In this document: positions 1 to 64,000 of the stretch, one piece after another
How the letters are laid out: each line of letters starts with the position of its first letter
Numbering within the stretch: the first letter of the stretch is position 1
From: Eledone cirrhosa
Taxonomy: Eukaryota
Direction: 5' to 3'
DNA length: 64,000 bases
NCBI GenBank assembly: GCA_964016885.1
Contig: OZ024742.1
Span: forward strand, 308,202,001-308,266,000
Position numbers and translations under genes: made by a program
Notes under the pieces: generated by a model
Told to the model about the DNA's origin: nothing
Seen by the model: the letters and a program-made list of their open reading frames with translations, nothing else
Database searches by the model: none

Positions 1-1067
1 ATCATAGAATGTCTTAAGAAATATTTTGAATAGAATTTTATTGCTTATTTTTCTGTAATTTAGCATTAATTTATGAAGAGGTACTTTAGAAATAACAGTT
101 AAGTTTTAAGTAAAAAATCAATTTTCAGTTAACGTGACCAGCACACAATATGGACATTTATACGCTGCATGGATACTCATGTGAACAGTTCTTCCTTGTC
201 CCTTCCTTTCTTAACTTCTACATACTTTAGGCCAGTTTACATACTATGGCAATCTACAACGATGTTTGTGCTTTCTGTCGTGATTGCCAATGACTCTCCG
301 ATCCAACAATAGTAGAGATTCATGGTATATTCTGAGATAAACATCCATTTATAGGAAGAGTCTTTAGAAAAGATTCCTTAGAAAATATATTGTGTGGAAG
401 GGAAAAAATATAACAAACCAAATGATAACAAATGGACTAATGGAAATTTAAGATTGTTTATAGCACGCTCAGTTAACACAAAATCCATATGCTAATGACA
501 AAAATCAATCAATCCACTATATGTATTATAGCAGTAATGAGAGGTCATATTCAATACTTTTGAATTGGATATAGGTGTACAATTTTCTAAACATATCTAC
601 GCTACAGAGGTTTGCTTATGGAAGTTTCTAGGACCTCTGTTTCATTGGGTTCCGAAACCACTATAATAGATAATGGATATGTATGTATATCTATAGGCAT
701 GCTTCTGTATGCATGTATGTCCACCTGTAATTTACTGATTAGTTAAACATGTTTATTTGATGCCATCAATTAATATCTTTTACGTAACAGAAACACCAAC
801 TTGATTAGAAATAAGAGGTAATCGTCGAATCAATGTTACCAGATACGTTACATTAAATGTAACCTACTCAAAGCCGCATAGAACCAATTCTTCCCTGGCG
901 TTCCTGTGTGAGTTCTGAGAAATGGATAATTTATAAGTACCACATATACGGTCATTGATTTCAACGGTATATCTTATTAAATTCTCATATAAAGTTAATA
1001 GATTTTATTGATCTCATGAAACATGACATTACATAATTACAATTAGAATACCAAATATGGCATTCCA

Positions 1068-1091
1068 AACAACAACAACAACAACCACATC

Positions 1092-1132
<41 letters not shown>

Positions 1133-1133
1133 C
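1068..1133. repeat. (AAC)n microsatellite
   Basis: Direct run of aac units; explains the poly-V ORF 1029-1253. Confidence 0.95.
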
Positions 1134-2658
1134 TAGTGGAGTGCTGTAACCATGAAAAATTACTTTTGAACATAATATAAACATTCCTATTGTTCTGTTG
1201 TTATCTGATTTAGAAAAGCATTTATCTATCGGATATTTGATTCGTGTTTTCACCTAACCCGTTTGTTAATGAAATGTGTATCAACTAAAGATCATTAGGT
1301 GAATAATTCTGGGCTGATAAGGCACCAATCTCTACTCCTTCTTTCTTGTAGCCACAGTAGTCGTTATACATTTTAAATTATTTCTTCAAATATCTCACAT
1401 CATTTTTCCTACAGGGTGCATGTGGAGTTTAACCTACCGACACAATGCGAAACATGATATATGATTTGACTTAAAATCTGATAATTTACGAGTCCTCTAT
1501 ATTTTTAATAAATGCGGCCAAGTGAATCATCATTGAGAAAGAAATTATTGATATAATTTATCTGAAGTCCTAAAACATTGCTGTCTGAAATGATATGTGT
1601 TAACGAATTGGTTATCACATTGGCGTTTACCAACACATTCACATATAAATTATTCTGGATACCATGCTTTTATAGATTTGAAACTTAGTATTTATCTTTC
1701 TGAACACAAACTGCATTAATCTCTGACTCTCTTTGCTTTCTAGATCCCAGTGTCTCGAAAATACATTATGTTACGAAAATAAATATTTCACAGTCTGATA
1801 TGTTACATGAGAAATTAAAAAAAAACATGTGTGTATATAATTTGATATGTATATAATATCTGATATAACATGTTTAGGGATTTGACTTTTTTGTAGTTGA
1901 CAATTTTTATTTTATTGTCTTTGGATGAGTAGATGAAATCAGAAAAAAATATCTCATAAAACTCGAATAGAAATATTTAGTATATAAACATATACATTTG
2001 TATATATTATGTTTTAGACTTTATTACAGCTTGAAATAACCTCTCGGGATTCTGCAACTGTATCGTCTTATAACATGGAAAGAACGCAAACGTACTTCAA
2101 AATAGGCAATAGATTATCTTAATTTTTAAACTAACATTCTACGTTGATATATTCTCAGAAGAAGAAAGAATGCATGAGTACATTAATACTATGTCATTTT
2201 TCGTTTTTATTTCTAAATCTGCAGATACCAAACACTCTAAAGTAATGTCTTCAACACGGATAGAAAATGTATAAAAATGGTGCATGTTTTATCTGAATAG
2301 TTGATGTAGTGGCAGTAAAGGATAAAGATTTATTCTTTGTCCAATAAATTGGGTCATTTGTATGTAATTTGATAAGAAATGTTCCTTTTGTTTTACTTAG
2401 CTTAGGGAATACGAATATATTAACAGCTTTCTAATGAACAAAATATATATATTTCGTTTGAATCTTATTTGTTAACGTTTCTAATAACAAGAAGAGAGAT
2501 TAAATGGCTACTAAATCAGCAATATCTTCTCTAGATTAGAATACTAAAATGCTTCCTTTAAAACTATCATACGCATTATCACTTTCCGTAGAGATTCAAT
2601 TTATTAGCAAATACACAGGAATGACATACGAGATAACGTTAATAGAATGCGATATTAA

Positions 2659-2810
2659 ATAATTGTTTCTACTTATGGCACAAGACCAGCAATTACCCAG
2701 TGCATTCCTGGGACTTTATTTTATCGACCCCGTAAGGATGAAAGGCAAAGTTAACCTCGGCGGGATTTGAACTCAGTCCGTAAAGGGACTGAGTTCAAAT
2801 CCCGTCGAGG
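2659..2810 (-). mobile_element. tRNA-derived SINE (family A), 5'-truncated with fold-back 5' end
   Basis: Matches the other family A copies (tail tagaaacaattatt, core gcctttcatccttacggggtcgataaaataaag, B box gagttcaaatcc); 14-bp TSD gaatgcgatattaa at 2645-2658 and 2816-2829. Confidence 0.9.
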
Positions 2811-5673
2811 ATATTGAATGCGATATTAAGTAATGACGATGAACTTAAAGTTTATCTTGATTCCATTTTAAAACATTATCAGAAAATAACATCAATCCCC
2901 TGAATATTCATAAATATAACTATTACAATATATCAATATGAATTTCTATTAAGGGTTAGTGTGGGTTTTCAAGAAATGAAGCGATACTTTGAAGAAGAAT
3001 ACTGATAGTCCTTTGGGAAACAACAAGAAATCAACTGAACTTAGAGATAAAAAGAATTTGTATTATATATTTAATATTTAATCATAGTTTCAAAGCCTCA
3101 GCGCGGGATTAGGAAAGATATAATAATTAACCTATGCATAGTCAATTAACAAGATAATTAAGTAGATAACGTAATAATTATAATTAGCAACATAAATCCG
3201 CGTATAAACCAAAACTCAACTAAATCTAATAGTATTTTTACTTCAATCATCATGTATACAGTTTTAATTTCTTCTTACCTGTCATTTAACATTTAGCTAT
3301 TTCAACCTTCCTGATAGCGCTTTTCTCTATTCACTGAAAAATATGTATATTTTTATTCAATACATTGGGAATTTATTCAACTATTTTATTGTCCATCCAA
3401 GATGACTATTGTGTATATGATTTTATCGTAAATCAATGAAATTACACAACATTCGCGGTAATCACTCTATTTCCATCAATGTATAATTAGAGAGCGTTTG
3501 ATCTCTCTTTGCAGAGGTTTTACTATCTATTGTTGTGAAAACGCAGGACGAAGACACTGTCAAGATAAGCCAAGTAGTCCAATATTTTACGTCTATACCA
3601 CCGTCCTTTGACATGAAAATACTGTCCCTCATTAAGTTACCAAACAACTAATAATTTATTCCATTTCATTAATCTTGTTGCATTGTTCTTGTTTTTGTCT
3701 TATTTTGAACATTTATAAACAAACATACAATTGAATTTAATCTTTTATTAATTCATTTTATATTAACAATATCAAAACATTTTGTCATACATTTAGTATG
3801 TAGTCATTAATTCTCTTCTCCCTGGTTCTTTATTCTTTACTATATATTTTTCATTAATTATTCATCTTCAATTAGTTATGGCATTGTAACGACTAGATGT
3901 ACAAATAACTGTGAAACTTATCTGTGATATATAATATCGCCTATTTAGTCATGCCAAACTAGTTTAATTATATTTATTTCTAAAAGTTATATTATTAGTA
4001 TGTTTATGATGATCCTGTTGTTGAAATAGTAAGATGCCGGATTAGACGTTTTACTGAATCTTGTAGTGTACGACATTGTTCGAGGCCAGCTTCCACCAGC
4101 GTCAATGTTTCATTTTATTATGTTGGATTGCGTAAATCAAGTAGCAATAATAAAATGAATTGGATTAATTGAGTCTCTTCGCTTCGAACTAAATATAGGC
4201 CTTTTTTTTATTATAATGACTTTTTTTAGTTATTAAATAAAACTTTGAATTGTATGTAACCTGTAAACAAAGAGTCATTGTTTCATATGTAATAAATACC
4301 AACTTATCGAGGCGCTATAAGTGGTATGCTGTTGTTACGGTATCTAAAACATTGGATGTATCACGAAAATTTAATTAACATGTCATAGAAACATGTATCA
4401 ACTCTCATGCAGAAAAAAAAGTTAGAATTATTGCCTTCCTGGAATGTGTGCCAATATACTTTTCATATCAAATATGTTACTTAAAACAACATTTCTGTAA
4501 AGTCGTATTAAAATAATGTATCAAATGATGTCAATAACAATATGAATAACTGGTGCTTGATAGCAAAATTTGTCTTTATATAACGTTTATCTAGAGCATG
4601 ACGATGGCAGAGACCGCTACACACCAAATACTACTCTTCGATGTTTTTGATACTTGTAATTATAGTTAAAAGAGAACTCAATAATTATAAAGACCTAGCG
4701 CTTATTACAGTTATAGGCTTACGTGTACTACTTGACATTTATAATAATATCTAAGAGTTATGTTTGATGCCTAGACACAACAACTACAGCTGATAACTTT
4801 AGACGTAAGACAGCTCTCCTAAAACATTTATTTCGTTATTTTTCTAAAATCCTCTCGACGGAGTCAAAAAATCTATAAGTATATAATTATTTTTAAGAAT
4901 CACTCCACTTATATTTCGTATATCGTTTTCCATATCCTCCACACTTTTTGTAGATATAGTGTATCACAAGTTACCTAAGTGTTTAAGGGACTATGCGATA
5001 AAGAGCATTGTCTCATTATTTGAAATGAGGAGTAATTTTATCTCGCCAATGCAAGCACACTAATCTTTAAGCTATTAATTTGTGCTTCAAATGTATATCT
5101 ATCCCCAATTTAACTATATAGAGAGAGCTGCATCAAGCCCCACAACAATTGTCTCCTAGAATAGTACATCACAGAAGCAGCGGCATAATTTCAACTGTTC
5201 TGGACTCTCGTTCAATAACGAATCTCTTCCGCAAAGTGAACAACTTCATATGAGATTTTGCAAAATTAGATTATGATGTTCATAAAAAGTTTGTGAAACA
5301 TTAATATCAATGCATAAGCATTGAATGCCAACAATGATTTACAATGTTGGATGGCTACCGTTTATCAATCCTCGTCAGTTATCTTAGAATTGAGTTATAA
5401 TGGCAATTACCAAATTCTCACTATAACCATTATGGTGTAACAATTTCTAGCTTATTACTTTTTGAAGCAAGCGGAAAGTTGTACATAATAGATCAAAAAC
5501 GACCGCATGAAATGTTTTTGTTTTAGGAACAATGCTATTAACTAAGGTGTGTGGATAACAACAGGAAATCAGTAAAAGGAATGGAAAATAACGAGTGAAA
5601 CTACCGCTGTTTGGCTTTTAGGAATGTATATCATTTTCTGTACCATTACTTCCTCTTATTTTAGAATAACTGC

Positions 5674-5873
5674 NNNNNNNNNNNNNNNNNNNNNNNNNNN
5701 NNNNNNNNNNNNNNNNNNNNNNNNNNNNNNNNNNNNNNNNNNNNNNNNNNNNNNNNNNNNNNNNNNNNNNNNNNNNNNNNNNNNNNNNNNNNNNNNNNNN
5801 NNNNNNNNNNNNNNNNNNNNNNNNNNNNNNNNNNNNNNNNNNNNNNNNNNNNNNNNNNNNNNNNNNNNNNNNN
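5674..5873. other. Assembly gap (200 N)
   Basis: Run of n characters. Confidence 1.
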
Positions 5874-6694
<821 letters not shown>

Positions 6695-7089
6695 GTAGAC
6701 GCTTCAGTAGATCCGTAGAAAACTGGTGAGGGGTACGAATGTCAGCACTCCTTGCTAGAGCAGAGTGTATAAAATAAGAACAAAGTGGAGGTGTTACATT
6801 AAGACATTTATTGATCAATAATTTCTTAATGTATATATATATATATATGTATATATATGCGTGTATGTTTGTGTGTACGACAAGAAGCTCCCACGAAACA
6901 CGCCACATAATATGGTAGTGAGTTATTTGACGTAATATCCACACGAAACTGAAGTATCTGCATTTGATACTGATATAACTGAATATATATAAACCTGTCC
7001 CACGGACCGAGTGATCTAAATCCTTGGATATTTATACAACCCTATTACTACAACATATATATACAAATAATGGCTACATCTTGGTTCAA

Positions 7090-7430
7090 TATTTACACAT
7101 CCCTTGTTAGTTTTCTCACACATCGGTGGGAGGAATGACATTTTCGGCCCTGGCAAGGACCCTAAATTTCTTTCGCATAAGCAGCTGTGATAGAAACAAG
7201 TAAAAGCCATACTCACTCATTGTATGTGAAAGCTGTTTAATATGGCACTGACCAATCCCAATCTCTGAATAACGGTGAGAGGTATGAAAAAAGCAGGACA
7301 TCATTGACTACCATCGAGTCGCAGGTTTTGCCTCACAGTTTTTCTGGCCCTAGAATGATGCCCTGAAAAGAACAATGTGTCTCACACTCGCGGTGGGCTA
7401 ACCGCGTGCTCGTGCAGCAAACCGAATATT
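7090..7430 (-). mobile_element. Possible degraded Tc1/mariner transposase N-terminal fragment
   Basis: Minus-strand peptide pieces (QGIILGPEKL, HRYSEIGIGQCHIK, MSEYGFY, KKFRVL) loosely follow the GRPRK/HTH layout of Tc1 transposases; frameshifted, no TIRs seen. Confidence 0.25.
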
Positions 7431-8024
7431 TCCAGGTTTCTAAGCACACACACACACACACACACAAGCACACACACACACACTCACGCACACACACACA
7501 CATACACACAAACACACTTACACTCATACACTCATATATATATATATATATATTGCATTAATTTGTGTAATCAATGATAATTATATTTTCCCGCACCACT
7601 CAATGTTTCACTAAAAAATCTGAAATATATTCCATAAAACATTGAAAACGAGGTCATTATCTCCGTGTCTCATCGATACTGAAACCGTACAACTTTATGA
7701 CAACATTTCATCCGATAATTGATTTGCAGCTAGTATATGCCGATGGCATTCAGTCACCAAACTACTAGGCTGGATTCTATGAATAACATCTCCATAGGCG
7801 ATCAGACAAGTGTTTCTATTAAAATCAGAGACAAGAACACTTAACAGCAGCTCATGTGATACAGCCAACAGCTATAAGGCAAGTATGTTAAAAGGGTTTG
7901 GTGGATTTGTGACATAGTTACAAATTACAGACCAAAACACAAATTCAGGCAGCATATTAATCTTAGTTTCTACACGAGTGCCAAAATAAATACATTGTGA
8001 CGATAATTGAATAAATCTCTTTGA

Positions 8025-8140
8025 AGTAGTTCGATCCCAGTATATGATATATTGGGCAACAATATTTTTTCTGCAGCCCCGGTACGACCTAAATTTAGTG
8101 AGAACTTGGGTAAAGGGAGATCGTATGGAAGCCAGTCAGA
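8025..8140 (+). mobile_element. Degraded tRNA-derived SINE fragment
   Basis: B-box-like agttcgatccc followed by ttgggcaac and gtgag...tgggtaaagggag...ggaagccagtc; a related minus-strand copy lies near 44830-44990. Confidence 0.45.
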
Positions 8141-8297
8141 CTTCTAACACACAAGGATCAGTTTTGTCATAAGCTGTATCATCGAGGAATCTCCACGAGA
8201 ATTGCTTTAACGTTACATATGAATGCACAAGAATCAAGTACTTCTACATTACGTTCACGAGCATCACAAGCACCCATCGCCCCAAATCTAATTTATA

Positions 8298-8377
<80 letters not shown>

Positions 8378-8379
8378 CA

Positions 8380-8700
8380 TATGGCCAAATGAGATTAAGG
8401 AATTAGCATTACAATTTTGGGTTTGGAGTTCGGTCCCACTACGTGGCATCATAAACAAGTGTTATGTACCATAACCATGCATTGCGGGTAATCCTGGGCA
8501 CATGGGAACTATTTCAGAGTCCATCTGAGGTGGACTCTACCTGTTTTGCAAAGAGACAGCTTTGTTACTCATTGCGGCAAGCTGAATTTCCATGAAAATT
8601 ATGTTATTGGCACACGTGTCTGTGGAATATTAAGTCACTTATAACATAATCTCTCGAGCAATTGGAACACTGGTCTTCCAAGCCGATGGACGTCCGTTCC
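8380..8700 (+). mobile_element. Degraded tRNA-derived (CORE-like) SINE
   Basis: A-box-like tggccaaatgag, B-box-like ggagttcggtccc, then CORE-like acaagtgttat. Confidence 0.5.
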
Positions 8701-8823
8701 TTCTCCTACTTCTTTCCCTCTCTCTCCTTCCTCCCTCTCTATCCTCCTCTCCTCCCTCTCTATCTCTATACATCTCTATCAAAATATATCAATTATGTCT
8801 GATATTTGTGCTTCTGAATAGAA

Positions 8824-8929
<106 letters not shown>

Positions 8930-9583
8930 AAGAGAGGGAGAGATAGAGACAGGGACGGATAGAGACAGAGACTTAAAAAATTGCATTGTCTTGTTATTCG
9001 GCTAATAGATGCATTTCGTTCTTTCAAACTTTTGTAATTGGAAATATCTTTGATATTTTTCATTAATTTATCATGATTTCAGATTTATAACTGTAAGGTG
9101 TTATTACTATTATTTTCACTTTAATGTTTTGTTTCACAACATTCATTAAAAACAATGCTCTTAAAATATAAACTAACATCGATTTTCTTAACCGATCGAT
9201 ATAGAAAAATATCTACTTACATATGAAATAAAAAAATATTTGTTTTCTGTTTATAATTAATTCCTATTTATAAAGCGAATACTAATTTCCATGTGAAAAG
9301 CAGTGAGAGTCATTTCAATTGTTGATCCCCTTCAGAAAATAATATCAGTGATAATGAGATTCATATCTAGTGTGAGGCGGTGTTAATACTAAATTGGATA
9401 TAGGAATCAACACCGTTAATACCGGGCTCAGTAATATAGTTGCACATGTAATAAAGTGTAAACTGAATAGTTCAAAGATTTATTTTTCATCTCAACTTCT
9501 CAACTATTACACAGTTGCGATATTTTCTTCTTCCATCTTACTTGACTTGAAGAAAGGAAATGAAATTATAAACTATTTTCATA

Positions 9584-9618
<35 letters not shown>

Positions 9619-9746
9619 TGACTCTGTTTTCCGTTAATTTTCACCGAAAATAGTTTTTGAATGCATCTTCTCTTTTCATGATATCCGGATTACATTGAGT
9701 TCTTCATACGGATTGGACACTACCGTAAATGTTTGGTAGATTTATC

Positions 9747-9784
<38 letters not shown>

Positions 9785-9837
9785 GAGAGAGAGAGAGAGC
9801 ACTCTTTTTTCCTGAACCTTTCCGACGGAATTACTTC

Positions 9838-9875
<38 letters not shown>

Positions 9876-9922
9876 TCAGTGATATTAAATAAATGGAAAC
9901 TATATTTATAAAACCATATTCA

Positions 9923-9979
9923 TTCTATTATATATATTTCAAGGGTACCAAAACTTTGGTACGCTTTCATCAGATAAAA
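9923..9979 (-). ncRNA. Type I minimal hammerhead ribozyme
   Basis: Minus strand reads ttttat-CTGATGA-aagcgtaccaaa gt tttggtaccctt-GAAA-tatata-TA-atagaa: intact core, long helix II, short palindromic helix III, AUA cleavage triplet, helix I ttttat/atagaa. Confidence 0.8.
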
Positions 9980-10118
9980 TACAAAGTTTGTTTGATGAAT
10001 TTTGACATAACCAAGAAAAGATACCTTAACGGTTCAAGTTTTTCTTGGATAGTGAAAAACTTGAACCGTTAAGGTATCTTTTCTTGGTTATGTCAAAATG
10101 TATGAAACAAACTTTGTA

Positions 10119-10175
10119 TTTTATCTGATAAAAGCGTACCAAAGTTTTGGTACCCTTGAAATATATATAATAGAA
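10119..10175 (+). ncRNA. Hammerhead ribozyme copy with G8>A core substitution
   Basis: Mirror copy in the right palindrome arm; the core reads CTGATAA instead of CTGATGA. Confidence 0.6.
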
Positions 10176-10304
10176 TGAATATGGTTTTATAAATATAGTT
10201 TCCATTTATTTAATATCATTGAATATTATACCCCAGAAAACTTGTCAGTTATAAACGTTTATATTTGTTGAATTACCAACAAATTGAATATCCCTTTTGC
10301 TTAT

Positions 10305-10329
10305 CTATATATATATATATAATATGCAT

Positions 10330-10364
<35 letters not shown>

Positions 10365-10388
10365 CGCATATATATATATTATATGCAT

Positions 10389-10422
<34 letters not shown>

Positions 10423-10437
10423 AATATATGACATATA

Positions 10438-10469
<32 letters not shown>

Positions 10470-10550
10470 ATATATATATGTATATATATATATGTAAGTG
10501 TCTGTATATATATATATATACACACACAGACACTTACATATATATATATG

Positions 10551-10630
<80 letters not shown>

Positions 10631-10725
10631 TATATAATATATATATATATATTTATATATATATATATTTATATATATATATATATAATGCATATATATA
10701 TATATATATAATGCATGTATATATG
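10305..10725. repeat. Compound (TA)n/(TG)n/(CA)n microsatellite
   Basis: Direct reading; source of several YI-repeat ORFs. Confidence 0.95.
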
Positions 10726-13020
10726 CAACGCAGGTTTTTCACAATGTAAAGTGGTCTAAGTTTGGCATATATGCATTCGGGGACTGGAAAAAATGGACAG
10801 CGTCCTCTGAGTACTGCTGATCACTTTTTGCCGTTTCCAGAAGCTTGTATGTCTAAATATTATACCATTTTTCATTGTCAAATAACACGCGTTTTTTAAT
10901 CGTATTATGTATTTATGCATATTTATATGTGTATGTGTAACTGATATTGTCTAGACGTAAGATTTTTTTTAAATAGAAACTGATTGTAACTGTACATGTT
11001 GCCTTAATATTGATAGATTTATGTAAATATTTTTGACTTACATATTTTGTAAAATATTTCTTTTCTCGTTAAATTATTAATCTTAAGAAAATTAAAACAA
11101 AACATTTTCTTAGATTTAAATGCATTTATTATTAAAGAAATTGTAGAAATACCTTCCGATTCATTCTCTCCAATATTTTTTGCTTAAAATAGATACATCT
11201 TTAGAACAAAATTTGAAACATTTCATTGTACTTATGTATTTTCTCAAGACATCTATGTTTTCTGATTTATATCTCTGCCATCTTATATCTTGCTACCTGA
11301 TATCAACATATTTCTTAGAATTAATGGTTCGTAGAAGCAAATATAAAAACAACTGTTGTCTTTTTCATTTGATGTATTATACAATATAACATTTGCATGC
11401 GAAGGCAGGATTTGATAACTGATGCCAACCTTTCGTTCATCACATACACTCACACACATATATATACATATATGTGTGTGTGTCTATATTTGAAATTTGC
11501 TATAAGAAAATGCTAACTTCGAAACAGGAGCTAGGAGCCTCTATGCCAAGACACAAACGAGTATATCATCTGATCCGATGGATCTGTTACGTGACACGAT
11601 GGTATGTACTGACATTGTTGACGTAACACCATTGCGCAGAGATATATGATTGCACGCGAGGGGAGTGTGGAGGCATTTGGCTATTAATTAATGGGAGGAG
11701 AAAATACGACGCACCAAATATTATAACAATTACCAAGCGAGTGGATAATCCGGCGAAAATGAAGATCAACAACTTTCCATGTAAAAGTTAGATATGCCGA
11801 ATTACAGGATCGTATATGGTAGGTATATTACATTGTATGTTTCTATATTGTCATCAAGATAATTGTCTTTTCCCGACATGCTCATGCAATAAAAAAAACA
11901 TTGTTCTTTTACGTTATTAACAAACAATATACTTGTATGTATATAACATGAAAATGTAACAAAATAAAATAAAAAATAAAATAAGCAAAAACTATAAGAA
12001 CACATTTACAGACTAGGATTTCTGAAGCAAAAAAAGCAAACAAATAAATAAATTGACTACTATTTCAGTTTGTGATTTGGATATAATTCACAATATGCTA
12101 ACATTCACAAGAAAAGAAAAAGGCTACATCTAAAAACAGTCCGTTTCACTATAAGATGGCCGAAAAATATTTTACATACAATAAACTGAATGAAGAAGAG
12201 TAAAAGAAATTCGTACCTCTCCTGGGATTGCTATAGACTTCTTTGACTGACGTTCGTTTGAAAAGAGCTGCAGAATCTTAGAATCAGCACCATTATGCTT
12301 TTATTTCTTGTTTCTTTGTTAAAAGCAATCAAATAAACCTGGAAAATGGAATTCCCTCTAGAGAATTGTTTGTTGGAGCTCTATTTATCATTGCTATTTC
12401 TGTATATTTCGTTATTGTTTTTTACTACCTACATTACTGGATGAACATAACAATCTGTTGTATATCGATTCTACTATGACTTGCTGTGAATAATTATTAT
12501 TTATGGTATTAATGCTATTAACAAATACTCTTGTCTATCCATTCTATTTTAGCTGAAGTTCTGACAAGGGCTATTATCTTTTATTTAAAGCAAGATGACA
12601 TATACAACAGTAAAAGCGTTACTACAAAAGCTATTAACTCATTATATGCAACTAGAAATTTAAGGTGAACATGCCACTGTGTGCTTTTGATTAAAAATAT
12701 ATTTTCGTTGCTAAGATTCCCAAACATTTCCACTTGTCCTCTCGCTTTACAATATCTATTTCACAAGACGTAAATGATTTAGTAACTAATGTAATATCAT
12801 CCTTATTGTTTATATTCCTAGGAGTGTAAAGTACGAAGATTCAATATTTAATAATTAATTCGAAAAGGCATAACATCCTATGAAATTTTTTTCTAATTTT
12901 GATATAAATCTATTTTTCAAACAAAATATTCAATTACTAATAATATTAGCCTTAGAATTGAAGAGCATTGCGATTTTGAACTTGGGTTACCCGAGATCTG
13001 TACATGAGTACCCAACCATA

Positions 13021-13044
<24 letters not shown>

Positions 13045-13055
<11 letters not shown>

Positions 13056-13680
13056 GGCATGGCGGAGGGCCGATTTAAGGAACGTTTCCTGAACCACCAG
13101 TCTACCTTCAGGTACCCGGACAGACGTTCATCCACGAAACTCGCGAGCCACGTATGGTCCCTCAAGGACTCAAGTATAGACTACTCCATTCAATGGAAAG
13201 CCATCACTAAGTCCAAACCATACGCAAGGGGAAATCCGACGTGTGGCTTATGTATTGACGAACGAATAACTATTCTAAAGAGATTACGCAATAGTGATTG
13301 CCTAAACACGAGAAATGAATTTTTCACATGTTGTCCACACGTCGCCAAACACCTCTGAATAATTACAAGGCTCCGGACTGATTCTTTGTAATTTTATTTT
13401 TCAAATAAACACTTTTCGGACTTTCGCAGTTATCATACTTACACCTCTCGCACGCAATCTAGTATTGCCTGTGTGAAGTGACCGGGTTTCTGCGCATGTG
13501 CGTTCGTACAGTTGTCCTTCCTGTTCCTATAACCATGCCCATTCCGAGCTTAGGATCCACTAAGGTGAAACAATTGTTCTCGGTATGGTGAACTAACTGT
13601 TGTGTAACCACTTCTACCTAACTCGTCCCATGGACTGATTGCTCTACCACTACGGATATTACCTTCCAGTGTTCCACCAC
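13045..13680 (+). mobile_element. Penelope-like element, 5'-truncated: GIY-YIG endonuclease C-terminus plus 3' region
   Basis: ORF 13047-13358 CVGMAEGRFKERFLNHQSTF...TKLASHVWSLK...IQWK...CGLCIDE...LNTRNEFFTCCPH fits the PLE GIY-YIG consensus (YIG..FKxRxxxH, CxLC..E, LNxRxE..CxH); (TA)n on both sides. Confidence 0.85.
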
Positions 13681-13889
13681 TATATATATATATATATTTA
13701 AAAAAGGAAAAAGAATGACTTGACTTATAGATCTGAACAATTTAATTTAATTTTCTATTATAATTTTACAATTTGGCTTTGTAGACTAGATCTACAAGTG
13801 ATGTCATTCCTTTATTTTATGTTATTTGTTAAATATACCTAACTGTACCAAGGATTTCACACATTTTCCAATATATATATATATATATA

Positions 13890-14041
<152 letters not shown>

Positions 14042-14488
14042 TATGTTTGTGTACTTATGTATTTGTGTATAAGCCACGCCATTTTTGTAAACTGATAAGT
14101 ATAACATGCAAGAATAACTTAATTCTATATAAGAACTTATATTTAGCCATGCTCTAATATATACTCCAATGTGGATCAGCTGAAGCCTTCTTCAATTCCA
14201 ATGTCAATTTGCTATATTATTTCTCTCTTCCTTTCCGAGAAGATATTGTTGAGGAACCCTAAATATATGTTCTTAAATAGAATTTATTGTTATGAAATTT
14301 TATTGTAGTATGGGTGTTTTAAAATTCATCTTAACAATATATAATATTAATATTTCTTCTAACTTACATACTTTGTTAGTTATTATATCTCGATAGTTAA
14401 TCAATTTATTTATTAATACAATTATATTGAGAGAGATGGTTGGCGTTTAATATCCTTTCACCTGCTTCCCATTATGTGCATGATTCAG

Positions 14489-14610
14489 AGGCGATGGACT
14501 ATGTAAAGCCAAGGTTTCCCAGCTATAAATAATTACGACGGTGTGGTGTAGTTTACACTGCAAGCAATGGCAGCACTGTAAAATTAACAAGTGTTTCATT
14601 AGCTGACAGT
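14489..14610 (+). pseudogene. Decayed Ig-domain-like exon (A/B strands)
   Basis: After ttcag it reads EAMDYVKPRFPSYK*LRRCGVVYTASNGSTVKLTSV, resembling I-set PRF...V..GSTVKLTC with the Cys codon as agt and an in-frame stop. Confidence 0.35.
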
Positions 14611-15242
14611 ATCAAGTTTTAGTCATCAATGCAACTGGTGAAATTAGTTTCTGACCAAACCAATATATATTTTCATGTGGATAATTACAGGAAATCTAGG
14701 TATTGAGTTTTGTCTCAGTGACTACATCTGATTACGGGAATAAAAAACCACGCCCCGACCATAACTCCCGTCATTATCTCTAATATCATAACAAATATCA
14801 TTACAATCGTATCCACTATCTGTATCAGGTTAACTACAATGATTATCATCATCATTCTTCTCATCCTCACTAACAATATGATCATCGTCATCCTCATAAT
14901 CCTCATCATAGATGCAATATATTTGTTAATATATATCCATATTTGACTACATCTTTTTAATATGAATTAATATAATTATTTCGCTTTCCAACAATTTTGG
15001 AATATTTCATGTTAGCTAAAGTGTTTTACTCCGGTAACTCCGTTAATTATAATATGCTGTTTACTACTGTTGAGTTCTATGACAGCATCGTAAAATGATA
15101 CTTTATTCCCCACCAACATTAAATACTGCAGTGACGCTACAGATTGATATAGAATATTATGGCAGAGTCCACGTCATCTCATACAGAATATACCTAGTGA
15201 CATAATATGACTTTTTTTGTTTTTTTGTTTTTTTTTGCTAAG

Positions 15243-15463
15243 ACTCTGAACTGCAATGTAGCCATGTCAATAGAATAAGGATCAATAATCTTTATCCTAT
15301 CGTTTTCCAGAAATGGGGTGGAAGTGCTTTAGAAACAGACAGATAAATGAGATCCAACTACCAGTTACTTACGATCAATGGTAATGACCTAAAGATGCAG
15401 GTCAATATCAAGGTGACGCCTGCTTTACTATGCCATATTGGGAGTAAAGGAAACAAATTATCA
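15243..15463 (+). pseudogene. Decayed Ig-domain-like exon
   Basis: T-rich tract plus ag acceptor, then TLNCNV...SFSRNGVEV in one frame, then LLTING and KDAGQYQGDA after frameshifts, ending in a phase-1 gtaagt donor; several stops. Confidence 0.45.
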
Positions 15464-15699
15464 GTAAGTAATAAAACAAGCTTGTAGGAGAATCGTGTTA
15501 CTAGTGAGTTCCTTGTCTTTAGCTTGTATTTAATTAGCAGCATCACCGTATTACCTTAGATGCTCTAGAATGATGTCACGTTGCTGATTATGTGATCGAA
15601 GCATCCCGTAACCAAGAACGCCATCGAAATATGTATCAAGGCTAAATATAAAGAAATGAATTATCAATATCTACACCTACCCTTCGCAATTATCATTAT

Positions 15700-15756
<57 letters not shown>

Positions 15757-15780
15757 TAGAGGTGTAATACACGAGTTGTG

Positions 15781-15861
15781 ATATATTAGTAAAAGGAAAA
15801 GAAAATGCTGACAAATTTTTCACTGGGAAAAATTTGTCACCATTTTCTTTTCCTTTTACTA

Positions 15862-15866
<5 letters not shown>
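15781..15866. repeat. Short palindrome (about 40-bp arms) within (TA)n
   Basis: atatattagtaaaaggaaaagaaaatgctgacaaattttt / aaaaatttgtcaccattttcttttccttttactaatatat around the loop cactggg. Confidence 0.9.
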
Positions 15867-15903
<37 letters not shown>

Positions 15904-18529
15904 TGTTATATTTGGGGAATGTCATATTGTTATAATGTTGCCATAATTAATAACAGAACACACTCACTGATTGGTTGGTTTTCGCTTCTGTATCTTTTAT
16001 ATATCCATACTTAATTTTTTTGGCAATCAATGTTTATCATTGATTGACCAAAAGTTAAAAATATAGATATAAATATATATATATAGTCTATCAAAGTTCT
16101 TTCGTTGCACATCTGCAACATCATCAGTGCTACTATTATGTTTCCTCTCATTGTATTGTATTGTATTGTAATGTCTACGCCATTTTTATTTTATTTTATT
16201 TATTTATTTATTCTTGTCTCTGTCTCTGCGCATGCGTTTGCGTGTGTGTATACTGTTTTGTGTGTGTGTTCGCATTTGAGTGTAGGCATTTTTGCTTTTG
16301 TATTCTATCTTTGTTGACTCGTGTGTGTTTATATGTGTTTATTGTTATTGTACTTGTGTATATATTTATTTATTTATTTATCTATACTTCCCTTAAGTCA
16401 GTATTGTTTGTTTGGATATGGTTGATGTTGTTATTCCATTCGTTCTTTCTTTTCAACTTCGGTCTTCTTATTTCTATCTCAGTTGCTTCTGTGATTTGCC
16501 TACCCGTAGAGTCATTTCTATGCTTGGATATCATTTCAATTTCTATGTTGTCTATATTACCGTCATGTCTTTGTCTGCCGTGTTCATATAGTACCGAACC
16601 GTTTTTTTGTCCTTTTAGTTCCCCCCACTGTTGGTTTATTCATTCTCCTAAGCTTCGAGCTGTCTCACCTATGTATGTCATTGTCATGTTTCTGCAACAT
16701 CTGTACATAGACTACATTTCTAGTTTTACAATTTATATATATATACGTAGACAGGCTTGTAAAATATATCTTTATGTTTCACTGGTTCACATTATTAGGA
16801 TGCGAACAAGTTGAGGCATTGGTTTCAAGAGATTTAGTTGACTATTTCGATTAAATCGAAAGAAAATAATGCATTTGATCAAATGTCTTGTCTATGTATA
16901 TGTATTTCCTCCAAGCCTAGTTAAAGTTACCATATAAGAAAGAGAAGCAGTAGGCCATTTCCTTCTGTTACGGACAGCCACCTGTCAATAGTAGTGAGCT
17001 GATCATAGGTCCAAACCATGTGAGCATTAATTTTAAATTACATTGTTGCTGTTTTGTTTTCGTTTATTATTTAGGCTATTCCTTGGAATCTGTCTGCGGT
17101 TTAATTTATCTTTATTTTAGGTACATACAGTTTTTGTGAAACTTTACTTGAAACATTAAAGAATATATATAAATATTGTATTAAGTCTTTTGTTATTTTT
17201 CTTCTCTTATTTACTTTGAATTATATCAAAAATCCTTGCAAATAGGGTTGTGATGGTTGACAAATTTCTGAATGATTGTCTCTGTCTGTATTCCATCTTC
17301 AGTCTGCTAATGATTTAAGCATCTCTACTTATTTCTCATCAGACTTTCATCGCTTCACTCGCATTTACTTATATGTTGACGTCACCCTCTTTCATTTGTA
17401 TGTAGCAAGCACTAGCTTTTCCTCTACATCCGCGGTGCTGAATCAATATTATTTACTAACTTACTGTTTACTCTCACACGTTTCCTCTCATATTAATGGA
17501 ACATACAATTCCCATCAAATATATGTTCTCCTATCATTTATTCTTTGTCCTTTATTTCTCTTTTACTATTTATTTCTCTCATTACATCATATTTTTTTCG
17601 TTTTATATTTAACACTTGGTTTGTATGTATTGTTTGTCAAAAATTGCGTTTGTATTATTTTTTAGACAGGCTTAATGTCAAAAATGTTGATAAAAGAAAA
17701 CAATCGATTATATTCAACAATACCTAAATAATAATCATTTTTATCGACCCCGGAAGAATGAAAAATGTTAATAATGCAACAATAAAAAAAACCCACCACA
17801 CTCCACCATTGTCACATCCGCTTAACGTTGGCTAATTTTAACTTCTGCCAACAGTCATTGCTTCATACTCTCATAACATTTCACTTCTACACTCACATTT
17901 ATCCACCTTTATTCCATTACGATCCATTCTTTCTTTCACGCTTTCTTTCTTTTATCCTTTATCTCCTATTGTTTCAGTTAATCGTAAGTTTCGATATCTA
18001 TACTCTGGTCACATATTGATATTTTCTGTACTTCAAACATAATAGTTTTTTAGTGCTCATAGTTGGTTCTATGTATTAGCTTCCAATTGTATTTTTATTT
18101 AAAGTTAACATTTCTTTAGTTACTTTGAAGTTAACATTCGTTTATACTTAATGTTGTTTTCATCAATAATACAATGCGACCTTTACAACAAAACTCATGC
18201 AATTGCTGATCGCAGCAGAGATATATAAGCAGGAATCCTTCTATGCTCATGGCCAATTCATATGGAATGCACAGGAGTTGTAAGAGAAGAACTCCTTTAA
18301 TTATTACATCTAACGATAAAACCACATTACAGTAAACGCTAAACACTGATTTCATGACATTCCGAAAGCTACAATGATCTTATGTCATGAAGCTGAGATT
18401 CTTAACAGCATATCTTTAAAATATCTAGATTTGCTCCTGGCCATTTCTAATATTTCCATGAGCGGATAATCTCTGAGCTTACTGCATTCCACATTATAAA
18501 GGAATGATTTTACAACCTAACAAATTCAT

Positions 18530-18766
18530 ACCGGTTTCATGGCGTGAAGCGACTGAGAGTACAAGACACCCCCCTGGACAGGATGCCAGTCCATCGCAGG
18601 ATTAAACCTCCAGCTATTGATGGTACTCATTTTCAGGTGAGTAAACTGGAGCAACGTGAAATAAAGTGTCTTGCTCAAGGAAACAACACATCACCCGGTC
18701 CGAGAACTGAACTCACAACCTTTCGATTGCAAACCTACTGCTCTAACCACTAAGCCATGCGCCTTC

Positions 18767-18768
<2 letters not shown>
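18530..18768 (-). mobile_element. tRNA-derived CORE-type SINE
   Basis: Minus strand: A box tggcttagtggt, B box gagttcagttct, CORE-like ccttgagcaagacactttatttcacgttgctccagt, tail gcgatggactggcatcctgtccaggggg. Confidence 0.8.
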
Positions 18769-18801
<33 letters not shown>

Positions 18802-18830
18802 TACATATATATATATATATACATATTTAC

Positions 18831-18862
<32 letters not shown>

Positions 18863-18904
18863 TTATATATACATATATATAGATGTGTGTGTGTGTGTGT
18901 ATCA

Positions 18905-19062
18905 GGTTTATTATAGAAATGGCTTCTACAGGACTAGAACTGTTTCATTCAAAAGAAATCCTCAAGAATGTCATTTTTATATTAAACTTGATGTTTACAC
19001 ACTACTAATGTATTGAGTACCTTATTCACTGTGGCTACCCCGGACTGAACCCAGAAATCACA
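18905..19062. mobile_element. Penelope pLTR-like remnant with hammerhead-like motif (18921-18971, -)
   Basis: Same family as 52230-52440. Minus strand reads TTGAGGA-tttcttttgaat-GAAA-cag ttctagtc ctg-TA-gaagcc; the tail gtattgagtacc...gtggctacccc is in the opposite orientation. Confidence 0.6.
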
Positions 19063-19104
19063 TACACGCAACACACGTACACATACATACATATATATAT
19101 ATAT

Positions 19105-19521
19105 ATGCATGATGTGGAAAATATTCCATCAGCATTGCCAAATTGATGTTGGTATCACCTTTAAACTACACGCAAGGCTTGGGCCCCGTGCCATCCGCCC
19201 ATATCAAAAATCACTCTCGCATCTCATAACAATACGGTGCTATTATTTCACCTTAATTGGCCTCGCTCTCTTTAACATTACACCAAAATGCATTAAAACA
19301 GAAATAAACCCCATGAAGTTCAAGAAATCTTTGGACAAATTCCTTTAAGAAATCCTGGATAAACCTCCTACACCCGGATGTGTCGCCGTAAACAACAACT
19401 CCCTACTTGAGTGGGTTATAGTGTCCAAACCCTGACTTGAAAGACTTCGCCAGGTGGTGCTTTTAAGTTAGACATGGCCTGGGCCAATACTGGCCGAAGC
19501 CTATCAAAGTTATCAAAGTTA
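19105..19521 (+). mobile_element. CR1/Jockey-group LINE 3' fragment
   Basis: MWKIF...LFNITPKCIK...FKKSLDKFL*EILDKP...NNSLLEW resembles the ORF2 C-terminus of this group; ends in tandem tatcaaagt x2. Confidence 0.65.
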
Positions 19522-19877
19522 TATATATGGTTAAACCATTATCCGCACAGCCATAGAAACGACCAAGTAATTCGGGTCAAACAAATAAAAAAAATGTGAT
19601 TGAAAAATTTACCCGGACCCTGGATGGTTGGTAAAATCCACCATTTGGGTTTCTGCGACTCCTAAATCAAGTACTGTCGGCTTAGACAAATAATGTTAAG
19701 CTTTTGGTAAGATGATTGAACGAGGACGTCACTTTCTCAACAGGTTTTAGTTCAAGTGCCAGGCCAAGGATTGACCGTTACCAATACCCACATGGGGCTC
19801 GGCAAGGGAGGCAGCCCTTATTTTTGGCGGGGGAATTCAGTGTGTAATATTGCAAAATTGCAATATATATATGTATA

Positions 19878-20024
<147 letters not shown>

Positions 20025-20035
20025 TTATATATATA

Positions 20036-21729
20036 TATGTCACAGCCGGCAATAAGGAGTACTCATATATAGGTGCGACATCCACTACGTTTAGGGAGCG
20101 CTGGTATAACCACAGAAGCTCCTTCAAACATAGATCGAAACGACCCCAAACAAAACTGGCCGATCTGATCTGGGACCTCAAGGACAGGAATATTGAACCC
20201 CGGATTTTGTGGCCAGTAAAAAGACGCGTGGCATACATCCCCAGTGACAGAAACCACTGCAGATTATGCCTAACTGAGGCGGCGGAAATAATTAAACTTG
20301 ATTCCGCCATAAACTATAGGTAGGACATAATTGTCAATAGCAGACACACTAGGATGCACACCTTTTCTGCACAAACTTTCGCGGGAGAACCACGCACTAA
20401 CCATGACTCACCATAATAATAACCACAGCTGCCCCGTATCACCATCGCCCATCTCAACGAACTTTAATTCTAATCTAACTTCACTTTATCTTATTTCATT
20501 GCATTGAATTTAACCATATGTAAGCCCGTATTTTGTATATCATGCCGCATACATAACCCACACCAAAAATCACACTAACATGACACACCATATTAATAAC
20601 CACCTATACCTCGTCTCAACATCGCCCACCTCAATGAACTTATTGTATTGTACTCCATGTAAACATTTCTAAGCCCGCATTTGTATATCATGCCGCACAC
20701 ATCACCATCACCACCACCAAAATTCACATCAACATACACACCTCATCGTTGCAACATCGTATTAGATCGATATCCTATGATACGTTCTACCTTGCAATCC
20801 ACAATGACAAGGGACCTTCAATGTCGATCATATCACACCATCGCCACCACCATCACACCACACATAGTCATATGCCTACCATACACGCCTACAACCTCAT
20901 CCCCCCCATGTTCCCTCTATCTACCCTAACCTACAACCCCACGCTAAATTCGACCCTGTAATTGTACTGTCGCACGCTCACACAACCACCGCCACCACTA
21001 GATACATCCACATACTTCAACAATCATTATCATTACATCATCAACACATATCATCCCTCGCTCCCAGATCGACTGTATTATATATCCCCCACCCCCCGTC
21101 TGTCTACCCTATAACACACTGTAACCTCTGATCATGTAATCATCTTGTCGAACATATCACCCCAGCACCACCACCATCACCATGTCCACAACACACATCG
21201 CCGTACGTCCATAAACGCTTCTCCCCCGCGTTCCCTATGTCACCTTTTAACCGGTATTCGATCCGGTATATATATTTTTGTCCATCACAACTCCTCCACC
21301 ACCACCACAAAACACAACTCCATACTTCATCAACACCGACAACACATACTTCCACTCCCCAACCAACAATAGTGTATGTGTCTGTGTGTAAGTATTTTTA
21401 CACATATGGGCGTTTAATTGTGCGTGCGTGTACGCATATTTATATGTATGTGTGTGTGTGTGAGTGAACACATGTGCATGCATATTTCTATGTGTGTGTA
21501 TATATATATCTGTATATATGTATCTATGTGTATGCGTATGTGTATGTGTGTGTATATATGTATGTGTATGTATGTGTGTATGTGTACGTCTACATGTATG
21601 TATATGGATGAATCTGACTGTATGTGTAGGTGAGCTCATATATGTGCATGTATGTGTATATGTGCGTGTATGTGTGTGTTGTCTGTACATGTGTGTGTAT
21701 ATGTGCGTGTATGTGTGTGTTGTCTGTAC

Positions 21730-21794
<65 letters not shown>

Positions 21795-22678
21795 AGTATA
21801 CGTGTGTGTGAGTGTGTATGTGTATATTTGGCATACATGAGTGTGAGTCCATGTGCCCATACCCATATGTATGTATGTGTATGTATATATACGTAAAACA
21901 CCTTCTACATTGCCTCTCACCTTCCTCCCATCTCTGTCGTTCGCCACCCCCACCGATACTCCCCCACTCTCCATATTCGTGTCCGCATGCGCGCATGCAC
22001 ATACATGTGTGTGCATATACATATGGCTGTGTATGAGCGTGTGTCGATATGTGTGGGCAAGGATATGCGTGTGTGTTTTGTGTGTGTTTATACAACAATA
22101 TATGTGCACATATATACATATATGAGTGTGCGTATACGTATATACAAAGTATCTGTCAGACGAAGAGCGTCTAGCTATGTATCTATGTAAGGACCTGACG
22201 CCACCAATACATCCACCACACCACCACAAACGCCGCTACCATAGACAACGGCACCACTACCACACGCCAACCCGTCTACTGACAATCCACTAACCTCATA
22301 CCAGAGCCCATCCCACTAAATAACCATAACCACCTCCATATCATCACATCCACCCCCACATCACAGCCCACCTCATCCACCGACCATCACCAACATCTCA
22401 CCATCACACCCACCCCCCATATACACTACAGGCCAGTACATCGCCTTGATCCTCCCCACCAATCAAAACAACTCATTTTGTCAAACTCTTGAAACTGACT
22501 TTAGCACATAGCATGTTTTTCATTTTCTTATAGCATTTTAAGAGGGTCCGTCGAGCTGCCGATTATTGAGTCGGGTAGGATCGATATAGATCGAACCTTG
22601 AGCTGATCAGTGGCGAAACGCGCGTCACCTATCAATAAATGCAATGAAGGAATAATCAATCGTCCTTTTTATCCTTTC
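20036..22678 (+). mobile_element. Penelope-like element, 5'-truncated: GIY-YIG C-terminus and long CA-rich 3' region
   Basis: [24 protein letters not shown]...[11 protein letters not shown]...CRLCLTEA at 20040-20320; ends with hammerhead-like gaaacgcgcgtc near 22616 and (TA)n. The extent of the 3' region is inferred. Confidence 0.75.
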
Positions 22679-22760
<82 letters not shown>

Positions 22761-23035
22761 ATACGATGGCTGTCTAGTTGCTAGTTAAGTTGGGCTTAAA
22801 AATGGAATGAGAATAAGAAGAAAGGAAGAACGGGGGGGGGGGATCCACATCAGTTGTCTACTGGGAGTCTCAGATATTTCAACGCTTTAAAGACAATATA
22901 TCTACCCCCAGAGCGTACATATAACTGGGTAAGTTATTGGGAAAACGGAGGAGGGAGAGAAGGAAAATGGAAGGGAAAAGAGGAAAAGGGATAGAAAAGA
23001 GAAAACATGGTATATATATATATATATATATAGAA

Positions 23036-23420
23036 TATATTAACAAATGGAAACTATATTTATAAAACCTTATTTATTTCATTATACATATTTCAAGGGC
23101 CACCAGAGGACACTATGGTGCGCTTTCATCAGATAAAATATAATATACGTTAGTTTCATAAATAAATATTGATATACCCTTAAAAAGTGCAACCATTCTG
23201 GTTGGAATCTCCTGGATAGTGGAGTTATTAGATTTAGTGTTGGTTTATTATGCAAATTAGTGTTGGAAAGGTTTAAAAATAGTATATTTAAATTAAGCCG
23301 TTGGAATAGGGAAAACAAATATATATATATATTTACTCCAATAATTTGTTGAGTGCTTTATATCAGTTATAAAAATATTTTGCTTGTTGTATCCCAACAA
23401 ATTAAATATAACCTCTACAT
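23036..23420. mobile_element. Penelope pLTR-like element, same family as 9876-10305
   Basis: Shares aaatggaaactatatttataaaac and the tail cagttataaa...caacaaattaaatata; flanked by (TA)n/(TG)n. Confidence 0.75.
23077..23138 (-). ncRNA. Type I minimal hammerhead ribozyme
   Basis: ttttat-CTGATGA-aagcgcacca tagtgtcctc tggtggccctt-GAAA-tatgta-TA-atgaaa; core intact, and helices differ from the 9923-9979 copy while keeping pairing. Confidence 0.78.
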
Positions 23421-25482
23421 ATATATATGTGTGTGTGTGTGTGTGTGCGTGTGTGTGTGTGTGTGTGTGTCTGTGTATGTGTAGCCAGCATCGTCAAAAT
23501 TACAGCCCTAGTGAATCTAGTGATATATGATAATGCGACACTCCCACATGTTATCGTTTATATCGTTTATATCCTTATAAATATATAACCCACCTTTAAT
23601 ATAAAATATCATTGTCTTCAGCCATACGCTTTCACTCTGTCTATATATATGCACATGTGTACGTGTATATATTTTGAGATTCTTTGCAGTTATTGTTTTG
23701 GTCATAAAAAACTGGTGTTGTGTAGCTATATTTATATCTACAGACTTAATCTTTAAACTCAATATTTCCTGTTTATTTCAACTATATAGACATTAAAACA
23801 TACCTAGCATACTATTTATATTTAACAATAAAATTTAATTTTCATTTAACATTTGTTCTTGTTTATTTGCCTCAATCTTTCGCACAAACACCAGCGTAAA
23901 CATGTTTTATACTCTGTGTGTATGGAGAAATATTTGGCGGAGATCATTTTTTTTATTAGTCGTTAAATTAAACTTATTCTGTAATAAAGTTATTTTCGTA
24001 TTTCTTTGTAAGCCTACGGTAGTTGTTTTAGATTGTAATATGTTTGTTCAAGTCTAAATGCTAAGATTTCAGTAGACGAAATTGTATACAATGGTTATTT
24101 CCATCATTTTTAAATACTTACTGCAGGATTAACAAAGCACTCAACGTGAAAAATTCTTGGATTCTGTTGATGTTTGCATTCTTCTAGTACGATATACCAA
24201 CTGATAAAATAAATTAAATAGAAGGCATGTATGCAGTCGTATATGGTATTTGTGTAAGTACACAACAAGAATTTGAGAAGGAATTCTCAACTATTGCTAC
24301 ACCAATGATAAAAGCTGGGATGGTGGGGGAAGAAACTCACTGCCCTGCAGAACCGCAAGCGCACACAACCGCCGCATTGTTCTAGAGGACAGAATAAAAA
24401 AAAGCGTTGCACCGGAGGATGGTGAAGAAGACGCGTGGAAATAGCCATTCCAAGGGTTCGCTCTTGTGTGTAGTCAACTCCACCACGATAGCTGTGAATA
24501 AGGACAGAATATAGGGACCACGGACATTGGAAGTCTTCACCACTACACGTTCAACGTGTATTGTCTAGATCTAAATGACACTTGATGAAGCAAACCTAAT
24601 TTCTACAGTGTTTCCCTAAGGTGTACATTTCGTTAAGAGAATAGAGCTTAATTTGCGGCACATTTGACTACTATTTCTAGCAGCTGAAACAATAAATATA
24701 TGTTCACTCATTTACTCCAGTCTGAGAATGGTTTTATTTGGAGAAGCTTTATATGAGATAAAAGCTATTTATGAGTTGTATCTTGGCTATTTCTATTGTA
24801 TTTACATCCCTTTCAGGAATTTTGTTGGTTTTCCCCAACGTTCTATACTTCAAAATATCTTTGAATTCCTTCTAGTATTAAAATTCTATGACAAATTATT
24901 AATCAGCGTTATAATTAGGATTACTGCAAAGTCAGATTACCTCTCAGAAGCTTCTGGTATATTTAATTTTAGTTTTCTTATATTCTGAGTTCAATTCTCA
25001 CCAAAGAAAATTCAACCTTTCATCCGTCTGGGAGTCATTATCTAAATGCAAGGTAAATTCTAGTATCGTCTTAATTGACTATATCTCTTCCCCCACAGCT
25101 CCATGTCAACCCAAACAAACTCTTATCATTATCCTTATTACTATTATTATTCAATATATATTATTAAAAATGTATGGAATTAGCTAAAATATCTTTGGTA
25201 ATCTAGCTTCGCGGGATTAGACTGGAAGCAAAAAATGGAAGATGGCACTTGCCCTTGGAGTATCTGATTAACTCGAAATTGTATATTGGATATACAAAAT
25301 CACCTAATTTTGGCGACATTTTCTTTCTTATTTTGTCGTACCTATTATTCATTATTGCTTGTATACTAATGTAGCTTTAAAGTTAGCAATGATACCAGAA
25401 TTTTACACGATTCGTGTTTCTAATTTTCTTTCTATTTCGTATTTATACTAAGACAATTGTAATTGAAGACGTCGCCATCCTC

Positions 25483-25486
25483 ATTA

Positions 25487-25520
<34 letters not shown>
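25483..25520. repeat. (ATT)n array at the Dong 3' junction
   Basis: Direct reading. Confidence 0.95.
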
Positions 25521-26922
25521 GTTCTTTGAGTCTCAGTCATTGATGTTAGTTAACTGGAAAGTTTGTTGAAATGAATATCAAGCCACTACCTGTAGCCTCA
25601 GATATTCAGGACGTATCGGAGTGTTCTTGCTGTTCCCAGCAAGCATGCCTTTTGAAGTGTTCCAAAAGGCAGGGCGGGGCCAATTTCCTTTAACCATCCC
25701 TGGAAACATTTTGAGATAGTACCTAGTGCGCCTATGACAATCGGTACCACTTTGACTTCGTGGCAGTTCCAAATCCTTTTTACCTCCCACTTTAAGTCCT
25801 GGTATCGGTTAATTGTTTCCCTCTCCTTCTCTTGCACTCTCGTGTCGAATAGGCAGGCCACATCCACAATCAGGCACGATCTTTTTTCCTTGTCCAAAAC
25901 CACCAGGTCAGGTATATTGTGTTCCAGTTTCTTGTCCGTCTTTATCCTAAAATCCCATAGCACCTTCACCTGATCACTTTCTATCACAGACTCTGGCTTA
26001 TGCTCATACCACTTCTCAGAATGTGGTAAATTGTTTACTTACATAGGTGCCAGTGGATCACCCTGCCCACCACTTCGTGTCTCCAGCCTTTATAGTGAGT
26101 CTGGGCTAGGTGTTTACACTCGGATACAATGTGAGCCACAGTCTCCTCTCTCTCTCCACAGATCCTGCACAGTGGGCTATGCTCCTCCTTGTAAATATGG
26201 TGTTTCAGCCGCTTCGTTTTGAGGGCCTGCTCCTGCGCGCCATTAGCATTCCTTCTGTAGCCTTTTTAAGGTCTCCTCTTCTCAACCAGTTCCATGTCTG
26301 TGGATCTCTGAATTCCGTTTTCTCAAAGAAGGTACTATGAAGGTATTTTTCATGAAGGCTGCTCTTTCTCCTTGTTGTTATTTCCTCCTTGGACATCCCC
26401 TGGTCTATTGTCCTCTCCTTCAGTACAATTCTGAGCATTGACTCCTTACTATCGGTCACGTATTTGTGTAGGTTGTTTTTCTCCATCTGAACACAGTCCT
26501 CTATGCTGATAAGACCTCTTCCACCCTCAGATCTCCTTAATTAGAGTCTATCGACATCACTCCTCTTGTGGAACATGTTGTAGATAGTCAATATCTTCCT
26601 AGACTTCCTATCCATTTCTTTTTGTTCAGCAACATTCCATCTCAGAATTCCCGCACTGTACCTAATAATAGACACAGCTGGGGAATTTACTGCACTTATG
26701 GCATTCCTACTGTTCAGATGTGACTTTAATACGCTCCTTACTCTCCGAATGTATTCAGATCTTATCAATTCCTTCATCTTTTTGTTCTTGATGACACCAG
26801 CCTCCAGAATACCCAAATACTTGTATCCTTCTTCAGTGTCAATTTCCTTTATCATCTCACCTGTTAGTACCTGGATTCCGTTGCTTCTGCTCAATTTACC
26901 CCTCTTCATCACAAGGACTCCA
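25521..26922 (-). mobile_element. R4/Dong-clade non-LTR retrotransposon, 5'-truncated and disrupted
   Basis: YKYLGI, thumb RLxLRRSEGGRGL and restriction-like endonuclease VLWDFRIKTD..PDLVVLD..IVDVAC..K..YQDL..VVPIVIGALG; (TAA)n on both sides, the known Dong target type. Confidence 0.9.

Positions 26923-26977
<55 letters not shown>
26923..26977. repeat. (ATT)n array between the Dong and Tx1-like elements
   Basis: Direct reading. Confidence 0.97.
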
Positions 26978-27449
26978 GAATGCCATGGTTGATGGAAGCT
27001 CGGCTCTGTAAGGTATAGTAATTTTTAACCGCTATAACAATTGTAAATTGTTTAAAACTTGAACCAAATTGTAGATAAAAACACCTTCCTCCTCGTGAGA
27101 GGGGTCTTTCTGCCCGTTATTTGGCCCTTCGGGGTTAAATAACCGCTTATTGGTGCTTTGTGCCAAATATTCATTTCAAACCGTAAAAAAAACATGGCTA
27201 CAAAAAAGAATTTTCACAAGTCACTCCCACTCATTCCGTCTTCTTCTTCCTCAATCGTCACTATATCAAAAGAAGATTGTCTCTCTCCCACCCTTCTCTT
27301 TCGCAAGCGACGCCATTAAAGAAAAAGAAAAATATAGTTTCTGATAGCTTTCACCAAGAGTACGTGTATTCCGTGGAACATTTCTCCACGACGACGACAA
27401 CGACGAAAAATGTGTGCGGTAAATACGGAAAGCCATTTCATTCGTCTGA

Positions 27450-29205
27450 CGTCATGAAGAATAGCAGTAGCAGCCGTAATAACAGCAGCAGCATAAACAA
27501 CAACAGCAGCAGCAGAAACAGCAACAACAGCAGCAGCAGCAACAACAACAACAACCACAGCAACAGCGGAGGCGGCGGCGGTCGTAGTACCAGCAGCAAC
27601 AACAAAAGTAACAGCAGCTCTGACGATAACAACAACGACAACAAGAAAGAAAAACCAATCTGGAAACCATCCTTATAACAATTGAGGAATTACAGGAAGC
27701 AAAGAAGATGGTGACGAAAACCGGATACCGAGCTATCTGCAAGGCAGCCGAAACATTTTTCGAAACCTAACAGCACTGTACGGTCACGTTCCGTACAGTA
27801 AGCACAAAATCACGTAGCCACAGAGGCTCAAATACAAAAACCTTAGGGTCTGTGAGGCAGCGGAAAACGCATATCATCCGAGGCAAGAAATATGCCACCG
27901 TAGACGTACTTTTTGCCAAACACCAGGAGGCAAAGGCTCAATCCTTAGTGTCTCTAAGGAGCGAGGAAATGGTGTTGGTGCCCTCCTACTGCGGGCAAAA
28001 AAATTGTGACACGCCCCAGATGGTCCTTTCTTGGCTGGCCGTGTCTGTCCTCATCGAAATCGAGGACAAAACAACTGTACTGCAAGTACAGAAAAAAGTA
28101 CGAGAAGATTGGGTCGGCACCTCCATTGAGATGTTAATCCAAACCAACCAGCAACATCGAAGTTATCCCGGATGTGATAGACCTCGATAACGGCACTCAA
28201 CTGCCCATAAGTGTTGAGGGCAAACGCCCGAAATGCTTTCGCTGTGGATCGAAGACTCACCTCAGGGCCTTCTGCAATGAGAAGACCCTGAGAAAGGAGA
28301 AAACACCCCTCCTTCCGAAACCGGCTCCACTACTACTTGCAACAGGGCAGGCGGCAAGCAGGAAGGATAGGTCCGTGGCACCCATACCCACGCCACGGAA
28401 ATCAAGAACAGCAGCAGCAGTAGAAGTATTAAAAACAACAACAGTACTACTAACTGCAGCTGAAACAGAGACTCCACTGCAAACATCACCAACAACAACA
28501 AGTGAAAGAGTAGAGCTGGGACCCCTCCCCGACCTCACAGAATCAGACATGGAGTGTGAGGTGGGAGAGGATGGCAAAAGGTCGCAAGAAGGCACAAACG
28601 CAGAAGCAGCGCATCGTCGCCTTCGAAAAGGGAGGAAAGAAATGAAAAAAGGGTAAAGGCTACTGCAAAGAGACTTACAGCAGCAACACCACCAACACCA
28701 TCACCACCCACACTAGCACCACCATCACCAACGGCGGCAACCCCACCGCAAACAACAACAACACCTTCAACACCACCACCACAAGCACCAACATCGCAAA
28801 CACAACACAAAACACACACACCCTCAACAACGACAAGAAAATAGCAGAACCACACCCCACCCCCAGAAAAATAAATGCACAGCAATAAATACACACAACA
28901 AGAAAATAATGACTTACATAATTGAACACACAGATATTTCACAGCACGACTACATAATACCAGCACCAAGCAAAACACCAACGGACATAAGACTGGTAAG
29001 AATAGCACAGAAACAATAGACAAACATTAAAACGAAATTCCCCAACGCAGTTGGTGATTTCAGAGACCTAGGAGGGACACTCAACCGGAGATTATATTCG
29101 GATATACTCAAAGAACAGCCGACGACCAGACGAAGGGACGATTCAACGGTCCCTTCACCAGACGATCAAGTGAAAAGGGATGGAGAAATCTTCCTTTCTC
29201 TATGA
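27450..29205 (+). pseudogene. Tx1-like ORF1 (gag-like, zinc knuckle), disrupted
   Basis: Pieces VATEAQIQK..HIIRGKKYATVDVLF..MVLVPSYCGQK and RPKCFRCGSKTHLRAFC (CX2CX4HX4C); low-complexity P/T-rich tail; boundaries approximate. Confidence 0.75.
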
Positions 29206-29251
29206 GAAGTAAGGTAAGTGGTCTTTCCAATCTTTGCCACTCCATTTCAAC

Positions 29252-32200
29252 ATGACCTCACTCAGAATAGGCAGCATAAATGCGCGTGGCTTGGGGTCGT
29301 CATTGAAGCAGGGCCACCTGCTCAACGACCTCAGGTCACTAAACATAGATGTAGTGGCCATCAGCGAGACCAGAATCTCCGAAGCACGGGCCTTCGCACC
29401 GATCTTCGGCGGCTACGATGTGTACACATCTCCCAGCCGTCCTGGATCGGGGGGGGGGGGTTGCTGTGGTATTTCGGAGAGGTTTGGATCTCGCCATACG
29501 GGCCATCTTCCTGGACCCAGAAGGTAAGTTGGTGGTGCTGGACGTGACCAGCGGAGACGGGCAAGCTTTCAGGCTAGTGGCCGTCTATGACCCGACAGGA
29601 GCAGCGCGGCCTGGTTTCTTCCGGCGTCTGGATACCTTTCTTGGAACGTCCCACTCTTTAGTGTTAGTGGGCGACTGGAACGGGATCTTAGATGCACGCT
29701 GGGACTGTATGGGATTAGCGGATAGGGGAGGAGGGTGTAAGAAGGGGAGGAGGGTGCAAGAGTCTCACCAACCTGCTCAGGCGTTTTGAAATGTCTGAGA
29801 AGTACCGATTGGATTTCCCGAATGTGCTAATGTGGACTTGGACAAATCGCATAGGGTCATCCAGATCATATCTAGATAGAGTATTTTGTAGGGAAATAGA
29901 TAGGTCAAGCATAGTATGTCTACAATTCAAGATAGTCAGCTACACGGACCACAAATTCGTGATGTGTGTGCTTGACTTAGATAGGCTTCATAGACGAGGA
30001 CCCGGCTATTGGAAGCTAAACGCGTCCTTACCAGCGCGCAAGGCCTAGAGAGACCGGATTAGCGAACTAGTTAAGCGGGCGTTGACGGGGGCCATCGTCA
30101 ACAACAAGTGGTGGTTTGATCTGAAAAGAGCGATTAGAATAGAGTCCAGTAGATTTAGTAAGGCTTTAGTAATAGAGAAAAATAGAGCAGAGGGAGAACT
30201 AGTTAGAAAATTAGACGAGGCGCTTAGCGAAGGCACGCGACCGACGTACTTTCGGCGAAATTGGCCCTTGACCAATTCTTCAATGCAAAGCACGAACGCT
30301 GCGTTGTCAGAGCTAGGGTGCGTGCTTTCAGATACGAGGGGACGAAAGCCGTTCAATGGGCCCGAGTGGCGGAGGCGCGTCGTGGCAACAAAGCCACGAT
30401 CCGATCTTTGGTGGACCACGACGGGCGCATGCTACTCGATCCCGGGCAAATGTGTGAAGCTTTCCAGCGACACTTCGCCCAGCTGTTCGGGGGCAGCGGC
30501 GGGCCAAATCGAGGGATGGACTTTAGTGTCTACCTCGACGGACTGCCGCGGCTCTCGGCCAATGAGGCGGAGTGTTGCGAAAAGCCGATAACAGCCGCTG
30601 AAGTACGGGAGGCAATGACTGGCTGCACAAGGGGTAAATCGCCTGGTTTGGATGGTCTGCCCTATGAACTTTACGTACAGATGCCAGGCTTGTTCGGAGG
30701 CCTCTTGGCGGACGTCTACTGCAACTGGCAACTGAACGGGAGAATTCCCAGCTCTGTGACCCGAGGAGCTGTGGCGCTGCTGAGAAAGGATCCGAACAAG
30801 GGGGATAACATAGATAATTTCAGGCCCATAACTCTGCTAAACTCAGAGTTCAAGATTTTGGCCAAGGTGCTAGCAAAGAGGTTGGCGCTTGTCGTTGGTG
30901 GTCTGGTGGGAGAGGCGCAGACATGCGCCATTCCCGACAGATCTATCCACGACAACCTCCACCTCATGCGATACATCGTAGAGAGGGTAGCTAGGGAACC
31001 TGGCACGGGTGGGTCCTTGATCAATTTAGATCAGTCGAAAGCTTTCGATAGGGTCGACCATCGTTACCTAGCGGCAGTCCTGAGGGCGGCTGGCTTTGGG
31101 CCCGTTTTCATAGGCTGGATCGCTGCCATGCACAGCGACATCTGCTCTGTGGTGAGAGTGAACGGTCACCTTTCGGAACCATTCAACATCATGCGCTCGG
31201 TCCGCCAAGGATGTCCCCTCTCGTCCCTCTTGTACGTATTGACTCTCGAGCCATTACTACACAAACTGGAGACGTTGAGGGGGGGAGGGTCCCGCGCGAA
31301 CTAGGATGCGTAAGATCCGGGTCAGCATATGCGGACGATGTCACCGTAGTGGTGTCGAACGCCAAACACATCGAGGCGATCGGCACTACACTAAGAGAAT
31401 ACGAAGCGGTGACAGGAGCAATGATCAACCAAGAAAAGTCAGTGGACCTGCAGCTCAGCACCTGGAGAGGCAGGTCCATGCCGTCCAACAGCGTCGTCGG
31501 GCGCTGGACGAACGGACCGGTTAAATCGCTAGGGGTCTGGTTCGGTCCGGACCTCCAGACGGACAAAAACTGGGACAAGGTGACGAGCAGGGTAGCTTCT
31601 CTCACCCAGAAATGGGCGGAGAGGAAGCTATCCCTGAAAGGTCGAGTGGAGGTGGCCAACGCGTACATCGCGTCCGTCATCTACTACCGCCTGACCGTCG
31701 TACCTTGTCCTAAGCTCCGCCTGACTGCGCTGGAGCGTTTGCTCTTTCTCTTTTTGTGGAAGGGACGCGTTCCGATGGTCAAGCTGTCCATCTGCTGTCA
31801 ACACCCGTTACGTGGAGGGCTGGGCATGCCGTGGCTGATGATGCGCAGACACGCGCTCAGGCTACGACATCTCCACCTCTTCCAAGACGGTGATCAGGTG
31901 TGGTCGCCGTTTGCTGGACACGTCTTTCCCCAGCTCGTCTCCTTGACGGAGCTGCAGTCCTGGGTCAAGCGGATATCGAGTGGGAGCGCTTGGAGACTGG
32001 AATGTCTTCAGGCGCTCACAGCCCTCGACCAATCATGTAATGTGATTGGTGGAAACTCCACCTTGGCGTTCTATAGAGGATTAGTGGAGGGGAAGAGCGA
32101 CGACGTACTTGGAGAAACTCTAGGCGTCGACGAAAATCAACTAGCCAATCTCTTCGGAAGGACTTTCGGGCCGGGGCCTATGGACAACTTCCAGAAATCC

Positions 32201-32642
32201 CTGGCCTGGCTGTGCTACCGAGGAGCATTGCCAGTCCGGGACAAACTTTACAGGCATGGAGGTGCTGTCAGCCGGGCATGTCCTTCACGCTCTCGTCCAG
32301 TATCCGAGCATTGCTGACTTGTGGGTTTATGTCGGACACCTGCTGTCACGTGTAGGACGGATCCAGCTATCAGCTGAGTCCATCGTGAGGATTGCCCTGC
32401 CCTCCTCCTTTAGCCGGGAAGGGCAGGCAATTTTTATCTGTCTGGTGGCCATGGCGAAAGAGATAGTATGGTGGACACGTTTGAAAGGGCTGAAGACTAG
32501 CACTTACCTCTTCGGTGATGCCCTGATTAACTTTTTCAAATTTCATTTGGAAGTGCTCTCTTCCCAGGATTTTGTTGAAAGATGGGTGAGAGAAGCAAGT
32601 ATGGCCCGAGTGAATGGGCCTACTCTGAGTATGTGTCTTTAA
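29252..32642 (+). pseudogene. Tx1-like ORF2 (AP endonuclease + reverse transcriptase), frameshifted
   Basis: MTSLRIGSINARGL, ISET, LVGDWN, SYLDR, TDH, GYWKLN, KSPGLDG, FRPITLLN, DQSKAFDRV, VRQGCPLS, AYADD, GGLG, spread over several frames. Confidence 0.92.
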
Positions 32643-32886
32643 ATTAAAGGTGGAAAACTGGGAGAGGGCACTTGCCCTGGTGGTCAGGGTCACTGTGGCC
32701 TTTTAATGGGCTTTCTCCACAAATGTCCTTCGGAAATCTCCCCCTATTGGGGAATTTTTTATTGTTATTTTTATTACATCATCGGTTTTTTTTACACGCA
32801 GAAATGCCCATTTGTACCGTTCTGTATTGTCCTGTACTGTCCTTAATGTCTACTTTATTTAAACCCTTGTGGTTAATAAAGAAAGC

Positions 32887-32896
32887 ATTATCATTA

Positions 32897-32988
<92 letters not shown>
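32887..32988. repeat. (ATT)n tail/target array of the Tx1-like element
   Basis: Direct reading. Confidence 0.97.
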
Positions 32989-34049
32989 GGATGTCAGATT
33001 CAGCACACTTGTTATGCTTCATCTGTCGTTATTCATTATATTTGACTTGATGTTAAGTGGGATTTTCCAGATTCAGTACGGCGTTTTTACATATATGTGT
33101 GACATAAACATTTTGTATAAGACTACAAGTGATTATTTCATTAATTGGGATTCGTAAAAGAAAAGAATTATATTTTATGGACTTTTTCAATGTTGTCCAT
33201 GTTCGTTTAAATTTACAATGGCGTCTTTGAGACAGCAAAACAACATCTATCGAATGGGGAAATACAGGAATTTCAAGTAAAAGAAAGCAAGAAGACATAA
33301 ACTAGCGCGTTTTGCGGTTGGACATGAATATTTCGTATACGGCAGACTTCATGTTATTCAGAACAGAAAATGTATTGAGTAATTCTCAAAAGCTACGTGT
33401 AATAATTACAAAAGTAATAATTCTGAGGGGCAATATAACAGAAAATTCAGTTTTTACAAGTGTGGAAGCATGGCAATTTGCTGCCCCCCCCCCCCCCCCC
33501 CCGGAAAATTAGAACAGCAAAACGAACGCCGGGTAAATCTCTAGATGCAATCTAACAACAAGCACGAACTGGGAAAAGAGCGTGGTGGACAAAAGCAAGC
33601 AGCGTGCACTGCGAATCATCAAGAGCCAGTGTCCTCGTCTTCTGTCCCAGAGGCCATTGCCCCGAATGCCCCCTTCCTTACAATAAAAAAATATACCCAA
33701 TCATATTTTGACAACGAAAATTAAAGATAGGCCAAGTAGGCTGAGGGAAAGCTGCAAAGACAAAAGGAGGAGAAACCAAATAAGGGAGAAATGTGTAACG
33801 CTACCAGATACTAACATCAGAGTCGAAAACTACATATGCGCAGTCCTCCAAAATATGGCAAATCCTCAAAAAGGAAAACCAAGATGATCGGGCGCACAGG
33901 ATATTGTGAAGAAATACCCCAACGTCAAATATGCCCCCATATATAATAAGGCGTTAAGAGAAAATAATGCTAATTGATGCACAAAGGTCCAATTCGAAAA
34001 GTGGATGGTGAGTTTTCCATGGTTGTATATTAATTAAATTTCTTTTGGT

Positions 34050-35040
34050 TTCACAGATATTCAGAAATGTATTCTTTGTATAACGTCACCACCATCACCA
34101 CCATCACTGCCACCACAACAACAACATATGTAATAGAAACAAATAACAAACATAACTGCAAGACAAATAAGAGCGACAAATGTCAATATCAACAACAACA
34201 ATACCTTTGCAGCAACAACTGCAAAAGCAATAGAACGTTTCGTAAGGAACATTTCGAAGAAAGACTTATTTGACCCAAGCAACTAAACTAATTACAATAC
34301 AAACAGTACGGGCGAATGTAACCCTTGGAGATGATCTGAACAGCGAATAAACGCCAGAGCCAGCCACACAGACCGAAGTGGAAAGGGTACTAAAAGACAT
34401 AATGTCCAACACCTAACATCACACAACCCAGACATTATGCAGACTATTCAGTGCCCTTTTTTAGTAAAGCATTGGCCGTAAACCATTTGGTGGTCCCCCG
34501 TAGAAGTGACAGTGCTGTCATTTTCCGTGCATATTTAGGGAGAAGTACAACAAGGCTTATGATTTCTACGATCCCATCTGTGGTGAAAATCTGGTGGGGA
34601 CTATCATGAGTGGCACCCTACGGGAATTAAACCGAACGCGCAGAGAAAAGTGGTCTGTGATCAGTTTGGATCTGCAGTAGCTACTTCCACAGCAACTAGT
34701 GTGCACGCAAGACCTATAACACCACCATCATCAGCACCAGAAGCACCAGCACCAGCAGATCTAATAACACCACCCAAAACAACAAAGGAACCACTACTAC
34801 CACAAACTGTAACATAAAACCACTCAGTAAGACTGCCAGCATAGTTCTTCCTCTCTCTCTCTCCCAAACACACACCCACACACATACACACACAAACACA
34901 TGCACTCACGGCCACTCACACACTGAAACCCCAACACACATCTGAGTCAAATTAATCAAATATAGAAACCTTCACTTCTCGCAGTGAGAAAGGGGAACTC
35001 CAAAAGACCAAGAAACAAAAACAAAAAAACTTAAGCATAA
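34050..35040 (+). mobile_element. Older degraded Tx1-like ORF1 remnant
   Basis: ATQTEVERVLKDI and RRSDSAVIFRAYLGRSTTRLMISTIP parallel the ORF1 pieces at 27810-28000; similar CAA/ACC-rich low-complexity flanks. Confidence 0.5.
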
Positions 35041-35046
35041 AACATA

Positions 35047-35230
35047 ATAATTGTTTCTACTTTAGGCACAGGGCCAGCAAATTCCCAGTACATTACTGGT
35101 ACTTTATTTTATCGACCCCGTAATGATAAAAGGCAAAGTTAAACTCGGCGGGATTTGAACCCAGACTGTAAAGGGACGTAACTATGCTAGAAAGCATGGC
35201 GTCCAACCCTCTACCGATACTGCCATTTCA
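35047..35230 (-). mobile_element. SINE family A, near full length
   Basis: A box tggcagtatcggt, B box gggttcaaatcc, core and tail as in the other copies. Confidence 0.9.
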
Positions 35231-35844
35231 ATAATAATAGCAATAATGTGTTTTTTATAAATTGTAAATTATAATCAATTTGGTGTGTTAACTGGCTTAA
35301 CAATGTATGCAGTGAGTTTATTTTCCCTGGGTGTCAGGAAGACACTCGGCATATAACGGAAACAATACTGAAGGGAAAGGAAAATCAACAAAAAATCATA
35401 TTAATAATAATTGTTTTATTAATAATAATAATGTATTTTTATTGATGATGATGATGTATTTTTTAGCATAGAGGCGTTTCAAAACACGGATTCGCGGATA
35501 TTGAATTAATACCAAATATTTACCGGATCTAGTCGGAGCCTTGAAAAGTCTAACGTAATACCCGGAATAGACATTATGTCTGTTTTTTAAACAATATTTC
35601 ACATTTAATTATTTTACATGTTTTATATGACTTTCTCTATGTTAGCAAACATGGACGGTGTTAACGAGAATGGTAGTAGTAATGGATAGCTCCCTTCAAA
35701 ACCAAACCGGCGCAAGCTTCGAATACACGAGCATCAAATAAATTATGAGCAAAATTTATAGAATGAAAAAAAATTGAAAACAGAAAATATATAAATATAG
35801 ACTTGGACCCTACACAAGCACAATTTAATGCTGGAAACCAGGAC

Positions 35845-36152
35845 ATAAACAAGGGTCTGGTATGGTCTTGTAACTCCTGGTAGAGTCGTAGGGGTACCGT
35901 GTTGACATAAGGCGTTTCGTGGGCATTGTAAGCCTGGCAGAGCCCATCCCACTTCAGGTCTGAGTACAGCGGATTTCTTCCAGAGAGAGGAGATATTAGA
36001 CTGGTACTAGACTGGCACATTTTTATCGACCTCGAAAGGATGAAAGACAAAGATGACCCCAGCAGGATGTGATCTCAGAGAGTAGAGAGTCGGAACGGAT
36101 ACCATAAAACATTCTATCCCACGTTCTAACTACTCTGCCAATTCGCCGCCTA
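35845..36152 (-). mobile_element. Composite SINE (family B): related head and core with a distinct tail of about 140 bp
   Basis: Head ggcggcgaattggcag, core ctttcatcctttcgaggtcgataaa, tail ctctggaagaaatccgctgtactcagacctg...caggagttac shared with 46637-46985. Confidence 0.7.
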
Positions 36153-36496
36153 AACAAGAGTAACAACAACCACAACACATACATGTAAATAGACATGTCG
36201 AGTGAAGACAATGAAAAAGCAAAACAATTTTGGCTTTGCTCATGCTGACAGTTATTAATATTCTTTGAATATTGCCATGAGAAATGACTGACTTCTGGGT
36301 GATTTTAGTGGGTTCCTATGCGTGACCAATAACAAAGACAGTAATAACAGCATTGAACGTATTATTGGTTATTCCAATGTTTTTGAAATAACTAATATTG
36401 TTTCCTCAATTCCAGAAACCATTGTTTGCGAGAGTAAAACTGATTAATTATAGTCCGTCTAGCTTATCCCCCACCAAATCGGGATTTTGGCTTAAG

Positions 36497-36918
<422 letters not shown>

Positions 36919-36921
<3 letters not shown>

Positions 36922-37900
36922 AAAGAACGTATAATACACCCTATGTGCCACGAAAAATCAAAAACACAAACGTAGAATATCCTGCTATAATTCTGCATAC
37001 AACACCCTGAGCAAGGGTCATTTACCATCCAAATTATTGTCAATCCTAAGGGAAAACTTCCCACACACATATACCAGCAAATATTAAATACCTTTAACGT
37101 TAAACTGTCGTATGGTACTACATCTAACCTACACATGAGAATAAACGCATCTAACACTTCAAAGCTTAAGAATAATTTGGAACAGGCACATACTTCAACA
37201 ACAAGCACGGAAATTTAACCCTATCCCTTTTAACTCACCAACCTAGGAAACATAGACACTAATGTTAATACTGACACTAACGCAACTAGAGTAGTTACAG
37301 AACAGCATAACGTTGCATATCACCCTCCTATAGTTCCACTCGCTGTCCCCGATGAGGACACTAATACTGACAACAATAATAACAGCGCTAATAACAATCA
37401 GTATATACGGTGTAAAACAAACTAGATCTAGACAAGCAGTCGCAAATGAATACGCTATTGATATAATAGACACGAACCGAGCTGCCTCAGATCAATCTAC
37501 TTACCCAAAGTTCAACTGTAGAACTAAAGCAAACTACCCACTTAAAGAACATTGTCTAATTTCCAGTGTGTTATATAAATGTACGCTAGTTATGGAAGGC
37601 AAAACGCAAGTATACATAAGAGCAATTCCTTCAATATATTATTCCCACAAACACTCTTTCAAGCATAGTAAATTAGCCAGCACGACCACGTTAGCTGAGG
37701 CAATTACCAAATACAACCTCAAACATATTAGATATAATCTAGAATTGTATATCCTGAGAGAAAACGAAATCATATAACGGAGAACGAAGAGTGTGCCCGC
37801 TCTGCTCCCACGAATTCTTCCAATAATGACCGCTCGAAAACCACTTAAGAAGAAAGCATAAAATCATAAGAACCATAAAATCATAAGAACATATAGAATT
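36919..37900 (+). mobile_element. Penelope-like element fragment (RT thumb/linker to GIY-YIG), degraded
   Basis: RRISCYNSAYNTLSKGHLPSKLLSILRENFP..ILNTFNVKLSY and FNCRTKANYPLKEHCLISSVLYKCTL..VYI..HKHSFKH..TTLA match PLE motifs (WFNPPY..FP..VKxSY; CNC..CPL..C..VY). Confidence 0.75.
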
Positions 37901-38307
37901 CTACAAACCAGCATAGCCTAGGACCACTATAAATAAAATATTACCATGGTAATATATGCATGTCGAAGGAGAACCTATTTCCTTCCATCCACCTACCAGT
38001 TATGCTACTTTATAACTGTTACTCCCATGACGCCTATATAGGAATAACACAATTTTAATTATGTAACCCTCCAACTCTCATGGTTTACATTTAACATCCC
38101 GTTCTGTGCGCACCGGAGCGCTGTGAGGCCCGGACGGACTGCATAAACAGAAGCTAACTAGCTAATACATAGTCAATGAAAAAAGTACATAAGCATATTG
38201 GGGTACGGCATAAACACTGCCCTACGTGGGACATTACACTCACTTCCGGAGGGCACAAATATTTCCTATAATTTTACAATAATTTAACAAATAATTTAAC
38301 AAATAAT

Positions 38308-38469
38308 TGTTTCTACTTTAGGCACAAGGCCAGCAATTACCCAGTACATTACTGGTACTTTATTTTATCGACCCCGTAAGGATGAAAGGCAAAGTTAACC
38401 TCAGCGGGATTTGAACTCAGATCGTAAAGGGACGTAGCTATGCTGGAAAGCATGTCCGACCTTCTACCG
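38308..38469 (-). mobile_element. SINE family A, slightly 5'-truncated
   Basis: 18-bp TSD aataatttaacaaataat at 38290-38307 and 38470-38487. Confidence 0.92.
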
Positions 38470-39943
38470 AATAATTTAACAAATAATGAACCTACATAAA
38501 TCAAGACTATGAAATCCTTCAATCATATCAACAATTGTGTGCATTTGACAGTATATGTTGGAACCTACACGCCCGTGTGTACCATTATGTACCAATATGG
38601 CCGTCTGTAGAACTGCACACAAGAAAGGACTACCAAAAGCCAAGGATTGGCAGTAGCTTTTCCTCGATACAGCTGCTGTCTTCTTCTCGGCAACCTTATG
38701 CTCGCTTTTTCACCTTTGTGTTAACATCTCTGTAAATTAAATGTATGCACACATTCAAGCATCGACTCATCACCCATTTGTACCTATGTATTTAATTTCA
38801 CAACTGATGCTGCTTGTGTAACGGTAAACCGTGGTTCATAAGCATATTAGGGTACGCAGCTGAACTGTAAAATCAGGCAAAGTACACTGATATTCACCTA
38901 ATCCATAGGCACCCGGATGCATATATACCTATTGTGTGCATGTGTGTATTTATATATGCCTGCATGTGCGTTCTCGCACGCACATAGGAGCCTTTCCATC
39001 TAGTCTTGTGTATCTAGTATTTTATTTCTATAATGAAAAGAATATCATCTAACCGGGAAAGTGATTATCACAAATTTTGAGAATATACAAACAATTTTCT
39101 CTCATCTCTTTATCTCACACTTTCTCCAATTCTATTTCTGGCTGCCTTCCAATCTTGACTCTGGTCCTCTCTCCTCCATTCTATGTACGCCTCTCTTCCT
39201 TTCTCCCTGCCTTTTATTACCTTTGTCAAAAGAGAAGCCGACATACAATATTTCCTTAGTAAATACAACGCAACTCAAATGCATGTTTTGTGTGACACCT
39301 CCTTAAACACGACAGACAGTTTTACTGTGATTACACAAGAAATGTTGTTGACACTGAAGCTACTGCTCTTAACTTTGGTATACTTGCATTAAAAAGAATA
39401 CACAACTGACACATCTCCATGGAAAATTAAATGAACAGCCGTTGACCAATTTTTTTCTTTTAGGCTTCAAATGCAACCTGCTGGCATTTATGTAATAACG
39501 TGTATGGCAGTATTAGAATTCTCATAAACATACAGCGGCAGTTGTCTTAGCAAGACCAGTCACCAAACTATATTTTACGTTTTAGTTTGTTTAGTGCGAC
39601 ATTACTGAATCAATATTTTTACAGTCTTACCGCAATATCATCGATTCCTTTCTAAACAACTTTACAGCATAAGTAACGTTATAAGGATTCATAAATATTC
39701 AAAGTGATCAACTCCTAAGTTCACTCATTGTGTCTCGTCTACTAAACATTCCAATTTGGATTTTGCATGTAATTTAAAGCGTGGACTGACATTCATCATA
39801 TTTTAGTGAGTCTACAGCCCTGTTTTTTTTTTCATACATATGATATAATACCATGGGAACGGCTCAAATATGACATCTTTATGTTCAGAATATTATTAAA
39901 ATTCAGCTGAATATCAAAACCAAACATGAGAACTATACATTAT

Positions 39944-40128
39944 GGTGGATTGGCAGTATCGGTAGAGGGTCGGACGCCATGCTTTCCAGCATAGTTACGT
40001 CCATTTACGATCTGAGTTCAAATCCTTCCGAGGTTGACTTTGCCTTTTATCCTTACGGGGTCGATAAAATATAGTACCAGTAATGCACTGGTTAATTGCT
40101 GGCCTTGTGCCTAAAGTAGAAACAATTA
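39944..40128 (+). mobile_element. SINE family A, near full length
   Basis: A box tggcagtatcggt, B box gagttcaaatcc, core, tail ccttgtgcctaaagtagaaacaattatt. Confidence 0.92.
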
Positions 40129-40309
40129 TTTTGAATTAATAAACCAAAACAATATAACATCTACGGATGTCCATGTTGCAATATGTTGTAATGCCATTCA
40201 GTTAGAGAAAAAACCTGCTCTTCTTCGTTTCTCCTCATCTCCCTTTCTATATGTGCCCCCACACCCATGTCTATTTCTGCATTTCATTCACTATATACCA
40301 CTTTTAAGT

Positions 40310-40500
40310 AGGAGATTATAGTTAAGGTGTTCGGTTCATGATCGTGAATTTGTGTGATCGATTCCCAGCGTCACATGTTCATACAGAAGACATTTTATTC
40401 CAAGTTGCTCCATACACATCGGCTGGCAAAAATGAGTTGTACCTGTAATTCAAAGCCATATCATTGACACATATTGTGTCTCTCGGGGTATCCTTGATAA
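40310..40500 (+). mobile_element. Degraded CORE-type SINE
   Basis: tRNA-like head (gttaaggtgttcgg...gatcgattccc) then aagacattttattccaagttgctcca...aaatgagt. Confidence 0.55.
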
Positions 40501-40597
40501 CTTCAGACTCTACATATATTGTTATCTTAATGAGTATTGAATTTGGTGAAGCGCAGAAATTACTAGATTCATCAGTTATATACATATATATTTATAT

Positions 40598-40790
40598 ATA
40601 ATGAAGGAGTTGTGGTAAGGAACCAGATGGACCATAACGCACCAGAGTACTCAATACTTAGGGTAGTAGAGTGGGTAATAAGAAAATGTTTGACCCTGAC
40701 GGCAGAGCTCAAGCCGTTTCCACGGCTATTTCTGGACTAAATTAGAATTTTTAAATAACCGAACTTTTCAAGGGGTAATTCCTTATATGG
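40598..40790 (-). mobile_element. Penelope pLTR-like terminus with hammerhead fold (40692-40777)
   Basis: Same family as 36732-36870. Minus strand reads tacccc-TTGAAAA-gttcggttattt..aaatagccgtg-GAAA-cggc..gccg-TC-agggtc. Confidence 0.7.
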
Positions 40791-40929
40791 GACGATCGTA
40801 GTTGGCAAGAGGATTGGTCAAAATTTGTTGTAAACACAATTAAGTCTTTCATGGCAGTGGGAGGGAGGTGGGGTGGCTGAACTTGCCTGTAGAACAATGA
40901 GGGAGCGGGTGGAGCCGGGCAAGCGTTTA

Positions 40930-41316
40930 AATAAATAAAAAATATATAAAATTATAGAATTGGATATTAAAAAGTAATAAAAAATCTCTAGGGTCTAAAC
41001 AGCTGCTATAATTAGTTGGTATTGGGTTTTCGGCCAAAGCTATATATAATTTACTGCGGTTTTAGACCCTAGAGATTTGTTTATTACTTTTTACTATCCA
41101 ATTCTATAATTTTATATATATTTTTTTATTTAGTATCTTCTAATCTCAATTTATTAACCTATTCTATAGAATTGGCCGAAAATGCAATACCGACTAAATA
41201 TAGCAGCTGTTTTAGAGTCTAGAGATTTTTTATTACTTCTTACTATCCAATTTTATATTTTTATATATATATTTATTTATTATCTTCTAATCTCACTTTA
41301 TTAACCTATTCTATAA
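40930..41316. repeat. One inverted plus two direct copies of a 110-150 bp AT-rich unit
   Basis: 40930-41037 is reverse-complementary to 41062-41132 and to 41172-41280 (tagagatt..tattactt..tactatccaatt..tata). Confidence 0.8.
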
Positions 41317-41710
41317 CGTCCCCTCTCTATTTTCTCCAGAATCCTTTTTCGCCTGCTTCCTATCTAGCCTAATTTCATAAACAATCCTTAGAATTTGCTG
41401 TATAGAATTCACTTCCAACGTTTGACTGACTCCACCCAGAAATAGCCATCGAAACGGCCGTCGGGGTCAAATATATATATATATATATATATACAAATGG
41501 TAGGTTAGTAACATCGAAGTCATCGCGGTGGCCAAGCTAAAGAGTTACAATTGCACAAAGCAGTCGATAAGGATGAATCGATGAATCGATAGGCTGCACC
41601 TCAGAGTAATTAACACACACATATATATATACTCTGGATATAGATGCAATTCAATTCAGGCACTCGACGTCAAGTTGCTTCTTCAAAATAACGATTACGA
41701 AGTATAATTA

Positions 41711-41796
41711 GAATGAGGAAAATGCGAAGTTGTAGATGTTAGAGTCCTTTATTAAAAAGACTCTTTAGCATCTACAACTTCACACTTTCCCCATTC
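41711..41796. repeat. Short palindrome next to microsatellites
   Basis: gaatgaggaaaatgcgaagttgtagatgttagagtc / gactctttagcatctacaacttcacactttccccattc. Confidence 0.8.
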
Positions 41797-41839
41797 CCTC
41801 TCTCCCTCTCACTCTCTCAATATATATATATATATATAT

Positions 41840-41898
<59 letters not shown>

Positions 41899-42832
41899 GT
41901 GATTTATATCGGGGTGTGGCGTGAATATCAGAGACAATATGAATGAACTTATTGAACAAAGTCCATTGTTACACTTACTCCGTATCTAATTATATATAAC
42001 TTCCTTGTCATTAGAGATATTAGAGATGCAGTATCCCATGCTTGGTTTGTGGAACCATGTACCTAGCGACACTAGTTTTCACCAATTACATTAAGCAATA
42101 AATTGTTTAACATGGCACCTTTTATCCAGTTTTTCCTCATTGAAAATCATTCAATCATACTTCGATGGAAAGCATGTATCCCACGTTACAAATTTCACTT
42201 ACTAAATGTATCAATTGTAGATGCAATGGATCTGAATTGAGAATCGATTTGTGTCAATATTTAAACATGTGTTTCAGACAAAACGAATGGTAGTTCAAAT
42301 ATACATATTGCTACATGTCCACCATTAACCAATAAATATGTTTTCCCAACACGTTATTTGTTCAACATTTAATGCAAGAGCACACCGGTGAATAGTAGAG
42401 TAGTATTAAAATCAGTGCATTACACAAGCCATAGCCAAGCACAAACATTTATTTCTTGTAAACGATGGAATAGCAATTAGATGTGGCGGAATATCTAAAT
42501 AAATACGTTATATGATTGACTTTCATACACATATGGACCAAGTTCACATTATATCCTTCACTCTTTAACTTTCATCCTTCCATTAGATGACGTAATCCAT
42601 CACCTGGTTTAATACCATTAATACAGGTACAAGTATAGGAATCACGTATGTTGCAAGAATTCGGTTGAAGCCTTCAATTGATTTCTTTCGTTCATATAAT
42701 GGACTCTTAATCTCGGTGAAAAACATATACTAGACGCTTACCTTCCTCCTCTACGCAAGTCACACACATCCAATCACATGGGCTTCGCGGTTCACACAGG
42801 AGAAGTAAAACTATATACATAGGTAACATAAT

Positions 42833-43016
42833 TGTTTCTACTTTAGGCACAAGGCCAGCAATTACCCAGTGCATTACTGGTACTTTATTTTATCGACCCC
42901 GTAAGGATGAAAGGCAAAGTTAACCTCGGCGGGAATTGAACTCAGATCGTAAAGGGACGTAACTATGCTGGAAAGCATAATCCAACCCTCTACCGATACT
43001 GCCAATTCACCGCCCT
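42833..43016 (-). mobile_element. SINE family A, full length
   Basis: Complete head gggcggtgaattggcagtatcggt; 13-bp TSD taggtaacataat (42820-42832) / taggtaaaataat (43017-43029). Confidence 0.93.
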
Positions 43017-45494
43017 TAGGTAAAATAATGTATAATATATTTCATTTTCAATGTGAAAACTATACAATTCACTTGAGTGCCAAACGTTTGTGTTTAATGC
43101 TCCTTTCAAACTAGTTTCGAAAGTGCACTAAGCATGAAACTCCGGCAACAACCATATAGTATTAACAGCCAAGTATCTCTTTATGTCTGCATAGAAACTG
43201 CAAAGGAATTTACAACATACAGCTTTAGCATCTTGTCTGACAATACAAAATTGTAATAAAAACAAAAACTTGCAAATGTGAAAATGTAAAATATAAATAT
43301 AACAATTGTAAGCTTTAGATAGCAAATGGGAGTAGCAATTTTCATTTTTAGAAATAACATTTTATTTTCGCCAGCATTCTGCGCCCCGCAGTAAATAAAG
43401 AAAAAACAAATCGCCATAAAACATTCCAATACTGTTGCAATTGAGTTGTTCGACAAACTCATGAAACCAACATATAACTGGATAAGTATTCTAAGGGCGT
43501 GTGTGCTTTTAACAACACATCAGTGTTACACATTGTGAAAAGGTTGGTCTTTAGAATTGTATGTATAATACAAAGAAGATTCGACTCCAGAACTATAGTA
43601 GAAGTGTATTTATCGATGCCGAAAATGTAAACGTCAAAGTTAAAAAAAGCAAAAGGTGAACTAGTGTAGAATAATGTAATGTATTCAATAATGCATGATA
43701 TGTGCCAATATCCTGACATTTGAAATGGATTCATCCCCTTTGAAATAGACGAGATTTAATACTATAGAAGTACAGAATTGTTAATAAAAAAAACGATGCA
43801 ACTACAACCATCACGATATTGCGGAGTGGTCTCCACTTAGTTCAAACAACTAACATGTGTTGTGCTGGTGGGGAAATGACAACTAGCTCTGAGAATATAT
43901 TACGCATGGCCAATGGTTACAGTTTTTGTTGTTTCTTATATATTATTGTTTCATTTATAATACCATGCGTACCTTTGATTTACCTGCCATGAAATATTAT
44001 TGATATAGCTGTGCATTAACAACATGTTTATTTATCATTATCAAATCGAGATTCAAGTCAAACATTTTTATTTATTTGCTCTATTTATTCATAATCCTTA
44101 AACATTTCTTCCGCTTCTGTTCTTGAAGTGATTTACAAAATATAAATTCTCTTGAGGACATATATTAAAATAAACATTAACTTAGAACTATTTGAAATGT
44201 CTATGCTCCCATCCTGATATAATGGAAAACTGAGTGTTCTGTATCCTAGAAACAACAGATTCTTCTATATATTTTCCATACCTTCCATACTGCTTTAAAC
44301 TATAGGTCGGCAGAAATATTGCTGCTAAATATCTTTCTTCAATGCTGCTTGTATTAAGGTCTCCCCAATACAATGTCGATCTCTCGTTTTGTTTATCATT
44401 TTTCAAATTCTGTAAGATACGACCACCGAATTCTAATTGAAAGAATGCTTAGAGCACACCTTTCATATATTTTAGCAAAACATAATTCATTTTAATTTAC
44501 AAAAAATCAAAAAATCATGGGATCATTTATGTATTCAGAATGTTGGCTTTCTAAATGTTGATTCCATTCTTTATAGTTCCATACACTTGTTTGATAATTC
44601 GATATAATAAATGATTCACAATGAGAAATGACTGTCGCTACTGATAGCAATGAATAGAAATTTTGTATGTTCTGCATAATATTGAAGGAACGAATTTTGT
44701 CGTCTTAGTGAAATTATGTACATCCCTTAATAGGTTGTTATTGATACACATGCACTCATAAAGTATTTCCTTCCAAGTATCAACGAGACACTATAGGATA
44801 AAAGTGGGTATTTGCATTACAGGTGCCATCAACTGAATGGACTTCCGCACAGTTTCTGTTTACGCAATTTCACTCACAATGATTGAGACAACACGAAGCT
44901 ATAGTGGAAAACATTTGTCAAACATACCACATAGAGGTATTAACACGAGACACCGGCTTTGTAAAGTGGAATATCTTGAACATTTTCTTCCAAATTTATA
45001 CACACAATTTATACCGTTAAGTAATAACTGAAAGGCCACGCATACAATATTTATATTGTTTTTATTCCAAGCAAATACAACGCAACATCACATTCATGTT
45101 TTAATATAGACCCGAGGCCTAGCATTAGTGATGAAAAATATTAATTATAGTCACAGGTAAATGTTCCTTTATTGCAACTAAGTAAATGTTCTGATAAGTT
45201 TCCTCCAGGTGATATTAGTTTCTACAAGACTTACCACGTTTATCTGTTCTATAAGACCTGTTATTATAAATATATATTATCGGAATATCTGTTCTTGGTT
45301 CAATAATTATCGTTTATAAAAACAATGTTGCTTATCTATCTTAGTTTATTACAATATATGTCTGACATTTACACACACACACACACCTATACACACACAA
45401 ACACACATATACACACACATACATATGAGTTCGGATCTAGCTGTCCAAATTGCCGGAGCTCAGCCGTCGGGGTTCTAACTCTTTTCCTATATAT

Positions 45495-45795
45495 ACATTA
45501 ACATGTGACATCGCTCCCCACAAAGTTCGATCACCAGTAGCAGAGTTCAAAGAGCAAAGATCAAGTCCAGTCTATGAATTGACATTATCAAGCCATCGTT
45601 TTGGCTGCCAGCCTCTGTTTCTCTTACTAGCTAACCTTCTTTCCAGGCTAAACCTACCCATAACATGAGTTGATCTTTTTATATAGCCGTATAGTTTGAG
45701 TACTCGTGACTTGACAATTGATGTAATTGGTCTAAGTTTGGTAATGTTGAGCAGTTCACTGATACAGATACGGTCGCTGAGCCGCTTGCTAGTCA
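45495..45795 (-). mobile_element. RTE-clade LINE 3' fragment
   Basis: RVLKLYGYIKR...LERRLASKRNRGWQPKRWLDNV..TGL..DRTLW fits the RTE C-terminus. Confidence 0.75.
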
Positions 45796-46124
45796 TATAT
45801 AAATATGTGTGTGTGTGTGTGTGTGTGTGTGTCTGTCTGTCTGTCTGTCTGTGTGAGGCCTATATTGTAATATTAACCTCCCAACGCAGTAACTAACGAC
45901 AAAATAAATACATATTAAGAGACTCAAGAGCAAAACTAATAAGATAAACAGACCACCCCCACAACACACCCACACTGACACACAAAAATAGAATAAGTAA
46001 CCAACTAGTGACAAACAAGAAAGAGAGAAAAGAGTGAAAATAAATAACTGGCCTCAGCCGGATGGTTGGAACAGATAAATGAGTAAAATAGTATGAATAA
46101 ATAAACAAAGAAATAAAATGAGGG

Positions 46125-46385
46125 AAATTTATTATTATGAGAAAGCATCGGTGGGCAGATTTTACGGGCAAAACCAACCGACAGAAAACCCTGGGGTAGA
46201 TCTCGAACAAGATGGTTGAATAACATCCATGAGCTTCGATGTCTCGCTTGGGCATACATCCAGCTCAGTTGGGGACAGTTGTTTCCAACAGGAGGTGCTG
46301 GAAGGAGTGCTTGAGGACTTGCCCCCACGTCCGTTTCAAGAAGAAGAAGAAGAAGAAGAAGAAGAAGAAGAAGAAGAAGAAGAAA
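46125..46385 (+). mobile_element. RTE-clade (Expander/Rex3-like) LINE 3' end with (GAA)n
   Basis: QILRAKPTDRKPWGRSRTRWLNNI..SRLGIHPAQL..VSNRRCW followed by (gaa)n. Confidence 0.75.
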
Positions 46386-46636
46386 TTTACCATCATAACG
46401 ACACATTTTTTGTATCTAGCTTTAATTCATATTTCAATAGATTATAAGCCTCTTTCTGAACATCTGTCAAGTAAAATGAATATTCTCATAAACAGAACAA
46501 TTATTTCCTTGCTATGATTATAATGTGTAGGTTTAACTATTTATGTTAATTTTCCTAACAATTTTCATTCCTGTGTAACCTGATCTGATTATCTGCGATG
46601 TATCAAGTAGTTTTGTAACGGTGTCTAGATATGTGT

Positions 46637-46985
46637 AGGCGGCGAATTGGCAGGAGGATCGTTACAACGTTGGATAGAATGCTTTATGGTATTCGTTTCA
46701 GCTCTCTGTTCTCTGAGTTTAAATCCCACAGAGATCAAATTTGCCTTTCATCCTTTCGGGGTCGATAAGAAAAAGTACCAGTTTAATACGTGGGTCGATT
46801 CTTCCTCTACATCTCTTTCTCGTTTCCTCTCTCTCACTTTCTATCTTTCTCTGGAAGAAATCTGCTGTACTCAGACCTGGAGAGGTATGGTCTCCGCCAG
46901 GCTTAAAATACCCGAGAAATGCCGTATGTCAATACGGCGCCCCCACGTTTATATCAGGAGTTACGGGACCATACATACTATATAA
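46637..46985 (+). mobile_element. Composite SINE (family B)
   Basis: Head ggcggcgaattggcag, B-box-like gagtttaaatcc, core gcctttcatcctttcggggtcgataa, tail shared with 35845-36000. Confidence 0.75.
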
Positions 46986-47825
46986 ATTGCCAGAACTAGG
47001 GCTTCGAAACTATGTGGTTTCGGTTTCGATCTATTCGCGCGAGCACAGGGTCAAGAGTTGTCTAACATCATAACATCTAACTCTGTTTGATGAATACATT
47101 TAGAACACAAATCTTAATTTGAAGCTGGTTGAACCTCCATCTGTTTCGACGTGGCTGAGAATTTCACAGAGACGTGCATTTTTAACATTTTTTCCGTAGA
47201 AATTCTGTGATACAGAAAGTGACAAGCTGACCTTTAGTATTACAGGAACAAGACATTTTTTGCCACTAAATGAACTGGAAAACCCTAAAGTAATGTGTTT
47301 GTTCAAAGACGCAACAAGCCAGTGGGAATCGAACTCAAGGCATTACGATCGTGAAATGAACCAACTAATTAGTCATCTACGCACAGTAACTCTTTAAGTA
47401 GTAGGTTATAATTATATGTTTCAATTATTTCCGAGATGAATTCTCTGTAATATATTATTAATTCGTGTTGTTACAGTATTCCTTCTACATCATTAGACAC
47501 CCTACTGACCTCTGTTTCAATCTTATCCACGGGAAATAAACGCTTTTCATGTTATTTTCTTTGAGTTATATTCTCAATACTGTTAAGTTCATTGACTTAG
47601 TTAAGATTAATATTCTTAAAACTGATAAGTTCATTGAGTTGTTTAAGGTCAATAATCTTAATACTGTTACTAATGATTCTTAATGAATGTTCTGTAGTTC
47701 AAATAAATATCAATTCCTTCAATTAAATTTATTGTCGATTGCCAATAATGTAGTATTTATTTTGCTAATGCAATTGACTTATAAGTTTAATCTCTCTATT
47801 CATGTTTTATTGATATTATTATGGA

Positions 47826-47896
47826 ACGAGGTCGATAAAATAAAGTACCAGTGATACACTGGAATAATTGCTGGCTTTGTGCCAAAAGTAGAAACA
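47826..47896 (+). mobile_element. SINE family A 3' fragment
   Basis: End of core plus tail; flanked by attattatgga (47815-47825 and 47897-47907). Confidence 0.85.
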
Positions 47897-47907
47897 ATTA
47901 TTATGGA

Positions 47908-48095
47908 GGGCAGTGGATTGGCAGTATCGGTAGAGGGTCGGACGATATGCTTTGACGCATAGAGTTACGGCCCTTGCCATTATGAGTTCGAATCCCGCTG
48001 AGGTTAACTTTGCCTTTCATCCTTACGGGGTCGATAAAATAAAGTACCAGTAATGCACTGGGTAATTGCTGGTCTTGCGCCAAAAAGTAGAAACA
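47908..48095 (+). mobile_element. SINE family A, full length, inserted at the tail of the previous copy
   Basis: A and B boxes, core, tail; TSD attattatggaggg at 47897-47910 and 48096-48109. Confidence 0.92.
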
Positions 48096-48712
48096 ATTAT
48101 TATGGAGGGATGGATCCTTCAGGTGTTATCAACACTACAACCACACCAGCCCCAAACAATACAACTAAAACATCAACCATCAAAAATCTCTCGAAACTAT
48201 AGCATCAACCTTAGCAGCAAATTCATCGATATCAGAAACATTAACAACATATGTAGCTCGAAAAACCGAGAGGCTAAACCCCATAACCATGGAAACGACA
48301 ACATCCAAAAGTGTGCCACACCCTTATTTCGAACAACAACACCAACAACAAACGAACATATCAATTACCCAATCACCCCCTTCTTCTTCGATACTTTAAC
48401 ATCGGAACGAAAGATCAAAAACATATCCAGCAACATATAACCATCTCCCAATAATTTTGGTTGACAAATAGAGCACATAGCACACACTTATTGTCAGAAG
48501 AAAAAATTATATAACAAAACATATATTACTTCAAAACGATGAAGCGCATGCTAGGACAACTGTTAAATTAGAAGTTAAAATTTATTACAAGCTCAGAAGC
48601 TCATCTGGTCCGTGTTTAATCTGGTTTCATTGGTCTTAAGTGACTAAGAATATAAGACTTCGCCCAGACAGATTAACTTCCTAGCTACTGTGTTTATTAA
48701 TTTTATGAATGC

Positions 48713-48908
48713 CATACATGCCAAACTCTAAAAACCCAAACGGGGAGTACCATGAAAGAAGGTGACCCAAAACGGGGAGAAATGACGCAAAATGGGGAGA
48801 TTTTACATAATGAAAGCTATACACATTTTTCACATGAGAAGACATCTCTCACCCAACTCAAAGTGCGTAGGAGATCTCCTTGTTTGACGGGGAGAGTTGA
48901 CAGGTCTG
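48713..48908. mobile_element. MITE copy 1 (about 195 bp), apparently inside a degraded CORE SINE
   Basis: TIR-like catacatgccaaactct / agagttgacaggtctg; flanks tgaatg / tgaata; SINE pieces at about 48595-48680 and 48925-49005. Confidence 0.75.
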
Positions 48909-49464
48909 TGAATACCACTATACTTAGTTGACTGGAGCAAGATGAAATGAGTTGGTGAATTGAAACCATGACATTACGATCGTAAAGCCTGCGCTCTAAC
49001 CACAAATTTCTGGTCTGTTTAGCCGACCAGTTGAAATTGTGGCCACACGACATTATTCGTTACCGCTTCTAAAGAATCAGAAAATCGATACTTCTACTGA
49101 GATTCACACAGTGAAATGTATTTTGTCATTTTATATTCATTTCAGGGTATCATATTTATACTATTGGTTGCAAGTAAAAGTTGCTAATTAAATTAAGGTT
49201 GTGGACATGTTTTATTTTTCTATGTCACGATTATATTTTTTCATTTTGTATATATAGCCTCTAATTTAATTTCTAATTTCAAATATAATAGTAGATTTCA
49301 ATTTGGAAATCATGAAGCGATCGGAATACTACATTTATTATATTCAAATAATTTGGATTACATTATATATGGATCACAAGTCTATGTTTTACAATTTCTA
49401 AACAGACTACATGCTCCGTGCACAAACGTTTTATGCGCAAGAATAGAAAACTCCAAATATATAC

Positions 49465-49658
49465 TAGACCTGTTAATTCTCTCCGTCCCACGGGGAGTTC
49501 TCCCACCCACTTCGAGGTGGGTGAGAGATGTCTTCTCTTTTGAAAATGATTATAGCCTTCATTATGTAAAATCTCCCCATTTTGCGTCATTTCTCCCCGT
49601 TTTGGGTCTCTTTTTTCATGATACGCCTCGTTTGGGTTTTTAGGGGTTGGGAGGTATG
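49465..49658. mobile_element. MITE copy 2 (inverted relative to copy 1)
   Basis: Reverse complement of copy 1; ends tagacctgttaa / gttgggaggtatg; 6-bp TSD atatac. Confidence 0.8.
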
Positions 49659-49925
49659 ATATACACAAAAGCCCTTGACTCGATCCGTCATGGAATAGGT
49701 CACTTCCTATATTTAAAAAAACTACCTCAATCCACTTACACTTATATAACATAAAAATATTCTAATTCGCTACAATTAAACTTCACCAAAGCTGAAGTAC
49801 CCTTATAGAAATTTAGCGTAAAGAATATTGCTAAACCTGTATCTCAAAAGTAGGGCGTCAATCCCGGTGGATAATGATACCATGATCAATTGTTGTTGAT
49901 TCTCGGCAAAGCTCAGTTCTAACAT

Positions 49926-50102
49926 CAGACCTGCCAACTTCTAAAAACTCAAACGAGGACTACCATGAAAAGACAAGCACCTGAAAACGAATGAAGTAAA
50001 ATTGGAAGATTTTACATAATATAAGCTATACCTATTTTCACAAGAGCAGTCATTTCTCACTCACTCCAAAGTGGGTGGCAGATCTCACGGTCGGAGGGTC
50101 TG
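49926..50102. mobile_element. MITE copy 3
   Basis: cagacctgccaac...ggagggtctg; 6-bp TSD taacat; internal similarity to copy 1 (gattttacataat..agctatac..ttttcac). Confidence 0.78.
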
Positions 50103-51519
50103 TAACATGCGTTGGTATTCTCGGATGGTACTGCTGCTACACACAAATACTGTTCTTTGTATTGCATTAATGATTTCAATTTCGATAGATACGATTGTGA
50201 AATCTACATACGCTAACGAATGTTGGGTGTTTGTAATGTTGAATAAGGAAAATGAACGATGAAATTTCCGCCGCTTTCCCATCTTATTTGCAAGCATACA
50301 TTTTTTTATCTAGCATTAAATTATATAACAGGCCTTTTTATCAGGATTTTAGTGCATGAGTTGCTTTAGATGTGGCTGCTATTTCTAGCATCTCCACTGG
50401 ATTTATACAGAAATAAAGAATGGGAAAGGTCATCAGCTTTCATGACATAAGTTAATAGGTAACGGTACATCAATACTATATAATAAGTGAATTAATAATT
50501 AATTCTGAAAAGTAGATACATTATTGATTAACAAACTGGCAAGTAACCGGTGCTATTAAAATGCAGACAGTGTTCACAACGAAATATGGTTTTAGATCAG
50601 ATACGTTCACAAAAATTCCCATTTTCGTATTACAGTTAATATGAATGAGAAAACAATATACCCTTTATAATTCATTTTATTATGTAGCTATTGATTATTT
50701 ACACTATCCCTAGAAGATAGTGCAATTAATCAGATTGAAACAGCAAAGCTACGCGTTTAATTAGTTAATTAAAGCAAATTGTAAAAGAAGCACGTTTGAA
50801 GTTTGCATACACAACCACATTGCTTTTAATATTTAGAGAGCGTACGTTAGGTGGGGAGGCAAAAATCATGTTAAGTGTAACAGTGTCAATTCCAGTTACC
50901 AAACAGCAAACTGAGTTGGTTGGGATAACGTGACAATTTAAACCGACCACTTCTCAGCCAATAAATAATCTATATAATTCACACATCGCGCGCTATAAAC
51001 ACTTGTAATACTTTGATTTTATTACCGACAAATATAGAGGTGCGCTTTCATCTATCTCTATCCAGTATTGATTTCCGTTTTGAAGCTATTTCACTTAATA
51101 TATGCGTCTAATGACCCAGACAAGGGTAGAAATATCTTAAACATACCATTTCGTCCTTCTTATCTGCAAAATATTATATAAATATGGTGATATGTTTCTT
51201 ACGACTATTCGACCTTGTCAAACGGTTGTATCTTCCATGGATTTGATTTAAAGATAATATGATAATGTGCTTTATTGATATTATGTTAAGATAAACGTAA
51301 CTGGAGATATATATATATAAACTGTATGTGCTCTCAAAAATCATATGGTTTTATATTTGTTGGCTGTAGTAGATTCAACAAAACATTTCTCCTGGCATAT
51401 ACTAAATTCTATTATGTAAATTTTCAGTTTATAATTATGTTTATATACGATGTGCGGCGAATTGATCAATTTATTAGACCAAGTCTGATAGAGTGCGTTG
51501 TGGTATTTGTTTTGGTTCT

Positions 51520-51775
51520 TTGAGATCAATCCCAACCTAGGTAAACTTTCATCATTTCCAGGTCGATAAAAAAGAGCCAGTCCAGTACGGGGATATTTTC
51601 TCCCTCTGTATTCCTTCCTCACTACCTCTCTATCACTCTTTCTCCATCAGTGGAAGGTATTGGATGTATTCCAACCTAGAGAGAAGCTGAGACACGCCAG
51701 GGTTAAACAGCCTAAATTTAAAGCTTTTCATGGCGGTGCCAGTATCACTACATCAAGAATTTTGGGTTCATACAC
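51520..51775 (+). mobile_element. Highly diverged family B-like SINE
   Basis: ctttcatcatttccaggtcgataaaaa core, CT-rich linker, tail resembling tggaag..tgta..acct..cgccagg.ttaaa. Confidence 0.45.
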
Positions 51776-51994
51776 GTACTTACACGTTGAATTCCATCTT
51801 GTATATGAATGCTTTTGAATTTTTCAGTTGATTACAGCAGCACGTAATCGAAATATATAATACATGTAATGCATATAAGTTTAAAGATTATTGGAATGAT
51901 ATACCTTCCATCTTCCCATGTACTAAATATATATATATACCATTTATACTGTGTGGTTTAACAATAGATAATCCGGCCGCTTCATGTTTATAAG

Positions 51995-52062
<68 letters not shown>

Positions 52063-52122
52063 CGCACATGTGTATATACATATTTATGTATATGTACATA
52101 CATACACATATATATATATACA

Positions 52123-52222
<100 letters not shown>

Positions 52223-52229
52223 GAGAGGA

Positions 52230-52436
52230 TAAGTTCATCCCGGGTTCGGGTTCAATTGGGGGTAACCACAGTAAGTAAGGTACTCAATACATAGCAGAGT
52301 ATAAATATTTAATGTAGAAATGGCTTCTACAGAATGAGAAATGTTTCATTTGGGAGAAATCATCAGGAAGCCCAGGGATTGATGATTTCTCCCGAATGAA
52401 ACGGTTCTAGTCCTGTAGAAGCTATTTCTATACTAA

Positions 52437-52440
<4 letters not shown>
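52230..52440. mobile_element. Penelope pLTR-like fold-back element in microsatellite
   Basis: Inverted arms 52305-52365 and 52380-52440, plus a tail containing ggtactcaatac; same family as 18905-19062. Confidence 0.8.
52322..52372 (-). ncRNA. Type I hammerhead ribozyme motif
   Basis: ggcttc-CTGATGA-tttctcccaaat-GAAA-ca..tg-TA-gaagcc: intact core, perfect 6-bp helix I, GUA cleavage triplet; helix II is weak. Confidence 0.65.
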
Positions 52441-52467
<27 letters not shown>

Positions 52468-53060
52468 AGTGTGTGTAGGTGTGTGTGTGTCCTCGTGTGC
52501 ATGTGTGTGCGTGTTTATATATATTGTATTCATGTATATATATATGCGTTATGAGAATTCTAATCACTAGGTTCATGATTTAGCTTTAGGTGTTGGCGTC
52601 GTGTATGTCTGAACTCTTATGTCATCCTCTCTCAGGTTTCAACGGACGTAGTAACTAACGCTCCAAGCTACTACTAATGTAGGAAGATAATTTACAACTG
52701 TATCAATATCTTCAAGGTAATATGCTCCTCTCCTTTCTCATCTTTCTAATTATTCCTATATTTGTATATTTTTATACGTGTGTCAGTGAGACACATACAC
52801 ATATGCACACACACACATATATATACATATACATATATATTCCCATACACACGAGCACACATACACACACACACACACTCATATATATATAGTAAGAGAG
52901 GGTAAAATAGGGGGTAAAGTTCCATACGAATCAATGGTTATATGTAAAGAGTAAAACGGAAAAAAGCATGGGTATATTTAAAGAATGTATTCTTTAACTC
53001 CACGGGATTAATATTTTTACATTAAATCTTTTCAGATTTTGCCTAATCTTACCGGTTTCA

Positions 53061-53135
53061 ACTGGTTTGTCAATCTTTCGACTGGTCTGTCAATCTTTCG
53101 ACTGGTCTGTCAATTTTTCGACTGGTCTGTCAATC
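53061..53135. repeat. 20-bp tandem repeat, about 3.75 copies
   Basis: actggtctgtcaatctttcg units with no spacers, abutting a SINE 5' end. Confidence 0.92.
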
Positions 53136-53137
53136 AA

Positions 53138-53278
53138 GAGTTACGTCCATTTATGATCTCAGTTCAAATCCCGCCGAGGTTAACTTTGCCTTTCATCCTT
53201 ACGGGGTCGATAAAATAAAGCACCAGTAATACACTGGGATAATTGCTGTCCTTGTGCCAAATGTAGAAACAATTATTA
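53138..53278 (+). mobile_element. SINE family A, 5'-truncated
   Basis: B box, core and tail tagaaacaattatt. Confidence 0.9.
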
Positions 53279-53639
53279 TGAATAGAAAAATGTTTGTAGT
53301 TAACTAGGATATTATTCCTGCGAATGAATTGTATCCTGATTTGTTGAACCTCCCTTTTACCATCATCACACCACCTTCATAAAGAACATACACATATGAA
53401 GAAATTTGACAGAAAATGTATATGTTCCAACTGCCATACAGAATATGAGAACAAGCTTTTTAAATATTTGATAAGATTGAAATACCAATGGAAAACAGTG
53501 ATATTTGATGAAATTTAAATCCATTTAATGCAACAGTCATAAATATATTCGTTTTGACGGATTAAAGAAACAAAAATAATCTGAACAACGGTGTCAGGTA
53601 TTCAGATATTCAGGTATTTTTTGGATTCAGTCAATTGGT

Positions 53640-54165
53640 AGGTCTGCTTCGCGTAAGGTTGTGTCATTGTATAGGACAATTACTACCTCACAACGGAAGC
53701 TATTTTGTATATTTACAAGACCACAGTTCATACACTGTATGGAATTCTGTTGTCATATCTGGGCAGGTGTACCATCTTGTCACTTGGATCTCCTCGACCA
53801 GGTTCTGAAGCGAGTCTCTAATGAAATTGGACTCTTTCTTACTTCAACTTTGCAACCCTTTTCAAGTTGACGTGACATCACACGTCCTAGTTCTTTGTAT
53901 CGTTATTACCAACTTCGACTGTAATTTCTCTTATAGTTCCAGATCCCTTTATGCCATCTCGCCTAACTCGAAACTCACAGCGTCTTTATCCGAATGTTGT
54001 TGCGAATAAGGTCTTTCTAAAGTCGGAGATTTTTCCCTAGAACAGTAAACTTTGGAATTCACTTCCATCTCATTTTCTTCCTCATTCTTATGATCTGAAC
54101 TCTTCTTCATAGCTACTTACACTAAGCGGCTTCACGCCTTGTTTAGGTATTTCAATAAGAAAAAT
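53640..54165 (+). mobile_element. CR1/Jockey-group LINE 3' fragment
   Basis: CMEFCCHIWAGVPSCHLDLLDQVLKR..LQPFSS*RD..SLYRYY and later FFPRTVNFWNSLP-like ttttccctagaacagtaaactttggaattcacttcca. Confidence 0.75.
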
Positions 54166-54544
54166 ATATACCATTTATGTCGGATATTTGAAGGAATAGG
54201 TAGATCTAGTCATTCTGATTAGCAATTCGTGATGCAATAAGCAAAAGCACTCGACATCAAGTGTATAATCCATCATAGATAAGGTATCTCGTGGTTGATG
54301 CAGGAAGGGAGTTGAATACTTCAATGAAAATAGAAGGCAGGATTCCAATATATTTCTTTAATGTCGCAAAGTTAATTAATATGTCTGGCTTACGTCATCA
54401 GACCGTGACACGTCCGCACCGATAGGTGGGCCGCCTCTGTATCAATTCTTCGTTTGTGTTTTTCCATAATCCTGTAGAAATGGTGAAATAAACCTTTTAT
54501 AACGTTCGTGTACATTACGATTTCGGCGATTTATTGAGTCATTA

Positions 54545-54668
54545 TCTGATGACTGGTTAGAACAGAATACTCGATACTTAGGATAGTAGAGTATGGTTAT
54601 ATTTTAGAGTCGGAACCCGACGGTTGAGTTCCTACCATTTCAACATCTAGTTCGAGTCTGGAGCTAGC

Positions 54669-54670
<2 letters not shown>
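54545..54670 (-). mobile_element. Diverged pLTR-like terminus (36732 family)
   Basis: Minus strand gaaatggtaggaactcaaccgtcgggttcc...actctactatcctaagtatcgagta. Confidence 0.5.
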
Positions 54671-54699
<29 letters not shown>

Positions 54700-54708
<9 letters not shown>

Positions 54709-54850
54709 CAAATGGAAACTATATTTATAAAACTATATTTATAAAATTTATAAAATATATATTTTATTATTTATTTGTTGAGTGTTTTATATCAGTTATA
54801 AAAAATGTTAAGCTTGTTGAATCCCAACAAATTAAATATAACCTCTGCAT
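54700..54850. mobile_element. Internally deleted copy of the 9876/23036 family
   Basis: Both ends present (ttaacaaatggaaactatatttataaaac and cagttataaaa..cccaacaaattaaatataacctct); the ribozyme segment is missing. Confidence 0.7.
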
Positions 54851-54909
54851 ATATATATATTTATTTATTAAAATAACAGATTAAGTTTAAGCAAATAATT
54901 TATTATTAT

Positions 54910-54944
<35 letters not shown>

Positions 54945-54947
<3 letters not shown>

Positions 54948-55480
54948 TATATATAAAGTGAAGTTGGGCTTTTTTTGTTTGATTGGTGTCCCGAAGTTGC
55001 AAGCTACACCGTTCATCCGATTTTGACACATATATAAAACTCGACTCGTAGATTGGAATAGGCTACTTGAAATTTTGGAAAAATCGATAATCGGGCCCCC
55101 AGAAGCCAAAAATCGATATTTTCAAAAATCGTTCGATTTCGATGAAACTCGACGCAAGTGTGTATTTTCATCCGGGGATTGATCGCGGGCTACATTACAT
55201 TTTCAAAATATCGATAATTGGATCACCAGAGGCAAAAATCGATATTTACGAAATTTGTCCGATTCCAATGAAATTTGACGGAGGTATGTATTCTAATGCG
55301 GGGATCAATGTGGGGTACTTGAAATTTTCAGAAAATCGATAATCGGACCCCCAAAAGTAAAAATCCGGCAACCGAAAAACGCCATTCTGCTTGCTTCCAT
55401 TTGTCGCAAAAAACGTTCAATCTATCAGGATTATCCACCGTAAGTCCCTTTAAATTAACGCTCACCATATTCAGCAAAGT
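54945..55480 (+). mobile_element. Non-autonomous Helitron-like element with an internal tandem repeat of about 127 bp
   Basis: 5' tcttatatataaagtgaagttg; three recurrences of atcgataat(c/t)gg near 55081, 55210 and 55333; canonical 3' CTAG not clearly preserved. Confidence 0.5.
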
Positions 55481-55837
55481 ATATATATGTGTGTGTATGT
55501 ATTATATATATATATATATACACAAATACATACGTAATATATATTTGTGTCTGTATGATGTCTACGTCTATAAACACATCATCATAGACATTCTTAATCT
55601 AATATACAGAGACAAGTTCTTTTGAAAAGTGTTATTTCAGAACTTCATTTATAATTACTTTTATTCGGACGAAATATGTGTTCTTGGAGAATGGATTAAT
55701 GCCACTATACTCATATTTTGATTTATCTGTATATGCTTAGACATATAATTATTTAGTTACATAAAGGTAATGTGTCTCATCAAAATACATTCACTCAGAC
55801 ATATAGATATATAGATATAGATGTAGATATATATATT

Positions 55838-55872
<35 letters not shown>

Positions 55873-56087
55873 GAGAGAGAGGAGGTGAAGAGAAAGGGAG
55901 AGAGAGAGGTGAAGAGATAGGGAGAGAGAGAGGAGGTGAAGAGATAGGAAGAGAGAGAGAGAGAAGAGAGACAGAATAAATATATGTTACTACTTTGCTA
56001 CTTGAAAAATACATATCTCTCGTCTCTCTATCAAAATTGAGTGTTCATTCAATTAATATTCGAATTTTTTGAAAACCACTGTAATTT

Positions 56088-56168
<81 letters not shown>

Positions 56169-56895
56169 GAGATAGAAACAAGGTTAGATGGTTAAGGGAC
56201 AGGAGAATGAGGGAGACAGACGAAAGCATGACGAGATAAAATCTGTGTGTATTTATATATAAATGAAACGTAGGAAGTATTTAATATCCATTAAATGAAA
56301 TAAATATAAGATTAAAAAATCCAATATGTAACACAAAATGCAAAGAGAAACAAATACTAAACTTAAATTTTTAGATAAATACACACATAAAAAATGAATA
56401 CTTATCTCAGTAAACACTTAGCATAAGACCATTTCTCAAATCCTATTCACCACCATTTCAATAACGTATGCTGAAAGCTTTTGACAGAAACTACTAAACA
56501 TTAGAGACATCTTCGTTGCTTACATATTTTGTTTTTATTATAATAGTTGTGAAACTGAAGCAACAAATCTGAACAGGTGATCAAAATCTCGTCACATCAA
56601 GAGAACATAAATGTTATGGCTTCAGATGTTTGCTAAAATATTGAAGGCTTTTTAATATAAAATTGTTTTAATGGATATTCAGCACACATAAAATAGAAGC
56701 TAATTAGCTGTGGGAACAGAGCCTGCAAACTATGTACCGTATATAGCAGACATATCGCAATCATAGTTTCCATTGCCAATCTTCAAGTCAATTATCAGGT
56801 AAAATGATGTTCTCATTTGAATAGAGAAAGAACTTAATTCTATTTCTACTGTGCTCAGAAAGTTAATATATGGTTGTATATTACATATCACATAC

Positions 56896-57011
56896 AATTG
56901 CTGATTTCCTTCGTGTGGTGAAGGTGGCTGTTGTAGTAGGTGTTCCTGACAATTCTCGGGAGTAACGCTTTTGCCATTTTGTCCGTGGGGCGCGGCTGTG
57001 GCACCGCTCAT
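56896..57011 (-). CDS. Candidate first coding exon of an unidentified gene
   Basis: Locally GC-richer unique sequence; ATG at 57011 gives MSGATAAPHGQNGKSVTPENCQEHLLQQPPSPHEGNQQ followed by a gtatgt donor (phase 2); no family recognised. Confidence 0.3.
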
Positions 57012-57404
57012 ACTGGGGTATAGTGTCTGTCCCTCCCCTTTACCTTTATTTCGCCGCTTTATCCAGGCTTTGTCCGCGGTCAAGATTCTTAACTCTCGAC
57101 TTCGGTTTGTATCATGTGTGTTCAATATCAATGATAGAAAAAAGAAAACAATTACATTACTTGTGCAGTCACTAATATATTAAACAATTGCTAGTAATTG
57201 TGAAGGCTAGTTACAAACAGCATACACAGAATGATAAGTAGATAGAGGACGTGAATAGTCGAGCCGGTTTCACTACGTATTTGATACCAATTCACTTTAA
57301 GTAAAAGTTTTAGTACGTGTAAGACAGCTCAGGTAATAGATGAAATCTAAAAAGCCATTGACTAAACAACCTTTAGTAAATTCTAAAATATATCATGCTC
57401 GAAT

Positions 57405-57592
57405 ATAGCAATCGTCATTGTTAACGATATGTTCTGTCTCTTTACGTTTTGAGTTGAAATTCTGACGACAGCAACATTTCCGTTCATCCTTCTGGGGTCG
57501 ATAAAATAAAATACCAGTCAAGTACTGGTTCAATTTAATTTTTTTTCCCCATCTTCCAAATTGCTGGCCTTGTGCCTAAATTAAAATAATCA
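57405..57592 (+). mobile_element. Older SINE related to family A
   Basis: gagttgaaattc, ttcatccttctggggtcgataaaataaataccag, tail ttgctggccttgtgcctaaa. Confidence 0.75.
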
Positions 57593-57659
57593 TATAAAAG
57601 GTGAGTGAGGGCATATTTTTTTAATAGTATTTGTATTGTTTTGTTATTTTCTTCTTTCC

Positions 57660-58300
57660 GGAGCTCTAGCATGGCTTCCACAAGTCCTCGGAGACCGGCG
57701 AGATGAAATAGGCCAAGGCTTCTCTCGAACAGCTGAACGCAGAAATGACAAGTAGCATACAGAGACGTTTAGAGTGAGGCTATCATCGACTTAGTGTTTA
57801 GGAGAAAGATTTAGAGTGAACAATATATGCATGGCGGGAAACGGAGAGGCGAATGCATGTGGGGTGTTGTCGAAGTATTGAGGAACAACTGCTAAATTAG
57901 GCGAATAGAAAAAGTAGATATAACCTCAGTGTGTCAGATTTGGGAGCGAGCTTCTTGATGCAAATCAATTGAGTAGATTAGATGCAGAGTTGATTAGATG
58001 CAGATGCTGGTGTGTTTAGCAGCAACACTATCAAGATGTGGGCCAATCTTTGCTATGTTAATGTACGTTTTCTAGGAAACAACCTCAGTAACGCAGAAAT
58101 CAAGAGTGTTTAACAGTCTCATTGGATTCTGGGCTGTTCATATCTAGTGTTAGAACATTGAAATTCGTATACTGGTCATATGTATGTATGCCCCGTTACT
58201 CCAGGTAGAGATGTCAGAAAATAATCGATTCCTTCCAGCAAATAAGAAATAGAGGTGGGTGAGAGACAACTGGGAGTGAGATATAGAGGAAGAATTAATC
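57660..58300 (-). mobile_element. Possible very degraded CR1-type LINE 3' fragment
   Basis: Weak similarity in layout to 53640-54165 (e.g. tctactttttctattcgccta); many indels. Confidence 0.3.
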
Positions 58301-58309
58301 CTAGTATTG

Positions 58310-58450
58310 AATTGTTACTCTCTGATCGATCTCGAAAGAATAAAAATCAAAGTTTTCTTCGGGGGAATTTGAACACAGAGAATGCAGGAGCAGGAACGAA
58401 TAAGGTAAATCTTTCTATCTGACGTTGTAACGAACGTGCCAATTCGCCGT
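58310..58450 (-). mobile_element. Older SINE related to families A/B
   Basis: Head acggcgaattggcac, B box gtgttcaaattcc, core attctttcgagatcgat. Confidence 0.7.
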
Positions 58451-58822
58451 ACATGCCAGGAACATATCTAATACATGCTTATGTGTTATGTGCATTGCAT
58501 TCAGAAAGAAAGGAAAAGGGGACATTGAAGAAATTTTACACAGTCCAAAATGAGTTACTACCTATACGCAGATGTTATAATAAGGAAATCTATATACAAA
58601 ACCTCACAGAGTTCATGTCTGAGAAATCCTCAACAGTAACGAAATAATACAGAAGGAAGACAAATGCTCAAGAATTCTTCAGAAATGATTGACACGAGGC
58701 CTTTGAATAGGTTATTCCATTTTCAAACTACATCGAGTAAGTTAATTATTTAACAAGAGAGCTGAGAAGAAAAGTAAAGGCCGTTAACCGCATATATACA
58801 AATAAGTATACATATATATATA

Positions 58823-58859
<37 letters not shown>

Positions 58860-59677
58860 GATATGCATTGCAGAATTGAGTAGAACTATCTTTGTTTACG
58901 CACGATAAAGATTTGGGGTGAAATAATTTCTCTAAATAGTTATTAGAATGTCAGGAAAACTATTTATAAGGTCGCGAAAGTCTCTTTAACGTATTGATTT
59001 CATTTCAAATTCAGTAATTTTATTATGTAATCAAATAATCAATAGCATGATAGTCACGCTGTTAACTATCTTAACCGTCTAAATCATTGATTCATTCTAA
59101 CACGTGGAATATATATATTTCTGTGTGCATGTGTGAGGGTATACAAGTGTGTATGTGTGTGTACTTGATTTTGTGTGTACAGAACGGGCAAGGATATTGA
59201 ACTACAGAACTGAAATAGTTTAGTGACCAAAGCCCATTCACTACAACTATACACACACCCACACTAATTATACATGTCCTAAGGCAGACCAATTTTAGTT
59301 TAAATTCTAATAAATGTTTTTAACTTCATGTTAAAATACTCCTGGAGAAGACATTCCGCAAGTGGTAAACTTTCTCGATCAAGACATATATTTATGCATA
59401 TCTCTTGTAAGCAGATTCAACCCTGAGTGATAAATTAGAATATGGTTGAGAATTAAATTTCTCATAACCTCCAAGTTCGAAATGAAATTCAGGGCGAAGC
59501 TATGACCCGAAATATTTCTCCCTTAGTATCACTATACAAAGGCGACTGATTTATGGCCTATATCAGTCGTATGTATGTATATATGTATGTATATATGTAT
59601 TCGTGTATATATGTATGTATGTATATATGTATGTATGTATGCGTGTATTTATGTATGCGTGTTTGTAGGTATGTATG

Positions 59678-60005
59678 TTCTTCTGGTTTTATAATTACAC
59701 GAAGTTTTACTAATAGAGAGAGAGTCGGTTTCTAACATAGACACAGGACTCTCTCATTGGAATTTTCACAACATCAACTAGGTAGATATGTACACATACA
59801 ATAACATCCATATCTAATTGCATGTGTAGATATGGACGTTATTGTATGTGTGGATGTGTATGTTTTGAGTTGTATGTGTGCATGTATATATGCTTTGCAT
59901 CTGTACATATGTATATGCAGTTATTAAATGCAAAATTTCTGGAAAGTTTTACATATTTTTACTGCTCCATTAATGGATTGTACTTGTAATTTCCTAACTA
60001 GTTGT
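59678..60005 (-). mobile_element. Second, 5'-truncated 3' end of the R4-like element
   Basis: Diverged copy of 60032-60325 (ORF end and 3' UTR); bounded by (TATG)n at 59570-59677 and 60005-60031. Confidence 0.88.
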
Positions 60006-60031
60006 ATGTATGTATGTTCATTTTATGTATG

Positions 60032-63000
60032 TTCTTCTGGTTTTATAATTACCAATAGAGAGAGAGTCGGTATCTAACATAGACACAAGACTCTCTCATT
60101 GGAATTTACACAACATCAACTAGGTAGATATGTATGTATGTATGCATGCATGTGTAGATATGGATGTTATTGTATGTGTGGATGTGGATGTTTGGAGTTG
60201 TATGTGTGCATGCTTTGCATCTGTACATGTGTATATGCAGTTATTAGATGTAAAATTTTTGGAATGTTTTACATATTTTTACTGTTCCATTAATGGATTG
60301 TACTTGTAATTTCCTAACTAGTTGTGTTCTTTCTGTTTCTGTGAAGCCTAGCTTCTCAAGATTTGTATTGAGGCAGTTACTAACATACCCCAGTTCCCCA
60401 ATAATCACAGGCATAAATCTGAAGGTGTAATCAGGGTGGAGTATCTGCAGATTTCTCATCAGTTCTGCATAAATATTCTCCTTTTCACTAATCTTTGATA
60501 TTATATTGGCATCTGCTGGGCAGCTAATTTCCACTACTGTGCATGCTTTCTTCTCCCTCTCCCATATCATAATACCTGGTCTGTTATACCTGCATTTTAT
60601 TGGGATTTTTACTGGAACATTCCACCAGTACTCTTTCATATTATATACATGGATGTCTTCCATATTGCTGTAGCTTTTAATGTGTTTATTATCGGCGCTA
60701 TCTTTTTTACGAACTTCATTGTACAGTGTTTTGGCCACTACATCATGCCTCATAGGTAGATAGTACCGCGATAACATCTTTGGACAGCTGCTGATGACAT
60801 GGGTAATATCCTCGATGTTAGTTCTGCAGAGTCTGCACTTATTATCACATCTAGGTGTTTTGCCTGCATCCCTATCTCTTTTGTGAATCAGGTATTTCGT
60901 GTTAATCTCCTGTTCTTGGATTGCAAAAGCGTATCCTTCAAAGTGGGAGCCAATATAGCGGTTGTTGGTCGAAGATAGACTACTTTCAGTATCTATATTA
61001 CTCTCTCTCTAGAGCTTCCTGGCAACATATCCATGCATGATTTTTTGCTGATAAGCATGCAGTTTTTCATTCATGGATTCACTGCGATACTGCTGAGCGA
61101 CATCCATGGGTGTGAGTTTTTGATTATCACACAGGGAATATCTCTCGAGGAGTTCCTTCCCAACTCTCATTATCTTACCTGTTTCATGCAGATAGACTTG
61201 CTCGATAAACGGGCTCCTACGCATCGAGGTTCGTAGATGTTGTCGGAGAGATATGATGCGACATTCAAATGTTGTCTGGACTGATGTTAGGCCTTTGCCT
61301 CCCTGCTTACGTTTCAAGTAAAGATGGTCTATGTCACTGTTGATGTGGAGGTTTCCGGTGTTGTTTAGTATTTTTCGAGTTCCAACATCAACTGCTCGGA
61401 TTTCGTCTATCGTCCAATTGAGTATTCCAAACGTTGGTGTTAGGACAGGCACAGCAAACACATTGTGAGCCACTGTTTTGTTTTGTGGAGAGAGTTCCGA
61501 TGACCAGATTTTTCTTAATTGGGTGTAGAATTTCCCTGGTTACGCGTTCTTTATTGCAGACACCATTATAGGATATGTTCTCATCTATCCCCAGGTATCT
61601 GTAGCAGTCCTCATCAGATACCGTTGAAACAGTTAGGCCATTGATGACAATGTTGCTAGATTGGGTTGTTGTTTTTCCCTGCTTTACAGACATTTATGAG
61701 CATTTATCTTGGTCAAATTCCATTCCTATATCCTTTGAGAACGTTGTAACCAGGTCAAGACTTTTCTTCATCTCATCCATGTTCTTGGTATAGAGTTTCA
61801 GATCGTCCACAAAGAAATTATGTGGTTAGGTTCGTATTTCTGTCCTCCTGTGAGCCAATGATGTATCCCTCACATTTCTTGAGCAGAAAGGACAAGGGGT
61901 TTAATGACAAGATGAATCATATCACAGAGAGACTGTCCCCCTGAAATATACCCCTGCAATATTTTATTTTATCAGTGAAAATAGAGCCCTCCTTCTCTGT
62001 TTTTAACTTTAGGATAGTAGCCCAAGAAGAAGACAACCTCTCTATGGCTCTGACAATAATATTTGGGACTTTAGCAAGTTGGAGGGCCTCTATCATCCAA
62101 GAGTGAGGAACAGAATCGAAAGCTTTCCTGTAGTCCAGCCAGACTGTAGCCATATTTCTCCTAAGTTGTCGCACCTCCGACATCGCAGTTTTGTTGATTA
62201 GGAGTTGTTCAGCACACCCCAAACACCTTTCTTTCCAGCTGCTTGTTCATCTGTGATGATGTTATTATTTTCACAGTGATCTTGGAGGAATAGGTTCAGG
62301 CAGGCTGTATACATCTTATACATCAGGTTCTGGCATGCAATGGGTCGGTAGTTTTTTGCCAAGTGGGTGTATTTGTTCTTGAGGACCAGTAATGTTTGTG
62401 CTAATGTCAACCATTCTGGTATAAGTGTATCTCCCTTAAGAACTTGTTGGTAAAAGTCAGTAAGATACCTCCGATAAAATATCAGTTTTTAGTACCAGTA
62501 GCCGACAATCATGTCTCTTCCTGGTGTTTTCTTATCTTGGAGTTTTTGTATCACAGTCTCAAGGGTACCCTCACTTATTTCGTATGTTTTTCTTGTAGTG
62601 TAGGAGCAATAGTTCTTTCGGATTTCTCTTAGCCACACTGCATCTTGGTTGAAATTCTTCTTTTCATCCCATATTTTGCTCTAAAAGGAATCTATGTCTT
62701 TCTGGGATGGGGCCTCAGTAACACTTATTATTTTGCCCTTCATATCTCTATAGACTGATGTTTGGTTTCGTCTGAATCTTTTATTTATCACCTTTCTCTC
62801 ATCTAGCTTCTTCAAGTATCGGCGTTTTTCGCTAACAGCTCTCAATTTTTGTTTGACGGTGATCAGGTTATATTGGAGAGTTCTGGTTCTACTGTTACCA
62901 AACATCGTCTCTATTTTATTTTTCACTATTTGTTGGTGAGGAGTGAGGTTTTTTTGTGGGTTTTTTTTTTAATGTAAGGAGCATTGTCACATATCCTATG

Positions 63001-63960
63001 TGTTTTCGTAGGTCAGCAATCTATTTTTATATTTTAGTTATATATGATGGTATTTTTGGTGGTGTTCTGTTCTTGTGAATATCTCTACTATCACCAAGAT
63101 AATGCTTCACTGTCGTCGTTAAGGCATATAAACAGGCGTTGATTTGCCAAAATGTTGGGGTTTTTATCCGTCGTAAATATTCATCCCCTATTTCGTCAAT
63201 AACACGTAATATTTCATTATTTGGTTTTTTATTAAACATTGTCATTTTAATACGTTCAGCAAGAGAGATATTTATACATGAATTTATTTCTCTCTGGAAG
63301 ATTTCGTTGCGGGAAAATTTCAATTGTTTATACTTTTGATTATCATTATCGATAGTGTTTTCCACAACAGTCGAGGTAGACTCGGGTGGTACACGTGGTG
63401 TCAGTTTCTTCGATTATTATTATTATCGATAGTGTTTTCCCGAACATTCGAGGTAGATTTAGATGGTACAGGTGGTGTCAACTTTCTTACAGGCATAGTT
63501 GTTTCAAGGCACTGTTCGACCTGGCTTCTAGGAAGTCTAGTAGTATGGCGACCTGTAGCACGTGTTGTTGATAACATGTTTGTTGTGGGGGACTTACAAT
63601 TAATAATATTTATCTTATTTCTACGTTCAACAAACGTCGCTTGTTGGCGTAATTGTTTCGCTGTGAAATAATTTAGTTCTGGGTGTATTTCGTCCCAGTG
63701 TAGCTTCATTCTGTTCATATAGCCAATGGAGGGATTGTTTTTTGCCATTTTATAACAATTAAATAAATCATCATTAAGTTCGCAACTCCAAGAGAAATGC
63801 GTTTTGTAGTTTCGGTTTCTTCTGTAGCTACAACTGAATAAAATTTGATTACCTTCCTTGTTAGTTGTCTTCGGTACTTCCTTAATTTTGTTGTTGATGT
63901 TGTGTTCAGCCATGCTGTTTGTAACAAATCCTTGTAAAATGAAAATTATGTATTTAGTCG
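60032..63960 (-). mobile_element. R4-clade RLE non-LTR retrotransposon, near full length, disrupted
   Basis: N-terminal WS.ELN.DL..CY..GYMNRM..HW..LRQQ, RT (NYRPIAC, WLDYRKAFDSVPH, GIFQGDSLS, FVDDLKLY, YRYLG), CRLC..E..H..SSC zinc knuckle, RHD and RLE region; many stops and frameshifts; 5' end may extend past the window. Confidence 0.92.
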
Positions 63961-64000
63961 GATATCTCTACGAATTCGAATAAAAAGTGTCTTCAGAAGA

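Follow-up and report, generated by a model that had tools for sequence, protein, structure and literature searches.

A 3' tail motif with a predicted hairpin, common to an abundant SINE and to Tx1-like LINEs of (ATT)n arrays in the octopus Eledone cirrhosa, suggests a Tx1-SINE partnership

The Tx1-like LINE of the window and its neighbours

The window analysed here is a stretch of 64,000 nucleotides from Eledone cirrhosa (assembly GCA_964016885.1, contig OZ024742.1, positions 308,202,001 to 308,266,000, forward strand). It carries a full-length but broken Tx1-like LINE (26978..32886, plus strand), a member of what we call family A. Its head adjoins an (ATT)18 array (26924..26977, plus strand) and its 3' end is followed by a second (ATT)n array (32887..32988, plus strand), which represents target and/or tail repeat. 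The frameshifted ORF1 remnant (27194..29250, plus strand, end approximate) is recognised from the sequence. It has no Pfam match and includes, in the frame 28138-28656, what we take to be a CCHC zinc-knuckle-like motif. The ORF2 remnant (29252..32642, plus strand), with endonuclease and reverse transcriptase regions, lies in at least six pieces identified by tblastn and matches the RVT_1 profile (E 8.7e-20). The element closes with a predicted hairpin, AACC-CTTGT-GGTT (32862..32874, plus strand), proposed from pair probabilities and compensatory changes across families, and then with a poly(A)-signal-like AATAAA and a terminal GAAA-nn (32875..32886, plus strand).

The reverse transcriptase of this copy shares 94-95% identity with that of locus L101, whose 1152-aa ORF2 is intact, and the head sequence of family A follows ATT runs at other loci too. 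At the 3' end, 25 of 30 family A copies, picked with a query stopping before the ATT, run directly into ATTAT and none into a run of A. The original prediction held that the target duplication of the LINE begins with attat. This was overstated: ATT is indeed present on both sides but, because the element sits between (ATT)18 and a second ATT array, the borders of a duplication are not delimitable. The window copy is dead, and a working partner of the SINE described below would be at least one intact sister family.

A 5'-truncated R4/Dong-like LINE (25521..26923, minus strand) occupies the same ATT array in the orientation opposite to the Tx1 copy; read in its own sense, it terminates in (AAT)n. 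The two form a stacked landing pad (25488-32988) within one (ATT)n array, and similar opposite-facing pairings recur at L007, L015, L019, L022 and other loci. A second R4/Dong-like LINE (60244-63967, minus strand) has a CATA-repeat end, a duplicated 3' segment (59644-60325) and, presumably, a restriction-like endonuclease motif. As candidate partners of the SINE, R4/Dong-like elements were rejected: although found in shared arrays, they are oppositely oriented and, read in their own sense, terminate in AAT or CATA. The window also includes a near-perfect 173-bp inverted repeat (9872-10226, 9 nt between the arms) with related sequence at 23011-23163, and two short frames (20040-20323 and 36684-37214) without Pfam match, which resemble remnants of a Penelope-type endonuclease and reverse transcriptase.

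Tx1 families in the genome

Several Tx1 families can be distinguished in the 3.0-Gb assembly, to which all genome-wide counts given here refer: family A (that of the window), families B and C, older D-like copies, and families ending in TATC arrays. Family B comprises 29 intact copies within 0.44% of their majority sequence, with an intact 1150-aa ORF2. In all 20 of these 29 for which the 5' side was retrieved, the element adjoins at least 4 ATT units (range 4-15). All 30 loci with an intact Tx1 ORF2 end in ATT. A Tx1 tail pattern, which misses family B, has 11,121 exact matches genome-wide and none for the reversed control. Sister families sit in (TATC)n arrays (L057-L058, L151, L263, L267, L288 and L289), one of them with a 1153-aa ORF2, and they keep the same hairpin layout. 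Head-to-tail Tx1 arrays with a spacing of about 5.8-6 kb are found, each copy lying in the ATT tail of the preceding one (L104/L112, L115/L123 and others). At L046 (about 7000-7870, minus strand), the Tx1 3' UTR holds six repeats of a segment of about 50 nt immediately upstream of the hairpin.

The ORF2 has the layout of a Tx1-type non-LTR retrotransposon, with an N-terminal AP endonuclease and an L1-type reverse transcriptase, and homologues of the Tx1-like ORF2 carry PF03372 and PF00078. The intact sister ORF2 (1150 aa) matches residues 7-858 of human L1 ORF2p (E 4e-57), far above R2. Its best named homologue is a 'Transposon TX1 149 kDa protein' of the coral Stylophora (304 bits), the human L1 match of 197 bits having been measured in another database. 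Argonauta supplies the closest named homologue of the LINE protein (74%), and in our reverse transcriptase tree the window family joins this homologue in a 100/100 clade. This tree, a check proposed with the original prediction, places the LINE apart from CR1 in a 19-row group with the Stylophora TX1 protein; being built without Xenopus Tx1L or L1 rows, it leaves Tx1 and L1 proper unsplit. The 'Tx1' label therefore rests on the homologue name, the layout and the target preference.

The SINE family

Two full-length SINE copies of the window are flanked by duplications starting with ATTAT: 42833..43016 (minus strand; 13 bp with one mismatch, near 42820) and 47911..48095 (plus strand; 14 bp, at 47897). 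The same start is found for the 5'-truncated, T-subtype copy at 38308..38470 (minus strand; about 17 bp, 38291-38307). The attat starts, in sense orientation, which had been noted at 38290, 42820 and 47897 are thus all present. A further 5'-truncated copy (47826..47896, plus strand; 11-bp duplication) stands in tandem with 47911..48095, and another (2664..2789, minus strand) has a duplication starting with ATTA. The copy at 39944..40124 (plus strand), which served as query, shows only a 5-bp duplication. The remaining copies are 35052..35230 (minus strand), the 5'-truncated 53139..53271 (plus strand) and a decayed long form, 57441..57593 (plus strand), with the same predicted hairpin. Older SINE-like repeats (35860-36156, 46632-46974 and 58227-58449) have the central SINE body in common and apparently different ends.

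The copy at 39944..40124 carries by eye what we take to be Pol III A- and B-box-like motifs; ARAGORN and Rfam gave no tRNA match for the SINE. Identity with a MetaSINE (66-bp Meta domain after the head) was considered and is unsupported, the body motif being absent from the supplement searched and unlike BivaMeta-SINE1 by eye. We found no published name for the SINE in the literature. Its tail has 134,745 exact matches genome-wide, with none for the reversed control. A minimal insertion of about 24 nt, starting at the hairpin and flanked by a 15-bp duplication that starts with ATTAT, is seen at L368 (about 1490-1545).

Extent and specificity of the shared 3' tail

The likeness at the origin of this study, an ungapped match of 20/28 between the LINE (32865-32892) and the SINE (38302-38329, minus strand), is confirmed; without the shared ATTAT it amounts to 15/22. 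Both elements do run into ATT instead of poly(A), as had been claimed: besides the LINE ends counted above, ATTAT comes immediately after 97 of 110 SINE copies, and AAAA after none. Another ATTAT count, 86/90, was set aside since 30 of those loci had been selected on ATT.

Compared over 22 nt with the majority of 78 SINE tails, Tx1 families A, B and C match at 14, 12 and 15 positions (shuffle p 0.0008, 0.003 and 0.0002), CR1 at 3, four RTE-type tails at 6-8 and five R4-type tails at 3-8 (all p >0.2), the length and the families having been picked after looking at the data. The LINE tails sampled are CR1, RTE-type, R4-type and Tx1 (L2, Hero and R2 not knowingly included), and the CR1, RTE and R4/Dong labels are our own assignments from protein motifs. 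A score of 17/22 for the majority of the TATC families was discarded because several families were mixed in it. The original prediction had been made to depend on three points, and it stands on each: none of the sampled RTE, CR1 or R4 tails matches the SINE better, the likeness persists in the family majorities (Tx1 12-15/22), and Tx1 tails beat shuffles (p <=0.003). With 5,026 other ATTAT sites of the genome as the null, a set in which unflagged decayed SINE tails are still present, the 14/22 of family A has p 0.002. When gaps are allowed over 75 nt, family B is the best of the three Tx1 families; one R4 tail reaches p 0.02 in the 75-nt global test. No likeness is seen 5' of about 27 nt, the long-form SINE included (upstream-only p 0.13-0.54). 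In 1.064 Mb of unselected DNA, 97 CTTGT..AAA..ATTA motifs belong to the SINE (86), to Tx1 (9) or to other sequences (2), none to CR1, RTE or R4.

Only 22-27 nt are common, and the length and families were chosen after the fact, so that chance or convergence of AT-rich ends lying before ATT repeats, with the true partner extinct or unknown, has to be considered. All Tx1 tails match, however, while those of no other clade do; loop, spacing and end register coincide, and the stems differ in a compensatory manner. We regard such a coincidence as very improbable.

Another candidate is an abundant and young CR1-type family (L071-L100, for example L076), which has an intact 945-aa ORF and ends in (ATT)n. 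Because of this family, an ATT ending alone is not diagnostic. CR1 and L2 are moreover the usual SINE partners named for molluscs in the available text of PMC4824008 and PMC11481361, and the O. vulgaris annotation, in the part available, counts 13 active CR1, 2 Hero and 1 R2 families, more than sampled here (PMC13282606). The SINE might accordingly be moved by this CR1, or by an unsampled CR1, L2, Hero or R2 element, its likeness to Tx1 being historical or fortuitous. Against this, the CR1 tail agrees at only 3/22 positions and none of the 17 CR1 copies examined, whose 5' ends are approximate, has a duplication longer than 9 nt. In addition, 163 SINE-type tails are preceded by four bases foreign to the SINE; of the 30 examined, 27 have a SINE body and 3 are bare tails; by blastx none lies at the end of a LINE ORF, and no LINE carrying the exact SINE tail appears among them, although this pattern would miss a donor with the same four upstream bases as the SINE. 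A CR1 or other unsampled driver is thus, in our view, quite unlikely. RTE types were rejected as partners, their ends being ATG/TGA-type repeats and their tails matching at 6-8/22. Some CR1 copies lie within minisatellites (L074, L076, L082, L086 and L096).

The LINE-SINE partnership as originally proposed is supported in part: the tail likeness is confirmed, but the window copy is broken and family A is only one of several equally good candidates. Since the CTTGT loop is also present in TATC-targeting Tx1 families, the tail does not name the partner family.

A predicted hairpin in the tails

All aligned Tx1 tails have the same order: stem, five-base loop, stem, AATAAA, GAAA-nn (GAAT in one) and the repeat. 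The stems are AACC/GGTT, GGCC/GGCC, TGCC/GGCA and TACC/GGTA, and the loops CTTGT, CCTGT, CTGGT, CTAGT and TTTAT. The SINE tail reads (T)GGC, CTTGT, GCC(A/T), six bases, GAAACA and ATT; AATAAA is absent, and the distance from loop to GAAA equals that of families A and C. The SINE hairpin may be read as that of family B minus one C-G pair. No Tx1 tail with the G-C second pair of the SINE was found, the genome-wide matches to the two patterns being SINEs in 13/13 and 6/6 cases, and a search for a Tx1 family with the exact SINE stem was likewise unsuccessful.

Across 12 tails, three of the four stem pairs change on both sides and 87.5% of the cells pair, compared with 70.2% after shuffling (0/500 shuffles as high); all slid controls are lower. 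The rows are hand-picked and related, and the three SINE rows among them count as one event. RNAalifold, unaided, finds three of the hairpin pairs. This apparently compensatory hairpin across the Tx1 radiation is the informative part of the tail, which the original prediction had missed.

The pair probability of the LINE hairpin in the window is 0.7-0.9 in contexts of 40-250 nt. Predictions are similar for families A and B (0.7-1.0) and depend on context for family E (0.2-0.8). For the SINE, a short context gives 0.86 for the A-subtype and 0.16 for the T-subtype, the younger one, whose stem has 3 bp; in the context of the whole element both fall to 0.03-0.08 and other pairings win. None of five tails folds better than its shuffles (z +0.2 to -1.6). 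Two whole SINE copies do fold better than shuffles (z -3.4 and -3.5). In the predicted folds of 47908-48101, the 5' head of the SINE pairs with the 3' tail region, hiding the hairpin.

These folds leave room for a simpler scheme, in which Tx1 moves the SINE with relaxed recognition that depends solely on the annealing of the AUU repeat to the primer, the hairpin being a remnant from around the poly(A) signal that came along when the tail was captured. It would fit with the missing hairpin in whole-SINE folds, with the weaker stem of the younger subtype (T 24, A 54 at the stem position) and with the position of the hairpin, which in all Tx1 tails immediately precedes AATAAA and could there serve 3' processing. 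However, the SINE keeps the hairpin (exact in 47 of 83 copies selected by their body) and its spacing despite the loss of AATAAA and a 7-nt spacer that varies among subtypes, and its stem change is compensatory. Relaxed recognition thus seems unlikely to us.

Insertion targets, duplications and ages

A duplication of at least 9 bp flanks 54 of 110 SINE copies, with a median of 15 bp, and 48 of these 54 begin with ATTAT; one mismatch was allowed in the calling, which may make the lengths 1-3 bp too high. In the other 56 copies no such duplication was seen near the aligned 5' end. The base preceding the duplication is C in 21/54 cases, against a background of 1,028/5,840, and C or T in 46/54. 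For Tx1, three truncated copies have duplications of 7, 8 and 12 bp, and 20 extra loci mostly gave no clear length. In the comparison of targets suggested with the original prediction, SINE and Tx1 thus agree in the ATTAT start and in orientation, whereas lengths are not comparable within arrays and the use of sites differs. SINE tails precede 96/4,968 short ATTAT sites and 4/50 long ATT arrays, Tx1 tails 3/4,968 and 4/50. A long array is therefore about 4 times as likely as a short site to follow a SINE and more than 100 times as likely to follow a Tx1 element, both ratios being inflated by repeats made from the tails themselves. This array bias could arise if Tx1 RNA had a longer AUU stretch between AAUAAA and the site of cleavage.

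A SINE in the same sense lies within 90 nt after 19 of 88 Tx1 tails, where an estimate from SINE density gives about 0.5%. At L018 (1909-1950) and L156, a 5'-truncated SINE follows a Tx1 3' end at a distance of 0-2 bases. These junctions could be template-switch chimeras or insertions exactly at the tail.

The divergence of the two SINE subtypes from their own majority is 3.2% (25 copies) and 6.1% (80 copies); that of Tx1-A is 2.9% over the last 70 nt (20 copies). SINE and Tx1 activity overlap in age, at 0-7% divergence, in small samples where the Tx1-B copies were selected for intactness.

A candidate mechanism

Taken together, we consider it likely that the SINE is copied by the ORF2 of (ATT)n-targeting Tx1 families, which would recognise the hairpin of the shared 22-nt motif and not poly(A). 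Target-primed reverse transcription (TPRT) is the established frame for such elements, and human L1 selects its RNA by the poly(A) tail. In the scheme we propose, the SINE would have captured its tail from an older Tx1 family, a step that we hold to be highly probable, and would then have lost AATAAA, because a Pol III transcript would not need it. The Pol III SINE RNA would be bound at the hairpin by Tx1 ORF2. That ORF2 binds the loop specifically while the stem need only pair is suggested by analogy with L2-clade LINEs and is slightly more probable than not. The Tx1 endonuclease would nick the strand opposite Y|ATTAT, the AUU repeat of the RNA would anneal to the freed primer, reverse transcription would begin at this repeat, and the duplication would result from a second nick some 15 bp further; this succession of driver steps appears quite probable. 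Because the cDNA would start at the repeat, no poly(A) would be copied even from Tx1 RNA bearing AATAAA.

Natural stem variants, two types of target and near-identical intact ORF2 sequences make this a system in which hairpin recognition, repeat annealing and endonuclease specificity may be separated, and one that could also be useful for site-directed retrotransposon tools.

Comparison with known systems

A 3' stem-loop followed by a short terminal repeat is also described for zebrafish ZfL2-1/ZfL2-2 and eel UnaL2 and, according to the text available, loop-specific recognition with exchangeable stems was demonstrated experimentally for the ZfL2 pair (PMC4176376). Those elements belong to the L2 clade and their recognition is experimentally shown, whereas the present hairpin is of Tx1 type and predicted only.

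Among Tx1 elements, Kibi (TC)n, Koshi (TTC)n and the crocodilian (TTCC)n/(TTTC)n families likewise insert in microsatellites; the targets here differ, being (ATT)n and, for sister families, (TATC)n, and SINE tail sharing is not described for the former in the part of PMC4494074 available. The crocodilian SINEU is likewise tied to a Tx1 element, Tx1-Mar, by target preference and age. It differs in its snRNA heads, poly(A) tails and Mariner target, with no shared 3' tail cited in the same text (PMC4494074).

In molluscs, CR1, CR1-Zenon, L2 and Nimb are the SINE partners named in the available text of PMC4824008 and PMC11481361, the word Tx1 being absent from both main texts. These pairs, like the present one with its candidate tRNA-type SINE, associate a tRNA-type SINE with a LINE-derived tail, but the shared tails are longer than here (35-61 bp common at 72-95%, PMC11481361). 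The 2026 annotation of O. vulgaris reports 13 active L1-Tx1 families and SINEs making up about 11.6% of the genome, in a main text that does not name the SINE partner or use the words 'partner' and 'tail' (PMC13282606). The accessible portions of PMC5786205, PMC9115989, PMC4758252 and PMC8967140 mention no Tx1 partner. In the literature as far as available, we found no animal Tx1-SINE shared tail; Repbase/SINEBase, Ohshima and Okada 1994, Kojima and Fujiwara 2004 and the supplement of PMC13282606 may contain one. The Tx1-SINE link would point to a driver for a major octopus SINE family.

The nearest parallels come from the L1 group, where shared tails are reported, in the literature surveyed, from plants and an alga only. 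The survey of Ohshima, in the part available, covers 58 pairs and assigns L1-clade tails to three of the SINEs, from maize/sorghum and Chlamydomonas (PMC3472496): ZmSINE2 and ZmSINE3 with LINE1-1_ZM, and SINEX-3_CR with L1-1_CR (PMC3472496, PMC3747384). As in Eledone, where the tRNA type of the SINE is putative and the hairpin predicted, they associate an L1-group LINE with a tRNA-type SINE through a common 3' end, which includes a hairpin with a conserved loop, a variable, compensatory stem and a conserved 3' flank. They differ in being L1 pairs of plants and an alga, whereas the present case is Tx1 and animal, in sharing about 50-80 nt with A or T endings, against 22-27 nt and (ATT)n here, and in that no microsatellite targeting is reported for them in the text available (PMC3472496, PMC3747384). 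A fuller reading may be offered only tentatively, as it is somewhat doubtful in its entirety: an animal lineage of the L1 group, Tx1, would recognise its RNA through a pentaloop hairpin at the 3' end and begin cDNA synthesis at an AUU repeat lying 5' of its own poly(A), would have diversified into families that target (ATT)n or (TATC)n and retain the hairpin, and would drive one of the most abundant octopus SINEs. If true, this would extend stringent recognition in the L1 group from plants and algae to animals. Ohshima proposed that such recognition is ancestral in the L1 group (PMC3472496), and an animal Tx1 case bears directly on this proposal.
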